Shown here: positions 1-64,000 of the stretch, one piece after another
Numbering within the stretch: position 1 is the stretch's first letter
How the letters are laid out: each line of letters opens with the position of its first letter
Assembly: GCA_964405095.1 (NCBI GenBank)
Contig: CAYOML010000001.1
Location: 23,311 to 87,310 of the forward strand
Source of the DNA: an uncultured Candidatus Saccharibacteria bacterium
GTDB taxonomy: Bacteria; Patescibacteriota; Saccharimonadia; Saccharimonadales; EFPC-124
Direction of reading: 5' to 3'
Length of the DNA: 64,000 nucleotides
Made by a program: the position numbers and the translations under genes
The notes under the pieces: model-generated
Seen by the model: only the letters and a program-made list of their open reading frames with translations
Databases searched by the model: none
Told to the model about the DNA's origin: nothing

Positions 1-98
1 AGATCAAACTGCTCTTGGTGCGTTCTTCCCATGCAGGGATTATAGCAGGCAAAAAGACTCCCGAGGAAGCCTCTCATTGTGCCTATGCTTGGCTGCTA

Positions 99-524
99 CT
101 AGTGAGCGCACTTCGCAACCCTGAAGCTATGGAACGAGATCCATATAACCCAAACTTGACCTATAAAGGCACTAATTGCCTCTAATAGCAAAACAAACTC
201 ACTATCTTTAGGCACTGTCATAAATAGCAACATAATAAGCCCACTTAGCCCCACTGCCCAGTACGAAATTGGCTGGACGGTTGAGCCTTTATTGTGTTTG
301 CCCATAAAGTAGATACCTGCTAAAAAAGTTAACGAAAAGAACAGCGCCAAGATCCTATGAACAACATCACTTGCAACGTTATTAGGATCGAAAGGCGTGA
401 GAGCCAATATTGCATAGCCAATCATTGAAGCCGTAAATAGCCTTACAGGTACAACGTAGCATTTCTTAAGATGATATCTTGTAAAAACCCAAAAGCTGGT
501 TGCAGCGATCGTCAAACAAAACAT
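99..524 (-). CDS. hypothetical integral membrane protein (about 4 predicted TM helices)
   Basis: ORF track; hydrophobic segments throughout; no recognisable motif. Confidence 0.4.
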   Translation of the reverse strand: MFCLTIAATSFWVFTRYHLKKCYVVPVRLFTASMIGYAILALTPFDPNNVASDVVHRILALFFSLTFLAGIYFMGKHNKGSTVQPISYWAVGLSGLIMLLFMTVPKDSEFVLLLEAISAFIGQVWVIWISFHSFRVAKCAH

Positions 525-589
525 ATTGTTACAAGACCTGCATATTTAGCGAATGGCTCAATGTAGCTTTTTATCACTGTTGAAAGTAT

Positions 590-620
590 AACAAAAAGAC
601 TTCCTAGAAAGTCTTACTAT
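590..620 (-). terminator. hairpin aagacttcctagaaagtctt, followed on the minus strand by a T-run; putative intrinsic terminator for the 718..945 gene
   Basis: inverted repeat 595-614; minus-strand reading gives hairpin then tttttgttat; shares a 17-nt motif with the hairpin at 3349-3380. Confidence 0.45.
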
Positions 621-717
621 GGTGTACATAGCTTCCAGGGCTCACTATGGCCAAAGTTATCTTCGTAATTAAAACAGCACCGCCTGAAACGACGATGCTG
701 TTTTACCGGCGGGAAGG

Positions 718-945
718 TTACTTCCAGCCGAAGGCTTGGCTCAAAATCCAGAGCGTTACCGCAATGGAAATAAAGAACAGCCCTAGCCCAACTGGGCTGC
801 CCCAGCTGAACCATGAGCCCCAAGCTCGCCAGTGGCTCCAGTGAGCCTTTGACAGCTCTTGCCATTGCTCGTACTGCTCTTTGGCTTTCTCTTCCTTATC
901 GACCATGCTGATCTCCTTATTAATTATCGACCAGCCCATATTCAT
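718..945 (-). CDS. small hypothetical membrane protein (charged N-terminus, single C-terminal TM)
   Basis: ORF track; preferred over the overlapping + strand ORF 647..844 because a terminator hairpin follows it on the minus strand. Confidence 0.3.
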   Translation of the reverse strand: MNMGWSIINKEISMVDKEEKAKEQYEQWQELSKAHWSHWRAWGSWFSWGSPVGLGLFFISIAVTLWILSQAFGWK

Positions 946-1092
946 AGATACCGCAAGTCTGTTTACGCTGTGGACTAAACAACCAGACCGCTAGGCGGAT
1001 TTATATCAAACCTATTATAACATTGGCCGACCAGATGCAAGTTCGTTAAAAAACAATTTCACGACCCACAAAAAAATTATAAAATATTAGAT

Positions 1093-2058
1093 ATGAGAGC
1101 AACCACATATGAAGAAGTAAGCTCGGGTGCCCTAAATTCTCCTGAAGCCCGTTCCGATATGGCGATCGATTTAACCCATACAGCCTTACGTGGACTGTAC
1201 AAACGGGGTCTCATAGTTGGAGCTATGTTATTTGGCTCAGCTTTTAGCGGTGACTTGTTCCGTGAACCGGACATTAATCCGCTAAGCGACCTCGATGTCC
1301 TAGTCGTTACAAAGGGCGACTATGGCGAAGGCATGAGATCACTTCGAGATATCCATGCCCTAGTCCTAGGCCGGTTGGCAGTCTCGCTCGAGATGACTTG
1401 GTTAACTGAGCAGCAAGCTCAGGCGGGCGACCACACGGTAGCTCAGCCTATGCACGTATGGCTGCAGCGGCAAGTAATACTACATCCTGAAATGGTAATC
1501 GGCGAGGATCCGACAGAGCTTCTTGAACCAATAGATGTTGATCTAGATGAATATACTGATAGATGGTTCCAGGAAACGCGTAGTAGATTCCAAAAAGCCA
1601 GCGTTTCCCCACATCAGGCCCTTCCGTGGGCATTGAGCCTGCCTCATATAGCTGCTCGTCGATCTATTGATGCACTAAAATACACCCGTAGAGCGGGGCA
1701 GACTGATAAAACGCCTCTTGATGTGACTCGCGAAGGTATCCGTGCCGCAGTGCAAGATATATATGGCAAGCATGACCCAGAAATATGGGAGCTATACCAA
1801 AAGATTGAGGGCATGCAGCGGGATTTTTTATCCTTCCTTATGGATGAGGTAAGTACTGGCGAGGTGAGTAAAACTGAGTACAATGCAACGATAGAAGCAA
1901 TGGCGAGCAGAGCTATCCCGGAGGTGCTAAAGCTGCTTGATAAGATGCATGATGCTTTCGGTAGGGTCGGGTATCCGGTGCTTGACGATGCCCATTTTAG
2001 GCGGGTACAAGAGGCAAATGGGCGAATACCGACATACCAGTACTTCACGGTTGAGTAG
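1093..2058 (+). CDS. Pol-beta superfamily nucleotidyltransferase domain protein with a C-terminal helical domain
   Basis: N-terminal motif GSAFSGDLF...SDLDVLVV matches the GS-x(n)-DxD nucleotidyltransferase signature; a TATAAA-type -10 lies about 9 nt upstream of the ATG. Confidence 0.55.
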   Translation: MRATTYEEVSSGALNSPEARSDMAIDLTHTALRGLYKRGLIVGAMLFGSAFSGDLFREPDINPLSDLDVLVVTKGDYGEGMRSLRDIHALVLGRLAVSLEMTWLTEQQAQAGDHTVAQPMHVWLQRQVILHPEMVIGEDPTELLEPIDVDLDEYTDRWFQETRSRFQKASVSPHQALPWALSLPHIAARRSIDALKYTRRAGQTDKTPLDVTREGIRAAVQDIYGKHDPEIWELYQKIEGMQRDFLSFLMDEVSTGEVSKTEYNATIEAMASRAIPEVLKLLDKMHDAFGRVGYPVLDDAHFRRVQEANGRIPTYQYFTVE

Positions 2059-2117
2059 TAGCGATAGGTATTAATATCTTGCCTGTGGAATTGAGAAGCT
2101 TAAGTGTTGTAGTAGCA

Positions 2118-2702
2118 TTAGGCTGCTACAGAAGCGAGAGACCTAGCAGCTGCTTCTTGCAATGCTTGGAGTCCGCTTCGGATTTCGTACGTGCCGTCTA
2201 GAGCAGCGCCGCCGGTGTGATACGCGTCGTAGCCTGGTTTAACGGTCAGATCTTCAACAGTTGCCTTATGGACTAATCTTGGATTGCTGCCGTCCGCTTC
2301 TGCTGTGAAATGCCACAATTCGCCCTCTGGGTCGAGTGCAATTCCAAATGTATGGTGACCCGTAAGCACTAAGTCGCTGAAGCTACGGGGAAGGTCAATT
2401 TCAGCATCTATTCTGGTGTGAACCACCCAGAAAGGCTCCCGTACAGGCTTGCGGCTCTCGGAGGCTGCCACACCGATCATGCGCAGTGCCCGTGCTCCAA
2501 CAATTCGAGGGATAGTACGCCGAGTGTCTACTTGCACCAACGTGTCCGGCTCAAAGTTTGCTTCGCGGAGCTCTTGGGCAACTCCAAGAGCCTCACCGCG
2601 TAGTACTCCGGCTAAAGTTTCCCTGAGACGATTTTTGGAGGCTGGGTCGGCGTTCCCTAATTCCCCCCAGCCTCGGTCTTCCATCGGGTTAATCATGCGC
2701 AC
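2118..2702 (-). CDS. hypothetical protein (convergent with the nucleotidyltransferase)
   Basis: ORF track only; no motif recognised. Confidence 0.35.
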   Translation of the reverse strand: MRMINPMEDRGWGELGNADPASKNRLRETLAGVLRGEALGVAQELREANFEPDTLVQVDTRRTIPRIVGARALRMIGVAASESRKPVREPFWVVHTRIDAEIDLPRSFSDLVLTGHHTFGIALDPEGELWHFTAEADGSNPRLVHKATVEDLTVKPGYDAYHTGGAALDGTYEIRSGLQALQEAAARSLASVAA

Positions 2703-2774
2703 TATTATAGCACCGATACTCTGTTCTGTAAACTCGCTGCAAGCATAGATATGGGGTGGACGTACTTCGCAACC

Positions 2775-3257
2775 CTAATTCAATAGAGCGACTGCTACAT
2801 TCAAACAAGTTGCAAAACTTACCCATGCAGCATAGGGCGCTAAAAGATACACAGCCGACCTTGAGATCGGCCAAAAAAGCTTAGCCGTCACAAGTATACT
2901 AGCCAGCAACAGAGCAATAATTACCACGCCCGCCCATGGTGCGTGCAAACCAAAGAACACCAATGACCACAGCGCATTTAATACAAGCTGTATCCCAAAA
3001 AACAGGAATGCCCATTTTTTCGTTCCTTTGTACTGAGCAACCCACACAAGATATAGGCTTAAGCCCATGAGTAAATAAAGCACAGTCCATACCGGGCCAA
3101 AAAGCCAGTTTGGAGGGCTGAAAAAAGGCTTTTCCAGAGCAGTGTACCAAGTAGGGATGTTGGCAATGGTTGCGATACTTCCAATGCCTGCTGCAGAAAA
3201 TGAGAGTAGTTCGGATACTAAAAATTTAACTAGCTTAAGCATAATACGATTATACAC
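2775..3257 (-). CDS. tspO: TspO/MBR family tryptophan-rich sensory protein
   Basis: five-TM profile with Trp-rich motifs (PPNWLFGPVWTVLY, WSLVFFGL) typical of TspO. Confidence 0.8.
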   Translation of the reverse strand: MYNRIMLKLVKFLVSELLSFSAAGIGSIATIANIPTWYTALEKPFFSPPNWLFGPVWTVLYLLMGLSLYLVWVAQYKGTKKWAFLFFGIQLVLNALWSLVFFGLHAPWAGVVIIALLLASILVTAKLFWPISRSAVYLLAPYAAWVSFATCLNVAVALLN

Positions 3258-3348
3258 CTATACACCCATTGGTCGCGGGAATGTATTGGCACTCATACTC
3301 AAATCCCTTGCAACTGTTAGTGGATGTGTTTTGCAATAGCGCAATCAT

Positions 3349-3380
3349 AACAAAAAAGACTTCCGAAGAAGTCTTTTAAG
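3349..3380 (-). terminator. intrinsic terminator hairpin aaaagacttccgaagaagtctttt plus T-run on the minus strand, downstream of the NYN gene
   Basis: perfect 9-bp stem; minus-strand reading is followed by ttttgttatg. Confidence 0.5.
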
Positions 3381-3500
3381 CATAAGTACTATGGTTGGGG
3401 GCAAGGTATCTAACCCAAATCTCTTATGAAATAATCTGTGGTGTTTGACAAATTCTGCAAAGACCTGCTAGAATAGAACCATCACCATGACCGGATAGGC

Positions 3501-4031
3501 CTAAGGTTTCGACCGACCGCCGATGCCGGTCTTTTTGTATTCCAACGACTTTTTGAGGTGATCCACGCCAATAATGTACTGCGAGAAGGGTTTAAGGAGT
3601 TTAGAATATTTGCGGTTAGGAGCGAGTACATGCAGAAGTTTGTTCTTGTCGACAAGAAACTCAACAAGACAGGCAAAGTCACCATCACCGCTAACGATTA
3701 TCGCTTTGTCGTAGTTGGCAAACTGAATTGCAGCAGCGTGCAATACAAGCTCAGCGTCAACATTACCCTTAACAGTTTGTTTACCGTTTTCGAAATACTG
3801 CACTGTAGGCTTAAAAACCAAAATAAACCCAGCCTTCTGCAGCTGTGTGTAGAGCTTCTGGTTGTTACTGACCAGGCCAATAAACATAAATGCTTGATCA
3901 ACATGGTACTTATTCCTAAGATACAGCCGGAGCTTTTTATAGTCGATCCGCCAGCCGAGCGTACGGACACCAAGATTCAGGTTCTGACTATCGATGAAAG
4001 CGAAGTTGGAAAGCTTTTTAGAGATGCTCAT
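3501..4031 (-). CDS. NYN/LabA-like (PIN-like) domain protein
   Basis: FIDSQNL...GNVD...IVSGDGDF acidic-residue pattern of NYN domains. Confidence 0.7.
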   Translation of the reverse strand: MSISKKLSNFAFIDSQNLNLGVRTLGWRIDYKKLRLYLRNKYHVDQAFMFIGLVSNNQKLYTQLQKAGFILVFKPTVQYFENGKQTVKGNVDAELVLHAAAIQFANYDKAIIVSGDGDFACLVEFLVDKNKLLHVLAPNRKYSKLLKPFSQYIIGVDHLKKSLEYKKTGIGGRSKP

Positions 4032-4053
4032 ACCTGACGATTATAGCTCACTT

Positions 4054-4128
4054 TGGCTGGGGAGGAGGGATTCGAACCCCCGAATGCTAGGACCAAAACC
4101 TAGTGCCTTACCACTTGGCGACTCCCCA
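4054..4128 (-). tRNA. tRNA-Gln (anticodon TTG)
   Basis: reverse complement folds as a cloverleaf: acceptor TGGGGAG/CTCCCCA, anticodon arm CTAGG-TTTTGGT-CCTAG, T-arm GGGGGTTCGAATCCCTC, CCA encoded. Confidence 0.85.
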
Positions 4129-4206
4129 ATGATGGGTAACAGCCCAGATTATATCTGATATGGCCCCATCTGGGAAGCCTGCACCAGTCCGCAATCGTTA
4201 AGTCGG

Positions 4207-5244
4207 TTGACAAAATGCTTATTTAACTTTGCTACCCAAATAGCACAAACTGTGTATAAGTTATATGCTTACCGGATGAGCATCACAGATAGATTAGGCG
4301 GAGCAGCTGAGTTTACGCCCCGACCGACGATTCCCATCGAACATCTCCCGCACGTTGTTGAGGCCCGCATTGCAGCTACCGATGATCTTAGTGTGCCGTT
4401 TTTTATACATATTGCCGGCGCGTCGGGAGCAGGCAAAACAAGTGCCGCCCGGGCACTCGAGCAGCTTGGCCGCCCAGTTGTGTCTTTTCCTATGGACAAC
4501 TACATGCTCGGCAGGCATTTTGTAAACGAGCTACAGGCTGCCGACCCGGCTTCGTATGGCTGGGACGATGTACAGAACTTTGACCTTGGCCTGATCGCCG
4601 AGCATCTGGCCATCCTTAGGGAGACAGGACAGGTCACTACGCCAGTTTTTGACCGCATGACCAGTGAACCTGCCAAGACGACGCTCACAATATCCGCCGA
4701 GCCCGGCAATATTGTCGTTGTCGAAGGTATCCATGCTTTATCACCGGTTTTGCACCACAATGCCTATATAACATTTTTTATCGACACGCCATTGCACGAC
4801 CGTCTGTGGCGTCGGGCGGTGCGCAACACATTGTACCCAGAATTTAGCAGCACCAATCTCGACAGTCTGCTATCTAACTACTTGCTGCGGGTAGAGCCTG
4901 GTTTTAGGGAGCATGCTTGGCTCCACCGGCAAAGTGCCGATGTCTGGGTGCTTAACCCAGCTTTGCCAACCAGGGACTATGAATATGCGCTAGATAGGGC
5001 ACCCGACGCCTCGCCAGATGCAACATACACGGCTATTTTGGTGCCACATAGCAATGTCGGTTCACTGCAGGCCAACGAACATATCTACTTGAGCCATGAT
5101 TTATCGGCGGCCACAGATGAAGCTAGGTTGAATATTCATTACGTTGTTGGCCACAAAGAACTCCTACAACACCCGTTATCTGCGAGCACCCTTGAGCTCC
5201 TCAGCGATCATTACGATGTGCAACCTCTTGCACCGATTGCATAA
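4207..5244 (+). CDS. uridine kinase / phosphoribulokinase family P-loop kinase
   Basis: Walker A IAGASGAGKTS, then DNY, FD, PVFD and VVEG blocks laid out as in Udk; the true start may be the internal Met (MSITDRL). Confidence 0.65.
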   Translation: MTKCLFNFATQIAQTVYKLYAYRMSITDRLGGAAEFTPRPTIPIEHLPHVVEARIAATDDLSVPFFIHIAGASGAGKTSAARALEQLGRPVVSFPMDNYMLGRHFVNELQAADPASYGWDDVQNFDLGLIAEHLAILRETGQVTTPVFDRMTSEPAKTTLTISAEPGNIVVVEGIHALSPVLHHNAYITFFIDTPLHDRLWRRAVRNTLYPEFSSTNLDSLLSNYLLRVEPGFREHAWLHRQSADVWVLNPALPTRDYEYALDRAPDASPDATYTAILVPHSNVGSLQANEHIYLSHDLSAATDEARLNIHYVVGHKELLQHPLSASTLELLSDHYDVQPLAPIA

Positions 5245-5294
5245 TCCGTCTTATAACAGTGTACTTTATCATAATTTGTGTTATAGTATTCGAG

Positions 5295-7136
5295 ATGTTT
5301 ATTGTTCCCGATTCAATCGAGCGCCGAGTAGGTGCCGAGGAAGCTGCTATTCAAAGCCGTCTCCGCCAACCGGTTCCTTTAGCGACCGAAACAACCTTAC
5401 AGGAAGTGTACGGCGCGGTTGAGGCAGATGTAGCACATGTTATTGCTGACACGTACGACCTGGCTGAGCCGGATGTAGTAATTGACGATATTCCCGGTCA
5501 CCTCGACCACATGGATATTGCCGTCCCAATGTTCCCATACGCCAGGGCAGCACGCACCAGTCCGACTGTAATTGGCCAGGTTGTCGGGTCTTCCCTAGGC
5601 CCCGTCTTGCCAATGGGAATCGACAGCGTCGAAACAACCGGCCCTTACGTCAATATGCGCTTAGACCGCCCGCAGCTGTTTGATGCCGGCCTCCGTGAGG
5701 TACTCACCCAGGGCAGCGCATATGGCAAAGGGAACGTCCAACACGGCAAAACCGTTTTTATTGATTATTCATCACCCAACATAGCTAAGCATCTCGGCAT
5801 CCAACATATCCCTACGACTATAGTAGGTGAGAGCCTGGCCCGTATTAATGAGGCCGAGGGCGCTCACGTTGTCCGCGCTAACTACCTGGGCGACTTTGGC
5901 ACACCATTCGGTAAGATACTGGTTGGCATCGATCGCTACGGCGACCCTGTAGAATTGGCTGCAGACCTAGTTGGCCAGATGCACACGCTGTACGTACGGG
6001 TAAACCGCGAGGTCAAAACCGACCCCGAACTAAGCGAGGCCGTTCGCGACGCATCTGCCCGCCTAGAAAACTCTGACCCCGAGGCAATGCGGGTCTGGGA
6101 AGCGGCCCGTGAGGCTAACATTGCCGAAAACGATGCTCTATACGAGCGTTTAGGCATTCACTTTGACACCACCGCTGGCGAAAGCTATTTTGCCAATTCT
6201 GGCCAAGAGCTAATCGACGAATTGCTAGACCAAGGCATCGCCGTCGAAGAGAACGGTGTTGTCGTTATACCCGCGTCAGACGATACTGATCCGCTTGTTT
6301 TGCGCAGATCCGATGGCTCAACACTGTATGGTACGCGTGATTTAGCCGCTCTGCGTTACCGCGTAGAACGCTACAATCCCGACATTATCAAATATGTCGT
6401 TGGCGCCGAGCAATCTGGCCATTTTGCAAGCGTATTTGCTGTAGCCGCCTTGTCGCGCATTATTAAAAGCCGCGACCAGGTGGAGCATGTGAAGCTCGGC
6501 TTATTTGCCGATCAGACTGGGCGAAAATTGTCATCTCGCAGTGGTGCTACCGACGCTTTTGCTGACCTTGTGGACAACGCCATTGCTACCGCCCACGACA
6601 GTTTGACCGAACGCTACACCGACCAACCGGAACGCCTGGCCGATGTGCCCGAACTGGCACGCAAGCTGGGCATCGCCGCTATTATGTACAGCGTTCTGCG
6701 CCGTGAGGCATCATCAAACACAGTTATTACCCCCGACCTAGGTGTAACCCGTGAAGCGGGTACCGCCGGCTACCTGCAATATACCCACGCCCGGGCGAAT
6801 AGCATCGTGGAACGAGCTGGCCTGTCGGACAATGAATTGCTCGATGGAGAATTGGCTTTTACCACAGACGCCGAGTGGAGGGTTGCCAGAGCAATTATGG
6901 CCTTCCCAGACAGCGTTGCCAGGGCTGCCGAAACAAACGGCCCACATTACATAGCTAAAGCGCTAGAAGACTTAGCTGGCGCGTTCAGCACTATGTACCA
7001 GGCGCGGGACATATCGATTTTAAGCGCCGAAGATCCCAATATCCGGCGTTCCCGCGTCGCCCTCACGCGTTCCGTGCAGGTTGTGTTACAAAACGGCTTA
7101 CAATTACTCAACATAGAAGCCCCCGACCGAATATAA
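5295..7136 (+). CDS. argS: arginine--tRNA ligase
   Basis: class I HIGH-type motif SSPNIAKHLGIQH, length and C-terminal anticodon-binding region typical of ArgS; start placed at ATG 5295, preceded by TATAGT (5282-5287), so likely leaderless; the track's longest ORF begins at 5259 (GTG). Confidence 0.9.
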   Translation: MFIVPDSIERRVGAEEAAIQSRLRQPVPLATETTLQEVYGAVEADVAHVIADTYDLAEPDVVIDDIPGHLDHMDIAVPMFPYARAARTSPTVIGQVVGSSLGPVLPMGIDSVETTGPYVNMRLDRPQLFDAGLREVLTQGSAYGKGNVQHGKTVFIDYSSPNIAKHLGIQHIPTTIVGESLARINEAEGAHVVRANYLGDFGTPFGKILVGIDRYGDPVELAADLVGQMHTLYVRVNREVKTDPELSEAVRDASARLENSDPEAMRVWEAAREANIAENDALYERLGIHFDTTAGESYFANSGQELIDELLDQGIAVEENGVVVIPASDDTDPLVLRRSDGSTLYGTRDLAALRYRVERYNPDIIKYVVGAEQSGHFASVFAVAALSRIIKSRDQVEHVKLGLFADQTGRKLSSRSGATDAFADLVDNAIATAHDSLTERYTDQPERLADVPELARKLGIAAIMYSVLRREASSNTVITPDLGVTREAGTAGYLQYTHARANSIVERAGLSDNELLDGELAFTTDAEWRVARAIMAFPDSVARAAETNGPHYIAKALEDLAGAFSTMYQARDISILSAEDPNIRRSRVALTRSVQVVLQNGLQLLNIEAPDRI

Positions 7137-7223
7137 AGCACTTGATTTTAACGGAGTATACACATAGAATGTTGTGCATCGGCTCATATAAGAAATTAAG
7201 ATACGCGAGGATAAGTTAGCCAG

Positions 7224-7261
7224 ATTGTGGAGTCATCCACAATCTGTACTTAATTTATAAT
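7224..7261 (+). promoter_or_regulatory. perfect 8-4-8 palindrome ATTGTGGA-GTCA-TCCACAAT overlapping the -35 region, then -10 TATAAT 7 nt before the ATG of the SHMT-like gene (leaderless promoter plus candidate operator)
   Basis: palindrome 7224-7243; TATAAT 7256-7261; ATG 7269. Confidence 0.45.
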
Positions 7262-7268
7262 TAGCATT

Positions 7269-8486
7269 ATGCAAGACAAATTAAAAAGTCGTATTCAAGC
7301 ACTCGAAGACAAATACGATAATTTGCTTCACCTGACCGCCAACGAGAATATCATCTCGCCCCTCGCCAAAAGGGCACTTAATTCAACATTGTCTAACCGT
7401 TACAGTATGACCAACAACAACGGGTCGTCTGTTGCCACCTTTGGACGAAATGCGGCCTACAAGAGCCTACTCGAAGTTGACGACTTATACGCCGAGGCTA
7501 CTGCGGCCTTAAATCAGATCCTCCACGCCGAATATTCCACGTTGCGCTGCCTAACCGGCGCCCATGCCATGGCCTGCGTCCTGCTGACAACGACTCAGCC
7601 GGGTGACACTGTTATGACCGTCCCATCCAAGCAAGGCGGGCACTTTTGTACCACTGGTATTCTGGATCTGACCGGCAGAAAGCACGTAGAGACTGTTTAT
7701 GATCCTGATAGTTTAACCTTCGACGCTAAAAAAACCGCCAAAGTCTGCAAGCAAAATAATGTCCGCGTCATCTACCTCGACACATCGGTCTATCTTAAAC
7801 CACACCCCATTAAAGAGTTGCGCGAACTTGTTGGCCCAGACGTACTAATCGTGTACGATGCCAGCCACACCGTAGGTCTGATGATGGGCGGTCAATTCCA
7901 GAGCCCATTGCAAGAAGGCGCCGACATTATTTCGGCCAATAGCCACAAAACCCTACCCGGACCTCACAAAGCAGTGGTCGCGTTTAAAGACCGTGATTTA
8001 GGCGAACGCTTCGAAAAAGAGATCCTCAAGAGCTTTGTATCGAGCACCCACACTAATTCGCTGCTTAGCCTGATTGTGACTATCTTTGAAATGCAAGAGT
8101 TTGGCCGCGATTATGCACAGCAAGTCATTAAGAACGCGCAGGCCCTTGGTGAATATTTGGCTGCCGAAGGTTTAGAAGTGCGCCGCGCTGATGCCGACCA
8201 CATTACCTACAATCACCAGGTACATTTGTACTCACCGCTGGGCCGCACAGAGACAGTTGAAGCATTTTTAGCCAGCAACATCAGCCTTGGTACCAGTGGC
8301 GCATTGGGCGACCGTCTGTTTATTAGGCTCGGCACCCAAGAGATTACGCGCCGCGGCTACAAAGAACTGGACATACAGCACATTGCCCAGATTATTGCAG
8401 CTGTGTTATCGGGCAAAGATGCAGCACAAAATGTTAAGCAATTACTAACCAGTCACACAAAAATCTTATACGGATATAGCGCATAA
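7269..8486 (+). CDS. serine hydroxymethyltransferase-family PLP enzyme with a divergent active site
   Basis: clear homology blocks to GlyA (LTANENIISP vs LIASENYTSP; QPGDTV; SHKTLPGP vs THKTLAGP carrying the PLP lysine; ITRRGYKE), but the Tyr/Arg-rich YAEGYPGKRYYGG block is replaced and the Arg after the PLP lysine is His. Confidence 0.75.
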   Translation: MQDKLKSRIQALEDKYDNLLHLTANENIISPLAKRALNSTLSNRYSMTNNNGSSVATFGRNAAYKSLLEVDDLYAEATAALNQILHAEYSTLRCLTGAHAMACVLLTTTQPGDTVMTVPSKQGGHFCTTGILDLTGRKHVETVYDPDSLTFDAKKTAKVCKQNNVRVIYLDTSVYLKPHPIKELRELVGPDVLIVYDASHTVGLMMGGQFQSPLQEGADIISANSHKTLPGPHKAVVAFKDRDLGERFEKEILKSFVSSTHTNSLLSLIVTIFEMQEFGRDYAQQVIKNAQALGEYLAAEGLEVRRADADHITYNHQVHLYSPLGRTETVEAFLASNISLGTSGALGDRLFIRLGTQEITRRGYKELDIQHIAQIIAAVLSGKDAAQNVKQLLTSHTKILYGYSA

Positions 8487-9760
8487 TGAACAAGGCTCAA
8501 CTACACACCGATTCTTACACCGATTTTCGGTATTATCTAGATAACGTGTATTCACAAAAAACCGAGCAACAGGTTCTGGGGCTCTCGGTTGGTTATCCAA
8601 CATCAGGCCAATTCCCGCTGCCGAACGAGATCCTGGAGCAGCTTGTCCCATTCGAAGATGGCCAAGAAAAGCCACGGCCAGGTTACGGTTGGGAAGCCGG
8701 TTCCCAGACGGTTCGTGAGGCTATTCTTGAGTACGAGAATCTGGCCCACGGCACCAGATACACCATGAAGAACGTCTGCATTGTCGCCGGCGCTACTTAC
8801 GGCCTAAACCGCATCCTGGAATATATGTTTACCGACCCATTGTTCGACAAAAGCAAAGACGAATTACTTGTGGCCGCACCGACATTTTACCGTATGTTGG
8901 GCCGTGTTGAGAGTTACGCCAAAGTCGTAAATGTCACCGGCCAAGAAGACAATAACTTCCAGGTAACAGTTGATGATATTCTTGCCGGCTTAACTCCGCG
9001 CACCAAAGCCGTCTTTTTGCTTAACCCCAGCAACCCAACTTACTTGTATTACCCCAATGATTTTCTTGCCGAGTTGGTTGCCAAGCTCAGCGAGCGCCAG
9101 GTATACCTGATAATCGACGAATCTGGCGACGCCTATGTGAACGATGGTCACAACAATCATAGCTATCACCGCATGACCCTGGCTCTTCAGAACCCGTACG
9201 TCATCCGCATAGTAACCGCATCTAAGAAATATCTACTGGCCGAATATCGAATTGGTTACGTGCTTGCTGGCGAAGACGTCATTGGTACCAAATTGCACGG
9301 TTTTATAAAGTTGATCGGCGATGACATGAGCAACCCGCCGCTTGCTGCCAACGATGCCTGGCTGGCTTTGTTGCAACACGAAATACTCCTGTTGCAAAAC
9401 AAACCATGTCCAAACACCGGTTGTGATTTTGCCGAAAAGTTCCGTGATGCAACCGCCAAGATGTCACGGCTGCGCGAATTGACGCTTAATGCCCTGGCTC
9501 ACACCGATCATATCCGTCGCGTCATCATGCCGGACGCTAACTACAACCTGTGTTTTGCATTTGATTCCAGCAAGGACTACGATGACATTCAGGTGTTCGA
9601 CGAAATGCTGCAAAAACATAACCTGGCACTTGTGCCCGGTTCGGGCTTTGGCATCGACAAAAAACTCCTGTACTTCCGCCTGACATTCGCCATTCGGGAA
9701 ACCGAGCTGCGCGAAGGCCTGGCGGCTCTGCAAGCCTTTAGTAAAAGTGGGTATTTATAA
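8486..9760 (+). CDS. class I/II (fold-type I) PLP-dependent aminotransferase
   Basis: LLNPSNPT and TASKKY (PLP lysine) motifs; length about 420 aa. Confidence 0.8.
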   Translation: MNKAQLHTDSYTDFRYYLDNVYSQKTEQQVLGLSVGYPTSGQFPLPNEILEQLVPFEDGQEKPRPGYGWEAGSQTVREAILEYENLAHGTRYTMKNVCIVAGATYGLNRILEYMFTDPLFDKSKDELLVAAPTFYRMLGRVESYAKVVNVTGQEDNNFQVTVDDILAGLTPRTKAVFLLNPSNPTYLYYPNDFLAELVAKLSERQVYLIIDESGDAYVNDGHNNHSYHRMTLALQNPYVIRIVTASKKYLLAEYRIGYVLAGEDVIGTKLHGFIKLIGDDMSNPPLAANDAWLALLQHEILLLQNKPCPNTGCDFAEKFRDATAKMSRLRELTLNALAHTDHIRRVIMPDANYNLCFAFDSSKDYDDIQVFDEMLQKHNLALVPGSGFGIDKKLLYFRLTFAIRETELREGLAALQAFSKSGYL

Positions 9761-9772
9761 AGGGTAATAACT

Positions 9773-10384
9773 ATGAATACAGCCTCAACCATTCTTGAAA
9801 CATCTCTAGGCGCTTTTAAATTGTCGTACCATTCACTTGGCGACATGCAAGCCGTCAGCATGTCGATTGGCGATATTACCAGCGGCACACCGCTGTTGCG
9901 TATCCATTCTTCCTGTCTATTCAGCGAAGCGTTGTGCGCCGTCGACTGCGACTGTAAACTACAGCTGGACAGCGCTCTGGAGTACATCAAAAAAGCCGGC
10001 AAAGGCGTTATTGTGTATCTGTACCAAGAGGGCAGGGGTGTCGGCCTCGAAAACAAGATCCGCGCCGTCGAAATAATGCGCGTCGATAACTGCGACACGG
10101 CCACGGCCTTCGAAAAGCTAGGTTTCGAGCTCGACCCACGCGACTATAGTCTGGCTATCAAGGCACTTAAAGATTTACACGTTTCTAAAGACGTCCTTTT
10201 GATGTCTAATAACCCGCGCAAATTCAATGCACTAGAAACAGCCGGGTATGACGTAGTTGAGCAAGTTGTGCTGTCGTACTACGCTAATCCGACTGTTCAT
10301 CATTACTTACGCTCCAAAGAAGCCAAACTTGGCCACAAGATACAGTGGAGCGCAATTAAGACAACTACCCGGCGAGTGTCTTAA
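9773..10384 (+). CDS. GTP cyclohydrolase II (RibA-like), stand-alone
   Basis: RIHSSCLFSEALCAVDCDC zinc-binding cysteines, YLYQEGRGVGL and SNNPRK blocks as in RibA; no ribB/ribD/ribH/ribE adjacent. Confidence 0.8.
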   Translation: MNTASTILETSLGAFKLSYHSLGDMQAVSMSIGDITSGTPLLRIHSSCLFSEALCAVDCDCKLQLDSALEYIKKAGKGVIVYLYQEGRGVGLENKIRAVEIMRVDNCDTATAFEKLGFELDPRDYSLAIKALKDLHVSKDVLLMSNNPRKFNALETAGYDVVEQVVLSYYANPTVHHYLRSKEAKLGHKIQWSAIKTTTRRVS

Positions 10385-12092
10385 AGACCGGCTTGGAACC
10401 ATCCCAGTGCTTGGCGTATGGGTTCAGGTACAAGTCGGGGTAATGCACGGCGATTTCTATTAGCATAGGTGCAGCCTGCTTGGTGGCACCGGCCAGGGCC
10501 TTTTGTAGTTCTGCTGGTGTGGTTGCACGGGATGCTTTTACGCCGTTTGCTTCGGCCAGTTTTACAAAGTCAACATTCATGAATTCGGTAGCAGCTACGT
10601 CCTGTGTATGCTCATCACCGGTCAACTGGTAGCGGCGAATCAGGGCGTTGGCATTGTTATTCAGCAATAGAACAGTGACCGGCAGGTTGTTACGCACGAT
10701 TGTTTCAAGATCACCACTGTTAGAATGGAACCCGCCATCGCCCGCAATCAATACGACGCGCTTGTCGGATTGTGACAGGGCGGCCCCAATGGCCATACCA
10801 ATGCCTGTGCCAAACGATGACAAACCTGCCGAAGTTAGATAGTGATGTGGTTCCTGAGGCATAAAGTAAGTACCAACTACATGGCGATGCATACCAATGT
10901 CGTTGGCAACAATGTAATTGTAGTCGCCATAGGCATCGTTAAGCGCCTGAATCGCTTGTGGGACAGTCACACCTTCACCACTATCTTTCGCCTGCATGTC
11001 GGCCGTCATTCTGTTCACGATAGTGTCGCGAGCCGTGGCAGCATCTTTGGCGATCGCTTCCCGGGGCTTAACAGCGACTACCAACTGGCTAAGCTGCCCA
11101 GCCAAATTGCCAGTTAACTTAACTTCGGGCACAAATGCTTTGTTAGTACGGTTATCAAAATAGTTCAGGCTAATAATCTTTTTAGCCGAACCAAATTTCC
11201 AGCCGTTAGGATGGTGCTCAATCATGTCATAGCCGAGCAACAACAGGGTGTCGGCGGTTTCAAAAATAGACTGCAGCACGTGTCCTTCAAACAAAGCATC
11301 CAGGTAACCATTGAGCGTGCCCAGGTTCAGCGGATGGCCAAATGGCAAAATACCTTTGGCAGAGTAGGTAGCAATCGCCGGGATGTTAAGCTTTTCGAGC
11401 AAAGGGCGTAGTGTCGCGGCAGCTTCTGGCACTTTAGCAACGGTATCGCCCAGTACAATAATCGGGTTTTTAGCACCGTCCAAAAGCTTAGCAGCTTCGG
11501 CAATGAGCTTATCTTGCATATTGGTGCTACCGACGGTGTAAGCCAAAGGCAGTGCAGTATGATCAACTAGCCATTTAGCGGCTAGGTCTTCGTCCACGAC
11601 TTCGTCCATCAAGTTAATTGGCAACGAAATGAAGGCAGGGCCAAAAGGATACGCAAGCATGTCGGTAAAGGCGCGGTCAACGGCTACAGCCAGCGCATCC
11701 AAAGTAGTAGGCTCGTAGCTGCCTTTAGTGAGCGGGCGAGTCACACTCACTGCGTCCAAACATTGGTGGGCGTTGTTGTAGTCAATGCTGTGTGTTTCTA
11801 GCTGTGCAGCAATAAACAATACCGGGTGACGATCTTGTGCAGCCGTCGCCATAGCGGTCATCATATGGGTAACGCCCGGCCCTAAGGTGCTAAAACATAC
11901 TTGTGGACGGCCCGTTAGGCGGGTTGCCGCTACCGCAGATGTACCAGCGCTTAATTCATTACGAAACAGATAGAACTTCTGGGAATGATCTTTGTCGAAC
12001 AACAGGCTTGCTGCTTCACGTCCCAGAACACCATACACACGATCAACTCCGTAAGTTGCCAATAGCTTTTGTAGAAAATCAGAACCTTTCAC
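10365..12092 (-). CDS. thiamine pyrophosphate-dependent enzyme, acetolactate synthase large-subunit-like
   Basis: 575 aa with N-terminal Pyr domain, central domain and C-terminal TPP-binding GDGGF...NN motif. Confidence 0.8.
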   Translation of the reverse strand: MKGSDFLQKLLATYGVDRVYGVLGREAASLLFDKDHSQKFYLFRNELSAGTSAVAATRLTGRPQVCFSTLGPGVTHMMTAMATAAQDRHPVLFIAAQLETHSIDYNNAHQCLDAVSVTRPLTKGSYEPTTLDALAVAVDRAFTDMLAYPFGPAFISLPINLMDEVVDEDLAAKWLVDHTALPLAYTVGSTNMQDKLIAEAAKLLDGAKNPIIVLGDTVAKVPEAAATLRPLLEKLNIPAIATYSAKGILPFGHPLNLGTLNGYLDALFEGHVLQSIFETADTLLLLGYDMIEHHPNGWKFGSAKKIISLNYFDNRTNKAFVPEVKLTGNLAGQLSQLVVAVKPREAIAKDAATARDTIVNRMTADMQAKDSGEGVTVPQAIQALNDAYGDYNYIVANDIGMHRHVVGTYFMPQEPHHYLTSAGLSSFGTGIGMAIGAALSQSDKRVVLIAGDGGFHSNSGDLETIVRNNLPVTVLLLNNNANALIRRYQLTGDEHTQDVAATEFMNVDFVKLAEANGVKASRATTPAELQKALAGATKQAAPMLIEIAVHYPDLYLNPYAKHWDGSKPVFKTLAG

Positions 12093-12217
12093 GACACATA
12101 CTCCAGAATACCGCTATTTTGGGGTACCCATCATGGCCTCCCAAGTCGCGGTTAAATTATATTTCGTTAATAGTACACCAGCAGGCAGTATAAGTGAATA
12201 GTGTTCTTATCTGATTA

Positions 12218-13156
12218 TTAGGCAAGTTGGCCAAAGGTGTTGGTGGCGATTGGCTGTCTGGCGTTGTATTTGGCTACACAATAGCTAAGGATTGCCTGCC
12301 TAAAGCGCCATTTGCTGTCATCGCCAGAAGCCTCAGCCTGGTCCTTATCGCCTGCGAGTGCCCAAACAGCCCTAAGCAATACCACGTCATTGGTATAACT
12401 ACTAAGCTGTTTAATGTTATGTTTTGCAGCCGTGTCGTCAATAACCCGCATGTAGTTACCCAGTTGGTCGTCGGTTAAGTCGTACGATAGCTTTGACTCA
12501 CCATTCTTGTCTTTAAAATCCCAGAAGCGTCCGAATAGTACACCAGCTAGCACATCATAACCAACAGGACCTGTAAAATTATGCTCAAAATCAATGACAC
12601 CGCCTTTTAGGATATTGAATGGTGTCAGGTCACCATGGGTTGGGGCGCTGGGCAACTTGCTAAGGCGCCCGGTGATAGTATCGAGAGCGGTTTGGAGTGC
12701 AGGGGTATCAAACTGCGGATTTTCGCCCAATGCCTTAGACAGACGAATCAACACCGGTATGTCGCTTGCTTGCTCGGTTACATTCTGTAATTGTGCCCGT
12801 AAAAAGTTTGCGGCCACCTGGCAGTAGGCGTTAAACGACTCACTGCTGACTTTGCCCTGTGCCATGTACTCATTTTTGAATATGCGTCCAAATGTTTGCT
12901 CACCCAATGATTCTTCAATAAAGTACGTTGTGCCATCAACTTCGCCGTCGTCCAGAATGCTGGCAACAGGAAACCCACTAGCCTTAAGGCTTTTAGCAAA
13001 AGCCACTTCGGGCTGCAGAATACTACTCGGTCCAATCCGTAGATACTGAGTACCATCATGTGATACAAAAATCTGGCCCTTATTTAGCAGGCGATTGCGG
13101 ATCAGGCGCCAGTTGCTAGCACTGTTTGGTAAAAAAGTGTCTGGATCGTAGTTCAT
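12218..13156 (-). CDS. aminoglycoside phosphotransferase / choline kinase family kinase
   Basis: Brenner motif HGDLTPFNIL and IDFEHNFTGPVGYDVL (DxD) typical of APH/ChoK-fold kinases. Confidence 0.7.
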   Translation of the reverse strand: MNYDPDTFLPNSASNWRLIRNRLLNKGQIFVSHDGTQYLRIGPSSILQPEVAFAKSLKASGFPVASILDDGEVDGTTYFIEESLGEQTFGRIFKNEYMAQGKVSSESFNAYCQVAANFLRAQLQNVTEQASDIPVLIRLSKALGENPQFDTPALQTALDTITGRLSKLPSAPTHGDLTPFNILKGGVIDFEHNFTGPVGYDVLAGVLFGRFWDFKDKNGESKLSYDLTDDQLGNYMRVIDDTAAKHNIKQLSSYTNDVVLLRAVWALAGDKDQAEASGDDSKWRFRQAILSYCVAKYNARQPIATNTFGQLA

Positions 13157-13770
13157 GAGTTGTGCAGAACTCCCAACTCGATTAGTTGTATCACGGTATT
13201 ATCGTACGACGAAAATAGAATTGGCGTATAGCCGCAGTCTTTTGCTGAACTCAGACTAAGTTCGGAATCATCAATAAAAATGAGTTCTTTCATTGTGGCA
13301 CCAAGCGCATCGGCAAATAGTTGGTAGGCCTGTGGGTCGGGCTTCATAAACCCGGTTTCGGCCGATACCTGAAACACATAAAAGTGAGCGGCTGTACCGT
13401 TATCGCGCATTGCTTGGGCGTTAGCAAGATTGTTGTTGCTTAAAAGCCCAACTTTGTAACCAAGCCGTTTTAATTCATCAACTAGCTGCAGCATTTGCAC
13501 GCTGGGCGGCCCGCCAAAAACTTCATGGCTCAGAGCCATGACCTCATCGAGCCTATCTGAATGGCCCAAATCTTTTAAAACAGCCGACCAAAGCTCAGCC
13601 CACGAGATATTACCAACATTAATTTTATGCCGATGCCGGTAATATGCATGCTTGTACTCTCCTGGGCTCACGTTGAGCATGGTGCATAGACGTTCGCGGA
13701 ATAAGGTTTTGGGGTGGCCCTGAATGACGCCACCATAGTCAAAACCAATTGCCATAAATCTTGGGGTAAT
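13153..13770 (-). CDS. HAD-superfamily hydrolase (phosphatase-like)
   Basis: motif I IGFDYGGV, motif II LLSNN, motif III KPDP, motif IV FIDDS; the track's longer N-terminus (to 13908) is probably an over-extension and the start is likely at the internal Met; overlaps the kinase gene by 4 nt (operon). Confidence 0.65.
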   Translation of the reverse strand: MTPRFMAIGFDYGGVIQGHPKTLFRERLCTMLNVSPGEYKHAYYRHRHKINVGNISWAELWSAVLKDLGHSDRLDEVMALSHEVFGGPPSVQMLQLVDELKRLGYKVGLLSNNNLANAQAMRDNGTAAHFYVFQVSAETGFMKPDPQAYQLFADALGATMKELIFIDDSELSLSSAKDCGYTPILFSSYDNTVIQLIELGVLHNS

Positions 13771-13929
13771 TGCCATGCCCGGTATTATGACATACGTCAG
13801 TGCTACGACAATAATATGAGTCAGGATCGAATCTATAAAATAAGCTTCGCGGTCACTGATTAAAGGTGTGATCTGCGGCGTCCGGGTCGAGGACCTTAAA
13901 GACCCCATCGTGCAACTTTGGGATAGTGG

Positions 13930-14904
13930 TCATTTGCGGTACCGCCGGGCCCGGGAATAGGCTAGGGTGTAAGCCTGCTTAAAGTTAGCTTTAAACTGTG
14001 ATGGATGAGTTGCACGCCAAGCAATAAAGCGCGTTGTAAGTGCATAGATAATCAGCGCATATATAACACCGAGCACAACATCGAAGACATAATGTTCACC
14101 AAGGTAAACGATCCCGACCCACACCGAAGCTGGGTAGAACATCGCCCACCACACTCGGCGCCAACCAAACATCATATTTAGGAACAACACAAATAACATG
14201 GGGTAAGCAGCGTGCAGCGATGGCACGGCAGCAACTGCGTTGGGCGAAATGTTGGCATAAACTTCCGAGAAATTTGTAACACCCATGGCATACCACACGT
14301 CGCTGGAAATCCTGTGGATAGGTTCTATATAGCCCATATTAGATGCCATCCAGGGCGGCGCTGCTGGGAAGATAATATAAGTAACGAAGGCCATGAAAGA
14401 CAAAGCTACAAGCGCCGCAACAAACGGCCAGTAGAGCTTTTCGCGCACTTTCCAAATGAGCACAGCCAGGAGTAGGGGAGCTAAAAAGTGCAGTGTGTAC
14501 AGGAAGTAGAAGTAAAAATCGTACCATTGCACATGTCCATGCCACCACCAACTTTGCAGCACGGAGGTTGGCAGATTACCACCAAACCAAACACGGTCGA
14601 TGTTAATCATTTCGTAAAAGTGAACGTTGTGGTTAAGATCGTCGGCTATGCCTCGGAATGAGTCATAGGCAAGTAGAAGTAGGATAAACGGCCCAAAACG
14701 GGTAATAAACATGCGCGCCTGGCCAAACACAAAAAACACACCAAGCAGAACTAAGAAGAGGGTATCTGGCGTCCAAAAATTACGCTGTAAAGTAATAAAG
14801 ACCACTACAGTGACAACCGTTAAGCAACGTAGCCAAAAAACTGCTGGATGTCGTCGCTTGAGTGTTTGCGCCCTGCGCCACAGGATGCGGATTTTATTTT
14901 GCAT
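13930..14904 (-). CDS. polytopic membrane protein, PAP2-superfamily-like
   Basis: multiple TM helices; PSLHAAYP and HYVFD (HxxxD) resemble PAP2 motifs 2 and 3; weak. Confidence 0.4.
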   Translation of the reverse strand: MQNKIRILWRRAQTLKRRHPAVFWLRCLTVVTVVVFITLQRNFWTPDTLFLVLLGVFFVFGQARMFITRFGPFILLLLAYDSFRGIADDLNHNVHFYEMINIDRVWFGGNLPTSVLQSWWWHGHVQWYDFYFYFLYTLHFLAPLLLAVLIWKVREKLYWPFVAALVALSFMAFVTYIIFPAAPPWMASNMGYIEPIHRISSDVWYAMGVTNFSEVYANISPNAVAAVPSLHAAYPMLFVLFLNMMFGWRRVWWAMFYPASVWVGIVYLGEHYVFDVVLGVIYALIIYALTTRFIAWRATHPSQFKANFKQAYTLAYSRARRYRK

Positions 14905-15041
14905 TAACCTGATTATAACTAATACAACCGATTATTATGCTCGATTGAGTATTGTTTATTTGACAAGAATCGGTGTATGCTAATTACATAAAACCAACAT
15001 AAGCTTATTAATAAAACTTCCTAACTTTTAAGAGGGGTCGT

Positions 15042-15944
15042 GTGAGTAGTGGGAACAATGAGCCTCAAAGCTTAGTGCGTGGTTTTGAGAATAAAAAACT
15101 GCTAACAATACTTTGTATTTTGCTCGTAGCCGCAATTATTGCGGCTATTTGGGTGTTAGTGCTAGATAACCTACGCCGAAATAATTCTGTTACTTCTTTA
15201 TGGAGCGCCTACACCGGCCTAGCAACCAACACTACAATACCGATAACAGCTACCGACCTGAATCAGATAGACCAACGGAACACATGGGGCACGGATGAGT
15301 TGTCTGGCCTAACCCAACAAGTGATAAGCCTAATACCCGGACACCTAAGCGTCGTCGGGTTGCAGGGGCAAGAGGGTAAACCGGGCAAGGATGGCCAGGA
15401 TGGTGTTAATGGACGCAATGGGACCGATGGGGTCGATGGAGTCGCGGTGTGTGCTTTTGGACAATGTGCCTCACTGCAAACTACAGACCCAACCACCTTA
15501 GAGGTAGGTAGTATCAACGTCGACGGTACTGTCAGTGCTAGTTTCTTTGAGGGCGATGGCTCGAATCTCGATAACCTAAATGCTTCGAGAATCAATGTTG
15601 GGACGCTAGACTCGAGTCTATTCCCGAGTAATCTTACACTGCCTGGTTCGTTGACAATTGGTTTAGATGGAACATCAATATCACAAGTAAGAGTTTTTAC
15701 CCCAACACTAAACCCATCAAGTGTTGCTGCTGCTAGTACGGCCGAAGAGATTTATGCTGTCAGTGGGTTGGTTACAACCGATATTATTTACGTCAACAAG
15801 CCAACGTATACCGCTGGCTGTGGCATAGTTAACGCACGGGTAAGCGCCACTAACACTTTGGCGCTTACTTGGATGAATGCACAGACACTGCTTAGCTGTG
15901 ATCCACCGTCAGAAGTTTATAATATCGTAGCTATCAGAAGTTAA
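15042..15944 (+). CDS. membrane-anchored protein with a collagen-like Gly-X-Y triple-helix repeat and a C-terminal globular domain
   Basis: GTG start with SD AAGAGGGG; N-terminal TM; nine consecutive GXY triplets GLQGQEGKPGKDGQDGVNGRNGTDGVDG. Confidence 0.6.
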   Translation: MSSGNNEPQSLVRGFENKKLLTILCILLVAAIIAAIWVLVLDNLRRNNSVTSLWSAYTGLATNTTIPITATDLNQIDQRNTWGTDELSGLTQQVISLIPGHLSVVGLQGQEGKPGKDGQDGVNGRNGTDGVDGVAVCAFGQCASLQTTDPTTLEVGSINVDGTVSASFFEGDGSNLDNLNASRINVGTLDSSLFPSNLTLPGSLTIGLDGTSISQVRVFTPTLNPSSVAAASTAEEIYAVSGLVTTDIIYVNKPTYTAGCGIVNARVSATNTLALTWMNAQTLLSCDPPSEVYNIVAIRS

Positions 15945-16033
15945 AGCCAGCAGTTTCGAAGCTCAACTATGAAGCGTTAGATTATTGAGTCGTATATTTA
16001 CCTGATCACTATTCAGTGTTATAATATAACCTC

Positions 16034-17008
16034 ATGAGTGAGTATGAAACCGATGGGATTGAGCCGACACTGGAGCAGTTGCTGAAGTGGCGCCCTACTA
16101 GACGCAAACTTATCAAACTTGGCCTGCTCACTGCTGTTGCCGCAGATACAGCAGGCGGCTTCGCTGTCGAGCGGGGAATGAATCACCACCCCGAGGCTGA
16201 CGTATACCTGAACCCTGATAGCGACCAAACAATTATTATTGGCGGTGGCTGGGCCAATGATGGCCGAGTACTAGGCGAGATGCTAGCGCCGGTACTAGGT
16301 GACTTTGCTAACATCATCGCTATAAAATACGCCGACGATAATGTCGACTCAACCGAACTTCACAATTTAGTTTTTAGTACAATGCGCGAAAATGGTTTGC
16401 GTAACCCTTCGTGGTATCTAAATTCGTCGGCCGGTTTATTCTTGGCCGGATCCATGGCGCTGCACGCTCACGACCCCGCTAGCCAGCAAGAGTTTGGCCC
16501 GACTCAGATAGCCGTGTTTCATGACTCGCCGCACAGCGAGGCCGATTTAAACAACCAAGGTTGGTTTTTCGCTAATACTCGCGCCGATGCACTACTAAAA
16601 CGCAGTCGAGTATTTAACTGGCTATTTGGACTCGGCATGCGCGCCACACTTAGAGGCGCCGATTTCCGCGACCCAGCCTATGTAAGTTACGCCGACGCCC
16701 AAGCTATGAAAGACGGCATGGCGGCTGCCGACTCAATCACGGCTAGCGCTCAAATGGCCGGGATGCGCGATATAAACCTGCCAGACGGTTATTTGCATGG
16801 TGCAGCTCGGCGCTTTTTCTTCGTGCATAGTGAAGGCGAATCAAATGATACTAACGACTCTGCCAGCGCTTTGCGAGGCTGGCGCGGCACCTGTGGAGAG
16901 GTCGAAGAAATTATCGACCCTTACGCTCCAGCCAACAAACATGCTCCCAGCACATACCCGCATATCTTGCGCACTATCTTTTACACCAACCTTACTGAGC
17001 GATCTTAG
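16034..17008 (+). CDS. hypothetical protein with twin-arginine-like signal (TRRKLIKLGLLTAVAA); possible secreted alpha/beta-fold protein
   Basis: RR motif followed by a hydrophobic stretch; leaderless extended -10 (TGtTATAAT) 8 nt upstream. Confidence 0.4.
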   Translation: MSEYETDGIEPTLEQLLKWRPTRRKLIKLGLLTAVAADTAGGFAVERGMNHHPEADVYLNPDSDQTIIIGGGWANDGRVLGEMLAPVLGDFANIIAIKYADDNVDSTELHNLVFSTMRENGLRNPSWYLNSSAGLFLAGSMALHAHDPASQQEFGPTQIAVFHDSPHSEADLNNQGWFFANTRADALLKRSRVFNWLFGLGMRATLRGADFRDPAYVSYADAQAMKDGMAAADSITASAQMAGMRDINLPDGYLHGAARRFFFVHSEGESNDTNDSASALRGWRGTCGEVEEIIDPYAPANKHAPSTYPHILRTIFYTNLTERS

Positions 17009-17727
17009 TAGTTTTCCGGATCGTACTGATTGTGCACTTCGAGTATTGGTATTCGGTCTTCGGTAATATCTTTCTTATCATGAAATCGATCGGCGCTGCC
17101 TGCAAAGCTCAACTCCTGGCTAGCATACTCTTCTTGAGTCATCCAAGCGTTACGACCGCCCTCAAACTCTTCTACTAATATGCCATGCGGGTTATTGGCC
17201 GTTACAACAAAGAAGATTTTATCTTCCAATAGTTCGCCGGTTTGCTTGTTGAAATCTGTTTTGTGATAAATAGCTTCGTAAGCAAGATCGGCTTTCAGAC
17301 CCGTTTCTTCTGCAAGTTCGCGTGCTGCAGCGTCCAGTATAGATTCGCCCCAGCGGATCTTGCCAGTGGGGCGGCCCCAGTAGCCATAATATGGCTGTTT
17401 AAGGCGCTGCTGTACAAGTTGCTTGCCGTCTTTGCGGCGGACCATTAAGCAAACTGCAACTTTGGGCTGGCGTTCAACTTGGCGGGCATCGGTGTCAAAG
17501 CGGTTAGCGAATTCTTTGCCCTTAAAGGTTAAATGATACGCACCTTCTTTGTTTTTGCCCACAAAATCTTCTTCTAACAACTGTTTCAGATAAAAAGAGA
17601 AGTGGTCACTGGTTAATTCACTAGCTTTTTGCAGCTCCTTAAAGCGAGCATTGGGCTTAAACAGCAATACTTGCAGTATCGCCACGTGTGCTGGGTGGAG
17701 TTGTTTGTCGATTGCCATATAGGTCAC
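17005..17727 (-). CDS. winged-helix DNA-binding domain fused to a Nudix hydrolase domain
   Basis: Nudix box GKIRWGESILDAAARELAEETGL (Gx5Ex7REUxEExGU); N-terminal wHTH-like region; paralog of the 17780..18493 gene. Confidence 0.7.
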   Translation of the reverse strand: MTYMAIDKQLHPAHVAILQVLLFKPNARFKELQKASELTSDHFSFYLKQLLEEDFVGKNKEGAYHLTFKGKEFANRFDTDARQVERQPKVAVCLMVRRKDGKQLVQQRLKQPYYGYWGRPTGKIRWGESILDAAARELAEETGLKADLAYEAIYHKTDFNKQTGELLEDKIFFVVTANNPHGILVEEFEGGRNAWMTQEEYASQELSFAGSADRFHDKKDITEDRIPILEVHNQYDPENY

Positions 17728-17779
17728 TATAACCTCAGCCGGGTAGATGAACCTAGTGAAAAAAGTTTAAGCGAGCAAT

Positions 17780-18493
17780 TTAGAACTGCTCGGCCGAGTA
17801 TTCGACGCTGTTCTCTAAAAAGGTATGGTCGCGGCCCAGCATGTCCTGCTCGATCTGCTGGCTAGTGTATTTTTTGTCGCGTGCGGCAATCTCGGCCTCG
17901 GTGGCCCAAAAGTTGCGACCACCCTCAAACGCGTCCATTAGTGTGCCGCGCGGCCTGGTGCAATGCACAACATGGAACAGCTTGTCTTCGAGTAATTCGC
18001 CGGATTCTTTTTGGTAGGCGTGTTCATGGTAAAGGCCTGCGTAGCGATAATCGGCCTCGAGGCCCGTTTCTTCATGCAGTTCACGCTCGGCGGCGGCGAT
18101 CACCGTCTCACCCCAGCGTATTTTGCCGGATGGAAAGCCCCAAAACCCAAAGTAGGGATGCTTCATGCGCTCTTGAATAAGATAGTACTTGATGCCCGAT
18201 TTGATCTTTTCGATGCCCAAGATTACGGCGCTCTTGGGCTGTTTTTCGATGGTGTTGTTATCGGTGTCTAGCTTGTTAGCATACTCCTTACCACGCGGAG
18301 TTAGACGGTATTTGCCTCGAGCCACTTTTTCGACTAAGTCTAGCGCAACCAGTTTAGCAATATGAAAGTTGAAGTGGTCACTACTCAGGCCTGTTGGTTT
18401 TTGTAGCTCGGCGTAGCCGGCTTGCGGCCTAAACAGCAATTCGCGCAGGATCGAGGTTTGGGCCCCGTGGATGTTAACTTCCAGGCTCATCAT
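17780..18493 (-). CDS. winged-helix DNA-binding domain fused to a Nudix hydrolase domain (paralog)
   Basis: Nudix box GKIRWGETVIAAAERELHEETGL; same architecture as the 17005..17727 gene. Confidence 0.7.
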   Translation of the reverse strand: MMSLEVNIHGAQTSILRELLFRPQAGYAELQKPTGLSSDHFNFHIAKLVALDLVEKVARGKYRLTPRGKEYANKLDTDNNTIEKQPKSAVILGIEKIKSGIKYYLIQERMKHPYFGFWGFPSGKIRWGETVIAAAERELHEETGLEADYRYAGLYHEHAYQKESGELLEDKLFHVVHCTRPRGTLMDAFEGGRNFWATEAEIAARDKKYTSQQIEQDMLGRDHTFLENSVEYSAEQF

Positions 18494-18563
18494 AATATCC
18501 TCATGTTATCTGACGGACACTATAACGTCGAGCGTATGATTAAATCTAGTAAAGTCGACTTTA

Positions 18564-18715
18564 GTTAACCTGATTCTAAAAACCTAATACTCATGGCCGG
18601 GTCCTGCCGAGCGGTCCGCCCCTAGTTTATATTTTTGGAATACCAAAGATAAAACCTGGGGCCGCCCCGCCGCTCGTCACCCCTTTAGTTATTTGGTTTT
18701 TAGAATCAAGTTAAC
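18564..18715. repeat. nested palindromic element, copy A (outer AT-rich IR, middle GC-rich IR, inner AT-rich IR)
   Basis: outer IR gttaacctgattctaaaaacc / ggtttttagaatcaagttaac; middle gggtcctgccgagcggtccgcccc / ggggccgccccgccgctcgtcacccc; homologous copies at 36263-36398 and 37455-37593. Confidence 0.7.
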
Positions 18716-19193
18716 TAGCCTTGATCCTGCTATAAGAATAATCTTTAGTCTTATGCCAAGTTCGACTCTGTGGGTCATAGGCCCGGACCTCGCCCTTGAT
18801 CTTGGCAATACGCACCAGGGCAGGGTTATATGGGGCAAGGTTTCTGTAGTAGCGCAGGTCATCATCTGACGTAATGTGCTTACCTGGGAACATGGCTTTA
18901 AACTTTTCACCACCGACACGATTAAAATAATCGGTTTCGCCATTTGGCGGCAAAAACTGGTCGGCTTCCAGGTTCATACGCATAACAATTTTCTGCACAT
19001 CATCGAGTAGCTGCGCCGCCTGAGATGCCACATAAAGCAAAACCTGCCCAGTAGTCGTTTTAAACAATGTGCCCTGGGCAGTAATCCCCACCGGTGCACT
19101 ACGAACAATCACCTCGGCAATATCTAGCACCACACCGAATTTTTCCTGGGCTGATTTTTCTATGGCTATATCACCAAAGATCTCGTCATTCAT
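18711..19193 (-). CDS. hypothetical protein
   Basis: ORF track only; its stop codon lies within the outer IR of repeat copy A. Confidence 0.4.
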   Translation of the reverse strand: MNDEIFGDIAIEKSAQEKFGVVLDIAEVIVRSAPVGITAQGTLFKTTTGQVLLYVASQAAQLLDDVQKIVMRMNLEADQFLPPNGETDYFNRVGGEKFKAMFPGKHITSDDDLRYYRNLAPYNPALVRIAKIKGEVRAYDPQSRTWHKTKDYSYSRIKAS

Positions 19194-19216
19194 ATTTTCA
19201 TTCTACTCCATAAGGC

Positions 19217-19246
19217 AAAAGGCACCTGCTGCTGGCGGTGCCTTTT
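19217..19246. terminator. hairpin aaaaggcacc-N10-ggtgcctttt, candidate terminator between the 18711 and 19270 genes
   Basis: 10-bp perfect stem; T-run follows on the plus strand. Confidence 0.35.
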
Positions 19247-19269
19247 GGTTTGCATAACTAAGTCGTACC

Positions 19270-19848
19270 CTAATTTGCACCAGGTGATGGGGGAGTGGTG
19301 CTTGGTGGGGTTTCCTTTGGAGTCTGCATTGTACCACCACCGGCTGGCTTGGCAACGCCAGTGTAGTAGCTGCGGATCTGAAACAGTAAGTAAAGGCCGA
19401 TTACCGAGCCTATCAAGGCACCGATCAACGAACCAAAGTTAGTGTAACCAACGGCTTGAACAACGGCTTCGGCAGCGTTTAGCAAGCTAACCCAAAACAG
19501 CAGGTTCCAGCCACTCTTTTTGCGAGCCTGCAGAGCAGGAAAGGCCATAAAGAACAAGACAGCCTCTACAACAAGTACGGCCAGGCTAACCCACAACAGT
19601 GGTGCCATGCCAACCGGCGCTACGTAGCCAACACCGTAATACTGGCTAAACTGGTTGGTAACGGTTGCGACATCATTTGCCCAGCCAACCAGCTGCCACA
19701 AAGCCCAAGCTCCCCACAACATAACCACGCCACCCAGTAGGGTTAGCCATGGCATTGCCTTTACCAAACCCTCGCGGGCATTCGCAGGTAATTGGAATGG
19801 CGCCTTTTTGACGAGTAGCTCGTCTAATTTTTCTTCTAGTTGTCCCAT
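19270..19848 (-). CDS. hypothetical membrane protein with a Pro/Thr-rich C-terminal tail
   Basis: 4 TM segments; C-terminus TPKETPPSTTPPSPGAN. Confidence 0.4.
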   Translation of the reverse strand: MGQLEEKLDELLVKKAPFQLPANAREGLVKAMPWLTLLGGVVMLWGAWALWQLVGWANDVATVTNQFSQYYGVGYVAPVGMAPLLWVSLAVLVVEAVLFFMAFPALQARKKSGWNLLFWVSLLNAAEAVVQAVGYTNFGSLIGALIGSVIGLYLLFQIRSYYTGVAKPAGGGTMQTPKETPPSTTPPSPGAN

Positions 19849-19965
19849 AAGTTAAAACCCTCCAAGGTTGTTATGGCTTAAGCATAGCGCTTACGGAGCT
19901 TAACTACAAGTAGTTTTGACATCAGTTGCCGGTTATAAGGAGACCACTGTACAATTAGGGCACAA

Positions 19966-22900
19966 ATGACAGATTTTGACGAGGCTTACCAACAGCTTAA
20001 TAAAAACCAGCGCCGGGCAGTCGACACAATTGACGGTCCGGTGTTAGTTGTGGCTGGACCAGGTACCGGTAAAACACAGTTACTGAGCATGCGCGCCGCC
20101 CAAATCATTAGCCGCACCGATACGCTACCCAGTAATATCCTATGTTTGACTTTTACAGATTCTGCCGCGCTCGAAATGCGTCAGCGACTGATAAAACTGA
20201 TGGGTGCTGAGGGAAATCGGGTCGCGGTACACACATTCCATAGTTTTGGTGCCGAGATTATCAACACTCACCCCGAATATTTTTATAATGGCGCTCGCTT
20301 TAACCCGGCCGATGAACTTGCACGTTACGAACTACTGCGTGACATTTTTAAACATCTGCCACATTCTAACCCGCTAGCAAAAACCATGAACGACGAATTT
20401 ACAGCTCTAAAAGATAGCCGGGCAGCAATTTCACATCTTAAGCGGGCCGGTTTGCTCCCTAAAGAATTGCTGACAATTCTAGACCACAACACTAAGTTTG
20501 TAGATGCCGCCGAACCGCTGGTGAACGCGACATTTGCCAACCGGCTAAGCATCAAAGACATCCCAAATATCCAGCATTTGGCCGAGAAGTTAGCCGGTAT
20601 TGTTAAGAAAGTCAAAATCGCACCGTTATATGGTTACAAGAGCCTGGCCGAAGTGTGTACCCAATGTCTGGCGCAGGCCGCGGGTCAAGCCGCTGAATCG
20701 CGTAAAACCACGCCACTAACCGCTTGGCGCAATGACTGGTGCGAAAAAAACCATCTTGGTGAGTTGGTGTTTAAAGATCGCGCGCGCACTAAAAAACTGC
20801 GTGCTCTGGCTCATATCTACCAAAAATATTCGGCCTCGCTTAGCGAACACGAGCTATTTGATTTCGATGACATGGTCAGTTTAGTTGCGCACACTCTAGA
20901 GGTCACACCCGAGCTGCGCCTAAACTTGCAGGAGCAGTACTTATATATCATGGTGGACGAATTTCAAGACACCAACCGCGCGCAGTTGCGACTATTAACG
21001 GCTTTGACTGATAACCCGGTCAATGAGGGTCGCCCGAATATATTAGCTGTGGGCGACGACGACCAAGCAATCTATGCCTTCCAGGGCGCCGAGCTAAACA
21101 ACATTTTAGATTTTGCCGCTCACTACCACCAACCCGATATCGTTGTCCTAACCGACAATTACCGCTCTACGGCACCCATTTTGCAACATTCGCGCCAAGT
21201 CGTCACCAAGGCCACACAGCGTCTTGAGACCACTCTAGCTAACATCCAAAAGGATTTGAAGCCTCACAATGGCCACTCACCGACAGACGCAACTTTACAT
21301 CAATTTGTAACGATTAGTGACGAATACCGATGGGTATCAGAGGAGGTAAAACGCCAACTTAAAAGCGGTACTAGCCCGGATAATATTGCCGTGATTGCTC
21401 GCCACCACAAGCAACTGGTGCAGTTGGTACCGTATTTGCACGCCGCCGGTATTGCCGTGTTATATGAACGCCGCAACAACATTTTAGATAGTCCACATAT
21501 CCGCGAGCTGACAACTCTGGCCGAGGTAGTTGTTTATCTTGGAGACCAGCGCTATGACTTAGTTGAAGAACTACTACCCGAGCTGCTTAGTTATGATTTT
21601 TGGGGGCTTAAAACAACCGAGATCTGGCAACTTTCGCTAAAAGCTTACAAACAGCGGCGTATGTGGTTGGAGTTAATGGTTGAGACCGAAGGTAAATTGC
21701 ACCAGATTGCCGAGTTCCTGATTATGGCCTCACAACAAGCCTTGCACGCGCCATGCGAAACTATGCTCGATGTGCTAATCGGTAATGATGAGGTTCAGGT
21801 GTCCGATGACGGGCAAACCGACAACGACCAACCACTGGCTAAAACCCAAAACGAGGATTTTGCCTCGCCATACCGGGCATACTATTTCAACCAACCACGA
21901 CTGGCCTCCAACCCACAAGAATATCTGACACTGCTAAGCAATCTGCGCGCGCTACGCCAGGCTCTTCACAACTACCGCCCTGAATCGACAATCTATCTGC
22001 GCGATCTTATAGACTTCATCGAGCTCTGCCAGCGTACCGACACACCAATTGTCGACACAGCAACGGTCCAAGAAGCGCCGAGCGGCGTACACCTTTTAAC
22101 CGCCCATAAAGCCAAGGGCCAAGAATTCGAAACAGTTATTATTCTGAGCTGCCAAGACGAGATATGGGGCCGCCGGTCGCACCGACACGGTACTAGCCTC
22201 AGCTTTCCGGCTAACCTGCCGATCGAACCTGCCGGCCAACACTACGACGATGCTCTGCGCTTATTCTTTGTTGCTATGACCCGCGCCAAACACGACTTGC
22301 TATTAACCTACTACCAGATGGACGATGCAGGTAAAGAGGTGATATTAGCCGAATTCTTACAGGACAGCAGCCTGACGCCCAAAACGCACGGTGTCGACAC
22401 CACTCAAAAACCCGAGGAACTATCCATGGGCTGGCAGTTGCGTCATCTGACCCTGCCAAAAACTAACCAAAAAACCTTACTGCAACCTTTGCTCAATGTT
22501 TATCGGCTCAGTAGCACCCACCTAAATAATTTTATAGATGTGACTCGCGGCGGACCTCAGGCTTTTTTACTGCAGAATCTTCTTCGTTTCCCACAGGCGA
22601 TGACTCCGGCGCAAGCTTACGGGCACGCTATACACAGTGTGTTAGCCCGAGCCCATACACATCTAGCCGCGACTGGGGAACGTCGGCCAATCGAAGATGT
22701 GTTGCACGATTTTGAAATTCACTTGCAAAACGCGCACTTAGGCGAACATGATTTTGGCCACTGGCTCGAAAAGGGGAGTGATTCGCTACAAATGTATCTA
22801 AAAGAACGTTACGACACTTTCACTACGACTCAAAAAGCCGAACGCGACTTCGCCGGCCAAGAAGTGGTGGTTGATGGTGTGCGCCTGACCGGTAAAATCG

Positions 22901-23307
22901 ATTTGATGGGCATCGACACAAAAGCCAAAACCATAGTTGTAACCGATTACAAAACCGGCAAAGGCCACAGCACTTGGCGGGCAACAACCGATTACGAAGC
23001 AATTAAACTACATAAATACAAACAACAATTAATGTTTTATAAATTACTAATAGAAAATTCGCGTGATTATAGCGGCTATACCGTCACCATGGGCGTTCTA
23101 GAATCTGTTGAACCAGATAACAACGGGCGTCTGCACCGCCTGGAGTTGGAGTTCGATGCCGAAGAACTTAAAAACTTCACACAACTTTTGGGGGCAGTTT
23201 GGCGACATATTATGCAACTTGATCTGCCAGATACTAACGACTTGCCAGCAACTTATAAGGGTATCGTTGCCTTCGAAGACCAGCTAACTGCCCGAACGGA
23301 CAATTAG
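19966..23307 (+). CDS. UvrD/Rep-family ATP-dependent DNA helicase with a C-terminal PD-(D/E)XK (RecB-like) nuclease domain (AddA-like helicase-nuclease)
   Basis: Walker A AGPGTGKTQ, helicase motifs (VDEFQDTN, TAHKAKGQEFE), C-terminal GKIDLMGID...VVTDYKTGK nuclease motif. Confidence 0.85.
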   Translation: MTDFDEAYQQLNKNQRRAVDTIDGPVLVVAGPGTGKTQLLSMRAAQIISRTDTLPSNILCLTFTDSAALEMRQRLIKLMGAEGNRVAVHTFHSFGAEIINTHPEYFYNGARFNPADELARYELLRDIFKHLPHSNPLAKTMNDEFTALKDSRAAISHLKRAGLLPKELLTILDHNTKFVDAAEPLVNATFANRLSIKDIPNIQHLAEKLAGIVKKVKIAPLYGYKSLAEVCTQCLAQAAGQAAESRKTTPLTAWRNDWCEKNHLGELVFKDRARTKKLRALAHIYQKYSASLSEHELFDFDDMVSLVAHTLEVTPELRLNLQEQYLYIMVDEFQDTNRAQLRLLTALTDNPVNEGRPNILAVGDDDQAIYAFQGAELNNILDFAAHYHQPDIVVLTDNYRSTAPILQHSRQVVTKATQRLETTLANIQKDLKPHNGHSPTDATLHQFVTISDEYRWVSEEVKRQLKSGTSPDNIAVIARHHKQLVQLVPYLHAAGIAVLYERRNNILDSPHIRELTTLAEVVVYLGDQRYDLVEELLPELLSYDFWGLKTTEIWQLSLKAYKQRRMWLELMVETEGKLHQIAEFLIMASQQALHAPCETMLDVLIGNDEVQVSDDGQTDNDQPLAKTQNEDFASPYRAYYFNQPRLASNPQEYLTLLSNLRALRQALHNYRPESTIYLRDLIDFIELCQRTDTPIVDTATVQEAPSGVHLLTAHKAKGQEFETVIILSCQDEIWGRRSHRHGTSLSFPANLPIEPAGQHYDDALRLFFVAMTRAKHDLLLTYYQMDDAGKEVILAEFLQDSSLTPKTHGVDTTQKPEELSMGWQLRHLTLPKTNQKTLLQPLLNVYRLSSTHLNNFIDVTRGGPQAFLLQNLLRFPQAMTPAQAYGHAIHSVLARAHTHLAATGERRPIEDVLHDFEIHLQNAHLGEHDFGHWLEKGSDSLQMYLKERYDTFTTTQKAERDFAGQEVVVDGVRLTGKIDLMGIDTKAKTIVVTDYKTGKGHSTWRATTDYEAIKLHKYKQQLMFYKLLIENSRDYSGYTVTMGVLESVEPDNNGRLHRLELEFDAEELKNFTQLLGAVWRHIMQLDLPDTNDLPATYKGIVAFEDQLTARTDN

Positions 23308-24429
23308 TTCTATTGAGCCATCGGTTAAGACCATTGCGGTTGCAATCGTGAACAAAAGCCGGCTGGTGATAAACCTGTCCCGCAGGTTTTTTGACTCTTC
23401 TTGTGACAGTGGTTTATCCCGATGATGCAATTGTGGAATTTTATCGGCCAGTTCGACCGAGCGCCAAAAATCATAGCCAAAGAGTTGCATTAGATGGTCG
23501 CTATCTACCGCGAACTGATCACGGTGAAAGGTCGTGTTACGAATAAGATTAATAACTAGTCCGACTTCGTTATGAGGCCCCATGAGTTTAGCAACACCGT
23601 CAGTAGTTTGCAGGCGTTCAATAGCATCCTGAGGGTAAGTGAAGCTACCTTTCTCGTCGTGAGCAAAATATGTCTCGGCATTACCTTGGATGAATAAAAA
23701 ACGTCCGAGTAGCTCGTTAACCATGGCTTCGCTGTAATTATCGCCCAGCAGTCTTTGGGCCAAACCCCGCAGTTGCATTTGGGCGGCAGGTGAGGTGAGA
23801 CGTTCGAGAATTTTGGGTATATTATCCATGGCACCACAGCCGGTTTTACCTTCGGGAGCGTGGTCGTCTATGTGCCCGCCGGCCTTCCACATTATTGAAT
23901 CAAGCAACGCCCGCATGTTATCAATATCTTGCATAAAAGTGTGATCGGTGATGCGATCGTTGTCGGTGGTGGGATCATAATCATCTTCCATTGGTCCGGT
24001 ATCGGACGCTCTTGCGCAAAGGCCACTGGTTTGTGTACCACCCGCTACCTGGGGGCCAAGTGGCCGGTGCTGTAGAGATTCATCTGTGTCGTAGTTACAG
24101 ATACAACGCCCGTCCATGCAACGAGTACGAGCCTCATTAGATGAATTAACGTAGTAGCGATGAAGATTCCTGCCTCTCAGTGCGTTAGCTAGGTCTTGGA
24201 TCGAAATCTCACCACGCCTTTTGATAACAGATATCGCCCCGGTCCAAACACGTTCCGGGTAACGGACAGGCACAACTTCACTTATTGGCCCGAGGTGTTC
24301 GTAGCTTGCGCGTGGTAGATGTTCACCACGCACGTTAATTTCATCTTCCCACTCAATAAAATCTGCCGCGGTTTGTTCCGCTCCAGGCATGTTTAATGTG
24401 TCGGATTGTGTTCTTGTTAATCTGTTCAT
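23284..24429 (-). CDS. hypothetical protein (Cys/His-containing, 381 aa)
   Basis: ORF track; no confident family; 3' end overlaps the helicase gene by 24 nt (convergent). Confidence 0.4.
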   Translation of the reverse strand: MNRLTRTQSDTLNMPGAEQTAADFIEWEDEINVRGEHLPRASYEHLGPISEVVPVRYPERVWTGAISVIKRRGEISIQDLANALRGRNLHRYYVNSSNEARTRCMDGRCICNYDTDESLQHRPLGPQVAGGTQTSGLCARASDTGPMEDDYDPTTDNDRITDHTFMQDIDNMRALLDSIMWKAGGHIDDHAPEGKTGCGAMDNIPKILERLTSPAAQMQLRGLAQRLLGDNYSEAMVNELLGRFLFIQGNAETYFAHDEKGSFTYPQDAIERLQTTDGVAKLMGPHNEVGLVINLIRNTTFHRDQFAVDSDHLMQLFGYDFWRSVELADKIPQLHHRDKPLSQEESKNLRDRFITSRLLFTIATAMVLTDGSIELIVRSGS

Positions 24430-24529
24430 AAAAGAAAAGCACTGGCACTCAGTGCAAAAGCTCTGGAGGCTAGACTACACTTTTAAGGCTAACTTGGCAA
24501 GTCTAACACTCTCTTGCGCACGCCCACAC

Positions 24530-24558
24530 TTGATGACATGACGCAAATATTCTATAAT
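24530..24558 (+). promoter_or_regulatory. sigma70-like promoter TTGATG - 17 nt - TATAAT
   Basis: -35 at 24530-24535, -10 at 24553-24558; about 50 nt upstream of an SD (GGAAGGAG) and the ATG at 24610. Confidence 0.45.
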
Positions 24559-24609
24559 ATCAAACGCGCGGTAATTGCCGCACCGGTTGTCGTCTGGAAG
24601 GAGACGAGG

Positions 24610-24741
24610 ATGCCTCCCAAGAGGTGTGAAGGGTGCTGTACGAGGTGTCATGGCAGCTGTCAGCGTTCGCGCGGCGGCACAGGCACATGTTACGCCTGCA
24701 ACGGCACAGGTCACATGAATGGGTGTGAAGCTCGCAGGTAA
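24610..24741 (+). CDS. 43-aa cysteine-rich peptide (8 Cys, 2 His; CxxCxGxG DnaJ-type zinc-finger-like motif)
   Basis: MPPKRCEGCCTRCHGSCQRSRGGTGTCYACNGTGHMNGCEARR; strong SD; the track's longer ORF (from 24514) would start inside the promoter, so the short form is preferred. Confidence 0.4.
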   Translation: MPPKRCEGCCTRCHGSCQRSRGGTGTCYACNGTGHMNGCEARR

Positions 24742-24756
24742 CTACCAGAGATCGGT

Positions 24757-24791
24757 GTTTCCATGGGTACTCCAAGAGTACCCATGGAAAC
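24757..24791. other. perfect 16-bp inverted repeat with a 3-nt loop (gtttccatgggtactc caa gagtacccatggaaac) between convergent genes; candidate bidirectional terminator or protein-binding site
   Basis: arms 24757-24772 and 24776-24791 are exact reverse complements. Confidence 0.5.
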
Positions 24792-24823
24792 GCAAAAAAC
24801 TGCAATTATCTAGTAAGTAAGTC

Positions 24824-25248
24824 CTAGACGCGACGACGACGATGCTTGAGTTCGGCAACTTTAAGTCGGACTGCTTGGCGATCAATCATACCTTCGGCGC
24901 GAGCAAGTTCTACTTGGTCTTTGGCATTTTGTTTTAGTTCCTTGGCGCGGTCTAGTGCGGCGCGGGCATCGGCTTCGACAATCTCATCTTCGCGGTCGGC
25001 TTCGTCAACCAAGAGGCGGATGGTTTTGCCAGTAATCTCGGCTACGCCACCGTTAGTTGCAAAGATATCTAGATGTTCGTCGGTATCAGTTTTTTTGTGG
25101 CGTACGGTTATCACACCGGGGATCACCGTAGTAACCAATGGCATATGCTGATAATAAACCGCGATTTCGCCGTCGGCAGTTGGCAAGATTACCTCGTAGA
25201 CATCGGCTTGCAGTTTAGGACCAGTCAGTGTGACGAGCTCGAGCTTCA

Positions 25249-25249
<1 letters not shown>
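24824..25249 (-). CDS. atpC: F0F1 ATP synthase subunit epsilon
   Basis: position after atpD; N-terminal beta-sandwich then helical hairpin; 141 aa. Confidence 0.85.
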
Positions 25250-26643
<1,394 letters not shown>

Positions 26644-26653
26644 CTACTATTGA

Positions 26654-27520
26654 TCATTTCATTGCCTCTGCGCCACCAGTAATTTCGGCTAGTTCTTGAG
26701 TGATTTTACCTTGGCGGGCGTTGTTATATTCTAGTGTGTAATCCTCAACCAGATCATTGGCGTTATCGGTAGCGTTTTTCATGGCCATCATGCGCATTGA
26801 TTGTTCGGAGGCCACCGATTCCAACACCGATTGCCAAAGTTGTGCTTCAAGCAAGTGGCGAGTGGTACTTTCTAACACATCTTCGACAGATGGCTCAAAG
26901 CTAGCCAAACGCAATTCCGGGCTGACTTCGGATTCGGTAAAGCCAGCCGGCAACAGGTGATGCAGATTTGGTTCCTGGCGAATACTGGAATAGTAGTGAG
27001 TGTAAATAACATCGGTCAAATCAATGCTGCCATCATTAAACATATCGATTGCAGTACGCACGATTGGCTGTAGATCGTTAACCGACAGTGTTTCTGGCAA
27101 GTGTTGGTACACACCGACCACCTCAGTTTCTTTAATGCGGGCAACAAACTGGGCAGCTTTTTGGCCAACACAAATAGTGTAGGTTTTGATCTTAGCTGTC
27201 TGGTCTTTGCGTAGCTCAGCTATGTAGGAACGCAGGGCATTGCTGTTATAGGCACCAGCCAAACCGCGATCGCTGGTAATAACCACCAATAGGCGAGCTT
27301 GCACATTGCGTTTTACAAATAATCCAAATTTTTCGATTTCGGTTACCTGGGCTAGGCGAGTCAGTAGCTGGCTGGCAACTTCACTATACAGGCGACTGCG
27401 CTGGGCGGCTTCCTGAGCCTTGCGCATGCGCGAAGCGGCCACCAACTGCATAGCCTTGGTAATCTGGCGTGTGCTTTTGATGGAGCCGATGCGGCGCTTG
27501 ATGGTAATAGTGTTAGCCAC
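26654..27520 (-). CDS. atpG: F0F1 ATP synthase subunit gamma
   Basis: operon position and length; conserved N- and C-terminal helices. Confidence 0.85.
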   Translation of the reverse strand: MANTITIKRRIGSIKSTRQITKAMQLVAASRMRKAQEAAQRSRLYSEVASQLLTRLAQVTEIEKFGLFVKRNVQARLLVVITSDRGLAGAYNSNALRSYIAELRKDQTAKIKTYTICVGQKAAQFVARIKETEVVGVYQHLPETLSVNDLQPIVRTAIDMFNDGSIDLTDVIYTHYYSSIRQEPNLHHLLPAGFTESEVSPELRLASFEPSVEDVLESTTRHLLEAQLWQSVLESVASEQSMRMMAMKNATDNANDLVEDYTLEYNNARQGKITQELAEITGGAEAMK

Positions 27521-27526
27521 TGGTTA

Positions 27527-29050
27527 TTACCCCTCGTAAGCCTTAGCGAGTTTAGCTGCTGTATCCATAATTAGCTTGCTGGTGGCTTCGCTAGGTTTGT
27601 CGCCCTTGTTTAATTCTTCCATGTCTTTAATGTGATCGGCTTGTAACTCGGCGAGCATCGATGCGGTTACGTCGTGTAGTTTAGCAACTGGCACGGCATC
27701 AAACGCACCTTGGGTAGCCGACATAAGCAAAGCGACTTCTTGCCAGACACTCATTGGTTTGTACTGTGGCTGCTTGAGCAGCTCGGTCAGACGCTGCCCG
27801 CGATTAATGCGCTTCTTGGTCTCGTCGTCGAGATCGGTACTAAACTGTGTAAAGGCGGCCAGTTCGCGGAACTGAGCCAGGTCTAGTTTAAGACCACCAC
27901 TAACACTTTTTAGTGCTTTGGTTTGCGCCGCGCCACCAACACGACTAACCGATAGACCAACCGAAATCGCCGGGCGAATGCCCTGATAGAACAAGTTGGT
28001 TTCCAGGAAAATCTGTCCGTCGGTGATACTAATGACGTTGGTTGGAATGTAGGCGCTAATATCGCCGGCTTGGGTTTCGATAATTGGCAGAGCAGTTAAG
28101 CTGCCGCCGCCAAGTTTGTCATTGAGTTTGGCCGCACGTTCCAACAAACGAGAGTGAAGATAGAAAACGTCACCAGGATATGCCTCGCGGCCGGGTGGAC
28201 GGCGAAGTAGCAATGACATCTGGCGGTAGGCGGCAGCGTGTTTACTAAGATCATCATAAATTACTAGAGCATGTTGCTTGTTGTCGCGGAAATATTCAGC
28301 AATGGCCGTGCCGGCATATGGTGCCAAATAGAGCAGAGAAGCCGGGTCGGCAGCGCTAGTAGCCACCACAATGGTCTGTTCCATAACGCCTTCTTCTTTG
28401 AGGCGCTCCACTAAACGACTAATCTTGCTAAGCTTTTGGCCAACGGCCACATAAACGTTAATGACACCGGTTTTTTGGCGACCTTGGTTAAGCATAGTGT
28501 CGACGGCAATGGCCGTTTTACCTGTTTGGCGGTCGCCAATGATTAACTCGCGCTGGCCAAGACCAATGGCCGTCAAGGCGTCAATGGCCATAATACCTGT
28601 GGCCAGAGGTTGGTGTACTGACTTGCGGTCGATAACACCTGGTGCGTTGCGCTCTACCGAGCCGCGCTCAGTGGTTTTAAGCGGCCCCTTGCCATCTAGC
28701 GGGCGCCCCAGCGGGTCGACGACACGGCCTAGCATTTCTTTGCCAACCGGCATGGTTAACACCGAGCCACTTAATTTAACGCGGGCGCCGGCGCGTACCT
28801 GGCTGTCATCACCGAGCAGTACGGCGCCGATTTCGTCTTCCATAAGGTTAAGAGCAAAGGCCTCGACTGGCTTGCCGTCGATACCGTCGATTTCGAGCAC
28901 CTCGTTAAAACCACAGTTATTTAGGCCGTAAATCCAGGCCACACCGTCACCGATACGCGTGACAATGCCAACTTCTTCGAGACCCTGACCGCTATGCAAC
29001 TGCTCGATAGCGGCCTTTAGCTCGCTGGATAAATCTTTGACTGTACTCAC
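27527..29050 (-). CDS. atpA: F0F1 ATP synthase subunit alpha
   Basis: GDRQTGKT P-loop, 507 aa. Confidence 0.95.
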
Positions 29051-29451
29051 AATATTGTTCCTCCAAGGCTAATCTGTTTAAGCTGGCTTTTGGCACTAAG
29101 ATCAAGTTCCTGGCGCGACGTTCGGACCACCACACCACCTAACAGGTCTGAGTTGGCCTGTAACTCCAGTTCGACACTGGCTGCGCCGGTAGCGGCTTTC
29201 AGTAAGTCGGTGATGGCATCTTTAGTATTGACTGATAGGTCGAAAACGTAGTCAACCGTTGCGTCGAGCTGACCGCGTTGCAGGTAAAGTTCGTCGGCAA
29301 TGTCTTTCATTAACAAGTCTTGCTGATTAACAAGTTTGTTGGTAATCATGTAACCAGCTAGTTGCCGCACAATTTCACTGCTTTGACTTGGCTGTTCACC
29401 AAGCAAACGCACAACTTCACGAGCTAAACGGCGTCGACTGAGTTTAGCCAT
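29047..29451 (-). CDS. atpH: F0F1 ATP synthase subunit delta
   Basis: operon position between atpF and atpA; about 134 aa (short). Confidence 0.7.
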
Positions 29452-29992
29452 TGAGTCGTTCCTTGGCGTTTTTGACGGCAGAATTAATCAGCGCCGAGTC
29501 TTTAGTGGCATCAAGTTTTTCACCAATAATGCGTTCTGTAGCCAGGGCCACAAGTTTGGCGGTTTCATCCTTAAGGGCATTGCGGGCTTTGCCAAGTTCT
29601 ATATCCATTTGGGCTTTGGCCTCAACTACAATATGCTCGGCACGTTTTGTAGCCTTGTTCTCGGCCTCTTGCAACATTTGCCCAGCTTCTTTATGGCTGG
29701 CAGCCACGACCTCGTCGGCTTGGGCACGAGCTTCGGTCAGTATGCCAGAAATGGTTTGTTCAGTTTTTTTGAGCTTAGCCTCGATTTCGGCGGCCTGTTG
29801 GATGCTATCTTCGACAGTTTTGCGCCGCGCCTCTAAAGTATCCACTAATTTACCGAAGGCGAATTTGCGCAAAATAAGCAGCACGATAACAAAACTAAGT
29901 AACTGAAATAAAAACGCCGGGATATTAAAGCCCAGAGCGGCAATGCCGCTGGGGGCCTCTTCGGCTGCAAATTGAGCAAGCGGTAGAATCAC
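29444..29992 (-). CDS. atpF: F0F1 ATP synthase subunit b
   Basis: single N-terminal TM then a long charged helix; start moved to GTG at 29992 (SD AAGGAA just after the atpE stop) rather than the track's overlapping 30022. Confidence 0.75.
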   Translation of the reverse strand: MILPLAQFAAEEAPSGIAALGFNIPAFLFQLLSFVIVLLILRKFAFGKLVDTLEARRKTVEDSIQQAAEIEAKLKKTEQTISGILTEARAQADEVVAASHKEAGQMLQEAENKATKRAEHIVVEAKAQMDIELGKARNALKDETAKLVALATERIIGEKLDATKDSALINSAVKNAKERLNG

Positions 29993-30002
29993 TGTGCGTT
30001 CC

Positions 30003-30221
30003 TTAACCTGTGGTGAACACAATCAGTAATACGAATGCGAGTACTGCGTCGACCAAGCCAGCCATAATGAAAGCAGCTGACAATACTTTACCCTGTACTT
30101 CTGGGTTACGACCGATCGACTTAACAGCCGATGCACCAATTAAACCAACACCAATAGCTGGCCCAATTGCGCCAAAACCTATGGCGAGTCCTTTTACTAA
30201 TGCGGGGTCTATATGTTCCAT
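30003..30221 (-). CDS. atpE: F0F1 ATP synthase subunit c
   Basis: 72 aa two-helix hairpin with the conserved carboxylate in AGLVDAVLAF. Confidence 0.9.
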   Translation of the reverse strand: MEHIDPALVKGLAIGFGAIGPAIGVGLIGASAVKSIGRNPEVQGKVLSAAFIMAGLVDAVLAFVLLIVFTTG

Positions 30222-30241
30222 CTCTTTATCTCCTTACTTTC

Positions 30242-31117
30242 TTATTTAACAACATCCGCGGCTGGTTTTAGACCTGTCGTAGGACGCTCCTTTGATTCCT
30301 CGTGCATCGGGCCGGTATCCGCATCGTCATTATGCGCGGTTGCGATACTAAGGTAAACCGTCGTGAGCATCATAAATAGGTAGGCCTGAATCAGGCTAAA
30401 GAAAATCTCGAGCAAATAGATAGGTAGCGTTGCAGCCCAGCCAAAGTTACCGGCAAGCTGATTTATAGTATGCAGCAGCACTTCACCGGCATAAATAACG
30501 CCAAATAAACGCAGGCTAAGCGTCATTATGCGGATAAATTCGCCAAGTACTTCGTTGATACCAATAAAAAAGTTCATTGGCTTCCAAGGCTGATTGGTAA
30601 AGTAATGTTTTAGATGTCCGATAAAACCAAGCTCTTTGAGAGCGTAGAACTGCACCGTACCAATTGTTAGGATCGCAAGAGCCAGCGTACCGTTAAGATC
30701 GGTAGTAAAAGCACGCAGGATTGGAAAATCTCCCTGAGGAGTGTGGGTATAAAGAGCGCTGACCCCTGGGATTAAACCCGATAGGTTTGCAATCAAAATA
30801 AAGCTAAATAGGGTAAGTAAAAGTGGTAAGTGTTTAAGGGCTTTTTGCCGGCTGCCAAAATTATCTTGGGCAATGCCTAAGAAAAATTCGACCACTGTTT
30901 CGATTGTAAAAGTAAACAAAGATTTTGGCCTGAGTTGTGTACGACGGACCGCGAACATAAAGATTGCAATCACGGCAATTCCCGTAAGAACACCGTAAAG
31001 CATGGAGTTGGTAACAGCGAACCCCCCAACATGAAAAATAGGCTCCGCAGCCAGTGGTATGTCGGTTCCTGCCGCAAATATACTAAGCACTGCCGGCCCC
31101 CAAGCCGCTTCCAGCAA
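30242..31117 (-). CDS. atpB: F0F1 ATP synthase subunit a
   Basis: polytopic membrane protein carrying the conserved Arg in ...LSLRLFGVIYAGE... Confidence 0.85.
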   Translation of the reverse strand: MLEAAWGPAVLSIFAAGTDIPLAAEPIFHVGGFAVTNSMLYGVLTGIAVIAIFMFAVRRTQLRPKSLFTFTIETVVEFFLGIAQDNFGSRQKALKHLPLLLTLFSFILIANLSGLIPGVSALYTHTPQGDFPILRAFTTDLNGTLALAILTIGTVQFYALKELGFIGHLKHYFTNQPWKPMNFFIGINEVLGEFIRIMTLSLRLFGVIYAGEVLLHTINQLAGNFGWAATLPIYLLEIFFSLIQAYLFMMLTTVYLSIATAHNDDADTGPMHEESKERPTTGLKPAADVVK

Positions 31118-31254
31118 TACCCAGTTTTATAATCTGCGTTTTCATTCTTAGTGGCAGTATATCAACTCTAGTCCAATCAGCCAACCCCTTAATACATAAC
31201 CTTCGATTTTGTGTTTTAAAATCTATATGATATTTTATAGGCAAGGAGGAAAGC

Positions 31255-31284
31255 ATGAGCCAAAACGACGTAATCTGGACCTAG
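31255..31284 (+). other. 9-codon mini-ORF (MSQNDVIWT) with strong SD AAGGAGG, followed by two hairpins (31301-31332 with T-run; 31341-31365); candidate leader peptide / attenuator or small RNA
   Basis: SD 6 nt upstream of the ATG; hairpin aacatcg-N13-cgatgtt then gttttt; second hairpin aaagacacc-N7-ggtgtcttt. Confidence 0.3.
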
Positions 31285-31442
31285 TATTTCAGCTACAAAT
31301 AACATCGTGCTCGTATTGAGCGATGTTGTTTTTCGCTGGCTAAAGACACCCTTTTGTGGTGTCTTTGTTTGTCAGCGAACAACACTCGACCAGATAACCA
31401 CCGCACTTATATTTAACTTCGATTGACTGCTATAATAACAAC

Positions 31443-31709
31443 ATGGATCAACCAGACACCGCTGCCAGTAAACCAACTCTACCAATAACAATTTATAGCA
31501 GCCCAACCTGCGGTTTTTGCTACATGGTCAAAGATTATCTGAAGGACAAAGGCTACAAGTTTACCGAAAAAGATATCAGTACGGACCAAGAAGCCCTGCG
31601 TTTTGTACTCGAAAAAGTTGGTCAGGCAGTTACGCCAATTATTACCATTGGCGACAAAATTATCGTAGGTTTTGACCGACCACGTATCGACGAAGCTCTA
31701 ACTCAATAA
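31443..31709 (+). CDS. glutaredoxin-like / NrdH-like thioredoxin-fold protein
   Basis: CxxC active site TCGFC near the N-terminus, 88 aa; extended -10 TGcTATAAT at 31428-31436 places the TSS at the ATG (leaderless). Confidence 0.7.
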   Translation: MDQPDTAASKPTLPITIYSSPTCGFCYMVKDYLKDKGYKFTEKDISTDQEALRFVLEKVGQAVTPIITIGDKIIVGFDRPRIDEALTQ

Positions 31710-31727
31710 TTATAGATTCAACTTTAA

Positions 31728-31755
31728 TTGACAATGTTACTATAAGTGGTATAGT
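31728..31755 (+). promoter_or_regulatory. canonical promoter TTGACA - 16 nt - TATAGT upstream of the small GC-rich ORF
   Basis: -35 at 31728-31733, -10 at 31750-31755. Confidence 0.45.
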
Positions 31756-31791
31756 TTATCTGTCCGCAAGGATCCGAGACAAGGAGGAACA

Positions 31792-31965
31792 GTGGCAAAC
31801 AACGACCCCGATGCGATCAAGGCCGCTATCGCTGCCGCCCAGGCCGAAGCTGATCGACGCAACGGCATCCCCGGTGCCCGGCTCAGCTTCCAGCACTTCC
31901 TAGCGGAGGTGCGGGTGGATGTCGAGAATGGTGTTGTCACACGGGTGAACGGCGAGCCCGTTTAA
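31792..31965 (+). CDS. small (57 aa) high-GC hypothetical protein, GTG start with perfect SD AAGGAGG
   Basis: VANNDPDAIKAAIAAAQAEADRRNGIPGARLSFQHFLAEVRVDVENGVVTRVNGEPV; about 62% GC against about 50% locally; absent from the ORF track (under 60 aa); the minus-strand track ORFs 31740..31940 and 31962..32228 are rejected. Confidence 0.4.
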   Translation: MANNDPDAIKAAIAAAQAEADRRNGIPGARLSFQHFLAEVRVDVENGVVTRVNGEPV

Positions 31966-32051
31966 CCTTTCCGGCTGCGCAGGCGGGGCCCATCTAGACG
32001 ATGGCTCCGCCTGTCGCGCAACCTACGTCGCGTGATAATCTTATATACACA

Positions 32052-32621
32052 ATGAGTTTTGAGGGGTACCAAACCAAAGATAGTGTGGTCGTGGTCTACA
32101 CTGGCCTCGGCAAGGGTAAAACCAGCGCCAGCCTGGGGTTGGTGTGCCGTGCGCTTGGCCGCGGTTGGCGAGTGGCTTACGTGCAATTTATTAAGCACTG
32201 GGAAGTCGGCGAGCATACATTTATTCACAAAATCGAACCGTTATTTAAAAGCCACTTGACCTTCTATAAAGGCGGTAAGGGCTTTTTTAATGCCGGTGAA
32301 ATTAGCGCTAAAAATGTCAGCGCCGATGAGCACCAAATAGCGGCGGAACAGACATATCAATTTGCATTAAAAGCAGCTAAAAGCGGCAAATACAACTTAG
32401 TTGTTTGCGACGAGATCAACAACGCCGTCCATGACGGATTACTCGAAGAAAACCAGCTTAAAACACTACTCGACGAGCGCAACCCCAAGACCAGCTTATG
32501 TCTGACAGGGCGAAACTTCCCAGCCAGTTTGTTAGACAAAGTCGATATTGCCACCAACATGACCAAGATAAAACACCATTACGACGACAAATTTTTAGCA
32601 AACGAAGGTATAGACTACTAA
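32052..32621 (+). CDS. corrinoid (cob(I)alamin/cob(I)yrinate) adenosyltransferase, CobA/BtuR type
   Basis: P-loop VYTGLGKGKTSA and overall CobA-like layout; the start is probably the internal Met (MSFEGYQ), not 32001. Confidence 0.75.
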   Translation: MSFEGYQTKDSVVVVYTGLGKGKTSASLGLVCRALGRGWRVAYVQFIKHWEVGEHTFIHKIEPLFKSHLTFYKGGKGFFNAGEISAKNVSADEHQIAAEQTYQFALKAAKSGKYNLVVCDEINNAVHDGLLEENQLKTLLDERNPKTSLCLTGRNFPASLLDKVDIATNMTKIKHHYDDKFLANEGIDY

Positions 32622-32622
32622 T

Positions 32623-33057
32623 ATGATCTACCGCAAGCGCCGCGAACAACTAGCTTACGATCGCATGCCAAAAACTACTGGTTGTCCGTTTTGCGAGCCG
32701 GACAACAAATTGCTCAATCCACGTCCCCGGAAAGTTTTACAAGAAACGCCTCATATGCAAGTCGTTTCCAATATGTTTCCGTATCACGTCTGGGAACATT
32801 TGGATGTCGTCGATCACTTACTCATCGTACCCAAGCGCCATATAAGTAGTATGGCTGATTTAACGCCGTCTGAGCGCAAAGACATGATCAACATCTTCTG
32901 TGAGTACGAAGCAGAGGGTTACAGCAACTACACCCGTGCCCCCCAGGCAGTGTCACGCTCACTGCCACATATCCATACCCACTTAATCAAATCTGGCACG
33001 AAAAAACCGCGCTTTTCGCTCGTCATGCGTAAACCATATATTTTGATTAAGTTTTAA
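32623..33057 (+). CDS. HIT (histidine triad) family protein
   Basis: HIHTHLI histidine-triad motif near the C-terminus. Confidence 0.75.
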   Translation: MIYRKRREQLAYDRMPKTTGCPFCEPDNKLLNPRPRKVLQETPHMQVVSNMFPYHVWEHLDVVDHLLIVPKRHISSMADLTPSERKDMINIFCEYEAEGYSNYTRAPQAVSRSLPHIHTHLIKSGTKKPRFSLVMRKPYILIKF

Positions 33058-33255
33058 TTCGCATGATTTTGCTAGAATGGTGTGGGGAGTATAAGTGCTT
33101 CGGTGCTCGTACTCTCCACCACCAAAACTTATCATTAAAAGGAAGATTGTAAAGTGGCCCTTATATGATGGCCCCATTTGCGGCGTGCATATCATTCATA
33201 CATAGCCAGCGCTAAGAAGTAGCCGGACTCAGCCAAAATCTGTTAGCATAACTGC

Positions 33256-33840
33256 ATGACGCGAGGACGTGCGATAGTTATTGGCCTGTTGTTGATTGCC
33301 TGCATAATTGCCTTAGCTGTGGTGGCTTACCCACGAATTAGCGTTAATTTTAGCAAGCTCTTCCCAGCTAGCAAAATACTGCCAGGCTTCTATCATGTAG
33401 CCCAATTCTACGACGGCGACACTTTTGCCGTTGATATGAACGGCACAACCGAGAAAATCCGCCTAATCGGAGTTGACACCCCCGAAACCCATAAGCCAGA
33501 TACGCCCGTACAATGCTATGGCCCCGAAGCCAGTACTTTTACCGAACGCACTCTCAAAGCCGCAGACAACAGTGTACGGCTAGAGGCTGACCCGCTAGGG
33601 GATAATCGTGATCGTTACGGACGCCTGTTACGATACGCTTACTTACCCGACGGCACCTTGCTTGAACAGTCACTCATTGAAGGCGGTTATGGTTTTGCCT
33701 ACCTGAGTTTCTCTTTCAAGCAAAAGACCGAGTTTGCCACTTTTCAGGCCACAGCCCAGGCCGCCTATCGCGGATTATGGACCTTTTGCAAGCCGACGCT
33801 AATTAATGGCCGATGGCAAAGCAACAATGTGTCGAGCTAG
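33256..33840 (+). CDS. membrane-anchored thermonuclease (SNase / micrococcal nuclease-like)
   Basis: N-terminal TM; YDGDTF...RLIGVDTPE and YGR...R motifs of the SNase fold. Confidence 0.8.
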   Translation: MTRGRAIVIGLLLIACIIALAVVAYPRISVNFSKLFPASKILPGFYHVAQFYDGDTFAVDMNGTTEKIRLIGVDTPETHKPDTPVQCYGPEASTFTERTLKAADNSVRLEADPLGDNRDRYGRLLRYAYLPDGTLLEQSLIEGGYGFAYLSFSFKQKTEFATFQATAQAAYRGLWTFCKPTLINGRWQSNNVSS

Positions 33841-35099
33841 CGGCTCCTAATAATTGACTCATAAAGTTCAATCACTTTTTTACATTGCTGGGCCTCGGAG
33901 AATTCGGCCGCAAAACGACGGCTGGAAGCACCCATCGAGGCCTGGAGTTTGGGATCATCGAGAATCTGACGGATTTTTTCGGCCATATCTATCGGGTCGT
34001 TAGCGGCAAAGAATCCATTTTGGCCATCGTGGACAACTTCGGTCACAGGCTTATCTATCATAACGATTGGTAGGCCAGCCCGGGCCGCTTCGTGAACCGC
34101 CAAGGACTGGGTATCAGTTAGCGACGGAAAGGCGAAAACTTTGGCAACTGCGTAGGCAACCGCTAATTTTTCTCGTGGGACACGCCCAACAAACATAATT
34201 CGGGCTGCTGCCGGCGAGGCTTTGGCTTTGGCTTCCAATTTCTTACGATAATCAAAGTCGCCCACAAACATCAGCCTGGCGTTTGGGCGCCACTTAATGA
34301 GTTCGCTTATCATATCAATGAGCATGTCAAGGTTTTTCTCGACGCCAATTCGGCCGACATACTGTACAATCTCGTCTTTAGCTTGGATACCCCAACGTTT
34401 TTTAAATGCCGCGATGTCTGCCTGCGAAACATGCGGAAGGTCGTCAACCCCGGTAGGAATATTATAGATTGGATACTGACTATCACTGTCTTGCCAACTT
34501 TTCAGCTGATCAGCGCTTTTACGTGAATGGACGATGACTGCCTTGCAATGTTCATGCAAAACGTTAAGGTTATTTCTTATCATCCCCTGATTCCAAGCCC
34601 CCACCGTACGCCGTGGCCGCCAGGCACGCAGAATCTCTTTTAATTCATTGCGCGAGGCCTTGAAAGTAAATGGCAGAGCTACCCCTAGTGCCAGAATAGT
34701 CGGAAATGATAGGGGATAGCGATCGACATATTCAAACAAGTCGGTACAATATTCGGCAACTACCGGTAGTTTTAGTTTGTGAGCAACATAAACACCCATT
34801 AAACCAACTGGCCCGGGGGTTAAAAAATGAATTATATCGAAGTTCATCTTTTTAACTTTTTTGACCATAGAAGGCGGAAAAATCAGTGCGACATTAAAAT
34901 CTTTGTACGGAAAGCGTTGGATCGACGGGAAGCGAACAATGTGATCGTCGTCTTGCTTCTTAACCCGCAAGCTGTCGGCCGGGGCAAAGATGTAGACTTC
35001 GTGGCCTAAAGCCTCAAAACCACGCCGTAAAATTTCGGTTACATATACAATCCCGTTAACTTGCGGACGATAACTGTCGGTAAACAGGGCAATGCGCAT
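33837..35099 (-). CDS. glycosyltransferase family 4 (GT-B fold)
   Basis: C-terminal EAARAGLPIV block and E-x7-E style motif; 420 aa. Confidence 0.8.
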   Translation of the reverse strand: MRIALFTDSYRPQVNGIVYVTEILRRGFEALGHEVYIFAPADSLRVKKQDDDHIVRFPSIQRFPYKDFNVALIFPPSMVKKVKKMNFDIIHFLTPGPVGLMGVYVAHKLKLPVVAEYCTDLFEYVDRYPLSFPTILALGVALPFTFKASRNELKEILRAWRPRRTVGAWNQGMIRNNLNVLHEHCKAVIVHSRKSADQLKSWQDSDSQYPIYNIPTGVDDLPHVSQADIAAFKKRWGIQAKDEIVQYVGRIGVEKNLDMLIDMISELIKWRPNARLMFVGDFDYRKKLEAKAKASPAAARIMFVGRVPREKLAVAYAVAKVFAFPSLTDTQSLAVHEAARAGLPIVMIDKPVTEVVHDGQNGFFAANDPIDMAEKIRQILDDPKLQASMGASSRRFAAEFSEAQQCKKVIELYESIIRSR

Positions 35100-35139
35100 A
35101 TTGAGCTAAGTATAGCAAGCGTGTACACTAGTCACCAGA

Positions 35140-36246
35140 GTGGCAAAAAAGACAAACACTAAAAAAATCTCCTTGCACCGGCGCTTGTTGCAGCGTTTAC
35201 GCTCGCGGCATTTTATGCCTATGTATGAATTCTGGCTCGAACACCGCTGGTGGCGTTGGACAGCGCGTATTATGCTGGTGTTAGCCGGCTTTACATTCAC
35301 TGCTCTTCTTTTTAACGTTTTTGTGTTCACGCCAATAAAGGATCCTGACTATGGGGTCAGTTTTTCGCAAAAACGATCCGAGGAGTTGGGGCTTAACTGG
35401 CACCAAAATTTCACTGCTTTACTCGACGACTTACAAATTAAACGCTACCGGCTAATGAGTTACTGGGATCTCATCGAGGCCAATCGCGGGACCTTTGATT
35501 TTAAGGATTTGGACTGGCAGATGGATCAAGCCGCAGCACACGGCGCCAAAGTTTCACTCTCGATTGGTGTGCGTGTCCCGCGCTGGCCGGAATGTCACGA
35601 GCCTGGTTGGGCTAAACAGATGGGTGGCCACAGCTGGAAACAGGCCCTGTACGCCTATATGCAAGTGGTGGTTGATCGATACAAACATCATCCAGCTTTA
35701 GATACATGGCAGCTGGAAAATGAAGGCCTAAATACCTGGTTTGGAACCTGTAGCCCACCGGATAACGAAAGACTCCACGAGGAACTAGGTTTAATGAAGC
35801 GCTGGGATCCCGATCATAAAGTTATCATGAGTCTCAGCGATCAACACACTTACCCGGTAGAGGCGCCTGTACCCGATGTTTACGGCTTTTCGGTTTATCG
35901 TATTGTTTGGAACGACAAAATTCCGCCGGCCGGTTACATTTATTACCCAACACCTATCTGGTACCACCGCCTACGAGCTTTAATCATAAATCTTGTTTGG
36001 CAGCGACCAGTTATGATCCACGAGTTGCAGATGGAGCCGTGGGGGCGAGTCGATACGCGTTTTATGAGTATCGAGGAACAAAACAAGTCGATGAGCCTTG
36101 AGCAGATTCCTAAGGTTTTCCAGTTTGCCAGACAGTTGGGCATTAAACGGATCGATTTGTGGGGCGGGGAGTGGTGGTATTGGCGTAAGGTTCATGGCGA
36201 CGGAAGTATTTGGCAGGCGGTACGGGAGCAGTTGAGTGCACCTTAG
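35140..36246 (+). CDS. membrane-anchored putative glycoside hydrolase (TIM-barrel, clan GH-A-like)
   Basis: N-terminal TM; WQLENEG candidate acid/base Glu block; aromatic-rich barrel-like sequence; family assignment uncertain. Confidence 0.45.
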   Translation: MAKKTNTKKISLHRRLLQRLRSRHFMPMYEFWLEHRWWRWTARIMLVLAGFTFTALLFNVFVFTPIKDPDYGVSFSQKRSEELGLNWHQNFTALLDDLQIKRYRLMSYWDLIEANRGTFDFKDLDWQMDQAAAHGAKVSLSIGVRVPRWPECHEPGWAKQMGGHSWKQALYAYMQVVVDRYKHHPALDTWQLENEGLNTWFGTCSPPDNERLHEELGLMKRWDPDHKVIMSLSDQHTYPVEAPVPDVYGFSVYRIVWNDKIPPAGYIYYPTPIWYHRLRALIINLVWQRPVMIHELQMEPWGRVDTRFMSIEEQNKSMSLEQIPKVFQFARQLGIKRIDLWGGEWWYWRKVHGDGSIWQAVREQLSAP

Positions 36247-36262
36247 ATATTATTGAAAGTAT

Positions 36263-36398
36263 AGGCATAGAATTCTAATACATATGGCCGGGTCCTGCCG
36301 CCCGGTCCGCCCCTAAAGATTTTTTTATGGAAATACATAAAAAAACTTTGGGGCAGCCCCGCCAGGCGTCACCCCTTGAATAATTGAATTCTATGCCT
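36263..36398. repeat. nested palindromic element, copy B
   Basis: outer IR aggcatagaattctaata / taattgaattctatgcct; middle gggtcctgccgcccggtccgcccc / ggggcagccccgccaggcgtcacccc; centre ggaaatac. Confidence 0.7.
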
Positions 36399-37428
36399 TT
36401 ATTTTCAGCACAACTCGATAGGCTTCGACAAGTTTTTGCCCGCCGGCCTTACTATCGAATCGTGCAGCCATACCGTGCGCTTTAGAAACTGCTCCGACAT
36501 AAAAATTGGCATCGCTAATTAAGTGCGATAATAATGTCACAAATGTTTCGTCGGTACCACGCACAACATCTTCACCAAATGTATCGTTGTATTCGGGTAT
36601 GTCGCGCACGACAATCGGCAGCCCGGTACCGGCGGCTTCGAGCACCGCCATCGGATGATTTTCTTGTTCAGACGGCAGAAAAAACACATCTGATACTTGT
36701 AAGTATTGCTTAACATCATCGTGCCCGATGACCCCTGTCACCAAGACGTTGGCCGGCTTGGTATCAACTAGGTGCTGTTGATTTTGGTAGTCAGCTCCCA
36801 AACGCTTAAAGGTGATGCCACCGATCCATATAAACTGGCTATTGGGCAAAGCTTTTGCGGCTTCGCAGAACAAATCGAACCGCTTGCGAGGTTGGATTTG
36901 GCCGTTGCCAACGACCACTTTTTTATCTGGTTCGATGCCGAGTTTCTTACGCGCTGCTTGCTTGTCGACAGCCAATGTGACAAACAGCGACATATCAACT
37001 GTATTGTAAAGAACGATGACAGGTTTTTTGATTTTTAGCTGTTCATGAAGAGTAGTTTCGACCATTTTAGAAACCGCGAGCAACAGATCGGCGTGTCCAT
37101 AAAACAGCCGCATGTACCATTTGGCTAGGCCATAAAAATATTTTGCACCGGCGATCGAGCCAACCAAAGAATCCGGCACGACGTGCACCGAAATGACTTT
37201 TTTGCCTGAACCGAATAACAAATGCAACAAACTATATGGGCCGAAGGTTTGTATATGAGTGATATCAGCCCGACGGCGGAATTTATTAACCACCACATCT
37301 GTGTCATCACGCGCTTGTAGCGCATTGGTCATCTCGACAAAAGCTGTGTGCACGCCGTGTGCCTGAACAGTAAATGCGCTTTCTGATACCATATTGATTT
37401 TGATTTTTTGTTGCATTAATGAGTTCAT
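36391..37428 (-). CDS. glycosyltransferase family 4 (GT-B fold)
   Basis: LEAAGTGLPIVVRD block typical of the GT4 C-terminal domain. Confidence 0.75.
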   Translation of the reverse strand: MNSLMQQKIKINMVSESAFTVQAHGVHTAFVEMTNALQARDDTDVVVNKFRRRADITHIQTFGPYSLLHLLFGSGKKVISVHVVPDSLVGSIAGAKYFYGLAKWYMRLFYGHADLLLAVSKMVETTLHEQLKIKKPVIVLYNTVDMSLFVTLAVDKQAARKKLGIEPDKKVVVGNGQIQPRKRFDLFCEAAKALPNSQFIWIGGITFKRLGADYQNQQHLVDTKPANVLVTGVIGHDDVKQYLQVSDVFFLPSEQENHPMAVLEAAGTGLPIVVRDIPEYNDTFGEDVVRGTDETFVTLLSHLISDANFYVGAVSKAHGMAARFDSKAGGQKLVEAYRVVLKIKA

Positions 37429-37454
37429 TGTAGCAAACGAGGATAATTTCAGAT

Positions 37455-37593
37455 TGAACTCATTTCAAAACCATAAGGAAGGGGTCCTGTCACGCAGTTT
37501 GCCCCTAAAATATTTTTCTGAAAATACAGAAAAAGTATTTTGGGGCGGCCCCACTGCGCGCCACCCCATTTAATTAAGTTTTGAAATGGGTTC
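37455..37593. repeat. nested palindromic element, copy C
   Basis: outer IR gaactcatttcaaaacc / gttttgaaatgggttc; middle ggggtcctgtcacgcagtttgcccc / ggggcggccccactgcgcgccacccc; centre gaaaatac. Confidence 0.7.
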
Positions 37594-37620
37594 ATTAAGT
37601 TATACTTAACAGAGAGCAAT

Positions 37621-38097
37621 ATGGCCAAGAAGAAAACTACCAACTCACTGATTCAAAACCGCCGCGCCCGTTACGATTACGAACTACGCGATGAATTCAA
37701 TGTAGGCATTGCTTTGACAGGCCAAGAAGTCAAGGCTGCTAGATCGGGGCAGGTGAGTTTGAAAGGCGCTTACGTGACATTAAAAGACGGGGAGGTATGG
37801 CTAACCAACGCGTCGTTCTCGGTTATTCATACTGAGCCGGGTAAATCTAGTCGTAGCATCGAGACCGGGCCGCGCAAACTTTTGGCCAAAAAGAAAGAAA
37901 TTGCCGTGTTACAGGCTGTGAAGGATCAGGGCCTAACTATAGTGCCACTTAGCATGACCACTCGTACTAGGTTCATTAAGCTCAAAATTGCCACAGCCAA
38001 GGGTAAAAAACAATACGATAAGCGCGAAACTATTAAGCGCAAGGATATCCAGCGCGAGCAGCAGCGCACTAGAGCCTCAGTTGGCAAGGTCTTGTAA
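37621..38097 (+). CDS. smpB: SsrA-binding protein SmpB
   Basis: 158 aa; conserved N-terminal RRARYDYELRDEF..GIAL.G.EVK core. Confidence 0.9.
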   Translation: MAKKKTTNSLIQNRRARYDYELRDEFNVGIALTGQEVKAARSGQVSLKGAYVTLKDGEVWLTNASFSVIHTEPGKSSRSIETGPRKLLAKKKEIAVLQAVKDQGLTIVPLSMTTRTRFIKLKIATAKGKKQYDKRETIKRKDIQREQQRTRASVGKVL

Positions 38098-38129
38098 TTT
38101 AACACCTTAGTGTTATAGTTCAAGGAATT

Positions 38130-39158
38130 ATGGCAGTATCTGAAGCTCACGCCTATGCGCGCCAGGTAATCGAATCTGGTTTTGAGCTGATGCCGCCCAC
38201 GTCTCCCCCCGAGCGCATTGTGGAAACCGTCGAAACCGACGACGGTGCCTGGCAAATTGGCATTGCAACCTTTGACGCCCGAATCCATGACAAAGACTTC
38301 GGCACCTACGGTCCAACCTGCCTAATGGCGTTGGGCTACGAAGCCGACACGACTACGCCCTACGACACTCAAACCTGGCAAACTATTGCCGAGACCATGG
38401 GTGCGCGCCTCATTATTGTCGACACTCCAGGCTTCGGAGAGGAATCTGCCCCACTCCAAACTAGCTTTGGATTTCGCCTGGCGCGTGGTGACTTACGCCC
38501 ACCAGCAGAGCTCATGGTTCGTGCTGTCGGCCAATCGGGCCTGCTAGAGAACAATGAAGAGATATCCCTCATGGGTTATTCGATGGGTAGCCTGACCATC
38601 GCAAACATAGCCGAAGTCCTACAGACCCCAGATGCTAAACTAGGCATACCAAAAGTGAGAATTGCTGGCGTGTATCTACTTGACCCTACCTCACCGCGCT
38701 TTATTAAAACCTTGTCTGATGACATCCGTGCCGATGGTGCCGAAGGCCTAGCGTTTTATCAAGGTTTAAACGAGAGATACAGCTGGTTGGTAGCACCCCC
38801 AGAAACAACTAACCCAAAACATCACCAGGCATTGCGTAGGCGCCAACTAACTGCCCGGGCGCTTTATGGTATTGCCATGGCACGTGATCATGGTGATCCT
38901 TCACGGGCTTTAGAGTTAGCAGTAATTGAAGATAGTCACGATGGTGCAACTGGCCTGAGCGAAGGCACTATTAAGGTTATGAGGGGTGAACTAAGCCGGC
39001 TCGCGCTCGACGCGCCAACCAACCGACTCTTAACAGTAGTTAGAAACAGGTTACACCCGGCGGGCTATGCCGACAGAGTAACTTTGCCCGGCGAAAACCA
39101 CTTTTGGCCCCACGCAGCCATACTCGGGGCAGCTGCCTCAGAGCATTTGCGCAGTTAA
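38130..39158 (+). CDS. putative alpha/beta-hydrolase fold protein
   Basis: nucleophile elbow GYSMGS (GxSxG) in the expected context; otherwise unrecognised. Confidence 0.45.
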   Translation: MAVSEAHAYARQVIESGFELMPPTSPPERIVETVETDDGAWQIGIATFDARIHDKDFGTYGPTCLMALGYEADTTTPYDTQTWQTIAETMGARLIIVDTPGFGEESAPLQTSFGFRLARGDLRPPAELMVRAVGQSGLLENNEEISLMGYSMGSLTIANIAEVLQTPDAKLGIPKVRIAGVYLLDPTSPRFIKTLSDDIRADGAEGLAFYQGLNERYSWLVAPPETTNPKHHQALRRRQLTARALYGIAMARDHGDPSRALELAVIEDSHDGATGLSEGTIKVMRGELSRLALDAPTNRLLTVVRNRLHPAGYADRVTLPGENHFWPHAAILGAAASEHLRS

Positions 39159-39868
39159 GAAACCAAAGTACCGACAGACTCGCCTAAAGCTAGTTTTTTG
39201 ATGTTATCTGGCTTATGTAAATCACAAACAACAATTGGTTTTTTATTTTCCATGGCTAGACCCAGGGCAGCCTTATCCATAACCTTTATGGTCGGGCTTT
39301 GCAGTGCTTCGGCAAATGTCAGGTTTTGATGACGGTTAGCGTCGGTGTGGGCGTGAGGGTCTTTATCATAGACCCCGTCAACTTTAGTCAACTTACAGAC
39401 AACATCGCAATCAAGCTCTAGCGCCAGGCTCACAGAACCAGTGTCTGTGGTCACATATGGACGGCCTAAGCCACCACCCACAATCACCACACGGCCTTTG
39501 CTTAAGTGATGTAGGGCACGGCGTTGGGTAAATTGGTCGGCAACTTGGTCGGCATAAACAGTTGTCAGAACATGAGCGGGCACGCTTTGCGAAGCAAAAA
39601 TATCGGCGACGGCCAAAGCGTTAATTATTGTAGATAACATACCCATGTAATCTGCGGTAACTGGCTGGATACCTGAGCCCTTAAAATCGACACCTCGCAC
39701 AAAGTTACCACCACCAACTACCATGACAATCTCGGCGCCTACGTTTACCGCCTGGGCGACTTCTTGAGCTACCATGGTGGCTGTTTCGACGTCAAAGCCT
39801 TTGCCGCTGCGTCCGGCAAGCTGCTCGCCAGATATCTTTACTAAAATGCGTGTGTAACGTAGTTTCAT
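39155..39868 (-). CDS. pyrH: UMP kinase
   Basis: ILVKISGE...VVGGGN motifs, 237 aa. Confidence 0.9.
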   Translation of the reverse strand: MKLRYTRILVKISGEQLAGRSGKGFDVETATMVAQEVAQAVNVGAEIVMVVGGGNFVRGVDFKGSGIQPVTADYMGMLSTIINALAVADIFASQSVPAHVLTTVYADQVADQFTQRRALHHLSKGRVVIVGGGLGRPYVTTDTGSVSLALELDCDVVCKLTKVDGVYDKDPHAHTDANRHQNLTFAEALQSPTIKVMDKAALGLAMENKKPIVVCDLHKPDNIKKLALGESVGTLVS

Positions 39869-39950
39869 CGCATTCAGTGTAGCATAAATTACAAGTACTG
39901 AGGCTAAGGAAGATGTGCTAGACTGCGCTGCGAGGGAGTAAAATAAGACT

Positions 39951-40190
39951 ATGGCTAAGAACCAAAACTATACCGATTCAATACTGGAGGATATAAATAG
40001 CAAGTTTGACGCGATTCTAGAGATTGTCATTCCTATGAAGAAAAAAGTCGACCGTATTCCGCAGATAGAAAGTGACATTGCCGGTATAAGAGCCGATACT
40101 AGAACCATGAGAATCGCCATGACTGAAACCAACAAACAAGTCGGCAACCACGAAACTCGTATCACCCGGCTTGAGTCAAAAATAGCCTAA
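39951..40190 (+). CDS. small hypothetical coiled-coil protein
   Basis: ORF track; charged heptad-like sequence; weak. Confidence 0.3.
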   Translation: MAKNQNYTDSILEDINSKFDAILEIVIPMKKKVDRIPQIESDIAGIRADTRTMRIAMTETNKQVGNHETRITRLESKIA

Positions 40191-40217
40191 AATTTTACAC
40201 CTCGTTATACTAGGCCT

Positions 40218-41015
40218 ATGAAACTTTACTCATGGAATGTTAATGGTATTCGCGCAGTCGTGCGCAAGGGATTGTTCAAACCTTTTATTGATGCCGAGCA
40301 GCCCGACATTTTATGTCTCCAAGAAACCAAGGCCGAGCAAGGTCAAGCCGAGATCGATCTAGCTGGTTACGAAGAATACTGGAATTCCGCCACCAAAGCA
40401 GGCTACTCGGGTACAGCTATCTTCAGCAAAATCAAACCAACAGCTGTTATTAATGGTTTTCCGGAAGATATTGCCAAAAAATACAGCTTGGTCGACGACC
40501 ACGACCGCGATTCCAGCACCGAAGGTCGTGTCATCGCCGCAGAGTTCGAAAAGTTTTATGTAGTAACAGTTTACACCCCTAACGCCAAGGATGACCTCAG
40601 CCGCATCCCACTACGCTCGCGGCATTGGGACCCGGCGTTTTTGGCTTACTGCAAACAGCTCGAACAAAAAAAGCCGGTTATCTTTTGCGGTGACTTAAAT
40701 GTAGCCCACACCGAAGACGACCTAGCGCGCCCCAAAGAAAATATTGGCAAAAAGGGCTTTACCAAAGAAGAGCGTGAGCGATTTCAAGACTTTATCGACG
40801 CTGGATTTATCGACAGCTTGCGATTATTCGAACAGGGGAATGGTCATTACACCTGGTGGACACATTGGGCCAACGCCCGCGCTCGGAATGTTGGTTGGCG
40901 TATAGATTACATTCTGGTTTCGGTCGCTTTAAAGAATAAGGTAAAAGCCGCGAAAATTCACGCCGACGTCATGGGATCAGACCATTGCCCGGTGAGTATC
41001 GAGATCGACATATAG
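40218..41015 (+). CDS. xth: exodeoxyribonuclease III (AP endonuclease)
   Basis: N-terminal SWNVNG..R, QETK, and C-terminal SDHCPV motifs of the EEP-fold ExoIII family. Confidence 0.9.
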   Translation: MKLYSWNVNGIRAVVRKGLFKPFIDAEQPDILCLQETKAEQGQAEIDLAGYEEYWNSATKAGYSGTAIFSKIKPTAVINGFPEDIAKKYSLVDDHDRDSSTEGRVIAAEFEKFYVVTVYTPNAKDDLSRIPLRSRHWDPAFLAYCKQLEQKKPVIFCGDLNVAHTEDDLARPKENIGKKGFTKEERERFQDFIDAGFIDSLRLFEQGNGHYTWWTHWANARARNVGWRIDYILVSVALKNKVKAAKIHADVMGSDHCPVSIEIDI

Positions 41016-41115
41016 ATTGAGGATAATATGTTATTCATACATTGACATTAATTGTAAAGAAGTAAACGCTTCATACAAATAAAGTCTAGACAGATCAAGT
41101 ATATACACATATAAT

Positions 41116-41910
41116 GTGCGAACTATGGTGGTGCACCAACATTCAGCAGGCAAGATAGCCCAAAAATTTGCCGTCTTTGATATCGACGGCACTCTATTCC
41201 GCGCAAACCTCACAGCGACACTACTACTTAGTCTTATTGACAAGGGTTTGATAAACAAAAAAGTGCTGACGGAAATAACGCCACATTATTTAGCCTGGAA
41301 GAACCGCGAACGCCCTGAAGCCTTCATCCAATATGACGAACACTTAGTAGAGCTTTTGAGCACCAACATCCACGGTATACCGCATGCTGAAATTATCAAA
41401 ATCATTCCATCTATGGTGGAGGAGATACACAAAAAGACCTACGTTTACACCCGAAATCTGATTGCCAAACTCAAAAACGAGGGTTATGTATTGGTCGCCA
41501 TTACTACGTCATTGCGAGAGGTAGCTCAACCTTTCGTGGACCATTATGGCTTCGACATCCTCAAAGCAAACATTATACGCTGCAACCGGCAGGGTATCTG
41601 TCAAAGTACGACACCAGTTATCCGCAATAAGGAAATGGTGCTGCGTACGCTCACCCGAGATAGGGGTTTGATTATGAAAGATAGCTACGCTATAGGCGAC
41701 ACGCTCAGCGATGCAAATATGCTCAAATTAGTCAAACACCCAATCGCTTTCAATCCGTCTTTTGAACTATTTGAAGTAGCAAAGCACAAGGGCTGGTCGG
41801 TTGTCGTCGAGCGCAAAAATATTGTCTACCGGCTTGACGCCAAAAGCACCGAGGCATTTCACCATCATGAATTATCACACGACAACCACCCCGTGCTTAG
41901 TCATAAGTGA
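41116..41910 (+). CDS. HAD-superfamily hydrolase, subfamily IB-like
   Basis: motif I FDIDGTLF; internal cap domain; C-terminal GDTLSD motif IV. Confidence 0.6.
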   Translation: MRTMVVHQHSAGKIAQKFAVFDIDGTLFRANLTATLLLSLIDKGLINKKVLTEITPHYLAWKNRERPEAFIQYDEHLVELLSTNIHGIPHAEIIKIIPSMVEEIHKKTYVYTRNLIAKLKNEGYVLVAITTSLREVAQPFVDHYGFDILKANIIRCNRQGICQSTTPVIRNKEMVLRTLTRDRGLIMKDSYAIGDTLSDANMLKLVKHPIAFNPSFELFEVAKHKGWSVVVERKNIVYRLDAKSTEAFHHHELSHDNHPVLSHK

Positions 41911-41985
41911 CTAGGACTTGAGTGGTTTACTTTCTAGCCAACCTCTTTTGATTTTTTTAATCCGTCGATCATAATACTACGTAGT

Positions 41986-42777
41986 ATGAACTTAGATTAC
42001 TGGCTGAAACAAACACCTACCGAACCCCTCTTCCCGGATATCGAGTGGCAAAGACCCGAGCACAAGTCGCTAGCCGGCAAACTGTTGATTGTGGGCGGCA
42101 ACGCCCATGGCTTTGCAGCGGTTGCCCAGGCCCACGGCGACGCGACCAAAGCCGGAATCGGTGAGTGCCGGGTCGTTTTACCCGACGCACTTAAAAAGGC
42201 GATTGACCCACTAGCACTCGACTGTGTGTTTGTCCCAACTAACCACAGTGGTGGCATAACCAAAGATAGTCTACCGCAACTCAAGGCTGCGGCTGCCTGG
42301 GCCGATGCTGTTTTACTAATTGGTGATGCCGGCCGCAACAGTGAAACAGCCATAGTCTATGAGTCGTTATTACAAGCCTTCCCAGACAAAGTCAGCATTA
42401 TAACTCGCGACGCAGCAGATCTTGTTAAGGCTGTCTGGCCACAACTGCTCGGCCGCCAGCCTGTAGTTTTAATCGTCACTTTCGCCCAGTTGCAAAAATT
42501 ATTCCAGAGCGTATATTACCCGCGAACCATGTTATTTAGCATGCAGCTCTCCAGCTTGGTGGAGGCATTGCACAAGTTTACGATTACGTACCCGGCTGCG
42601 ATTGTTGTTTTTCATAACAACCAACTTATCGTAGCCCAAAATGGGCAGGTTAGCAGCACACCCTGGGAAGAGCCAATGCTGATCTGGCGGGGAAGTGTGG
42701 CCTCGCGGGCAGCTGTGTACGCAATTCAACATAAACAGCTATTCCAGGCACTAACAGCGTCTTTCATCCACAAGTAG
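41986..42777 (+). CDS. hypothetical protein, possibly YjeF-C/Nnr2-like (carbohydrate-kinase-fold)
   Basis: LLIVGGN...AVLLIGDAGRN pattern loosely resembles NAD(P)H-hydrate dehydratase; weak. Confidence 0.35.
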   Translation: MNLDYWLKQTPTEPLFPDIEWQRPEHKSLAGKLLIVGGNAHGFAAVAQAHGDATKAGIGECRVVLPDALKKAIDPLALDCVFVPTNHSGGITKDSLPQLKAAAAWADAVLLIGDAGRNSETAIVYESLLQAFPDKVSIITRDAADLVKAVWPQLLGRQPVVLIVTFAQLQKLFQSVYYPRTMLFSMQLSSLVEALHKFTITYPAAIVVFHNNQLIVAQNGQVSSTPWEEPMLIWRGSVASRAAVYAIQHKQLFQALTASFIHK

Positions 42778-42796
42778 ATCAAATAAACAACAGAGG

Positions 42797-42845
42797 AACT
42801 CAGCCTTGGGCCGCAACGCGCTGTGCGTCGCGGCCCAAGACGGGA
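42797..42845 (-). terminator. GC-rich hairpin cttgggccgc-N15-gcggcccaag followed by a T-rich tract on the minus strand
   Basis: 9-bp stem; the loop contains the internal palindrome acgcgctgtgcgt. Confidence 0.4.
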
Positions 42846-42853
42846 GGGAACGG

Positions 42854-43039
42854 CTACATGAACCCGAACGCTGACGCGATGGCAGCAATCGCGGTACCAA
42901 ATCCTGCTATGAACGAGTAGAACGAGATACCATGCGCTAGCCAGCGTAAACGATTGTACTTGGGCAACTCGTGAGCCGTGAGGCCAGATACTACCGCCAA
43001 CAACAGTAGGCAGACGGCAGCATATGCAAGAACCCACAT
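42854..43039 (-). CDS. small hypothetical two-TM membrane protein
   Basis: ORF track; two hydrophobic helices; a terminator follows it. Confidence 0.3.
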   Translation of the reverse strand: MWVLAYAAVCLLLLAVVSGLTAHELPKYNRLRWLAHGISFYSFIAGFGTAIAAIASAFGFM

Positions 43040-43118
43040 CCTTTCACCTCCTATATGGATGGTGTTTTTACGATAAAATAAGGTTACTTAATTGTAAAGT
43101 AAGGGACTTGAACATTAT

Positions 43119-43225
43119 TCCTCTCGTTCGGCTTTGAAGCCTCTACTCAAGCGTAAAGTAGGATTCCATGAACTGCCGACAGGCAGTTCATGCCCTATCG
43201 GGTTCAAGCCCTACTTATCTACGCA
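43119..43225. ncRNA. unassigned highly structured region (11-bp perfect hairpin catgaactgcc-gaca-ggcagttcatg nested inside a longer stem gcgtaaagtagg / cctacttatctacgc, plus hairpin ggctttgaagcc)
   Basis: self-complementarity seen directly in the sequence; the plus-strand track ORF 43134..43379 overlaps this region and the tRNA and is rejected. Confidence 0.3.
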
Positions 43226-43232
43226 AAAGAAA

Positions 43233-43262
43233 ATATCCCTCACGAGGGAGGGATATTTTCTT
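43233..43262 (-). terminator. intrinsic terminator hairpin atatccctc-acgagg-gagggatat flanked by T/A runs, immediately 3' of tRNA-Leu
   Basis: 9-bp stem, then tttctttt on the minus strand. Confidence 0.55.
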
Positions 43263-43263
43263 T

Positions 43264-43349
43264 TGGTGGGCAAGGAGGGACTTGAACCCTCACGACCTTG
43301 CGGCCACTGGATTTTGAGTCCAGCGCGTCTACCATTCCGCCACTCGCCC
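43264..43349 (-). tRNA. tRNA-Leu (anticodon CAA), class II with long variable arm
   Basis: reverse complement GGGCGAGTGGCGGAATGGTAGACGCGCTGGACTCAAAATCCAG..GGTTCAAGTCC..CCCACCA; anticodon loop CTCAAAA. Confidence 0.85.
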
Positions 43350-43401
43350 AATCAACGGAGTATTATATACTACTTGTAGGATCAGATCACGCCCGAACGT
43401 T

Positions 43402-44508
43402 ATGCAAGACGACCAAAAACCAGCAGTTATACCAGAAGCAACACCAACCGCCCAGCCGCCAACCGGCCAGGACCAAGCGGTAGGCGCGGTGCGTGGTCAA
43501 GTTTCACAGGCCTACGAACAGACCGAAGATACTAACCCTTACCACCGTACGCACAGCGACAACTTTGATTGGCGACAATACCATTCTGCTTGGCAACAAT
43601 ATTACCAGCAGTACTACCACCAATATTATTCTAGACAACTGGAGACCGAACGTCAGAAGATCCATGGCGATGGAACAGATATAGGGATTATCGCCGGTCA
43701 AAATCCCGACGAAAACCAAAAAAGAACCGTCGCCAAACTCAAGGCGGATATTACCGAAACGGTTAAAGAGCGGGCCAAGAAAATCCGCCGCAGTCATCAT
43801 TTTATCCCGATCGTCAGCGCTCTGGCGGTAGGGGTGGTGTTTTTATTTTTGCAATATAACAGCGTCATGATCGCCCAAGTAAAGGCCTATGTCAGCCCAG
43901 GAGCCATATCTGGTGACGCTCTGGTCCTGGACTCGTCAGCGAGTATCAATGTCAGCCCCGAACCAAAGCTGATCATTCCTAAAATTAATGTTGATGTACC
44001 AGTCGATTACAGCATAGCTACTCTCGATGAATCAAAAATCCAGGTGTCGCTGCGTGACGGCGCAACCCACTACAAATTGCCCGGTGCCGATGCCTTGCCA
44101 GGCCAAAACGGCAACACCGTCCTTTTAGGGCACTCCAGCAACGATATATTCAATCAGGGAGCTTATAAATTTGTGTTTGTGTTACTCGATCGTATGGAAG
44201 TTGGTGACACTTTCTACCTGCACTACGGCGGCAAGCGCTACATTTACCGTGTTAGCGACAAAAAAGTCATAGACCCGCGCGATGTAAGCGTGCTACAAAC
44301 TGGCTATACCAAACCCATAGTTACGCTCATTACTTGCACCCCTCCCGGCACAGCCTTAAAACGACTACTGATCTTTGGCGAGCAGATCAGCCCCGACCCA
44401 AACGGCGCAGCAACCGCACCCAAAGCTCCGGCCACCAAAAAAACCGAAACAGCAATACCGGGTAACGAGCCAAGCTTTCTGGAAAATATCTGGAACTTCT
44501 TTTTCTAA
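43402..44508 (+). CDS. sortase family transpeptidase with an N-terminal Gln/Tyr-rich low-complexity region and a TM anchor
   Basis: catalytic His in LLGHSS, Cys in TLITCTPPGT (TLxTC), Arg downstream; N-terminal QQYYQQYYHQYY tract. Confidence 0.8.
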   Translation: MQDDQKPAVIPEATPTAQPPTGQDQAVGAVRGQVSQAYEQTEDTNPYHRTHSDNFDWRQYHSAWQQYYQQYYHQYYSRQLETERQKIHGDGTDIGIIAGQNPDENQKRTVAKLKADITETVKERAKKIRRSHHFIPIVSALAVGVVFLFLQYNSVMIAQVKAYVSPGAISGDALVLDSSASINVSPEPKLIIPKINVDVPVDYSIATLDESKIQVSLRDGATHYKLPGADALPGQNGNTVLLGHSSNDIFNQGAYKFVFVLLDRMEVGDTFYLHYGGKRYIYRVSDKKVIDPRDVSVLQTGYTKPIVTLITCTPPGTALKRLLIFGEQISPDPNGAATAPKAPATKKTETAIPGNEPSFLENIWNFFF

Positions 44509-45980
44509 CGAACGATCAGTTGTGAGGCTTGCAAGAAATAACCACTAGTGATGGCGTTTTTGCCAATACTATAAAGTGTTTCGCCACTTTGGCTCAGGCA
44601 GATGTCAAAACCGGGCGCAACAGATGTAAGCTCACGCTCGTTTTGACCATCAAACTCGACAGTCCTAAGCCGATCGCCGGTGTCCGACCAGAGGTAATAA
44701 TCATCTAACCAGCGTAGTGGTCGGGTAGATGGCTGACTCAAGAAGGGCAGTGGTTGGCTGTAAGTACGGGCGAGTTCGAGGTCGTAGGTTGTGAGTAAAT
44801 CATTGGCCCCGGCAACCAGCATGCGACCGTTATTGCTAAATAGCATTTGAGTAACCGGTTTGCCAATATCGAGCGTGGCAAATACTGTCGTATCCTTTGC
44901 GGCAGCAACTGTCGGATCACGTAGAATCTGGATCTTTTCGTTATCTTTGCGCACAGCTAAATAACTATGGTTATCGTATTCGCCAAATGCTATCATGACC
45001 GAGGCACTGGTTGGATAGGTTTTTATCACAGATTCCTTATTTTGCTTGAATATGCCGACAATTTTTTGTTTGGAGGCGGGGTTACCCGATGTAACTTCAC
45101 GCTCAGCAACATAAGCTATAGAGTCGTCGCCATAAACCGAGAATTGTTGCAGCCCACTTACCAGAGCGGCCGAGGCGCTATTTGCCCCTAAGTCTAGGCG
45201 CCGTAGAACATTGTCGGTTTTGGCATAAACAATATTTGGGTTAGAACCAGCAAAATGGGCATCGGCTATGGCAAGGCCAAACAACCGACTAATATTTACA
45301 GCTTGGCCGGGCTGAGAGCGGTCGACCCGCAGCCATTCGTTAACCGCGTCATTGTAGTGGTGCACCAGGAAGTAGCGCGAGCCAAGATCCCATTCAGTCA
45401 GATCAATGTGTCCGAAAGCACCGCTTGGCTTACTAAACTGAGCGTCCGGCATTGTTATTGACGAATATACGAGGTTGCGTTCGTTACCAATGTCAGCCAG
45501 TATAAGTGCGGGTTGGTTGGTTGCCTCTTGCAGAAGCAGCCATCTTTTATCTGGCGAAGGTAGCATATCGCTCATACCAGAAAGCGCCCTTAGTGGGGCG
45601 GTTGTTACCGAGTTGGGGATGAGCCGAGCGTAATTCAGCCATAGCAGTTGGCCCGCCCCCAAGCTGATAGTTTTTTCCCAACTACGATAACCTTCTTTTT
45701 GAATCGCCACAGCATGAACGCCAGCAGTCAAATTAGCCCGGCCTGGAGTTGTAAAATTCTGTACCTTACCATCAATGACTACCCGCGCGCCATCGGGGGC
45801 CGAACGAAACTGCACCAGGCCACCTTGCTCAAAACTAAATGTATCTGTGTCAAACCTATTGCCCATAGCGTATAAAATTGCCAAAATAGTTAGCATCACC
45901 GTTGCCAGCGTCATGACGCCATAGGTAAAAAAACGGAGCGCTAACCTGGCACGTTTTGAAGATAAAGAGATTGGGAACAT
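44505..45980 (-). CDS. membrane-anchored protein with a PEGA-like domain and a large C-terminal beta-rich (possibly propeller) region
   Basis: start moved to the internal Met at 45980 (TM YGVMTLATVMLTILAILYA); VVIDGKVQNFTTPGRANLTAGVHAVAIQKEGY resembles PEGA; remainder unassigned. Confidence 0.4.
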   Translation of the reverse strand: MFPISLSSKRARLALRFFTYGVMTLATVMLTILAILYAMGNRFDTDTFSFEQGGLVQFRSAPDGARVVIDGKVQNFTTPGRANLTAGVHAVAIQKEGYRSWEKTISLGAGQLLWLNYARLIPNSVTTAPLRALSGMSDMLPSPDKRWLLLQEATNQPALILADIGNERNLVYSSITMPDAQFSKPSGAFGHIDLTEWDLGSRYFLVHHYNDAVNEWLRVDRSQPGQAVNISRLFGLAIADAHFAGSNPNIVYAKTDNVLRRLDLGANSASAALVSGLQQFSVYGDDSIAYVAEREVTSGNPASKQKIVGIFKQNKESVIKTYPTSASVMIAFGEYDNHSYLAVRKDNEKIQILRDPTVAAAKDTTVFATLDIGKPVTQMLFSNNGRMLVAGANDLLTTYDLELARTYSQPLPFLSQPSTRPLRWLDDYYLWSDTGDRLRTVEFDGQNERELTSVAPGFDICLSQSGETLYSIGKNAITSGYFLQASQLIVR

Positions 45981-46092
45981 AATAACTCTCTTACAGTTAT
46001 ACCATAGCTTGAAAGCGCTTGCGTCTTTCGGTAAAAGCTCGTAGTATACAAGTAGATCGTGCTCAAGGTTAACAGATACGGGCACGCGAGGG

Positions 46093-47148
46093 ATGAAATA
46101 CATTAGGGGTATGTCAAAAACAACAACCATAACAATTAATGGTAATCTGTACGATGCCGTGACCGGTATGCCTATGTCATCTGTAAGGAAGTCAGAGCAT
46201 AAACGAGAAGCGCCCCGACCACCGATGCGGGCATTCAGCGATATCGGACCAAGGCCGCAACCAACTCCTGCGCCGCGACCTATTGCCGAACAACCCAAAA
46301 CCGAACCTGCCCAGCCATTACCTACGCATCAACTTCAGCATGCCGCCCAATCAGTTCACAGCCACCCGCAAAAATCCGAAACTTTATATCGAAAGGCGCT
46401 TAAGAAGCCAGAGATTCCCCAATCCGAAGTCGGATTCGTGCCGCGCAGCCCACTGATCAGCCATTACGGTACTAATGTTACACACCACCCACAACTTACC
46501 CCTAAAATAGCTCCTCACGAAGAGCCAATTAAACCCGCTCAGTCACATCCCTCAGTCACTAAGGCCTTAGAGCACCGCGCCGAGGCTGCTAAACCACAGC
46601 TCAGTGGCCAACAGCTTAAAGAAAAGCTTATTAAAGAACGCTTAGCCGAAGTCGACGACACCGCCAAAACCCCCAAGGAAAAGTGGTATGCTCGCAAACC
46701 GCGTATGGCAACTATCCTCACTACATCGTTAGCACTCTTGCTTTTAGGTGGCTATGTGACCTACATGAATCTACCAATGATTTCTATGAAAGTAGCGGCA
46801 TCACGAGCCGGCGTTAATGCCACTATGCCAAGTTATCGACCAGATGGTTACGGCTTGGACGGCCCAATCACGTATTCACCAGGCCAAGTAAATATCAACT
46901 ACAAATCAACAACCAACGATACAACTTTTAAACTTTCGCAGGCTCCATCTAACTGGGACAGCCAGGCGGTGCTAGATAACTACGTAGCTAAACAGACCGA
47001 GACCTACTTAACTTTCCAGGAGCGAGGGATTAAAGTATACACCTTCGAGAATAAGGCCGCCTGGGTTAATGGCGGGCTGTTCTATACCGTCGAAGGTACT
47101 GCCAACCTCAGCTCCGATCAAGTTTTGCGCCTGGCAACCAGTATGTAG
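46093..47148 (+). CDS. hypothetical single-pass membrane protein with a Pro-rich N-terminal (cytoplasmic) region
   Basis: ORF track; Pro-rich stretch, TM ILTTSLALLLLGGYVTY, extracytoplasmic C-terminal domain. Confidence 0.4.
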   Translation: MKYIRGMSKTTTITINGNLYDAVTGMPMSSVRKSEHKREAPRPPMRAFSDIGPRPQPTPAPRPIAEQPKTEPAQPLPTHQLQHAAQSVHSHPQKSETLYRKALKKPEIPQSEVGFVPRSPLISHYGTNVTHHPQLTPKIAPHEEPIKPAQSHPSVTKALEHRAEAAKPQLSGQQLKEKLIKERLAEVDDTAKTPKEKWYARKPRMATILTTSLALLLLGGYVTYMNLPMISMKVAASRAGVNATMPSYRPDGYGLDGPITYSPGQVNINYKSTTNDTTFKLSQAPSNWDSQAVLDNYVAKQTETYLTFQERGIKVYTFENKAAWVNGGLFYTVEGTANLSSDQVLRLATSM

Positions 47149-47187
47149 CTTGCTTTTGACCTCAGTTACACGCATAATTACTACAAT

Positions 47188-48606
47188 ATGAAACCAGCCC
47201 GTACCAGGTTCGCGCCGAGCCCGACTGGCGCATTGCACTGCGGCACAGTACGCACTGCTTTATTCGCCTGGGTTCTAGCCAAACAAAGCGGTGGCCAGTT
47301 TTTGCTGCGCATCGAAGACACCGACCTTAAACGCGAGGTCGAAGGCGGTACCGAAAACATCAAAGAAACCTTGCGCTGGCTTGGCATGGAATGGGACGAA
47401 GGCCCCGATGTTGGTGGACCCTATGGCCCATATATTCAGTCACAGCGCCTGGACATGTACAAAAAGTATGCCCAGGAGCTTGTCGACATGGGCTTGGCCT
47501 ACGCCGACCCCTACAGTGTTGAGGAACTACAGGCTCTGCGCGAAAAAGCCCAGGCCGAAAAACGCCCGTTCTTATACCGCAATCACCGCCCAGAAAACCC
47601 ACCAAAATGGGACGGCACAAAGCCGCTACGCATTAAACTAGAACCAAAAACTTGGAGCTGGGACGACGGAGTGCTCGGCAAGGTTAGTCTTGGCCCAGAG
47701 ATGATCGATGATTACATAATTATCAAAGCCGACGGTTTTCCAACCTACAACTTTGCACATATTATCGACGATCATCTCATGAAGATTACTCATATCACGC
47801 GCAGCCAGGAATTTATCAGCAGCGTACCAAAATTTTTAGCCACACACGAAGTACTGGGTTGGGAATCGCCGATCAACATTATTTTCCCGCAGGTCATGGA
47901 CGAAACCGGTAAGGCCAAACTCAGCAAACGCAAGGGCGCCAAGCCCGTGCTCGACTACCGCGACCGAGGTTTTTTACCTGAGGCGATGGTCAATTTTATG
48001 GCTACGATTGGCTGGAATGACGGCACTGAACAGGAAATCTATAGTGTTGATGAAATCATGAAAAAATTCAGCCTGGACCGTGTGCAAAAAAGCGGGGGAG
48101 TATTCGACGAAAAACGCCTGATATGGATGAACGGCGTTCATATCCGTAATCTCAGTCTCGACAATCTATATAAACGGATAACCGACTTCTGGCCTGAAGC
48201 TGCTAAAACATTCGACGATAATTACAAAAAAGACGTTTTGCGCCTTGTGCATGAACGCCTTAAATTCTTTGCCGAACTGCCTGAGCTAACATTGTTTTTC
48301 TTTGCCGAACCTAAAATTGCCGATGATATTTTTGAGCAAAATAAACAGCTCAAAAAACTAACTGCCGAAGAGCGTAAAACAATGTTAAAAGCTGTTATCA
48401 ACGAACTCCAGGCTAGTGATTTTAGCGAAGCTGACCTCGACAGCCGCATGCGTAGTTTAGTAGAGAAATTAAACACCAAAGCAGGTATCTTATTTGGGCT
48501 AATACGGGCTGCCGTAACTGGCAGTAACGTTGCTCCCGGTCTCTTCGAAACCATGCATGTGCTTGGCAAAGATACTACGTTGCAAAGAATCAAGAAGTGT
48601 ATTTAA
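47188..48606 (+). CDS. gltX: glutamate--tRNA ligase
   Basis: class I motifs: HIGH-type PSPTGALHCG and KMSKS-type KLSKRKG; 472 aa. Confidence 0.9.
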   Translation: MKPARTRFAPSPTGALHCGTVRTALFAWVLAKQSGGQFLLRIEDTDLKREVEGGTENIKETLRWLGMEWDEGPDVGGPYGPYIQSQRLDMYKKYAQELVDMGLAYADPYSVEELQALREKAQAEKRPFLYRNHRPENPPKWDGTKPLRIKLEPKTWSWDDGVLGKVSLGPEMIDDYIIIKADGFPTYNFAHIIDDHLMKITHITRSQEFISSVPKFLATHEVLGWESPINIIFPQVMDETGKAKLSKRKGAKPVLDYRDRGFLPEAMVNFMATIGWNDGTEQEIYSVDEIMKKFSLDRVQKSGGVFDEKRLIWMNGVHIRNLSLDNLYKRITDFWPEAAKTFDDNYKKDVLRLVHERLKFFAELPELTLFFFAEPKIADDIFEQNKQLKKLTAEERKTMLKAVINELQASDFSEADLDSRMRSLVEKLNTKAGILFGLIRAAVTGSNVAPGLFETMHVLGKDTTLQRIKKCI

Positions 48607-48654
48607 GGCCCAGTAAACAGTAAAACGTTTAAGCTTTTGCTATAATGTGCCTAA

Positions 48655-49752
48655 ATGGTACTGCAAAAAGATAGCCGCTGGACGCGCATGAGTCTGTGGG
48701 TCGAAAACCACAATAGGCTTTCGGTACTGTTGCTTGTAGGTACGTTAGTCGTGGCAGCCGGTGTGGTTGGTGCGGCCTATTTTTATGCTCAACCGACAAC
48801 TGAGGTCGCTGATCAAGTCGCCCAGAAAAAAACTGCCAATAAAAAACAAACCGAGACTGTCACGAAATACTATTCGCCACTTACTGGGGTAGAAGTAGCC
48901 GATCAAGCCGCCACCAAAAGGCAAGTGACAGCCGTAATGATCGAGAACAGCCAAACTGCTCGCCCGCAATCTGGTATCAAGCCGGCTGGCATTATTTACG
49001 AAGCTATCGCCGAAGGTGGCATCACGCGCTTTTTGACTCTGCACCAAGAGGACCGGCCAGGCCTCATTGGCCCAGTACGCAGCCTGCGACCATATTATAT
49101 AGCTTGGTTGGCACCGTTTGACGCCTCGGTTGCGCATGTCGGCGGCAGCGCTAATGCTCTTAAAGAAATTCGTAATGGCAGTTATAAAGATATCGACCAA
49201 TTCTTTAACGGCAGCTATTTCTGGCGGGCAAAAGACCGAGCCGCACCACACAATGTTTACACCAGCTTCGATAAACTCGACGCCCTAAACCAAAAGAAAG
49301 GCTATGTCAGCAGCGACTTTACGGCTTTCCCGCGTAAGCTAGATAGCCCGGCCACCAAACCAACAGCCAAAGCGATTAACGTGACAGTCTCTGGGCCACT
49401 ATATAACAGCGCCTACGCCTTCGACACTACGACCGATAGCTATCTGCGCAGCGAAGGTGGTGTGGCGCATAACGACAGAGAGGCTGGGCGGATGAACCCC
49501 AAAGTTGTAATAGTCATAAAAGTCCCCACCCAAAAAGGGTATGAGGACGGCTACAGAGAACAGATGACTACAGCCGGTTTTAACACAGCCTACATTTTTC
49601 AGGACGGCATAGTGATCCAGGGGTTTTGGCGTAAGAGCGGCACAAAATCGCAAATTCAGTTTTACGACCATGCCGCCCGCCCGATTGCGCTTAATGCAGG
49701 CCAGACTTGGATTACCGTTGTTGCGCCAGAGAAAGGTGTGACGTGGCAATAA
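48655..49752 (+). CDS. hypothetical secreted/membrane-anchored protein (possibly DUF3048/YerB-like)
   Basis: N-terminal TM; overall resemblance to YerB-type lipoproteins; low certainty. Confidence 0.4.
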   Translation: MVLQKDSRWTRMSLWVENHNRLSVLLLVGTLVVAAGVVGAAYFYAQPTTEVADQVAQKKTANKKQTETVTKYYSPLTGVEVADQAATKRQVTAVMIENSQTARPQSGIKPAGIIYEAIAEGGITRFLTLHQEDRPGLIGPVRSLRPYYIAWLAPFDASVAHVGGSANALKEIRNGSYKDIDQFFNGSYFWRAKDRAAPHNVYTSFDKLDALNQKKGYVSSDFTAFPRKLDSPATKPTAKAINVTVSGPLYNSAYAFDTTTDSYLRSEGGVAHNDREAGRMNPKVVIVIKVPTQKGYEDGYREQMTTAGFNTAYIFQDGIVIQGFWRKSGTKSQIQFYDHAARPIALNAGQTWITVVAPEKGVTWQ

Positions 49753-51281
49753 AAATCCACGAATTTTTTGACCACTACAAGCGCGAGACTATCGCGCTGT
49801 TCGTGCTAGCCCAAATGTTTAGTGTGGTGATCGGTGGCCTGGGGGGATGGTTGGGTTGGCAGGTCTTATATCTACAGCCAACTGCCGCTTTCATATTTGC
49901 TGTGCTAATTATGTCTATCAGCAACATTCTTATTTCTTTACTAATGTTTAAAACGGCCAGTGCGCCGCTCAAAGTTATGTCACAAGCTGTGGCACATGTT
50001 TCAAAAGACCCGTTTGTAACGCCACCACCAGACATTACTAAACCACATTACGCATATTCTGGGCTTAAAGACATGGTCCAAACAATTTACGAATTGGCTA
50101 TTGCCGCCCACCCGGCTAGTGAAGGTGGTGCGCCAACCCCTAATCAACCGCGGGCTGAGTTTTTTCAACATATCGCCGATAGTATGCCGTGCGGGGTGAT
50201 TGCCCTAAATGCTGACAATAAAGTTGTCTACGCCAACCAATTAGCGCCAATCAGCTCCGACCCAGACGGCAATTCAGACATTAAGCTGATATTCGAACAA
50301 AACGATGATCTGACAAAATGGTTAGCTGACTGTCAAGCCAATAAAGTCCACGATACACACCTATGGCTGCGGGTTTCGGACAAATTACCTAGCGAACAGG
50401 ACCGCAGAATATTCGACGTGGCTGGCCGCTATCAGAAAAATGACGGCGGGGGTATCGAAGTTGTTCTGCTTGCTTTCGACCGCACATCTGCCTACGCCCC
50501 CGACCAAGACGACATGGACTTTATTGCCCTGGCCGCCCACGAGCTGCGAGGGCCAATCACCGTCATCCGCGGATACCTGGACGTCTTGAACCAAGAAGTC
50601 GGCGAGAAACTTGATGCCGAACAACACATGCTAATGGATCGCCTGCAAGTATCAGCCGAGCGGCTGTCGGGCTACGTCAGCAACATCTTAAATGTATCGC
50701 GTTACGACCGCCGGCGCTTTAACATGCACCTGCACGAAGATAATCTGCTAGGCATCCTGCAAAACCTGGTTGCCGATCTTAACCTGCGGGCCCAAACTCA
50801 AAACCGAACTTTATCATTCAAAGTTCCAGATAACCTGCCGACCATCGCCGCCGACAGGACCGGTATTAGTGAAGTCATCATCAATCTAATCGACAACGCC
50901 ATTAAATATAGCCACGAGGGCGGCAATATTATCCTTAGTGCCGCCGTCAAAGATAGCGACTTTGTTGAAGTAACCATAACTGACGCAGGTATTGGTATCC
51001 CCGACAGTATTGTTGGTAATCTGTTTAATAAATTCTATCGTTCGCATCGCTCGCGCGAGAGTGTTGGTGGCACTGGCTTGGGTCTTTATATCTGTAAAGC
51101 AGTTATCGAAGGTCACGGCGGCACAATCTGGGTCCGTTCGCAAGAAGGCAAGGGAACAACCTTTGGCTTCACCGTACCAGTATACGCAACAGTTGCGCAG
51201 AAGATCGCAAGCGGTGATAATAAAGACATCACCGAGCGAAGCGAAGGCTGGATAAAAAATCACGCAATGTACCGGAGGTAA
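49707..51281 (+). CDS. sensor histidine kinase
   Basis: N-terminal TMs; HisKA H-box ALAAHELRGPIT; HATPase_c N, G1 and G2 boxes (LIDNAIKYS, DAGIGIP, GTGLGLYICK). Confidence 0.8.
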   Translation: MDYRCCARERCDVAIKIHEFFDHYKRETIALFVLAQMFSVVIGGLGGWLGWQVLYLQPTAAFIFAVLIMSISNILISLLMFKTASAPLKVMSQAVAHVSKDPFVTPPPDITKPHYAYSGLKDMVQTIYELAIAAHPASEGGAPTPNQPRAEFFQHIADSMPCGVIALNADNKVVYANQLAPISSDPDGNSDIKLIFEQNDDLTKWLADCQANKVHDTHLWLRVSDKLPSEQDRRIFDVAGRYQKNDGGGIEVVLLAFDRTSAYAPDQDDMDFIALAAHELRGPITVIRGYLDVLNQEVGEKLDAEQHMLMDRLQVSAERLSGYVSNILNVSRYDRRRFNMHLHEDNLLGILQNLVADLNLRAQTQNRTLSFKVPDNLPTIAADRTGISEVIINLIDNAIKYSHEGGNIILSAAVKDSDFVEVTITDAGIGIPDSIVGNLFNKFYRSHRSRESVGGTGLGLYICKAVIEGHGGTIWVRSQEGKGTTFGFTVPVYATVAQKIASGDNKDITERSEGWIKNHAMYRR

Positions 51282-51284
51282 ACT

Positions 51285-51668
51285 GTGGCGGCAATCAAGA
51301 CAATTCTGTGTATCGAAGACGATCTGTTCATTGGCGAAATGTACGTCCGCAGCCTGCGTAAGGCCGGCTACGATGTCACCTTAGTGGCCAGCGGTGAAGA
51401 GGGCGAAAAAGCCGCTTTAGCCAAGCCCTACGACTTAATTTTGTTGGATATTTTGCTGCCCGAAAAACACGGCACCGAGATTCTGCAAACTCTTCGCGGT
51501 GACAAGGATTTGGTACCGAGCTCGCGCATATTGGTTATGACCAACTTCAGCCAAGACGACGAATCACGTATTGCCATGCAAAGCAAAGCCGATGGTTATC
51601 TTATCAAGGCCGACATCACCCCGCGTAAACTCATAGAAATTGTTGGCTCTTTGCAAACCGTCTCATAG
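51285..51668 (+). CDS. single-domain response regulator (receiver only, CheY-like)
   Basis: acidic pocket DD, phospho-acceptor D in ILLDILLP, T and K in LVMTNF / YLIKA; no output domain. Confidence 0.8.
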   Translation: MAAIKTILCIEDDLFIGEMYVRSLRKAGYDVTLVASGEEGEKAALAKPYDLILLDILLPEKHGTEILQTLRGDKDLVPSSRILVMTNFSQDDESRIAMQSKADGYLIKADITPRKLIEIVGSLQTVS

Positions 51669-51720
51669 TTATAAAGTTAACCAAATTGCGCATACAAACC
51701 TAATGTGTTTAGGTATTAGT

Positions 51721-52392
51721 ATGTATGTGTCTAGCAGCCAGCTATACATTGGCTCCCACCGCTACGAGAATGCCCCTAGAAACACTGCCAGCCTGGGCGT
51801 AGAGGACTTTGATGCTATGCGCCAAGAGTCGACTGCCAGAATGATGCTTAGAACCATTTTGCAAGAGATTGCCGAACAGAGACAGGAAGCACCAATAGCC
51901 CCACAAACTTCACCCAAGGGCCTAAGAGTTGCTGAAATAGTAAGACTTGGGATCGAAGCGAGTAGCGACTATGCCGAACATATAGCCAGGCGTCTAGGCA
52001 GATTTGTGGTGCGACACCGTGTAGGTTTAGCTGGCTTAGTTACGGCCACCACAGGGTTAGTGGCCATCGGCATGGCAGTAAAAAGTGCTTTCGATATAAA
52101 TGTATATGCCACTTATCAAGAATTATTTAACACTGTGACCAAGCAAGATGCTGTCAGCCTGGCAGCCCAGCGCAATATAGGGCTAGAAGTGACAGTTGGT
52201 AGCATAAACGCCGCCGTTAGTGTCCCAGCCGGGCTTGGGTACCTAACATTACGTAATGCCAGAGATGAAGCTATTATGCAGCCTAACAGTGTTGGCACCA
52301 GTGCACAAAATGGATACGAAGATGATGAACCCGGCGGCTTAGCCATATTGAGCGCCATCATGGACGACCAGACTTACGGCTCTGACTCATAG
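51721..52392 (+). CDS. hypothetical protein
   Basis: ORF track (51640..52392); an internal Met start is more plausible; no motif. Confidence 0.3.
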   Translation: MYVSSSQLYIGSHRYENAPRNTASLGVEDFDAMRQESTARMMLRTILQEIAEQRQEAPIAPQTSPKGLRVAEIVRLGIEASSDYAEHIARRLGRFVVRHRVGLAGLVTATTGLVAIGMAVKSAFDINVYATYQELFNTVTKQDAVSLAAQRNIGLEVTVGSINAAVSVPAGLGYLTLRNARDEAIMQPNSVGTSAQNGYEDDEPGGLAILSAIMDDQTYGSDS

Positions 52393-52445
52393 ACAACCCG
52401 CCTCTGTTATGCTACGATAGCCTGCGTATTATTTCATATTTTCGT

Positions 52446-52520
52446 GGCCCCATCGTCTAGTGGTTAGGACACCAGGTTCTCATCCTGACAACCGGAGTTC
52501 GACTCTCCGTGGGGTCACCA
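52446..52520 (+). tRNA. tRNA-Glu (anticodon CTC)
   Basis: GGCCCCATCGTCTAGTGGTTAGGACACCAGGTTCTCATCCTGACAACCGGAGTTCGACTCTCCGTGGGGTCACCA; anticodon loop TTCTCAT; T-arm CGGAG-TTCGACT-CTCCG; CCA encoded. Confidence 0.85.
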
Positions 52521-52609
52521 GAACAGACAATGGCAAGTGAAGTCTCAAGGTTATGAGGCTTTTTCTTGTTTACCCAGTTAGTTTGACAGGAGATTTATGT
52601 TGGGGAAAG

Positions 52610-54223
52610 TTACAATGTATGTTCCAACAATAAGCGGTTGAAACGTCTCAATAGACTACGGATTCTGCCAACTCTTTCTGGGACATAGGAGATAACAGGC
52701 TGGTGCTCAGGAGTATCATGCTGGTCATAGTCATCCCTCTGTCTAATGGGACGAGTGAATCTGCGAATGCGATTGATGCCATTAGTCATATTTACAACTG
52801 GCTTGCCGTCTGGGTCGAAGTCTACACTAATGGACCTCAGGGCCATGCTGCCCGTTGCGCCAAGGACTTCACGATCTGCAACCTCAGAGAGAATGGCAGC
52901 AAAACCAGTATCACTCTGTCCGGTCGAACAGGCATCGATGGCAAACACCGAGTCCTGACGGCTAACGCTTGCAGCAAGCTCTCCGGCCCATTGTCTGATA
53001 TCCTCGCTTGTGAGATAACCTTCTCCTAAGGAGACATCGCCCCCATAGCCATGCCCATCGAAGACTATGGCTGAAGCCAAAGCATGTCGAGCCAACTTAG
53101 CCTGGCGTGCCCTAACCTTTAGTTCTGCCTTACGCCTGACCTCAATAACTGTCATACCAACACCTTGGCTGCGAAGTTGCTGACGAAGTCGCTCCAGCTT
53201 TGGTATACTCCCCCTGGTCGCGGACCCATTGGAATCATATGTAGCAGATAATAGATAAATGTGGCGATCGTAATGAGTAAAGCGCTCCCGGTATTGGTCT
53301 AATAGCATGCTCTCTGGGAAACGTGCAAAGTTACGGATACCAAATGACCTGTAAAGTGTACGGCAGATCCCGGGGTGTTGATTCTCAAATTTTAGCATGC
53401 GCCTAACGCACTCAACTTGATATTCGTCCTGGTCCCAATAACCTGCTTTAGAGCCATAACCCCAACGCCATGCACTGCTAATCTCACCATCTGAAGGTAG
53501 GCCTAACAGTTCACAGATCAGATTGACACCATTAGTGCGTGCAGCCAAGTTTTTTATTACCCGAACTTTAAAGCTATCGGGATCCTGTTGGTCATTAAGC
53601 TCCACAAGTAACGCTTTTAGCTGGGGGTGTGCAGCAGCATCTGTATCGGCAATAATACTACCCGCACCTCGGATATAACTTTCACTATAGGTGTTAGCAT
53701 AATAGATGTCGCCAACCTTATTCTCTGCATTTCCTAAAATATTAGGTAGATTTGCCAGGATATGATCTTTGACCCGCTGATCTATAGATGCGGACCCTGA
53801 CTGAGATACGGCAACTAATAGAAGATCTGCTATGTGTATAGACCTATTAGAACCAGGCTCAGTTTCAGCTATATCCAATAATTTGTCGGCCAGGCCATCC
53901 TGAAACAGATGATCGGCACTGTCCTCGGCTACATTCTCAGCACTCCACGAAGTTGACCATGATTCATCTAGAGTAGAGAATGCTCCGAGCCGAACGAAAC
54001 TATCTATCATACCGATAGTACTATCCACATGGGCTCTCTGAGACAGCGACGCTGCAATGACGGGGTCTGACCAGAAACCCTCCATTGAGGGTCTGTCATA
54101 TGGATACTCAGCAAGCTCATCAAGTATATGACTAGCACTGTCAAGGACTTGATTATACTGCTGTAAGTCAAAACCTTGCCTAGTTTCGAAACCAGACACC
54201 TCGGCTCCACGTATATGAGTCAT
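52610..54223 (-). CDS. large hypothetical protein with a C-terminal caspase-like (CHAT / peptidase C14-like) domain
   Basis: His-Cys dyad in canonical context and spacing: IVFDGHGYGG (His391) and FAIDACSTGQS (Cys432), 41 residues apart; N-terminal roughly 310 aa unassigned. Confidence 0.5.
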   Translation of the reverse strand: MTHIRGAEVSGFETRQGFDLQQYNQVLDSASHILDELAEYPYDRPSMEGFWSDPVIAASLSQRAHVDSTIGMIDSFVRLGAFSTLDESWSTSWSAENVAEDSADHLFQDGLADKLLDIAETEPGSNRSIHIADLLLVAVSQSGSASIDQRVKDHILANLPNILGNAENKVGDIYYANTYSESYIRGAGSIIADTDAAAHPQLKALLVELNDQQDPDSFKVRVIKNLAARTNGVNLICELLGLPSDGEISSAWRWGYGSKAGYWDQDEYQVECVRRMLKFENQHPGICRTLYRSFGIRNFARFPESMLLDQYRERFTHYDRHIYLLSATYDSNGSATRGSIPKLERLRQQLRSQGVGMTVIEVRRKAELKVRARQAKLARHALASAIVFDGHGYGGDVSLGEGYLTSEDIRQWAGELAASVSRQDSVFAIDACSTGQSDTGFAAILSEVADREVLGATGSMALRSISVDFDPDGKPVVNMTNGINRIRRFTRPIRQRDDYDQHDTPEHQPVISYVPERVGRIRSLLRRFNRLLLEHTL

Positions 54224-54326
54224 AGCGTTAGATCATACCATATACAAGACGATAAAGCAAGTATAGAATCTTAGTTTATTCTTCTAGATTTGGTGCAGAA
54301 ATTAATGTTTTTCTGCAATCAAGATT

Positions 54327-55727
54327 CTATGCTCTGCCGAGTCTCTTGGTGGCCAGCTCTTCAAAATAATGCACAAACATCTTAATGCCACCCGATGCCT
54401 GGTGCCAATCGAAATATTCATTAGGGGCATGGTAGCCATGTTCGGGTAAGCTCAGGCCCAGCAGAATTATTGGCACATTTAGCTGTTGCCGCATTGTTAG
54501 CACTGCTCCAATCGAGCCGCCTTCGCGCACAAATGCTGGCGTTACGCCAAAGGCATATTCGACGGCTGAACGAGCGGCATCGGCATATGGTCCGGTAAAT
54601 TCGCCTAGATATGGTTCGAGAACACCTTCTTTTACCACCTCTACATCGGGGTGATCCTTTTGTACAAACTTTTTTATGAGTTCGAATATTTTGTACGGAT
54701 CTTGCGTCGGCACTAGTCTAACACTTAACTTTGCCGTAGCTGCCGGTGGAACAATGGTTTTTATGCCCTCACCTGAGTAGCCACCGACAATACCATGAAC
54801 TTCGAAGGTTGGCTCAGCCATGATACGCGACAGTACTTGCTTAACATCGTAGGTGCGCAGTGACTTTAGCCCATGTGACTTCATGAACTGCTTTACATCA
54901 AAGCCAGAGTCAATAAAGCTTTGCAGCTCGACAGCACTCGCAGCCTGAACGTCATCATAAAAACCAGGGATTTTAACTTTACCAGAGGTAGCCTCAAAGC
55001 ACTCACTAATAACCTGACTGAGTTCGGCTATTGGGTTACGAGCAACACCGCCAGCCAGGCCGGAATGAACATCTTGTTTAGCTGTGCGCAGACGTAATTC
55101 AAAACCAAGCATGCCACGCAGGCCATATGGCACAGCCGGACGGTCGGCGCTAATCCAGATGGTATCAGAGATGACGACCGAGTTAGTGTTTTTAAGTAAC
55201 TCTTGCTGGCTTTCCATAAAATCTTTAAAATGCGTGCTACCAATTTCTTCTTCAAACTCCCAAATAACATTGATGTTGAGCGGTAATTTATGTGCAATAG
55301 CGTAGCGGATAGCCATTAAGGCAGTTAACGCTGGGCCTTTGTCATCGGTTGCCCCGCGGCCAATGTAGCGTTGACCTGCTGTTTGCATGCTAAACGGGTC
55401 GGTTTGCCATTCGGTGTTGTCGGCTGGTTGCACATCAAGATGGTTATACAACGCGACAGTTGGGTGAGTGGGGCCGGATATATATCTTCCCATCACCACA
55501 GGATTTCCAGCAGTAGTTACAACGTTAGCCTCGAGCCCGGCTTCTTTAAGAAAGTCTGCTGCCAACTTCGCCCCACGATTAATATCAGACCGGTGTGCGG
55601 GGTCAGCGCTGACGGTCGGGATATTAACAAGTCTGGACAAGTTGTCCTCGAAAAGAGTACGCACTTTTGCGATATAGTTTGTAAGTTCTGAATCAGTACT
55701 TTTAACCATAGTCACTCCGGGTAACAA
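54327..55727 (-). CDS. M20 family metallopeptidase (dipeptidase/ArgE/DapE-like)
   Basis: metal-binding motifs HLDVQP and GRGATDDKG; dimerisation-domain insert; 466 aa. Confidence 0.8.
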
Positions 55728-55802
55728 TGTATTCTTGATTATAACAGCCTGCGCAAAAAGCGTAGTTTTACCTCTAGTCTGCTACGAGGCAGAGTCGTTA
55801 AT

Positions 55803-56234
55803 ATGTTAAACTCAGGGCGAGAAATGACCAAATATCCCAACGCTTTTTACCGCGTCTCTGCCAAAGCCCTGGTGCATAATCACAAAGGTCATATTTTGGT
55901 CTGTAAACATGACACAAACCACTGGACGCTGCCTGGTGGCGGTATTGACCACGGCGAAGAACCAGCCTCGGCATTAGTACGCGAATTAAAAGAAGAACTT
56001 GGGCTTACCACAAAAATCGAGATCGGGCGGCTTGTGGCAGCTTTGCCATTTTTTGTTGCCGAGTACGACCGATATCAGATGTGGCTGGTCTACGAAACAT
56101 TGTTCAACGAATCAGGCATCCAAATTACAAAAAATCGTGAAGTAAGCGCATTTTCTTTTATGGACCCTGAGAAATTTAAAGATAGTACACTCAGGTCCGA
56201 ACAGCTTGTCTATAGATCAGCCACAGCTTACTGA
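55803..56234 (+). CDS. Nudix hydrolase
   Basis: Nudix box GGGIDHGEEPASALVRELKEELGL. Confidence 0.75.
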   Translation: MLNSGREMTKYPNAFYRVSAKALVHNHKGHILVCKHDTNHWTLPGGGIDHGEEPASALVRELKEELGLTTKIEIGRLVAALPFFVAEYDRYQMWLVYETLFNESGIQITKNREVSAFSFMDPEKFKDSTLRSEQLVYRSATAY

Positions 56235-56240
56235 TATAAT

Positions 56241-58016
56241 TTGCATGCAATCAGGGTTTACTTTTTAAAAATGAATAAAAGCGTTTATTTGTATTTACTA
56301 CGAACATATGGCCGGATGCCAGGCTACTGGTTGGGCGTGGCAGCAGCCATTGCTCAAACTGTATTGCTCCGAGTGGTGTCGGTAATTATTATCGCTAGGT
56401 TGGCAGGGGATATAGCCTCGGGGAATTTCGCTAGTGCCAAGCTCAATGCTCTGTGGTATTTGGTTGTGTCGCTAATTGGCTTATTATTCCGCTTGCTACG
56501 AGAGTTCGCAGCTGTTCAATCCGAGAATGCCACTTACGGAAAACTGATGGTTAGTTACTATCGAAAGCTTGTTGGCAAAGATATGGCCTTTTACCGAGAC
56601 CACCAAACGGGCTATTTAGCTACTACGTTTCGACAACACGTTGATAGCACCATGGAATTGGTGCGCTTATTCCGCGGCGAAATTGTACAAACCTTTATAT
56701 CGCTGGTTGTTCCGACTGCTGTTTTATTTGTAGCCTCATGGCAATTAGGTTTAACCGCTTTAGCCGTAGTAATCACCCAGATGTTTTACATAATGTGGTC
56801 TTCTTCAAAAACCAACAAATATCGCGCCCGATCTCACGAGATCTACCGAAAAATATCTGGCGTGGTATCCGATGATGTAACAAATATCGTGGCCTACAAA
56901 ACTTCTGGTGCTGTCTCGTCGGCCGCCGCGCGTATGGAAAAATTAGCAGACCAAGAAACAGCTACTTTCTGGGAGCGCCGTAAGTTATTAGCAATATTGG
57001 ATGTGCCACGAGAAGCCATCACCATCATAGGTGTGGCTATTGCATTTTGGTTGATCACTAGCAATGCCGAGTCCACCAGCCAATCTGTTGGGCTAATAGT
57101 ACTTACAACTTCATATATGTTCCAGCTATTTCAAATTATTGGGAATGTACCGGACATAATTGTTCGCCATGACGACCAAGTAACCAGACTCTACCCCACA
57201 ATGGAATATATCTCCGACAAATACGAACAGATTAAAGATCGGCCAAGACCGCTTAAGCTCAAGGTCTTAAAGGCCCAAATCGACTTCGACCATATGTCTT
57301 TTGGATACGTCGGTCAAACAGGCGAAAAATCAAGCATTTTCAAAGACTTTAACTTACACATTAAGGGAGGGGAACAGGTTGGAGTTGTAGGGCTTAGCGG
57401 GGCCGGTAAAAGCACATTGGCTAGTTTGTTAATGCGCTTTGATGATATCGATTCGGGTGCGATTCGTATCGATAACATGGATATAAGGGACGTAAAACAA
57501 GCCGATTTGCGGCAAAACATTGCTTTTGTACCACAAGAGCCATTGCTCTTTCACAGGACTATCCGCGAAAACCTCCAATATTTTGGCAAGGATAAATCCG
57601 AAGCTAACATGATAAGGGCCACCATAGCCGCTCATGCCCACGATTTTATTTCCAAGCTGCCAAATGCTTATGAAACATTAGTAGGAGAACGCGGTATTAA
57701 ACTCAGCGGTGGTCAAAAACAGCGTGTGGTTATTGCCCGCGCCATATTAAAGAACGCACCTATTATGCTTTTCGATGAAGCCACCAGCGCCCTGGATAGC
57801 GAAAGTGAAAAGATTATACAAAAAGCCCTACCTAAGATCCTTGGTAAACGCACAGCAATTGTTATTGCCCACCGTTTGAGCACAGTTTCAGGCTTAGATA
57901 GAATTATCGTTATCAACGACGGGGTCATCATCGAAGACGGTACACACGATGAATTGCTGCGCCTGAAGGGCCAATATTATTCGCTGTGGCAAAAGCAAAC
58001 TGCCCAGCAAGACTAA
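56241..58016 (+). CDS. ABC transporter, fused permease/ATP-binding protein (type I exporter, MsbA-like)
   Basis: 6-TM domain then Walker A GLSGAGKST, signature LSGGQKQR, Walker B MLFDEATSALD. Confidence 0.85.
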   Translation: MHAIRVYFLKMNKSVYLYLLRTYGRMPGYWLGVAAAIAQTVLLRVVSVIIIARLAGDIASGNFASAKLNALWYLVVSLIGLLFRLLREFAAVQSENATYGKLMVSYYRKLVGKDMAFYRDHQTGYLATTFRQHVDSTMELVRLFRGEIVQTFISLVVPTAVLFVASWQLGLTALAVVITQMFYIMWSSSKTNKYRARSHEIYRKISGVVSDDVTNIVAYKTSGAVSSAAARMEKLADQETATFWERRKLLAILDVPREAITIIGVAIAFWLITSNAESTSQSVGLIVLTTSYMFQLFQIIGNVPDIIVRHDDQVTRLYPTMEYISDKYEQIKDRPRPLKLKVLKAQIDFDHMSFGYVGQTGEKSSIFKDFNLHIKGGEQVGVVGLSGAGKSTLASLLMRFDDIDSGAIRIDNMDIRDVKQADLRQNIAFVPQEPLLFHRTIRENLQYFGKDKSEANMIRATIAAHAHDFISKLPNAYETLVGERGIKLSGGQKQRVVIARAILKNAPIMLFDEATSALDSESEKIIQKALPKILGKRTAIVIAHRLSTVSGLDRIIVINDGVIIEDGTHDELLRLKGQYYSLWQKQTAQQD

Positions 58017-58161
58017 CTACCGCTTGCGCACCGGAGCACCACCAGCCATAATAAAGCTTAAGCATTAGCCAAAAGGGGGGCATATCTCTTTCGATAAGAC
58101 AATCTCCGCGTTTTGGTACCGCCGCATTTGTGAAGTCGCACTGCTGATTTCAATTATTATT

Positions 58162-59814
58162 GTGGTTCTGTTTGGTATTGGCAAATTAACCGGCGATCCA
58201 TCATCATCTATAGCCGGGACACTTAACGTGCCATTGTCAGCGCTACTTTCGGCTCTTGTAACTTGCGGAATGGGCATATATGTCTACTTCCTCTCTAAAC
58301 AGAATAATTCGTATCTGTTGGCGCTATTGACGTACTTATCTACCGCGATCACAATTTCGCTGCTCATTGTTTCTACTGGCGGCACTTGGTCACCGTTTAT
58401 TGCTATCTGGCTGTTAGTGGGAGTCTTTGCCGGTTTATTCGGCTGGTGGGTATGGGGCGGGATGTGGTTGGCCGCCAACGCCTATGTTGTGTTTGAATTG
58501 TTCTTCTTACATCCCGGGGTAAGTGGCGGGAGATTGCTCGAAATGATAATGGCAGCCGAGGCGCCGTTAGTTGCCAGCTATATACTTTGGCATTCCAAGA
58601 CAAAACGCGAAAAAGCACGCGACGCCCAGTCGGTAACTAAGTTGACTGCGCAGTTGTCCGAAGTTGCCAGCAAATCCGACATTGTGATTAATTCGATCGC
58701 CGACGGCGTGGTAGCCATTGATGCTTCTGGTACAGTGCAGCTTATTAACCCCGCTGGCCAGACATTATTAGGTTGGCCCGGCCAGGACGCTATTGGGCTC
58801 GATTATCGCTCGGTTGTTAAACTGACAGACACCAAAGGCAATCCCGTGCCCGACGATTTTTCACCTATCCACCAGGTGTTGATATCGCACAAACCACTCA
58901 TCAATAACGATCTTGAGTTACAGACAAAGTCGGGTAAAAGGCTCCTAATTTCACTGGTAATTTCGCCAGTTGGTGAAGGCGGCACGGCCGCTGGCGGAGC
59001 AATTGCCGTTTTTCGCGATATCACCGGTGAAAAGGAAGAGGAGCGTCAAAAAGCCGAATTCATTAGCACTGCCAGCCACGAAATGCGCACACCAGTGGCA
59101 GCCATCGAAGGCTATCTGGGACTAGCCATGAACCCGGCGACCGCCGTCATCGACGACAAGGCGCGTTCTTATCTGTTAAAGGCACATGAATCTACCCAAC
59201 ATCTAGGACGTTTGTTCCAGGATTTGCTGACAGTTTCGAAAGCCGAGGACGCGCGACTAGTGCCGCGGCCAACCGTCATTGATATTGTTGGTTTGACCCG
59301 CGAAATCTGTACTGGCCTCCAACAAAAAGCCAAAGACAAGGGTGTCTTTTTGTCTTTCAAACCTGGTGAACACGACACCGAAGGCAACCGCAAAATCGCC
59401 CCAGTATACTACGGCTATGCCGACCAAGATCAAATCCGTGAGGTTCTTAACAACCTGGTGGATAACGCCGTAAAATATACCAAGCAAGGGAGTGCCGCGG
59501 TGGATATTACGGGCACCGACGAAGCGGTCACAGTTAGTGTCACCGACACTGGCATCGGCATCCCACCCGAAGACGTACCGCATTTATTCCAAAAATTCTA
59601 TCGCGTAGATAACACCGACACCCGCGAGATCGGCGGCACCGGCTTGGGATTATATATTTCGCGTCGCCTAATCGAAGCTAATAATGGCCATATCGGCGTT
59701 AACAGCACCTACGGCAAGGGTAGCACGTTTTATGTTCAGCTACCTCGGATAAGTCACGACCAAGCCAATGCGATTATTAACGCCTCGGCGGCTACCCAAC
59801 CTCGAGCGGTATAG
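58162..59814 (+). CDS. sensor histidine kinase with polytopic membrane N-terminus and a PAS-like domain
   Basis: HisKA STASHEMRTPVAAIEGY; HATPase_c NLVDNAVKYT, DTGIGIP, GTGLGLYISR. Confidence 0.85.
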   Translation: MVLFGIGKLTGDPSSSIAGTLNVPLSALLSALVTCGMGIYVYFLSKQNNSYLLALLTYLSTAITISLLIVSTGGTWSPFIAIWLLVGVFAGLFGWWVWGGMWLAANAYVVFELFFLHPGVSGGRLLEMIMAAEAPLVASYILWHSKTKREKARDAQSVTKLTAQLSEVASKSDIVINSIADGVVAIDASGTVQLINPAGQTLLGWPGQDAIGLDYRSVVKLTDTKGNPVPDDFSPIHQVLISHKPLINNDLELQTKSGKRLLISLVISPVGEGGTAAGGAIAVFRDITGEKEEERQKAEFISTASHEMRTPVAAIEGYLGLAMNPATAVIDDKARSYLLKAHESTQHLGRLFQDLLTVSKAEDARLVPRPTVIDIVGLTREICTGLQQKAKDKGVFLSFKPGEHDTEGNRKIAPVYYGYADQDQIREVLNNLVDNAVKYTKQGSAAVDITGTDEAVTVSVTDTGIGIPPEDVPHLFQKFYRVDNTDTREIGGTGLGLYISRRLIEANNGHIGVNSTYGKGSTFYVQLPRISHDQANAIINASAATQPRAV

Positions 59815-59838
59815 ATTTTTTACAAAGGAGCAACTACA

Positions 59839-60621
59839 ATGGGAAGCAATATGACAAAAATCATGCTCGTCGAGGACGATAAGAGCCTGCGCGAAATTTA
59901 CGGCGTTAGGCTGCTCGCCGAAGGTTACGACATTGTTTCGGCCGGTGACGGTGAAGAAGCTTTAGCTATGGCCATCAAAGAACGTCCTAAACTGATTATC
60001 ACCGATGTTATGATGCCAAAAATCAGCGGTTTCGACATGCTCGATATTCTGCGTTCGACCACTGAAACCAAAGAAATTAAGATTATCATGATGACTGCTC
60101 TTAGCTCCGATGACCAACGGGCGCGCGGCGAGCAAATGGGCGCCGACCGCTACTTGGTAAAATCTCAGGTTGGCATCGAAGATGTTGTGCGTGTAGTTCA
60201 CGAGGTGCTAGGGGATAGTGCTGCCAAGAGCCCAGTACCACCGCCAGCCTCTCCAACTGCCGGTCCGCCATCGAGCCCAGCAGCTGCGTTAACACCTACA
60301 CCTGCCGCTCCTGCCTCTCCAACTGCCGGTCCAGCTCAGCCCAGCCCAGCGCCAGCTCCGTTGCCAACCACTCAACCGCCACATGTAATGCCGCCGGTTA
60401 ATTCCAGCTCAGCAACGCCTGCCTCAACTAAACAGCGGATTATCCAGCCAATTACTGCCCCTCAGGCGGCCGTCAATATCGATGACCTACTCAACCGCGA
60501 ACTAGCCCGAGAATCTGGAACAACGTCTGCGCCGCCAGCTCCGCCAACCCCGCCGCCAGCTCCAGCCAGCAGCGCAGCTCCGCCTGATTTGCCACTGCCA
60601 CCACAACCACCAGCTGCTTAA
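59839..60621 (+). CDS. response regulator receiver domain with a Pro/Ala/Ser-rich repetitive C-terminal tail (no recognisable output domain)
   Basis: receiver motifs (VEDD, ITDVMMPK, MMTA, YLVKS); tail has repeats ASPTAGPPSSPAA / ASPTAGPAQPSPAPAP; the likely start is MTKIMLVEDD at 59851. Confidence 0.75.
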   Translation: MGSNMTKIMLVEDDKSLREIYGVRLLAEGYDIVSAGDGEEALAMAIKERPKLIITDVMMPKISGFDMLDILRSTTETKEIKIIMMTALSSDDQRARGEQMGADRYLVKSQVGIEDVVRVVHEVLGDSAAKSPVPPPASPTAGPPSSPAAALTPTPAAPASPTAGPAQPSPAPAPLPTTQPPHVMPPVNSSSATPASTKQRIIQPITAPQAAVNIDDLLNRELARESGTTSAPPAPPTPPPAPASSAAPPDLPLPPQPPAA

Positions 60622-61314
60622 ATGCCTGACGACACCGTTCGACTCAATAAATTTATTGCCTCACAGCTTAGCCTCGGCCGACGCGCGGCTGACGATTTAA
60701 TTGCAGTCGGTAAAGTTACAATCAACAATGACGTCGCCAAGCTAGGTGCACGTGTGCATAGCGGTGATGTCGTTAGTGTTAACGGTAAAGCCCTCAACCA
60801 TGCGTCACAGGGCTTTTTGTACGTGCTGATGGACAAACCAACAGGCTACGTATGCAGTCGTCGCCAGCAGGGCGATGTGCCAACCATCTATAGTCTCTTG
60901 CCGCCAGAGTACCAACACCTTAAAACTGTTGGCCGACTCGATAAAGACTCATCGGGGCTTATTTTACTAACTAACGACGGCGATTTAGCCCATCGTTTAA
61001 CCCACCCAAGCTTTATTAAAATCAAAATATACGAGGTAACACTAGATAAGCCGCTCGAGCCGCTTCATCATCAAATGATCAATGATCACGGTGTCGAACT
61101 GCCAGATGGCAACAGTAAACTAAGTCTGGAACGCCAGACAGAAGGCGACGATACTTCTTGGATTGTTACCATGCACCAAGGCAGAAACCGCCAGATCAGA
61201 CGTACATTTGCCGCCCTCGGCTATCTTGTCACAAAACTGCGTCGCACTCAGTTCGGTGTATATAAAATCTCGGACCTTCGTAACCAACAGTTTGCAACCA
61301 CGACTAAGAGCTAA
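60622..61314 (+). CDS. pseudouridine synthase, RsuA/RluB family (S4 domain plus catalytic domain)
   Basis: S4-like N-terminus (RLNKFIA...); catalytic Asp motif GRLDKDSSGLILLTNDG. Confidence 0.8.
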   Translation: MPDDTVRLNKFIASQLSLGRRAADDLIAVGKVTINNDVAKLGARVHSGDVVSVNGKALNHASQGFLYVLMDKPTGYVCSRRQQGDVPTIYSLLPPEYQHLKTVGRLDKDSSGLILLTNDGDLAHRLTHPSFIKIKIYEVTLDKPLEPLHHQMINDHGVELPDGNSKLSLERQTEGDDTSWIVTMHQGRNRQIRRTFAALGYLVTKLRRTQFGVYKISDLRNQQFATTTKS

Positions 61315-61376
61315 TTAGGCCTGCATAAATGGCCTCTGGGCCACATCTGGTCATCTTAATGGTATAATCCAAACTG

Positions 61377-62708
61377 ATGAACAAAAAACTCCAAACAGTG
61401 GCCATTGTAGGCCAGACCAATGTTGGCAAGTCCAGCCTGTTTAACCGACTGGTCGGCTCGCAACAGGCGATTGTGGCCCGCGAGGCCGGCACCACCCGCG
61501 ACAGAGTAGTAGGCAAGGTAGTTTTTGGCGACCATACTTTTTGGTTAGTCGATACTGCGGGGCTAAAAGACCCAGCTGACGAATTCGAGGCGACCATACA
61601 AGAACAAATTGATGATGCCACGGCCTCTGCCGATGTAATATTAGTAGTTAGCGACGCCACCACAATTATTACCGAAGACGACCGTACAGTCGCTAAAAAA
61701 GCCCTGAAATCACGTAAACCTGTTCTATTAGTCCTTAATAAGACCGACAAAGGCGAGGCTTTGCCTAACGAAGACTTTCTGCGCCTGGGCATCAAAAATA
61801 TCTACCGCACGAGTGCTGAACACGGCAGTGGCGTCCACGAACTATTAGAAGCGATTACTGGCCACTTACCACCCGCAAAGGATTTGCCTGATGACAATAC
61901 TCTGCGTATAGCCCTGATCGGTCGGCCGAATGTCGGCAAATCTTATCTGTTAAACACGCTAGCTGGCAAACAGGAAGCAATTGTGGCTGATGTTGCCGGC
62001 ACAACGCGGGACATTAACCGTGTGCGTACCCGTTTCCACCAGCGCGATGTAGAATTACTCGATACGGCCGGTATCCGCCGCAGTGGCAAAGTCGAAGTTG
62101 GCGTCGAAAAGTTTAGCGTGCTTCGTAGCCTAAGCGCCATTGAAGAAGCCGATGTTTGTCTGTTGCTTATGGACGTAAACGAACTTGGCGTGGCTCTCGA
62201 CCAAAAGCTAGCCGGTATCATAAAAGAAGCTGGCAAAGGCCTAGTACTGGTGGTCAGTAAATGGGACAGCCTTGAAGATAAAACACCTTTTAGTCGCGAC
62301 GAGCTTGCCAAAAAAATCATCAGCGACTTTCAGCACACACCCTGGGCGCCACTCATCTTTACCAGTGCTATAACCGGGCAAAATGTTTCTAAATTATTCG
62401 AGCTTGCCACCGAAATCGATACCCGTCGCAATCAGCAGTTGAGAACTGTTGAGCTCAATAAGATTCTGCAAGAAACTGTTGCCAGCCATCCGCCTGCTGG
62501 CTTGAAAAACACACATCCGCGATTGCGTTATATGGTGCAAACCGATGTCAAACCACCTTGGTTTGTTATTTTTGGTAGCCACCTGCGCTTTTTGCACTGG
62601 AGCTACAAACGCCACCTGGAACACGTCATGCGCGATCATTACGATTTTACTGGTACGCCTATCAAGTTTAGTTTCCGCGAGGAAAAAGATAAGCAAGAGA
62701 AAGATTAG
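61377..62708 (+). CDS. der: ribosome-biogenesis GTPase Der (EngA), two tandem GTPase domains plus KH-like C-terminus
   Basis: two P-loops GQTNVGKSS and GRPNVGKSY, each with DTAG and NKxD motifs. Confidence 0.9.
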   Translation: MNKKLQTVAIVGQTNVGKSSLFNRLVGSQQAIVAREAGTTRDRVVGKVVFGDHTFWLVDTAGLKDPADEFEATIQEQIDDATASADVILVVSDATTIITEDDRTVAKKALKSRKPVLLVLNKTDKGEALPNEDFLRLGIKNIYRTSAEHGSGVHELLEAITGHLPPAKDLPDDNTLRIALIGRPNVGKSYLLNTLAGKQEAIVADVAGTTRDINRVRTRFHQRDVELLDTAGIRRSGKVEVGVEKFSVLRSLSAIEEADVCLLLMDVNELGVALDQKLAGIIKEAGKGLVLVVSKWDSLEDKTPFSRDELAKKIISDFQHTPWAPLIFTSAITGQNVSKLFELATEIDTRRNQQLRTVELNKILQETVASHPPAGLKNTHPRLRYMVQTDVKPPWFVIFGSHLRFLHWSYKRHLEHVMRDHYDFTGTPIKFSFREEKDKQEKD

Positions 62709-63199
62709 CGCTGGTTGCCAGCACCGACCAAATGTTTAGTAAGCAGCAATGCATCAGGCTGCGGACCAAGCCTGGCACTTCCAGATATCTCGCTTGGACC
62801 AGCCGATGTGATTGGAAAATGCTCGATGGCTAATAAGCCGAGTCGGTGAAAAACAATTTCCACAGCTTGTCTATCAGCACCAAGAACTATCTCTGAGCCA
62901 TCTGGGAACTTTAGATTGCCGTTCTCGTCGAGCTCAGGCCCTTCTTTGTCTACCCATACTACTTGGCGCTGTGCAAACTGTGTCTCGCCCGAAGCCGCCA
63001 GCGGGTCATAATGCTCGGCAGCGCTTATGGCCAACCGGCCTCTGCCCTTGAAAGAGGCAAAACCGGCATCGCCCTCAACATGCGCGTATGAACCATCTAC
63101 AAAACTTAAGCCCTGTGGACCACACCGACGCGGTATTTTCTGATCCCAAACAACAAAAAGGCCATTCTCCAACTGGTGCGAATGAGACAGATCAGGCAT
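62705..63199 (-). CDS. hypothetical protein
   Basis: ORF track only. Confidence 0.3.
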   Translation of the reverse strand: MPDLSHSHQLENGLFVVWDQKIPRRCGPQGLSFVDGSYAHVEGDAGFASFKGRGRLAISAAEHYDPLAASGETQFAQRQVVWVDKEGPELDENGNLKFPDGSEIVLGADRQAVEIVFHRLGLLAIEHFPITSAGPSEISGSARLGPQPDALLLTKHLVGAGNQR

Positions 63200-63379
63200 C
63201 CAAATCCTTGTTTATTTCTGAGTAATAAATGAGAAAACAAAGCCATCGTAATGCAAACGCCAGCGAGAGTCAAACGGCATCCAGGCAGTTAGGGAGGAAA
63301 GTGTGGATCAGGTAAAGTGCTTTTCAATAACTAGCTTATATGCTAGAATCATTGCATAGTATAAGGTTAAGGAGTCCCA

Positions 63380-63616
63380 ATGGCATCTCCATCAGGTTCT
63401 GAGGTTTTAAGAATTGATCCAATCCGACTTGAGGACGGCACTTTTGCTCCCGGCTATAGAATTCCTGATGGTGGGAGCGTGCATTTCGAGCAAGCACCAG
63501 GATATCGTCATCCTGCTAGTAACATAGCAAAATTGGCGATACTTGAATCAGGTGCACTTGCTGATTGTGATGTAGTGGTAATCGCTGAACCGCCCGATCT
63601 GTTGCTGCCCACATAA
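63380..63616 (+). CDS. small hypothetical protein
   Basis: ORF track; SD AAGGAG 8 nt upstream of the ATG supports translation. Confidence 0.35.
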   Translation: MASPSGSEVLRIDPIRLEDGTFAPGYRIPDGGSVHFEQAPGYRHPASNIAKLAILESGALADCDVVVIAEPPDLLLPT

Positions 63617-63677
63617 CGAAGTGTTAGTGCCAGATCGGGCGGTTGTCTGGTCAGGCATTTACTGCCATACTACTGGT

Positions 63678-64000
63678 GTGAAACTTATCGTTGGTCTTGG
63701 CAATATCGGTCCAAACTATGAAGGTACGCGGCATAATGTTGGTTTTATGGCAGTCGAAGCCCTGGCAAGTAAATTTGAGCTGCCTTGGCAAACCAAAGAT
63801 AAATTTAAGGCAAGTATAGCCGAAGGTACATTGCACAACCAAAAGGTGCTACTTGCCAAACCAACAACTTATTACAATTTATCGGGCGAAGTAGCACAGG
63901 CCATACAACACTTCTACAAGCTAGGAAACGACGATATCCTAGTCATCCACGACGAACTGGCCCTACCACTCGGCACTGTTCGCGCTCGGATCGGTGGGTC
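63678..64000 (+). CDS. pth: peptidyl-tRNA hydrolase (5' part; continues beyond the window)
   Basis: GTG start; conserved IVGLGNIGPNYEGTRHNVGF N-terminal motif. Confidence 0.8.
   Translation, partial: MKLIVGLGNIGPNYEGTRHNVGFMAVEALASKFELPWQTKDKFKASIAEGTLHNQKVLLAKPTTYYNLSGEVAQAIQHFYKLGNDDILVIHDELALPLGTVRARIGG

Follow-up and report, generated by a model that had tools for sequence, protein, structure and literature searches.

A reduced copy of a conserved cassette with transaldolase-like, aminotransferase and GTP cyclohydrolase II genes in Candidatus Saccharibacteria

A compact group of enzyme genes from an uncultured member of Candidatus Saccharibacteria raises the question of whether it forms an accessory biosynthetic cluster or serves primary metabolism. 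The genes lie in a 64,000-nucleotide stretch of DNA, referred to here as the window. The answer that we favor, with slightly better than even confidence, is that the window carries a reduced, intact, rare, and horizontally shared cassette for a small nitrogen-rich metabolite, probably a secreted antimetabolite.

Gene layout and conservation of the cassette

The seven open reading frames of the initial description were recovered, with Pfam agreeing on every family (Table 1), and identical gene calls are present on an independent public contig. The reported overlaps between the SHMT-like and aminotransferase genes (1 nt) and between the APH and HAD genes (4 nt) were confirmed; a 20-nt overlap also exists between the convergent GCH II and TPP genes. 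A hairpin with a perfect 11-bp stem lies in the plus-strand operon leader and ends 22 nt before the first gene; comparison of the leader with Rfam revealed no matching family. The promoter-like sites mentioned here and below are matches in a consensus scan, i.e., candidate sites only. As stated previously, no RibB-, RibD-, RibH-, or RibE-type domain was found in the cluster, its flanks, or the unrecognized window ORFs that were scanned, the remaining ORFs (ATP synthase and similar) having been identified by reading alone.

Table 1. Features of the cassette locus (window coordinates)
Feature	Coordinates	Strand	Domain match or remark
Uridine-kinase-like P-loop kinase with C-terminal extension	4207-5244	+	NCBIfam; loci L004, L091, L092
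ArgRS	5259-7136		Separates uridine-kinase-like gene from cassette in the window
Plus-strand operon leader	7142-7246	+	Promoter-like site 7142-7170; hairpin 7221-7246
SHMT-like protein (SHMT-fold PLP enzyme)	7269-8486	+	
Aminotransferase, class I/II fold, PLP	8486-9760	+	PF00155
GTP cyclohydrolase II (GCH II) paralogue	9773-10384	+	PF00925, 132.8 bits
TPP (ThDP) enzyme	10365-12092	-	
APH/eukaryotic-like-kinase-fold small-molecule kinase	12218-13156	-	PF01636
YihX-like HAD phosphatase	13153-13908	-	PF00702/PF13419
PAP2_3 membrane protein	13930-14904	-	PF14378, 85.8 bits

The SHMT-fold enzyme, the aminotransferase, the GCH II paralogue, and the ThDP enzyme comprise a conserved four-gene cassette, whose gene content, conserved residues, and linkage across phyla were observed directly. 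In Saccharibacteria (L002, L005, and L085) and other Patescibacteria (L004, L093, and L104), the transaldolase-like (SHMT-fold) gene neighbors those for the aminotransferase and GCH II, in some cases together with the TPP gene. The adjacency of the first three also extends to two Paenibacillus genomes (L008 and L082) and Bacillus cereus (L096). In a neighbor-joining tree of 85 homologues, all transaldolase-like genes with cassette neighbors fall into one clade of a single origin; its sole other member (L006) comes from a 3.7-kb contig that is too short to include any neighbors. This linkage across phyla, without rib genes, bears out the earlier view of an accessory, BGC-like set outside primary metabolism. 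A literature search yielded no published description of the cassette, nor of the product or activity of any of its members.

Fuller cassettes additionally encode a GluRS::glutamyl-tRNA-reductase fusion, a phosphodiesterase, and an unknown protein. The B. cereus version ends with two ATP-grasp L-amino-acid-ligase-type genes (LAL_C2 domain) and an MFS transporter, the L089 version carries an ATP-grasp ligase, and the Paenibacillus version is interleaved with three GT2 genes and preceded by a TagGH-like ABC-2 exporter. Such ligase/MFS or glycosyltransferase/ABC exporter additions, as seen in Bacilli, are the usual look of a secreted specialized metabolite. In the window, this larger cassette is reduced: compared to its closest relative, L085 (65 to 72% identity), the window copy lacks five genes, coding for the phosphodiesterase, an internal HAD (located between the aminotransferase and GCH II), a glutamyl-tRNA-reductase-like protein, an unknown protein of ∼225 aa, and an extra GluRS; no exporter or ligase is encoded in the window copy either. 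This minimal layout is recurrent, because an independent lineage (L004, 39 to 49% identity) has the same four genes in a contiguous arrangement with a HAD and a uridine-kinase-like gene, and L091 and L092 repeat the kinase-aminotransferase adjacency.

Properties of the individual enzymes

The SHMT-like protein retains the SHKT motif and the C-terminal Arg, as noted initially, and the suggested loss of the folate site was substantiated by the absence of the equivalents of Glu57 and Tyr64 of E. coli GlyA. The Arg after the PLP lysine is missing (GlyA Arg235 is replaced by His), and the GlyA Tyr65 position is occupied by Tyr in this protein but varies (Ala/Phe) across the clade. The nearest solved structure is that of the threonine transaldolase ObiH, and the identity to PbTTA is ∼36%, with family motifs in common. 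PbTTA and KaTTA, two distant SHMT-like proteins, are strict L-Thr transaldolases, and the clavam OrfA proteins have been grouped with KaTTA, an active L-Thr transaldolase from a predicted valclavam cluster (PMC10495429). The window enzyme is probably an L-threonine transaldolase or an aldolase that yields a β-hydroxy-α-amino acid. A canonical SHMT is present in a related Saccharimonadales genome.

The aminotransferase-fold enzyme belongs to a very small, cassette-specific family, with only 21 of the 1.84 billion 50%-identity representatives found at E ≤ 1e-30. Its homologues share an invariant TASKKY lysine motif and a conserved C-terminal Arg, and wherever the flanks of a related locus suffice, the gene adjoins that for the transaldolase-like protein, that for GCH II, or both.

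The first-pass annotation described the GCH II paralogue as bona fide. The zinc-binding cysteines (Cys54, Cys65, and Cys67), Arg128, and the YLYQEGRGVGL and NNPRK (NNPxK) blocks are indeed retained, but the position of the catalytic Tyr105 of E. coli RibA is occupied by Val, and by Met, Ile, Leu, or Val in the ∼100 nearest homologues. The protein still passes the NCBI RibA subfamily model (157.5 versus the cut-off of 148), and public records label its homologues “GTP cyclohydrolase II RibA.” The Streptomyces coelicolor protein SCO6655, reportedly studied by Spoonamore and Bandarian, is said to have Met in place of the catalytic Tyr and to produce a formylated FAPy nucleotide. Given the aliphatic residue at the Tyr105 position, this work predicts such a FAPy nucleotide, instead of the diaminopyrimidine proposed earlier; by this analogy, the window enzyme can be predicted to open the imidazole ring of guanine and stop at the formamidopyrimidine nucleotide. 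For a third GCH II paralogue of S. coelicolor, a review mentions a new, non-flavin function, with nothing further stated (PMC13151069). The proposed diversion of the GCH II product stands, as the partners of the gene across phyla are those for the transaldolase-like protein and the aminotransferase, with no rib gene linked to it in any case. The analogy to toxoflavin was not borne out: counterparts of ToxA, ToxC, ToxD, and ToxE are absent from every locus. The closest homologue of the window GCH II (L098, 73% identity) is an orphan, as no other cassette gene occurs within 10 kb of it, and in Kitasatospora, a Met-type GCH II is paired with a HAD in an unrelated BGC-like locus.

The ThDP enzyme, previously labeled ALS-like, turned out to be closer to carboxyethylarginine synthase (CEAS; 379 bits versus 212 bits for the best ALS) and reached no ALS equivalog cut-off in the HMM search. 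Its alignment with CEAS (1upa) spans query residues 10 to 551 (E value of 4e-112, 40% identity over 534 aligned positions), and the CEAS-type segments HQCLD, DIGxxRH, and AGDGGFHSNSGDLET are kept in all cassette copies. By sequence, N2-(2-carboxyethyl)arginine synthase appears to be its closest counterpart, at an identity (40%) that does not fix the reaction. The Bacillus, Paenibacillus, L089, and L104 versions lack the TPP gene, which makes it an add-on rather than a core component; in L002, L003, and L088, this gene is split.

Among the other genes, the uridine-kinase-like one is probably an accessory member of the “minimal” cassette variant. In NCBIfam, it best matches uridine kinase, with 78 bits against a cut-off of 180 bits, and its homologues (29 to 49% identity) adjoin the cassette aminotransferase or TPP/HAD genes in the three loci listed in Table 1. 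The YihX-like HAD, with motif I FDYGGV, was retrieved with an iterative profile of the cassette HADs; it is a distant relative of the conserved cassette HAD and probably a member of the set. Similar HADs adjoin transaldolase-like genes in L043, L069, and L026. The true start of the window HAD is probably at 13776 or 13755, as judged from where its homologues begin and from promoter-like sites immediately upstream.

The APH kinase and PAP2 had been counted as members of the set, and neither is conserved in related cassettes. The only tie of the APH kinase to the cassette is its location in a probable operon with a cassette member on either side; its homologues (≤38% identity) are found solely in Patescibacteria, in unrelated neighborhoods. 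Its catalytic motif (HGDxxxxN and D) is invariant, and the AF2 model (pLDDT of 91) best matches the fold of aminoglycoside phosphotransferases, albeit with low TM-scores (0.44 to 0.59) and 11 to 15% identity. PAP2, which has no homologue near the related cassettes in the loci compared, is separated from the likely HAD start by ∼150 nt containing promoter-like sites; it is probably a separate transcription unit, unrelated to the cassette. Overall, the initial interpretation is partly supported: it holds for the accessory BGC-like set with a diverted GCH II and needs correction in the GCH II and ALS labels, the toxoflavin analogy, and the membership of APH and PAP2.

Possible pathway and comparison with known systems

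The cassette most likely yields a secreted small molecule, with GTP, threonine, and a sugar phosphate as precursors, and not a vitamin or standard amino acid. We infer the following enzyme roles. The Tyr-less GCH II would remove pyrophosphate from GTP and open the imidazole ring, ending at 2-amino-5-formylamino-6-ribosylamino-pyrimidinone 5′-phosphate. The SHMT-fold enzyme, with its folate site lost, would transfer the glycyl unit of L-threonine to an aldehyde, forming a β-hydroxy-α-amino acid and acetaldehyde. The aminotransferase-fold enzyme could convert an amino acid to a keto acid, the precursor of that aldehyde, or, alternatively, process the β-hydroxy amino acid, similarly to OrfC in alanylclavam formation. 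The CEAS-like enzyme could turn triose phosphate into an acryloyl-ThDP species and N-carboxyethylate the intermediate at a free amine; another possible role is that of a keto-acid decarboxylase supplying the aldehyde, as ObiG does for ObiH. The YihX-like HAD and one or two kinases (uridine-kinase-like and APH-fold) would add and remove phosphate handles.

The same three families, CEAS (ceaS1), SHMT-like OrfA, and aminotransferase OrfC, are found in the 5S-clavam (alanylclavam/valclavam) clusters of Streptomyces and Kitasatospora, where, reportedly (Zelyas et al., 2008), the aldolase and the aminotransferase build the alanyl side chain on an aldehyde. However, β-lactam synthetase, clavaminate synthase, proclavaminate amidinohydrolase, and OAT are absent from the window and related loci, the cassette always carries the Tyr-less GCH II and a HAD, its hosts are Patescibacteria and Bacilli rather than actinomycetes, and the window ThDP enzyme is only 40% identical to CEAS. 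The ObiG/ObiH pair of the obafluorin pathway likewise combines a ThDP keto-acid decarboxylase with an L-threonine transaldolase, but the window ThDP enzyme is CEAS-like, not phenylpyruvate decarboxylase-like, the ThDP gene is missing in the Bacillus and Paenibacillus cassettes, and the NRPS, chorismate-derived aryl pathway, and β-lactone chemistry are lacking.

The liponucleoside antibiotic enzymes LipK and GlyU are SHMT-fold L-Thr transaldolases of a nucleoside-derived pathway; the cassette differs in having no LipL-type UMP dioxygenase or other source of a nucleoside 5′-aldehyde, and its nucleotide would be a ring-opened guanine, not uridine. Similarly to SCO6655 and ToxB, the window GCH II is a stand-alone RibA-like protein of an accessory cluster, and it shares with SCO6655 an aliphatic residue at the catalytic Tyr position (Val in the window enzyme; Met, Ile, or Leu in its relatives); in contrast to toxoflavin clusters, no ToxA, ToxC, ToxD, or ToxE partners are present. 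A likeness to bacilysin-type clusters (L-amino-acid ligase plus MFS exporter) is seen in the B. cereus cassette; these genes are absent from the window. By this analogy, the B. cereus version suggests synthesis of an unusual amino acid and its subsequent ligation into a peptide for export; the CEAS-like enzyme of the window may take an equivalent amine-decorating role.

Alternative explanations

The favored reading is weakened because the five genes of fuller cassettes, the exporter, and the ligase are missing from the window, because the closest GCH II homologue stands alone, because the TPP enzyme is not core, and because the FAPy prediction comes from the reported SCO6655 work. The window copy could instead be a non-functional remnant of a fuller cassette that has lost its tRNA-dependent genes, phosphodiesterase, and internal HAD, with APH and PAP2 as unrelated insertions. 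The full set in L085 is consistent with such decay, as are the visibly broken copies elsewhere (a fragmented one in L094 and the split TPP genes), and disintegration of the cassette is exemplified by the orphan GCH II of L098. Nevertheless, none of the four window ORFs is truncated or lacks any of the catalytic residues checked, and their minimal layout recurs, which makes decay unlikely. We consider slightly less likely still a cofactor-like molecule for the cell's own use, such as an unusual pterin, a lumazine/flavin analogue, or a one-carbon carrier, formed by condensation of the ring-opened GTP product with a carbonyl unit from the ThDP and PLP enzymes. Flavin and lumazine synthesis starts with ring opening of the GCH II type, dicarbonyls react easily with diaminopyrimidines in condensations, and such pathways are typically accompanied by HAD and NUDIX genes; three NUDIX genes adjoin the L085 cassette, and two HTH-NUDIX genes are located 2 kb from that of the window. 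However, the patchy, rare distribution is unfitting for a cofactor, the cassettes of Bacillus and Paenibacillus have exporters and peptide ligases next to them, and RibD-like reductase/deaminase, lumazine synthase, and formamidase are absent from every locus; a normal rib operon is already present in both of these genera.

Decoration of the cell envelope, with an unusual phospho-amino or amino-acid head group placed on a lipid or glycopolymer, appears improbable. It would account for the phosphotransferase-like PAP2_3 membrane protein, kinase, and phosphatase adjoining the window cassette and for the GT2 genes and TagGH-like exporter in Paenibacillus. Yet neither PAP2 nor GT2 genes are conserved in other versions, B. 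cereus carries ATP-grasp ligases and an MFS transporter instead, APH homologues occur elsewhere in unrelated contexts, and PAP2 looks like a separate transcription unit. A chance grouping of primary-metabolism genes (riboflavin RibA, a divergent SHMT, a general aminotransferase, and acetolactate synthase) is largely refuted and very improbable, even though the RibA model is passed, homologues bear the RibA name in public records, and generic HMMs call the other genes SHMT and ALS. It is contradicted by the loss of folate-site residues with a canonical SHMT in a relative, the absence of Tyr105 across the whole GCH II clade (Val in the window), the tiny aminotransferase family, and a TPP enzyme far closer to CEAS than to ALS, below every ALS equivalog cut-off. 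Moreover, the same linkage recurs in three phylum-level groups, with no other rib gene among the window ORFs scanned.

Gene content and distribution of the cluster

The cassette described here is a small biosynthetic gene cluster, of a known kind, with an unusual enzyme set and in a host group where such clusters are uncommon. All seven genes of the first-pass annotation were reproduced in the ORF list, and every family assignment was backed by Pfam; the same gene calls are present on the independent public contig L001. The composition of the seven-gene region is unremarkable throughout.

Coordinates of the cluster genes and of the glutamyl-tRNA synthetase (GluRS) fusions in related loci
Feature	Sequence	Coordinates	Strand	Basis
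SHMT-like (transaldolase-like)	window	7269-8486	+	ORF list, Pfam
Aminotransferase	window	8486-9760	+	ORF list, Pfam
GTP cyclohydrolase II (GCH II)	window	9773-10384	+	ORF list, Pfam
TPP enzyme	window	10365-12092	-	ORF list, Pfam
APH-type kinase	window	12218-13156	-	ORF list, Pfam
HAD	window	13153-13908	-	ORF list, Pfam
PAP2_3 membrane protein	window	13930-14904	-	ORF list, Pfam
GluRS::glutamyl-tRNA-reductase-like fusion	L082 (Paenibacillus)	14882-17545		
GluRS::glutamyl-tRNA-reductase-like fusion	L096 (Bacillus cereus)	10601-13228		
GluRS::glutamyl-tRNA-reductase-like fusion	L089 (related locus)	12532-15165		
GluRS::glutamyl-tRNA-reductase-like fusion	L093 (Patescibacteria)	11027-13675		

A profile of the transaldolase-like protein, scanned against 185,579 species genomes, returned 80 loci. 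In tblastn searches with the window proteins, the aminotransferase, GCH II, and TPP genes were found beside the transaldolase-like gene in the related loci L002/L003, L004 (another patescibacterial lineage), and L005, and the aminotransferase and GCH II genes in the Paenibacillus locus L008. Context look-ups added the Paenibacillus locus L082, the closest relative L085 (65-72% identity), the B. cereus locus L096, and the patescibacterial L104. A metagenome scan with the aminotransferase yielded only eight loci, several of them with the whole set, and this aminotransferase family is very small, with 21 of 1.84 billion representatives reaching E ≤1e-30. The B. cereus aminotransferase, used as a protein query, had no match among the PLSDB plasmids. 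In a simple neighbor-joining tree built from 85 transaldolase-like proteins, every one whose gene neighbors include the aminotransferase and GCH II falls into a single clade, within which the Bacilli are nested beside the Patescibacteria; more than 70 other patescibacterial homologs have no such neighbors. This folate-site-less family is common in Patescibacteria outside the cassette (L009 to L081, about 70 loci), where its members are often annotated as DegT-type aminotransferases; in three of these cassette-free loci (L043, L069, and L026), the gene adjoins a YihX-like HAD.

In other genomes, genes for the TPP enzyme, the HAD family, and a uridine-kinase-like protein recur next to those for the transaldolase-like protein, the aminotransferase, and GCH II. 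No APH or PAP2 homolog was found in any related cassette locus. The window HAD belongs, as a distant member, to the HAD family of the cassette, and its motif I is YihX-like. The APH-type protein (PF01636) retains the HGDxxxxN catalytic loop and the metal-binding Asp, with D176, N181, and D189 invariant, and its confident structure model matches APH(3'), APH(2''), and APH(4) at the level of the generic APH fold only (E about 1e-8, TM-score 0.44-0.59); as modeled, the gene product is a bilobal small-molecule kinase of the APH/choline kinase type. Its homologs share at most 38% identity, come only from Patescibacteria, and lie in unrelated neighborhoods; their surroundings in three patescibacterial genomes contained no link to HAD, PAP2, or the cassette. 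What ties this kinase to the cassette is solely its position between the HAD and TPP genes. The PAP2 gene, which has no counterpart near any cassette, is probably separated from the HAD gene by ∼150 nt with promoter-like sites. A sphingolipid-like or head-group pathway involving PAP2_3 is not supported, since this gene is not conserved with the cassette.

Predicted functions of the core enzymes

The SHMT-like protein (PF00464, 78.5 bits) retains the SHMT core, with K227, H125, D197, and R353 aligned to the PLP lysine, His126, Asp200, and Arg363 (E. coli GlyA numbering). Compared with E. coli GlyA (the alignments with this reference sequence, as with those of RibA and HemA, behave as expected), it keeps Y55, H126, D200, H203, H228, K229, and R363, and the folate/THF sites Glu57, Tyr64, Tyr65, Arg235, Phe257-Pro258, and Asn347 correspond to M, A, Y, H, L-K, and S, respectively. 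Position 65 is variable (Y/A/F) within the transaldolase-like clade and is Tyr in the window. The alignment bears out the initial observation that the protein keeps its PLP lysine and C-terminal Arg but no longer has the folate loop or the Arg that follows the lysine. A canonical 454-aa SHMT from a related Saccharimonadales genome (L098), with which the GlyA reference agrees at every checked site, retains all folate-site residues; this relative therefore has a normal glyA, and the window protein is something else. Among the NCBIfam models, it scores 307 bits with fluorothreonine transaldolase and 195.6 bits with SHMT (cutoff 335), both below cutoff, and its best PDB sequence match is the obafluorin transaldolase ObiH. 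The catalytic residues of ObiH, H131, D204, and K234, together with the PLP-stabilizing Y55 and R366 (PMC10495429), have equivalents (H125, D197, K227, Y45, and R353) that are invariant across the family; these are necessary, not sufficient, as SHMTs share them. Very distant SHMT-like proteins, such as PbTTA from a Parachlamydiales MAG, are strict L-Thr transaldolases (PMC10495429). PbTTA shares the TANEN, YDASH, and NTHKTFPGP motifs with the window protein and matches it with 110 bits (35 bits for canonical SHMT) and ∼36% identity, an approximate value given that PbTTA was read from an OCR-damaged supplement. The window protein is closer to the characterized transaldolases than to SHMT and is, judging by its sequence, a probable candidate for an L-threonine transaldolase, not an SHMT.

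The window GCH II (E 3.8e-36 against PDB entry 2bz0) conserves the zinc ligands Cys54, Cys65, and Cys67, as well as Arg128 and the QEGR and NNPxK phosphate/GTP-site blocks. Its original description as bona fide is correct for the zinc cysteines, QEGRG, and NNPRK and wrong for one catalytic residue: in the gap-free alignment of NKIRAY (E. coli) with NKIRAV (window), the Tyr105 position is occupied by Val. Among the 120 best homologs, this position holds Met, Ile, Leu, or Val in the ∼100 nearest ones and Tyr only farther out, with Cys54/65/67, Arg128, and the other sites invariant. The curated HMMs give 157.5 for the subfamily NF001591 (cutoff 148) and 153.3 for the equivalog TIGR00505 (cutoff 205.85). 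In the work of Ren et al. 2005 and Spoonamore and Bandarian 2008, Tyr105 was reportedly required for the complete reaction, leading to the canonical diaminopyrimidine product, and the latter authors are said to have found that the Streptomyces coelicolor paralog SCO6655, which has Met there, goes no further than the formylated product (FAPy). Given the Val at the Tyr105 position and this reported behavior of SCO6655, the predicted product of the window enzyme is a formamidopyrimidine (FAPy) nucleotide. For SCO6655, the third S. coelicolor GCH II paralog, PMC13151069 confirms a new, non-flavin function, and that alone.

No ribB, ribD, ribH, or ribE gene was detected among the window ORFs scanned or in any related cassette locus. 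A role at the start of riboflavin synthesis was rejected because of the loss of Tyr105, the lack of rib genes in the sequences scanned, and the linkage of GCH II to the transaldolase-like and aminotransferase genes. The proposed analogy to the toxoflavin pathway did not hold either, as the ToxA methyltransferase, ToxE (RibD-like), and ToxC/ToxD domains are absent from the window cluster and the related loci.

The closest GCH II homolog (73% identity; L098, positions 10001-10609) is an orphan, as the 10 kb around it contain no further cassette genes; the canonical 454-aa SHMT is encoded on the same stretch (1306-2670). In Kitasatospora sp. NPDC085895 (L097, 4159-13709), a different BGC-like locus pairs an HAD with a Met-type GCH II, accompanied by a TauD dioxygenase, an ATP-grasp enzyme, a carbamoyltransferase, a SAM_HAT_N (chlorinase/fluorinase-like) protein, and an NRPS condensation domain. 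Tyr-less GCH II paralogs may represent a general tool of secondary metabolism.

The best solved relative of the TPP (ThDP) enzyme is N2-(2-carboxyethyl)arginine synthase (CEAS; 1upa, E 4e-112, 379 bits, 40% identity over residues 10-551), followed by acetolactate synthase (ALS) with 212 bits. None of the ALS equivalog HMMs was passed (the best, NF006187, gave 304 bits with a cutoff of 509; others were farther below). Since the CEAS match is far better, the earlier ALS-like label was corrected and ALS/acetoin chemistry downgraded. All cassette TPP copies keep the RNE (catalytic Glu) and GDGGFH...NNN (ThDP/Mg) motifs and the CEAS-type segments HQCLD, DIGxxRH, LTSAGxSSFG, and AGDGGFHSNSGDLET. A clavam cluster was rejected, as no beta-lactam synthetase (BLS), clavaminate synthase (CAS), or PAH domain was found among the annotated neighbors in the window or the related loci; a literature search for CEAS alone returned clavulanic-acid papers and nothing else. 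The CEAS-like gene is limited to the patescibacterial copies, which carry no ATP-grasp ligases, and may therefore provide an alternative means of decorating a free amine.

Fuller cassettes and the pathway they may encode

Most cassette copies further contain genes for a type I phosphodiesterase, a HAD of ∼200 aa (located between the aminotransferase and GCH II genes), a conserved ∼225-aa protein, one or two additional GluRS enzymes, and a glutamyl-tRNA-reductase-like protein that keeps the catalytic-Cys motif STCLR and is often fused to a complete GluRS (875-887 aa). The ∼225-aa protein had no Pfam or PDB match, even as a profile; a nucleotidyltransferase fold is a guess from its SSDIDIY...E.FID motif. 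The fusions do not have the C-terminal dimerization domain of glutamyl-tRNA reductase and occur in organisms or contexts unrelated to heme synthesis, which suggests tRNA-dependent formation of an amino aldehyde for a secondary pathway. The extra GluRS genes, or the ArgRS in the window, were considered as self-resistance copies against an aminoacyl-tRNA synthetase inhibitor.

The 10-gene B. cereus cluster, at L096 5206-18365, includes an MFS transporter and two ATP-grasp ligases that carry the C-terminal domain of L-amino-acid ligases, the Paenibacillus cassette adds GT2 glycosyltransferases and an ABC-2 exporter, and L089 adds an ATP-grasp ligase. Such ligases, glycosyltransferases, and exporters are the usual trappings of a secreted specialized metabolite. 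In L089, a GFO/IDH/MocA oxidoreductase (8762-9940) takes the usual position of the transaldolase-like gene, 5' of aminotransferase-HAD-GCH II. This arrangement recalls the dehydrogenase-aminotransferase-phosphatase logic of the kanosamine and aminonucleoside pathways and hints that the cassette aminotransferase may act on a keto-sugar phosphate.

The window version, reduced relative to L085, has no phosphodiesterase, internal HAD, reductase-like gene, ∼225-aa protein, or extra GluRS. In L004, from another lineage, the transaldolase-like, aminotransferase, GCH II, and TPP genes are likewise contiguous, and after them come a cassette-type HAD and a uridine-kinase-like gene whose window homolog lies at 4207-5244; the adjacency of kinase and aminotransferase is repeated in the related loci L091 and L092. 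The window cassette is reduced yet intact.

Broken copies were also seen: nearly every cassette gene in L094 (5000-16000) is split into 2 or 3 ORFs, and L002, L003, and L088 each have the TPP gene in two pieces. Such splits reflect either pseudogenes or indel errors in the assemblies. A CBASS-type defense pair, a SAVED-domain effector and an SMODS/DncV-like nucleotidyltransferase, is encoded a few kilobases 5' of the Paenibacillus cassette (L082, 1664-3887).

In the proposed mechanism, the transaldolase-like enzyme would transfer the glycyl unit of L-Thr onto an aldehyde, and the aminotransferase would either supply the keto-acid precursor of that aldehyde or process the β-hydroxy amino acid. 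GCH II would open GTP to the FAPy nucleotide; the CEAS-like enzyme could N-carboxyethylate an amine from triose phosphate or act as the decarboxylase providing the aldehyde; the HAD and the kinases would handle phosphate groups. Among known systems, the best precedent comes from the 5S-clavams, where the genes for CEAS, the transaldolase OrfA, and the aminotransferase OrfC lie in one cluster; the second is the obafluorin pair of ThDP decarboxylase ObiG and transaldolase ObiH. The characterized transaldolase KaTTA groups with OrfA (PMC10495429). Literature searches for threonine transaldolases with GCH II or glutamyl-tRNA reductase, for CEAS with GTP cyclohydrolase, and for amino-acid ligases with these found nothing relevant, and no account of the present gene combination turned up in the library searched.

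A more specific scheme, which would amount to a biosynthetic logic not seen before, can be offered only as a doubtful one. The ring-opened guanine nucleotide made by the Tyr-less GCH II would be joined to the β-hydroxy amino acid made by the transaldolase; in the full versions, the aldehyde would come from the GluRS::glutamyl-tRNA-reductase fusion, a case of tRNA-dependent amino-aldehyde synthesis outside heme biosynthesis; and in Patescibacteria, the CEAS-type enzyme would N-carboxyethylate the product. If so, episymbionts of the Saccharibacteria type would make antimetabolites of a new class, derived from purines and amino acids and aimed at hosts or competitors. That the window copy is instead a decaying relic is unlikely, given its intact ORFs and the recurrence of the minimal layout. 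The patchy distribution of the cassette, and the exporters and ligases in its fuller versions, make a cofactor-type pathway quite improbable. Envelope decoration, with which the PAP2 and GT2 genes might be associated, is a poor prospect, as neither gene is conserved with the cassette. Plain primary metabolism is hardly credible, as the lost residues, the match to CEAS, and a linkage that crosses phyla all contradict it.

Since the tiny patescibacterial genomes seldom carry biosynthetic clusters, a conserved cluster that Bacillus and Paenibacillus also have points to chemistry used in competition between symbiont and host or among microbes. The cassette offers a second natural context, outside clavams, for CEAS-type ThDP chemistry; it draws attention to GCH II paralogs without the catalytic tyrosine, a large unstudied clade; its own clade is a new branch of threonine transaldolases, useful as biocatalysts; and its fuller versions bring the fusions of glutamyl-tRNA synthetase with the glutamyl-tRNA-reductase-like domain. 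Given that the B. cereus and Paenibacillus copies are found in culturable strains, the product is open to a direct search.

Surroundings of the cluster

The closest relatives of the window organism carry the labels Saccharibacteria or Saccharimonadales, and the organism itself looks like a small-genome member of the Saccharibacteria type. The remainder of the window encodes housekeeping functions (ATP synthase, GluRS, sortase, two-component systems, and tRNAs), and an Rfam scan of the window returned three tRNAs and nothing else. One of the tRNA genes, tRNA-Gln(ttg) at 4054-4128, directly precedes the uridine-kinase-like gene, on the left margin of the cassette-holding region, and is a possible integration landmark. 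Past the ArgRS gene, positions 7142-7246 contain a promoter-like site followed by a perfect 11-bp-stem hairpin, CAGATTGTGGA-GTCA-TCCACAATCTG, 22 nt 5' of the first cassette gene; it gave no Rfam family match and could be either the ArgRS terminator or a leader/attenuator. In each of two tandem paralogs, at 17005-17727 and 17780-18493, a winged-helix DNA-binding region at the N terminus is joined to a NUDIX hydrolase domain; neither showed homology, at E 1e-6, to any of the three NUDIX genes that adjoin the cassette in the closest relative, L085. The gene that comes next downstream of PAP2, at 15042-15944 on the opposite strand, encodes a protein of 300 aa that has a transmembrane segment at its N terminus and a short G-x-y repeat of the collagen type.

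Follow-up and report, generated by a model that had tools for sequence, protein, structure and literature searches.

Three nested palindromes in the window

The window, by which we mean the entire 64,000-nucleotide stretch of Candidatus Saccharibacteria DNA analyzed here, holds three copies of a long nested palindrome, all on the plus strand and all between genes. Copy A (18562-18717, plus strand) is situated between a minus-strand ORF (18711-19193) and the first of two tandem NUDIX genes, which lies downstream, starts at 18493 and is followed by a second NUDIX paralogue, a winged-helix (wHTH) domain lying within the pair. The stop codon of the minus-strand ORF (18711-18713) falls inside the right outer arm of the element (18690-18717, plus strand), in keeping with an earlier note on this DNA that had placed copy A beside a wHTH-Nudix pair and over the stop codon of the upstream minus-strand gene. 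Copy B (36254-36407, plus strand; core 36287-36378) separates a GH42-like gene (35140-36246, plus strand) from a convergent glycosyltransferase gene (36391-37428, minus strand), the last five codons and stop of which are contained in its right arm. Copy C (37455-37594, plus strand; core 37479-37570) occupies the gap between the divergent starts of the glycosyltransferase (37428, minus strand) and of smpB (37621, plus strand).

As had been described, the copies have one architecture, wherein an AT-rich outer inverted repeat encloses a GC-rich middle stem, which in turn encloses an AT-rich inner hairpin. The middle stem pairs GGGTCCTG...GCCCC with GGGGCNGCCCC...G(Y)CACCC(C), and the inner hairpin carries the loop GGAATACC, GGAAATAC or GAAAATAC across the three copies. 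The outer arms, first put at about 18-21 bp, proved to be longer in copy A (28 nt, 93% complementary) and copy B (27 nt, 85% complementary; 36254-36280 and 36381-36407); those of copy C measure 17 nt (37455-37471 and 37578-37594). Folded on both strands, as had been proposed, each copy reaches -60 to -64 kcal/mol on either one (as RNA, the whole nested palindrome of copy A gives -61.9 kcal/mol, z -7.9), with z scores of -5.9 to -8.2 and with none of 200 shuffles folding as well. A covariance-model search, likewise proposed at the outset and run on the window with filters off, recovered copies A (model R1, 84.2 bits, E 1.5e-19), B (81.5 bits) and C (84.8 bits) and no fourth copy. Because the window copies score 81-85 bits on the plus strand versus 14-18 bits on the minus strand, the element is strongly strand-asymmetric.

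The cores of the three copies are 79% (A-B), 66% (A-C) and 73% (B-C) identical. Copy A is 94% identical in its core to the metagenome locus L138, and copy C is 81% identical to the cores of the metagenome-assembled genome CullarsAll.DT.39 (locus L056 included), such that the nearest kin of both are copies in other organisms; the window copies are old members of different subfamilies. A chance palindrome or a simple recent local duplication, in favor of which nothing speaks beyond the small copy number in the window, has next to no probability, given that a gapped core pattern matching three times in the window matches in none of 100 shuffles, that folding z scores lie at about -7 to -8, that the copies are only 66-79% identical, and that more than 100 members of the family are found elsewhere.

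Architecture of the conserved core

The conserved unit is the inner core of about 91-95 nt only, corresponding to the middle and inner layers of the first description. In copy A this unit common across genomes spans 18596-18686 (plus strand, as are all features that follow). It contains the 5' motif GGGTCCTG (18599-18606), which is invariant in 79 of 79 sequences, an invariance that is partly ascertainment because GGTCCTG, GCCCC and GGGGCNGCCCC were imposed by the search patterns. Within the motif, GGGT pairs with ACCC (18679-18682), CCT forms a bulge, and the final G pairs with C18678. The 5' strand of an 8-bp variable stem follows (CGAGCGGT, 18608-18615; partner 18669-18676), then a GCCCC...GGGGC clamp around the AT-rich apical hairpin (18618-18662; loop GGAATACC at approximately 18637-18644), an invariant 3' internal loop, NGCCCC, that is unpaired in the model (18663-18668), and the 3' strand of the variable stem continuing into G-T-CACCCC (18669-18683).

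The same design recurs across the family. In the outermost part, (C)G-GGGU pairs with ACCC, with the CCU bulge and then a G-C pair; next come a pyrimidine-pyrimidine mismatch (T-C in 50, C-T in 31 and T-T in 9 of 104) and an 8-bp stem of free sequence. The internal loop has one or two unpaired nucleotides on its 5' side versus the invariant NGCCCC on its 3' side, and leads to the GCCCC/GGGGC clamp, above which the apical domain varies freely in length; the 3' half therefore reads GGGGC-N-GCCCC, stem partner, and G-Y-CACCC in that order. In Saccharibacteria this domain forms an AT-rich hairpin that has a bulged C and whose loop reads GATTAC, GAGTAC or GAATAC, and in Acidobacteria it is larger and GC-rich, its apical loop not being conserved. 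No variation was seen among aligned family members in the unpaired CCU, the pyrimidine-pyrimidine mismatch or NGCCCC. Several conserved features lie outside the first search pattern, namely the G that precedes GGTCCTG, the C in the second position of the stem, the pyrimidine-pyrimidine mismatch, the spacing and the 3' CACCC. Conserved termini (e.g., GAAGG...AGTGTTTA) stand between core and arm, with 0-7 site-specific nucleotides, and flanks beyond the unit of about 100 nt are unrelated between copies.

Compensatory change in the stems

The proposal that the middle stem co-varies between copies, and that such compensatory change reflects selection on structure, was borne out both in the window and in the wider family. 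In the window, the variable blocks read GAGCGG/CCGCTC in copy A, GCCCGG/CCAGGC in copy B and ACGCAG/CTGCGC in copy C. In the family, a gap-free alignment of 79 distinct basal-stem sequences (A3), each with GAAA in place of its apical domain and without the short 5' loop, has 92.2% of its cells paired, compared with 79.3±0.6% in shuffles and 35.5-49.2% when the partners are slid. Double-sided changes occur in 246 cells versus 76±7 in shuffles (0 of 500 reach the observed value) and 12-63 with slid partners, and the covariation score is 0.360 versus 0.121 and 0.03-0.08, respectively. Seven of the nine pairs of helix 2, the variable helix, show double-sided changes in these 79 sequences, several Watson-Crick types being represented. 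Likewise, RNAalifold applied to 39 full Saccharibacteria cores found double-sided changes in 13 of 25 pairs, the apical stem included. Taken with the shuffle and slide statistics of A3, this makes compensatory maintenance of the stems a correct and statistically supported reading.

Transcribed RNA or folded DNA

Covariation of this kind raises the alternative of a host-functional structured RNA, in which the core would serve within neighboring mRNAs or as a small RNA, as a protein-binding, processing, stabilizing or terminating element, and its multiplicity would be secondary. Two covarying helices with invariant bulges and loops are the classic signature of such an RNA, and the strong strand asymmetry speaks for it as well; so does the preservation of the core across phyla while the arms differ, which, for a core lying within MITEs of unrelated terminal repeats, could equally point to a host or RNA function and is entered against the mobile reading. 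A T-run follows several copies of the GGGG...CCCC subfamily (e.g., CACCCCATTTTT in L025, L126 and L151), and U-G is the closing pair of the variable stem in 28 of 79 sequences. On the other side, a mid-stem C-A mismatch, which would be G-U on the opposite strand, is found in some 22-25 sequences; as the two classes are about equally common, and each is dominated by one position in one subfamily, wobble pairs pick no strand.

Other results also weigh against a structured RNA. The earlier note recognized no RNA family, and indeed none of 4227 Rfam families matched, even at E values up to 10: searches with Rfam 15 at the gathering score over the window and 24 related loci returned only tRNAs, and searches by E-value with copies A, B and C and two composite elements returned only sub-threshold chance matches to miRNAs and snoRNAs. 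No promoter-like conserved sequence or conserved flank was found outside the unit of about 100 nt. Promoter and terminator scans gave totals near shuffle levels, and the elements were not called as terminators. With respect to the genes on either side, the copies are oriented in mixed fashion (12 convergent, 10 antisense tandem, 7 divergent and 6 sense tandem), and in the tandem contexts antisense thus stands at 10 against 6 for sense. Moreover, some genomes have a single copy and others many, and contigs are interrupted at the element, as expected of a repeat. A host-functional structured RNA is for these reasons considered rather unlikely. The lack of strand choice, of a promoter and of Rfam matches, together with mixed orientation and shuffle-level scans, argues in particular against a cis element of the riboswitch or terminator kind and against a self-contained gene for a small RNA; an RNA acting within read-through transcripts is compatible with the results and possible.

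Specific RNA and DNA candidates were set aside individually. An intrinsic terminator was rejected given a hairpin of about 90-150 nt, no call by the scan, mixed orientation, and the position of copy C between divergent starts. Motifs or topology also failed to match SRP RNA, tmRNA (considered because copy C adjoins smpB), HDV-like and twister ribozymes, the K-turn, and Tn3-type 38-bp inverted repeats, and neither Rfam nor ARAGORN found anything for these candidates.

Distribution and neighboring genes

The core is present at more than 50 Saccharibacteria sites, and was found at 12 genome loci, identified by a pattern scan of species-representative genomes, and 45 metagenome loci, identified with a Saccharibacteria-specific pattern; in other genomes the family has more than 100 members. 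In Vicinamibacterales (soil Acidobacteriota), it resides in a high-copy, GC-rich element, at the center of inverted-repeat MITEs flanked by TWA. One Krumholzibacteriia contig also matched the genome scan, many matches of which lie at contig ends. Viral contigs gave no matches to the pattern scan, a plasmid BLAST search gave no copies (only chance matches of 26-29 nt), and a literature search with motif strings and for palindromic repeats of Saccharibacteria or Acidobacteria returned no relevant description.

Clustering of the genes around 165 loci revealed no recurring neighbor protein family, only generic ABC transporters and spurious high-GC ORFs, and no transposase, recombinase or HUH endonuclease adjoins any copy within the 8-kb loci. 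The element is accordingly taken to be non-autonomous, and any mobilizing activity is hypothetical. The copies showed no preferred orientation when set against local GC skew (negative in 23 of 50 and in 28 of 61), which leaves a lagging-strand, single-stranded-DNA mechanism like that of IS200/IS605 unsupported.

The outer arms

The earlier note held that the outer arms differ between copies and yet remain self-complementary. This is true of copies A and C, whose arm differences (TTCTAAAAACC versus TTTCAAAACC) are present on both arms; as a description of one homologous, compensating layer throughout, it does not stand. Among 54 distinct Saccharibacteria sites, flank complementarity was significant (p<=0.01) at 19 and lacking (p>0.05) at 28. 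Where arms exist, they are of two kinds. Family-conserved arms are marked by (T)TCAAAACC, with AACCTGAnTCTCAAAACC farther from the core; copies A and C of the window belong to this arm family, as do L025, L123, L159, L161, L003 and others. The left outer arm of copy A (TAGTTAACCTGATTCTAAAAACCTAATA, 18562-18589, plus strand) includes the family-conserved motif AACCTGAnTCTnAAAACC and has homologs in the left flanks of L159, L161 and L123. Site-specific arms, by contrast with their near-identical cores, are unrelated between copies, are 10-37 bp long and often perfect, and occur at L056, L032, L060 and L097 of CullarsAll.DT.39 as well as at L122, L126, L150 and L151.

As the youngest copies bear the longest and most perfect arms, the arms are in place at or before insertion and do not grow slowly thereafter. 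One candidate origin is that the core could insert at the tip of pre-existing palindromes, which would explain why cores are centered in unrelated MITEs. In support of tip insertion, unique perfect hairpins of 13-17 bp with loops of 3-8 nt are found in the same genomes, one of them between convergent genes in the window (24757-24791); against it, filled arms exceed these empty hairpins in length, copy C lies between divergent genes, and no core-less arm families were found in a sampling biased to core-containing loci. Alternatively, the arms could arise by inverted copying of one flank at insertion, through fold-back or template switching.

Signs of mobility

Structural selection had been put forward in the earlier note as an alternative to a recently transposed MITE; this opposition turned out to be false, given that signs of mobility accompany the covarying stems. 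Four near-identical cores sit at unrelated sites in CullarsAll.DT.39 (L056 and L032 are 98% identical), and at the WNGR loci L122 and L126 the cores are 1 nt apart and the flanks different. In the Vicinamibacterales genome SMAG_U9489, more than 20 contigs carry or end in the element. Each window copy is nearer to a copy from a different organism than to its fellows in the window (A-L138 94% and C-L056 81%, versus 66% for A-C). A Logan contig of the same strain as the window (L119) ends within copy A, at window position 18658, and a 1.2-kb contig carries an identical copy of the glycosyltransferase gene, its length close to that of the gene enclosed by copies B and C in the window. In L120, the nearest relative with usable DNA (77% amino-acid identity), the GH42-like gene directly adjoins the glycosyltransferase gene, with neither element nor spacer at the site of copy B. 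L120 is too diverged for its junction to be reconstructed, and the want of a nucleotide-level pair of filled and empty sites is counted against mobility; for the window glycosyltransferase, there was no relative above 82% identity with usable DNA. The dismissal of a MITE is thus left unsupported by the near-identical cores at unrelated sites, the contig break in copy A, the empty site at L120, and the TWA duplications of Vicinamibacterales, where identical 3-nt TWA flanks accompany 7 of 10 copies and have the look of a classical target-site duplication.

These duplications bring in a further alternative, an ordinary double-stranded-DNA MITE whose arms are the terminal inverted repeats (TIRs) for a DDE transposase of the IS5/Harbinger kind and whose core is filler or cargo. 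The TIRs of the Vicinamibacterales copies, conserved over 20-25 bp (GAGTGCGTTGCAAAA...), fit this explanation, and in the window the TTAAC...GTTAAC of copy A has TAG at either end; the (T)TCAAAACC motif common to the arms of A, C, L025, L123 and L159 may be read in the same way. Conservation, however, runs in the reverse of the direction that transposase binding predicts, as the terminal repeats differ completely between lineages and the core is conserved: TIRs are present in Vicinamibacterales and in part in the (T)TCAAAACC family, whereas the arms of the CullarsAll.DT.39 copies, L122/L126, L150 and L151 are unique. The four CullarsAll.DT.39 copies combine near-identical cores with unrelated arms and no target duplication, copies B and C likewise have no target duplication, the 28 of 54 Saccharibacteria sites noted above have no significant arms, and no autonomous partner was found in the 8-kb loci around the copies. 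An ordinary MITE is on balance unlikely, if credible.

A proposed mobile module recognized as a folded strand

With slightly better than even confidence, we take the family of copy A to be a non-autonomous mobile hairpin module that is recognized in folded, single-stranded form. This module multiplies within genomes and has passed between phyla; how it does so is sketched here as a proposal. One strand, as DNA or RNA, would fold, and a trans-acting protein would read the invariant unpaired nucleotides, such that the stems would need only to pair and would hence accumulate compensatory changes. The module lands in intergenic DNA beside gene ends, its core typically central in a longer palindrome made of family-conserved arms, site-specific arms or MITE terminal inverted repeats, and composites of core and arm might then spread as ordinary MITEs, as they appear to have done with TWA duplication in Vicinamibacterales.

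A more specific extension, which we regard as doubtful, is that the family represents a new class of structure-specific mobile modules, present at least in Patescibacteria (Saccharibacteria) and Acidobacteriota. The folded single strand would here be recognized via the CCU bulge, the pyrimidine-pyrimidine mismatch and the NGCCCC loop by a putative enzyme, possibly an HUH-type nickase acting at TCCTG|Y, and the module would insert at, or itself generate, the center of long palindromes. Such insertion or generation would account both for identical cores with unrelated, perfect arms of 27-37 bp and for the presence of the core in the middle of unrelated MITEs.

A further alternative is that the element is a scattered DNA site for a nicking or recombination enzyme, belonging to the host or to an integrative element, for example a nick site resembling oriT or a single-strand recombination site that acts in folded form, as integron attC and CTX phage attP do. 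The apical loops of Saccharibacteria copies (GATTAC, GAGTAC and GAATAC) recall Rep nick loops and are counted in its favor, while the failure of Acidobacteria to conserve the apical loop is counted against it. The conserved extrahelical bases and variable terminal structure recall attC; the R'/R'' boxes (GTTRRRY) of attC are absent. The invariant GGGTCCTG-Y-C resembles the nick consensus of MOBP relaxases, (C/T)ATCCTG(C/T), in which an inverted repeat lies immediately 5' of the core hexanucleotide ATCCTG (PMC3772185), and the G|Y junction of the element falls at the bulge and mismatch. A MOBP oriT was nevertheless rejected, as the GTCCTG of the element matches only five of the six positions of ATCCTG, with G for A in 79 of 79 sequences, and as its pairing partner lies 3', unlike the 5' inverted repeat of oriT. 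Relaxase or integrase neighbors were not found at element loci, nor copies on the plasmids and viral contigs searched. A scattered nicking or recombination site is decidedly improbable.

Returning to the hairpin module, what is unusual is a cross-phylum, stem-covarying, strand-asymmetric core with interchangeable arms; the kind to which it belongs, the palindromic non-autonomous repeat, is known. The genomes of Saccharibacteria and other CPR bacteria are tiny and are thought to hold few repeats, and a multi-copy structured element common to them and soil Acidobacteria would demonstrate that a small hairpin module is able to persist and to pass between phyla. Such an element would further provide a concrete, testable example of a mobile element within which nucleic-acid structure is under selection, in contrast to the common view of ends bound by a transposase and an interior free to vary. 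In practical terms, the element breaks short-read assemblies of the genomes that carry it and supplies stop codons and C-terminal tails to neighboring genes, and the covariance model from this analysis can be used for its annotation.

Comparison with known systems

REPIN and REP sequences, which are associated with RAYTs (IS200/IS605-like Y1 enzymes), are akin to the element in being short, non-coding, intergenic, multi-copy and non-autonomous imperfect palindromes, often between convergent genes, for which a folded hairpin with conserved bulges matters. Unlike these, the element carries neither a GTAG nor a CGTC tag and does not consist of paired REPs of 20-40 nt; REPs are specific to a species and its RAYT, whereas the core of about 91 nt is conserved across phyla, and for the element no RAYT was found in the neighborhoods and no replication-strand bias was seen. 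Membership in the REP/REPIN family was rejected, as the core halves are not self-palindromic REPs and no tag stands at the ends.

Integron attC sites are likewise recognized by structure over stem sequence, with strand-defining extrahelical bases and a terminal structure of free length. The element differs in having no integron integrase or cassette array as well as no R'/R'' boxes, and in the strong sequence conservation of its unpaired parts; it was not accepted as an attC site, as the GTTAAC ends of copy A fail GTTRRRY at position 6 and the other copies do not have even GTTAAC. Palindrome-targeting elements, such as IS1397 and ISKpn1 in REP loops, members of IS110/IS1111 in REP or attC sequences, and group IIC introns at terminators, encode their own enzyme. 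They may offer a precedent for a core at a palindrome center, with targeting of hairpin tips being only inferred for the element described here.

ERIC/IRU and Correia/NEMIS repeats are imperfect palindromes of about 100-150 bp in transcribed intergenic regions, with a conserved center, variable internal insertions, and stop codons or transcript effects contributed to their neighbors. Each is confined to one bacterial group and conserved over its whole length; the element conserves its core alone, has interchangeable arms and shows covariation in its stems. TIR-MITEs of the IS5/PIF-Harbinger type, with their 3-bp TNA/TWA targets, are matched by the Vicinamibacterales copies in terminal inverted repeats, TWA duplication, high copy number and broken assemblies. 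The terminal repeats of the element are, by contrast, unrelated between lineages around a conserved interior, and many Saccharibacteria copies have neither terminal repeats nor a target duplication. On this comparison, the element would work most like a REPIN/REP or attC-type system, whose substrate is a folded strand bearing defined extrahelical bases, and it looks most like the long palindromic repeats of the ERIC/Correia type, with IS5/Harbinger-style MITE packaging in Acidobacteria.

Genes and Other Palindromes in the Window

Immediately downstream of copy A, a nested palindrome on the + strand (18562-18717), lie two tandem NUDIX paralogues on the minus strand (17005-17727 and 17780-18493), only the first of which carries a winged-helix domain above the Pfam cut-off. 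Copy C (37455-37594) sits between smpB and a glycosyltransferase gene. In relatives, namely L120 (a relative without the element at the copy B site; 8350-10001) and two JGI contigs, the corresponding interval contains one or two additional genes encoding 187-227 aa, whereas in the window (37428-37621) it measures only 192 nt and is occupied by copy C, suggesting that sequence was deleted or rearranged at the element.

Other palindromes are present in the window. A perfect 16-bp hairpin at 24757-24791 (GTTTCCATGGGTACTC-CAA-GAGTACCCATGGAAAC), followed by an A-run, lies a short distance upstream of the stop codon that ends the minus-strand ORF 24824-25249. Comparable perfect hairpins (13-17 bp), each unique, are present in loci of the related MAG CullarsAll.DT.39 (L032, 2653-2682; L060, 2048-2083; L097, 4461-4502 and 6911-6942). 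The short terminator-like palindrome AAAAAGACTTCC-nnn-GAAGTCTTTT, present three times in the window (51-73, 593-615, and 3353-3375), either forms a small repeat family in its own right or is a type of terminator that has been conserved. An inverted repeat at 43200-43289, with 42-nt arms that are 76% complementary and a 6-nt spacer, takes one arm from the 3' part of a minus-strand tRNA-Leu(CAA) (43264-43349); its second arm is an inverted, partial copy of this tRNA that terminates in GGGTTCAAGCCC, and the repeat may be an integration scar or the remnant of an attachment site.

The Core and Its Associated Elements

Beyond the window, the core, which is the roughly 91-nt conserved hairpin unit of the repeat, is followed directly in several metagenome loci by another conserved hairpin element, rod-like and about 200-260 nt long (the 260 nt or so that follow the core in L127, L129, L142, and L144; the 180-200 nt or so in L147, L149, L164, and L156). 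These elements, with z about -9, fall into two mutually unrelated types and match no Rfam family. The unit of roughly 275 bp typified by L149 has terminal inverted repeats of its own, because the sequence at its far 3' end, GGATGGATAGGACCCG, is complementary to the core's 5' CGGGTCCTGTCGTCC, inclusive of the "bulge" nucleotides. Two contigs of metagenome Ga0164242 (L143 and L157) are identical across the left flank and core and diverge from 17 nt 3' of the core onward, a pattern resembling a point where the assembly graph branches at the repeat.

In Vicinamibacterales SMAG_U9489, the core is carried by a high-copy, roughly 150-bp MITE that has GAGTGCGTTGCAAAATTAGCTC as its terminal repeats and is flanked by a TWA target duplication (L005, L018, L036-L040, L049, L058, L059, L068, L074, L085, L114, L115, and L118). 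This MITE is frequently positioned at contig ends and in some cases forms tandem or inverted pairs (L038, L074). The same core is found in other Acidobacteria within MITEs bearing different terminal repeats (GAGACGGTTTCATAACCTC; TCACTTGAGTTGA).

Follow-up and report, generated by a model that had tools for sequence, protein, structure and literature searches.

The locus analysed here raises the question of why a single glycosyltransferase gene should carry a copy of the same nested palindromic repeat at each of its ends, and what kind of element this repeat is. The gene, a GT4 glycosyltransferase gene on the minus strand (36391-37428; PF00534 and PF13692), lies in the window, by which we mean the whole 64 kb stretch of saccharibacterial DNA that was analysed, and is flanked by repeat copies B and C. 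In the very small genomes of Saccharibacteria and other candidate-phyla bacteria, selfish repeats are considered scarce. We consider it probable (roughly 0.6) that these copies, together with a more distant copy A, belong to a family of small, selfish, non-autonomous palindromic elements that would be recognized by their structure, and whose outer arms would be formed by snap-back or template-switch copying of one flank.

Three copies in the window

Exactly three full copies of the element are present in the 64 kb window, all in the same orientation and all intergenic. Copy A (18562-18717, + strand; 76.9 bits against the covariance model) is located between two minus-strand open reading frames. 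Its core (18599-18682) is enclosed by outer arms at 18562-18589 and 18690-18717, which are 28 nt in length and 93% complementary, and the right arm spans the stop codon of the open reading frame at 18711-19193. Copy B (36254-36407, + strand; 80.8 bits) is located between GT4 and a convergent GH42-like gene (35140-36246, + strand; PF02449, E = 3.3e-07), with its left arm beginning 8 nt past the GH42-like stop (36246). This left arm (36254-36280, + strand, 27 nt) is 85% complementary to the right arm (36381-36407, + strand), which contains the GT4 stop codon (36391-36393) and the last five GT4 codons. The core of copy B (36290-36374, + strand) consists of GGGTCCTG, P3, GCCCC, an AT-rich hairpin, GGGGCAGCCCC, P3' and TCACCC. 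Exact-protein look-ups for the GT4 and GH products returned no record, probably as a result of different start codon calls.

Copy C (37455-37597, + strand; 80.3 bits) is located between the GT4 start (37428) and the start (37621) of smpB (37621-38097, + strand; PF01668, E = 1.9e-43). Its left outer arm (37455-37471, + strand, 17 nt) is complementary at 16/17 positions to the right outer arm (37577-37593, + strand), which ends 27 nt upstream of the smpB start codon, and its core occupies 37482-37566 (+ strand). Copy C belongs to another subfamily than copies A and B, with GAAG ahead of the core, CACGCAG as P3 and TTT in the internal loop. A promoter scan gave a match, to the consensus only, for TTGAAA in the left arm read outwards, paired with TATCCT upstream of GT4.

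The sequence-only reading had placed copies B and C at these sites, with the GT4 stop codon in the right arm of copy B and copy C in the divergent region between the GT4 and smpB starts. These placements are borne out, copy B being slightly longer than described. Its claim of a genuine repeat family with a conserved centre is likewise upheld: each conserved half-motif occurs three times in the window, against 0.00-0.01 expected from shuffled sequences, and a covariance-model scan with the filters off recovered copies A, B and C at 77-81 bits and no other full copy. The next-best match reaches 19.6 bits and falls on the antisense strand of one of these copies. The three copies counted within 19 kb are also all that the 64 kb contains. 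Each copy folds into a single long hairpin of -61 to -64 kcal/mol (z = -6 to -8.4 relative to shuffles).

Architecture of the core

The core of approximately 85 nt has the form GGGTCCTG-P3-GCCCC-(variable hairpin)-GGGGCNGCCCC-P3'-YCACCC and is flanked by locus-specific complementary outer arms; the presumed mobile unit, at about 100 nt, would be this core with a few flanking bases. Read directly from the alignment, the invariant columns are GGGTCCTG, CCC, GGGGC, GCCCC and CACCC, and GGGGCNGCCCC is an invariant 11-bp palindrome. The basal part of the core hairpin comprises a GGGU/ACCC helix, a CCU bulge and a G-C pair. The hairpin also holds a pyrimidine-pyrimidine pair, which is C.U or U.C nearly throughout (C.U 36, U.C 26, C.C 1 and U.U 1). 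The middle part is a 7-8-bp helix of free sequence followed by an internal loop with an unpaired GCCCC, and the distal part is a GCCCC/GGGGC helix with a terminal hairpin, again free in sequence.

Across the core alignment, 97% of the paired cells are maintained as pairs and both-sided changes occur at eight pairs; the covariation score is 0.369, whereas shuffles score 0.129 and slid controls no more than 0.066. In the terminal hairpin, 21 mismatches are of G.T type and 19 of A.C type, the automatic alignment having introduced spurious G.U pairs in the acidobacterial rows. No Rfam family was matched in the window at gathering or permissive thresholds, the best hit being Flavo-1 at 20 bits (gathering score 42), and an Rfam scan of 21 related loci from three phyla returned solely tRNA and RNase P RNA, elsewhere in the loci. 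The motifs that define a kink-turn, a bulge-helix-bulge intron, an HDV-like or hairpin ribozyme, SRP RNA, Y RNA and attC are missing from the sequence.

Distribution across genomes

A search pattern of 23 specified bases found the core in many metagenome-assembled genomes of Saccharibacteria, in Vicinamibacterales and in Krumholzibacteriia. The matches in these three groups also have the P3' strand and CACCC, both of which lie outside the pattern; GC-rich chance matches (Streptomyces and others) mostly lack them. The hosts thus span at least three phyla, Saccharibacteria, Acidobacteriota and Krumholzibacteriota, a breadth that the sequence-only reading had missed together with the in-frame insertion into conserved genes described below. 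The family appears to be mobile within genomes, with near-identical cores at separate loci of JARIHL01 (L011, L014, L016 and L092), CAISVS01 and JBBQDM01, the last of which holds at least 14 copies. The element motif had no match in IMG/VR viral contigs, and blastn against plasmids was also empty. No description of such an element in Saccharibacteria or Patescibacteria was found in the literature; the family is previously undescribed and of a REP/RPE/MITE-like kind.

Insertion polymorphism and the origin of the outer arms

The absence of the element from relatives in which the smpB-GT4-GH order is the same identifies copies B and C as insertions. The comparison of presence and absence in related genomes, proposed when the repeat was first noticed, found the convergent GT4/GH pair kept and the element absent in three relatives (L104, L110 and L111), in which the two stop codons are 9 nt apart or the genes overlap by 8-18 nt. 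In a fourth relative (L115; 82% GT4 identity) the element lies directly past the GT4 stop, in the same orientation as in the window.

This polymorphism also bears on the arms of copy B. The right arm consists of conserved coding sequence of GT4, the C-terminus ...VLKIKA* aligning with ...VLVK* of the element-free L110. The left-arm sequence is absent from relatives without the element, in which the GT4/GH spacer, taken as ancestral, is too short for a 27-nt arm. Judged from these alignments, the right arm is evidently the ancestral GT4 3' end and the left arm a derived, inverted copy of that end and of the 10 nt downstream of it. The side of duplication is firmly established for copy B only, with copy A and L014 as weaker cases. 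The sequence-only reading had overlooked that the outer arms are locus-specific, lie outside the repeat and, in copy B, are an inverted duplicate of the 3' end of the neighbouring gene.

Elsewhere, copies in JARIHL01 with near-identical or similar cores have unrelated, perfectly complementary arms of 27-37 nt. An arm score of at least 12 was reached by 10 of the 18 G-type copies, 4 of the 43 C-type copies and 1 of the 62 shifted-flank controls; copies A and B of the window both reach it. Arm formation is not obligatory, because long arms are missing from most C-type copies. Gene conversion between copies could place old arms beside young-looking cores. We found no direct target duplication: the longest direct repeats in the flanks have the same length distribution as in the shifted control.

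Genomic contexts and copies within genes

In 46 saccharibacterial copies, for which the open reading frame calls are crude, the flanking genes are -- in 16 cases, ++ in 11, +- in 7 and -+ in 6, and orientation relative to the neighbouring genes appears to be unbiased. Six of the 46, copy C included, lie between divergent starts, and many copies have a stop codon 5-80 nt ahead of them. The element is therefore found beyond the 3' ends of genes, ahead of their 5' ends and between divergent starts, as had been suggested from the window itself. When open reading frames within 1.5 kb were clustered, no protein family recurred beside the copies and only local synteny was seen. Individual contexts include a copy upstream of a pilin-like gene (L064) and one between recF and a convergent gene (L011).

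In other Saccharibacteria genomes, copies lie in frame within the genes for Dus, TsaD and a Mur ligase. A further genic copy forms the linker of an RNase HII-UPF0102 fusion, and some copies are antisense within genes. The TsaD gene with the element is 153 nt longer than that without it, and the frame is preserved. Compensatory changes distinguish the orthologous TsaD copies of L060 and L114, and these changes affect the amino acids encoded. When 5.8 billion proteins were searched with a profile of the peptide that the element encodes, 11 matches were obtained, all of them short open reading frames called on intergenic copies.

Alternative explanations

Roles at transcript boundaries, in nucleoid or cruciform binding and as small RNAs, put forward in the sequence-only reading, are candidate functions; present evidence points first to a mobile selfish element, although part of it can be read in another way. 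The copies might constitute a structured RNA selected by the host, acting in cis (by stabilising the transcripts that carry it, providing an RNase III site or forming a hairpin to which a protein binds) or as a multicopy small RNA, with mobility accounting for its origin only. The loops and bulge are conserved over three phyla, the helices covary, as does the C.U/U.C pair, and the window copies fold strongly; the cross-phylum conservation of the core, the non-Watson-Crick covariation and the compensatory, amino-acid-altering TsaD changes fit such an RNA as well as they fit a mobile element. We nevertheless regard this explanation as unlikely, given that the copies take both orientations relative to flanking transcription, including positions between divergent starts and antisense in genes, carry no conserved promoter or terminator, show no clear strand preference in their G.U counts, match no Rfam family and are absent at the same loci in close relatives. 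Usage that is independent of orientation is in keeping with a DNA site for a structure-specific protein, either in attC-like recombination or as a nucleoid or cruciform-binding site, with the invariant 11-bp palindrome GGGGCNGCCCC as a palindromic contact. The architecture is indeed attC-like in its conserved base, extrahelical bases and variable terminal structure. However, direct reading of the conserved core reveals no attC R boxes (RYYYAAC/GTTRRRY), the neighbours are housekeeping genes and not cassettes, no recombinase is linked to the copies and in-frame genic copies are ill-suited to a chromosomal architectural site, all of which makes this explanation distinctly improbable.

The position of copy B between convergent genes, and of many copies 5-80 nt past a stop codon, is what would be expected if an ordinary bidirectional terminator of the intrinsic type had been duplicated. 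Yet no U-tract follows the stem on either strand, copy C and five others lie between divergent starts, some copies lie within open reading frames and the asymmetric core of approximately 85 nt, conserved across phyla, far exceeds the needs of a terminator; we give this explanation very little credence. The doubt that the sequence-only reading cast on a pure terminator role is thereby reinforced, by the missing U-tract and by the seemingly unbiased orientation in the 46 saccharibacterial copies. Its suggestion that flanking T/A runs might terminate transcription in both directions fails, the terminator scan being empty at the element borders. A palindrome created during assembly or amplification was also considered. 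A Logan short-read contig from the same organism, encoding an identical SmpB, begins 96 nt upstream of smpB, at 37525 and thus inside copy C, a Logan contig of one relative also ends within the element, and a 1206-nt Logan contig with a 100%-identical GT4 (P0001) appears to correspond to about the centre-to-centre distance of copies B and C. Against this, the copies lie in the interior of a 64-kb contig, each bordered by intact genes that differ between the two sides, the family is present in independent assemblies from many projects, and arms of 17-37 nt are below typical assembly k-mers. An artefact is hardly credible on these grounds.

A probable mobile element with flank-derived arms

Under the preferred explanation, a mobile palindromic element, the core would fold as a single strand, and a trans-acting enzyme would read the shape of the hairpin rather than the sequence of its stems. 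Insertion would take place into intergenic DNA in either orientation and occasionally in frame within genes. During insertion or shortly afterwards, a reverse-complement copy of 15-40 nt of the CACCC-side flank would be made on the GGGTCCTG side, a polarity that we infer to be fixed. This copying may proceed by synthesis of a snap-back or template-switch kind, with the folded hairpin as primer, and would give each locus outer arms of its own. The arms would decay later; those in the window are now 85-93% complementary. A single template-switching event during replication is known to yield both reverse-complement repeats and perfect stems (PMC8794818). Any consequences for the host, for example hairpins at mRNA 3' ends, RNase III sites and displacement of the smpB/GT4 promoters, are likely to be by-products.

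A Pfam scan of 38 open reading frames in the window revealed no gene for a transposase, reverse transcriptase or HUH enzyme, and none was found beside copies elsewhere. Nor was an autonomous parent seen: in the window and approximately 60 loci there are no separated half-sites enclosing a gene, only degraded copies. A bolder version of the mobile-element explanation, which we put forward tentatively and hold to be rather unlikely, is a cross-phylum mobile hairpin of RNA or single-stranded DNA that integrates by target priming and leaves an inverted target-site duplication of fixed polarity. The core would be copied onto a nicked target, and the new strand would fold back, copy 15-40 nt of its own flank and rejoin the target. 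To our knowledge, an inverted target-site duplication of fixed polarity has not been described as a transposition signature of bacterial elements.

Significance

A core defined by structure has been kept from Saccharibacteria to Acidobacteriota and inserts beside and within housekeeping genes, and it appears to build long hairpins from the ends of neighbouring genes. If insertion regularly produces the inverted flank duplication, the integration mechanism would be one undescribed in bacteria, and the family would provide a natural system for studying how template switching builds RNA or DNA hairpins. If the target-primed version is true, the family could seed new peptide insertions in essential proteins across Patescibacteria. 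The element interrupts short-read assemblies at its own centre, and the covariance model from this analysis can flag assembly break points, mis-called small open reading frames and spurious 'insertions' (for example in TsaD) in Patescibacteria genomes.

Comparison with known systems

In an intrinsic terminator a U/T tract comes immediately after a GC-rich stem, and the whole lies downstream of genes in the direction of transcription. The element differs from it in that no terminator-like site occurs at the borders of copies A, B and C, the sequences after the arm being GCCTTGATCC in copy A and GCACAACTCG in copy B. The attC sites, which are active as folded single strands, resemble it in placing structure over sequence and in combining a conserved base and unpaired or extrahelical bases with a terminal structure that varies in length, but the element has no R''/R' boxes, cassette organization or nearby integrase.

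MITEs are bounded by terminal inverted repeats that are fixed and by short direct target-site duplications. Like the Correia/NEMIS and ERIC elements among them, the present element is small, non-autonomous, hairpin-forming and intergenic; unlike them, its outermost inverted repeats differ at each locus even where the cores are near-identical, so that only the internal helices are common, and its direct flanking repeats do not exceed those of the control in length. Bacterial MITEs can influence transcripts through RNase III sites and promoters (PMC10969869). The element shares with REP, BIME and REPIN sequences that it is an extragenic imperfect palindrome, often just past stop codons, in both orientations, multicopy and free of direct target duplication. 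These sequences are mobilized by RAYT, an IS200/IS605-like Y1 transposase, and their folded single strands are recognized by way of bulges and not by stem sequence. No RAYT/Y1 transposase was found among the 38 window open reading frames scanned or beside copies elsewhere. The alignment, read directly, has no GTAG/CTAC tetranucleotide in the core, the element is far longer, with a variable terminal hairpin, and its core is conserved over phyla whereas REPs are species-specific.

The outer arms resemble the reverse-complement copies and one-step perfect stems of template-switch (quasipalindrome) mutation (PMC8794818). That process is a general replication error, whereas here it would be recurrently nucleated by one specific mobile core, and copy B gained length with no replacement of sequence. 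A close parallel is offered by Rickettsia palindromic elements (RPE), repeats that occur between genes and also in frame in conserved genes unrelated to one another, whose products thereby gain a peptide (PMC10969869). The element resides in another phylum, its family spans at least three, and its locus-specific outer arms come from flanking DNA. Such flank-derived arms are, as far as we know, not a described feature of RPE. By its features, and not by sequence comparison, the element seems to work like RPE without being classed as one: both are repeats of about 100-150 bp that fold into hairpins, lack a transposase of their own and are dispersed through the small genome of a host-dependent bacterium, and both occur as intergenic copies and, for the present family in other Saccharibacteria genomes, as in-frame insertions into unrelated protein genes.

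The element copies in the window

Three copies of the element, each a conserved core enclosed by complementary outer arms, lie in the same orientation in the window. Copy A (arms 18562-18589 and 18690-18717, core 18599-18682) is located between two minus-strand ORFs. Copies B (arms 36254-36280 and 36381-36407, core 36290-36374) and C (arms 37455-37471 and 37577-37593, core 37482-37566) flank a GT4 glycosyltransferase gene (36391-37428, minus strand), the stop codon of which (36391-36393) falls inside the right arm of copy B; the neighbouring genes are a GH42-like gene (35140-36246, plus strand) and smpB (37621-38097, plus strand). Copies B and C and this gene context had been reported from the sequence-only reading and are confirmed here. 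Both conserved half-motifs occur three times apiece in the window, against 0.00-0.01 expected from shuffles, and a covariance model run on the window with filters off returns A, B and C as the only full copies, at 77-81 bits; one of the three read in antisense follows at 19.6 bits. Every copy folds as a single long hairpin, with an energy between -61 and -64 kcal/mol and a z-score between -6 and -8.4. The earlier interpretation as a whole is only partly supported: its suggestion that flanking T/A runs could terminate transcription found no support, with a terminator scan blank at the element borders.

The window also contains a short palindrome, AAAAGACTTCC-N-GGAAGTCTTTT, in three copies (51-73, 593-615 and 3353-3377), which bears no relation to the main element and may represent a small hairpin, resembling a terminator, that the three sites share. 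Three tandem ORFs of ~264 residues each (40218-42777), the first of which belongs to the Exo_endo_phos nuclease/phosphatase family, look like a local paralogue array.

Structure of the core

The core was aligned from the three window copies, with 56-73 relatives then added, and is conserved over ~85 nt. The outermost helix, (C/G)GGGU/ACCC(G/C), has a covarying outer pair (C-G in 43, G-C in 19) and encloses a CCU bulge followed by a G-C pair. The core further contains a pyrimidine-pyrimidine (Y.Y) juxtaposition, which among distinct copies is C.U in 36, U.C in 26, C.C in one and U.U in one, and a helix of 7-8 bp, P3, which is free in sequence but complementary (CGAGCGG/CCGCTCG in copy A, CGCCCGG/CCAGGCG in copy B and CACGCAG/CTGCGCG in copy C). 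Next comes an internal loop in which 2-3 nt of the 5' side lie opposite an unpaired, invariant GCCCC of the 3' side; beyond it are the helix GCCCC/GGGGC and a terminal hairpin, free in both sequence and length, which in Saccharibacteria is rich in AT and in Acidobacteriota rich in GC. In an alignment of 66 distinct sequences, pairing holds in 97% of cells, with both-side changes at eight pairs; the covariation score is 0.369, while shuffles score 0.129 and slid controls no more than 0.066. Mismatches in the terminal hairpin number 21 of the G.T type and 19 of the A.C type and favour neither strand as the one that folds. Some 7-15 unpaired nucleotides on each side separate the core from the outer arms, the sequence of which is unique to each copy.

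Distribution across genomes

A pattern of 23 specified bases was scanned against 185,579 species genomes. Among the matches listed, the genuine ones come from many Candidatus Saccharibacteria/Saccharimonadales MAGs, from Vicinamibacterales and other Acidobacteriota, and from Krumholzibacteriia; these also have CACCC and a P3' strand complementary to P3, neither of which the search pattern specified. The matches in Streptomyces and most other GC-rich genomes have neither and are attributed to chance. Multiple near-identical cores were found at unrelated loci of single genomes (JARIHL01, CAISVS01 and its relatives, and JBBQDM01, which holds at least 14 copies). One Saccharimonadales MAG has two copies in opposite orientation separated by 17 nt (L012, 110-196 plus and 214-301 minus). 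A search of viral contigs and plasmids gave no copy.

Insertion beside GT4

The smpB-GT4-GH neighbourhood is kept in three relatives (L104, L110 and L111) in which a covariance-model search found no element, so that the comparison of orthologous regions proposed from the sequence-only reading reveals an insertion polymorphism. In L104 (65% identity in GT4) 9 nt separate the stop codons of GT4 and GH, and the smpB-GT4 spacing is 76 nt, compared with 192 nt in the window; the convergent genes overlap by 18 nt in L110 (GT4 79%) and by 8 nt in L111 (77%). Given these element-free relatives with the same gene order, copies B and C are insertions. In a closer relative, L115 (GT4 82%), an element in the orientation of copy B directly follows the GT4 stop and none lies upstream of the gene, which places the gain of B before that split and that of C later or in a rearranged region.

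The L115 contig ends within its element copy (1494-1522). Similarly, a Logan short-read contig of the window organism (L001) starts at window position 37525, the centre of copy C, and a Logan contig with an identical GT4 is 1206 nt long, as expected for the interval from the centre of B to that of C. Short-read assemblies are fragmented by the element.

At this locus, the two convergent transcripts would each gain a 3'-terminal hairpin of ~150 nt from copy B. The arms of copy C leave 26 nt to the GT4 start codon and 27 nt to that of smpB, so the promoters would lie in or beyond the element. Both arms of copy C give TTGAAA when read outward, and for GT4 a promoter scan pairs this with a -10-like hexamer, as a consensus match only.

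Outer arms as apparent copies of the flank

In JARIHL01 the arms differ wholly between copies with near-identical or closely similar cores, and are perfectly complementary over 27, 28, 28, 35 and 37 nt. Of the G-type copies, defined by a G before GGGTCC and a C after CACCC, 10 of 18 reached an arm score of at least 12, as did both window copies A and B, 4 of 43 C-type copies (acidobacterial ones included) and 1 of 62 shifted-flank controls.

At copy B the sequence shows which way the copying went. The right arm encodes the last GT4 codons and stop (...VLKIKA*), homologous to ...VLVK* of the element-free L110. The left arm is the reverse complement of the right (present match 20/22 to 23/27) and lies where the ancestor had a spacer of no more than ~17 nt. 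The right flank was therefore duplicated in inverted form and the unit inserted, ~127 nt in total, as a net gain with no existing DNA overwritten. No direct target duplication was found at the element. Two other copies, in L011 and L092, have spacers and the first few arm bases in common, which suggests imprecise ends carried from a previous site.

In L011 (~6493-6651, element orientation), recF and a convergent 452-residue ORF share the terminal codons ...NL*. Both ends come from two perfectly complementary arms, so the C-terminus of one gene was rewritten by duplication. Orthologous copies in three related genomes (L042, L049 and L089) agree in one flank and differ in the other, and one flank recurs inverted on the opposite side; this pattern points to inversions associated with the element, or to arms that are far longer and degraded. 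Elsewhere in the window, a 42-nt inverted repeat (43200-43289; 76% complementary, 6-nt spacer) overlaps with its right arm the 3' end of tRNA-Leu(CAA) (43264-43349, minus strand), and its left arm resembles part of the tRNA (T-arm and acceptor end) copied in inverted form. Either a further inverted flank duplication or an integration-site remnant could account for this repeat.

Landing sites and copies within genes

For 46 Saccharibacteria copies, the flanking genes are oriented relative to the element as -- in 16, ++ in 11, +- in 7 and -+ in 6 (crude ORF calls), and the element frequently lies 5-80 nt past a stop codon. No recurring protein family adjoins the copies, and none of the 38 window ORFs scanned is a transposase, reverse transcriptase or HUH enzyme.

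Some conserved genes in other Saccharibacteria MAGs contain the core and keep an open reading frame. The translated strand is antisense to GGGTCCTG in Dus (L059, 5958-6045, minus), TsaD (L060, 1874-1964, plus) and a Mur ligase (L069, 5821-5910, minus), and is the sense strand in the linker of an RNase HII-UPF0102 fusion (L090, 2573-2651, minus). A TsaD gene with the element is longer than one lacking it by 153 nt, or 51 codons; the peptide PARVAxGGAAP...EGADRLTGPxSSDLR occupies one surface loop in 7 of 16 aligned orthologues, four of the 16 have no insert there, and inserts in one loop account for the range in orthologue length (359-476 residues). Two orthologous TsaD genes that bear the element (L060 and L114) differ in two ways, by a compensatory change in P3 and by a swapped Y.Y pair, each of which changes the encoded residues; either the fold is selected in place or gene conversion overwrites the copies. 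In some genomes these copies have an additional conserved module 5' of the core, CCGCTYCCGTCGTC followed by a variable hairpin and CACGTAGGTYGCT (L059, 6046-6100, minus; L060, 1820-1873, plus; equivalents in L090 and L098), which matched nothing in Rfam; a stretch of the TsaD module complements the adjoining host codons (GCTTCCGTC).

Nature of the element

The simplest account is that of a selfish, non-autonomous palindromic element that is recognised through its folded shape. The arms would be made by hairpin-nucleated snap-back or template-switch synthesis, at copy B with a net gain of DNA; such synthesis is documented to yield both perfect stems and reverse-complement repeats in a single event (PMC8794818). 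We infer a fixed side of the duplication, an intermediate (RNA or single-stranded DNA) and an enzyme. The main rival is a structured RNA selected by the host, which is favoured by the cross-phylum core and by the non-canonical covariation. However, the element is used independently of orientation, is polymorphic for insertion and is carried antisense in genes, all of which argue against a structured RNA as the primary explanation. The selfish element and the host-selected RNA are nevertheless compatible with each other.

Among known classes, the element lacks the fixed terminal repeats and direct duplications of a MITE, the GTAG of REP sequences, the R boxes of attC sites and the U-tract of a terminator, and no Rfam family was matched in the window or in 21 related loci. 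It resembles REP sequences in its position and in the absence of target duplications, and Rickettsia palindromic elements (RPE), which enter genes in frame (PMC10969869), in doing the same. The family is therefore an undescribed one akin to the REP, RPE and MITE small palindromic repeats, and its unusual features are the cross-phylum core and the inverted flank duplication.
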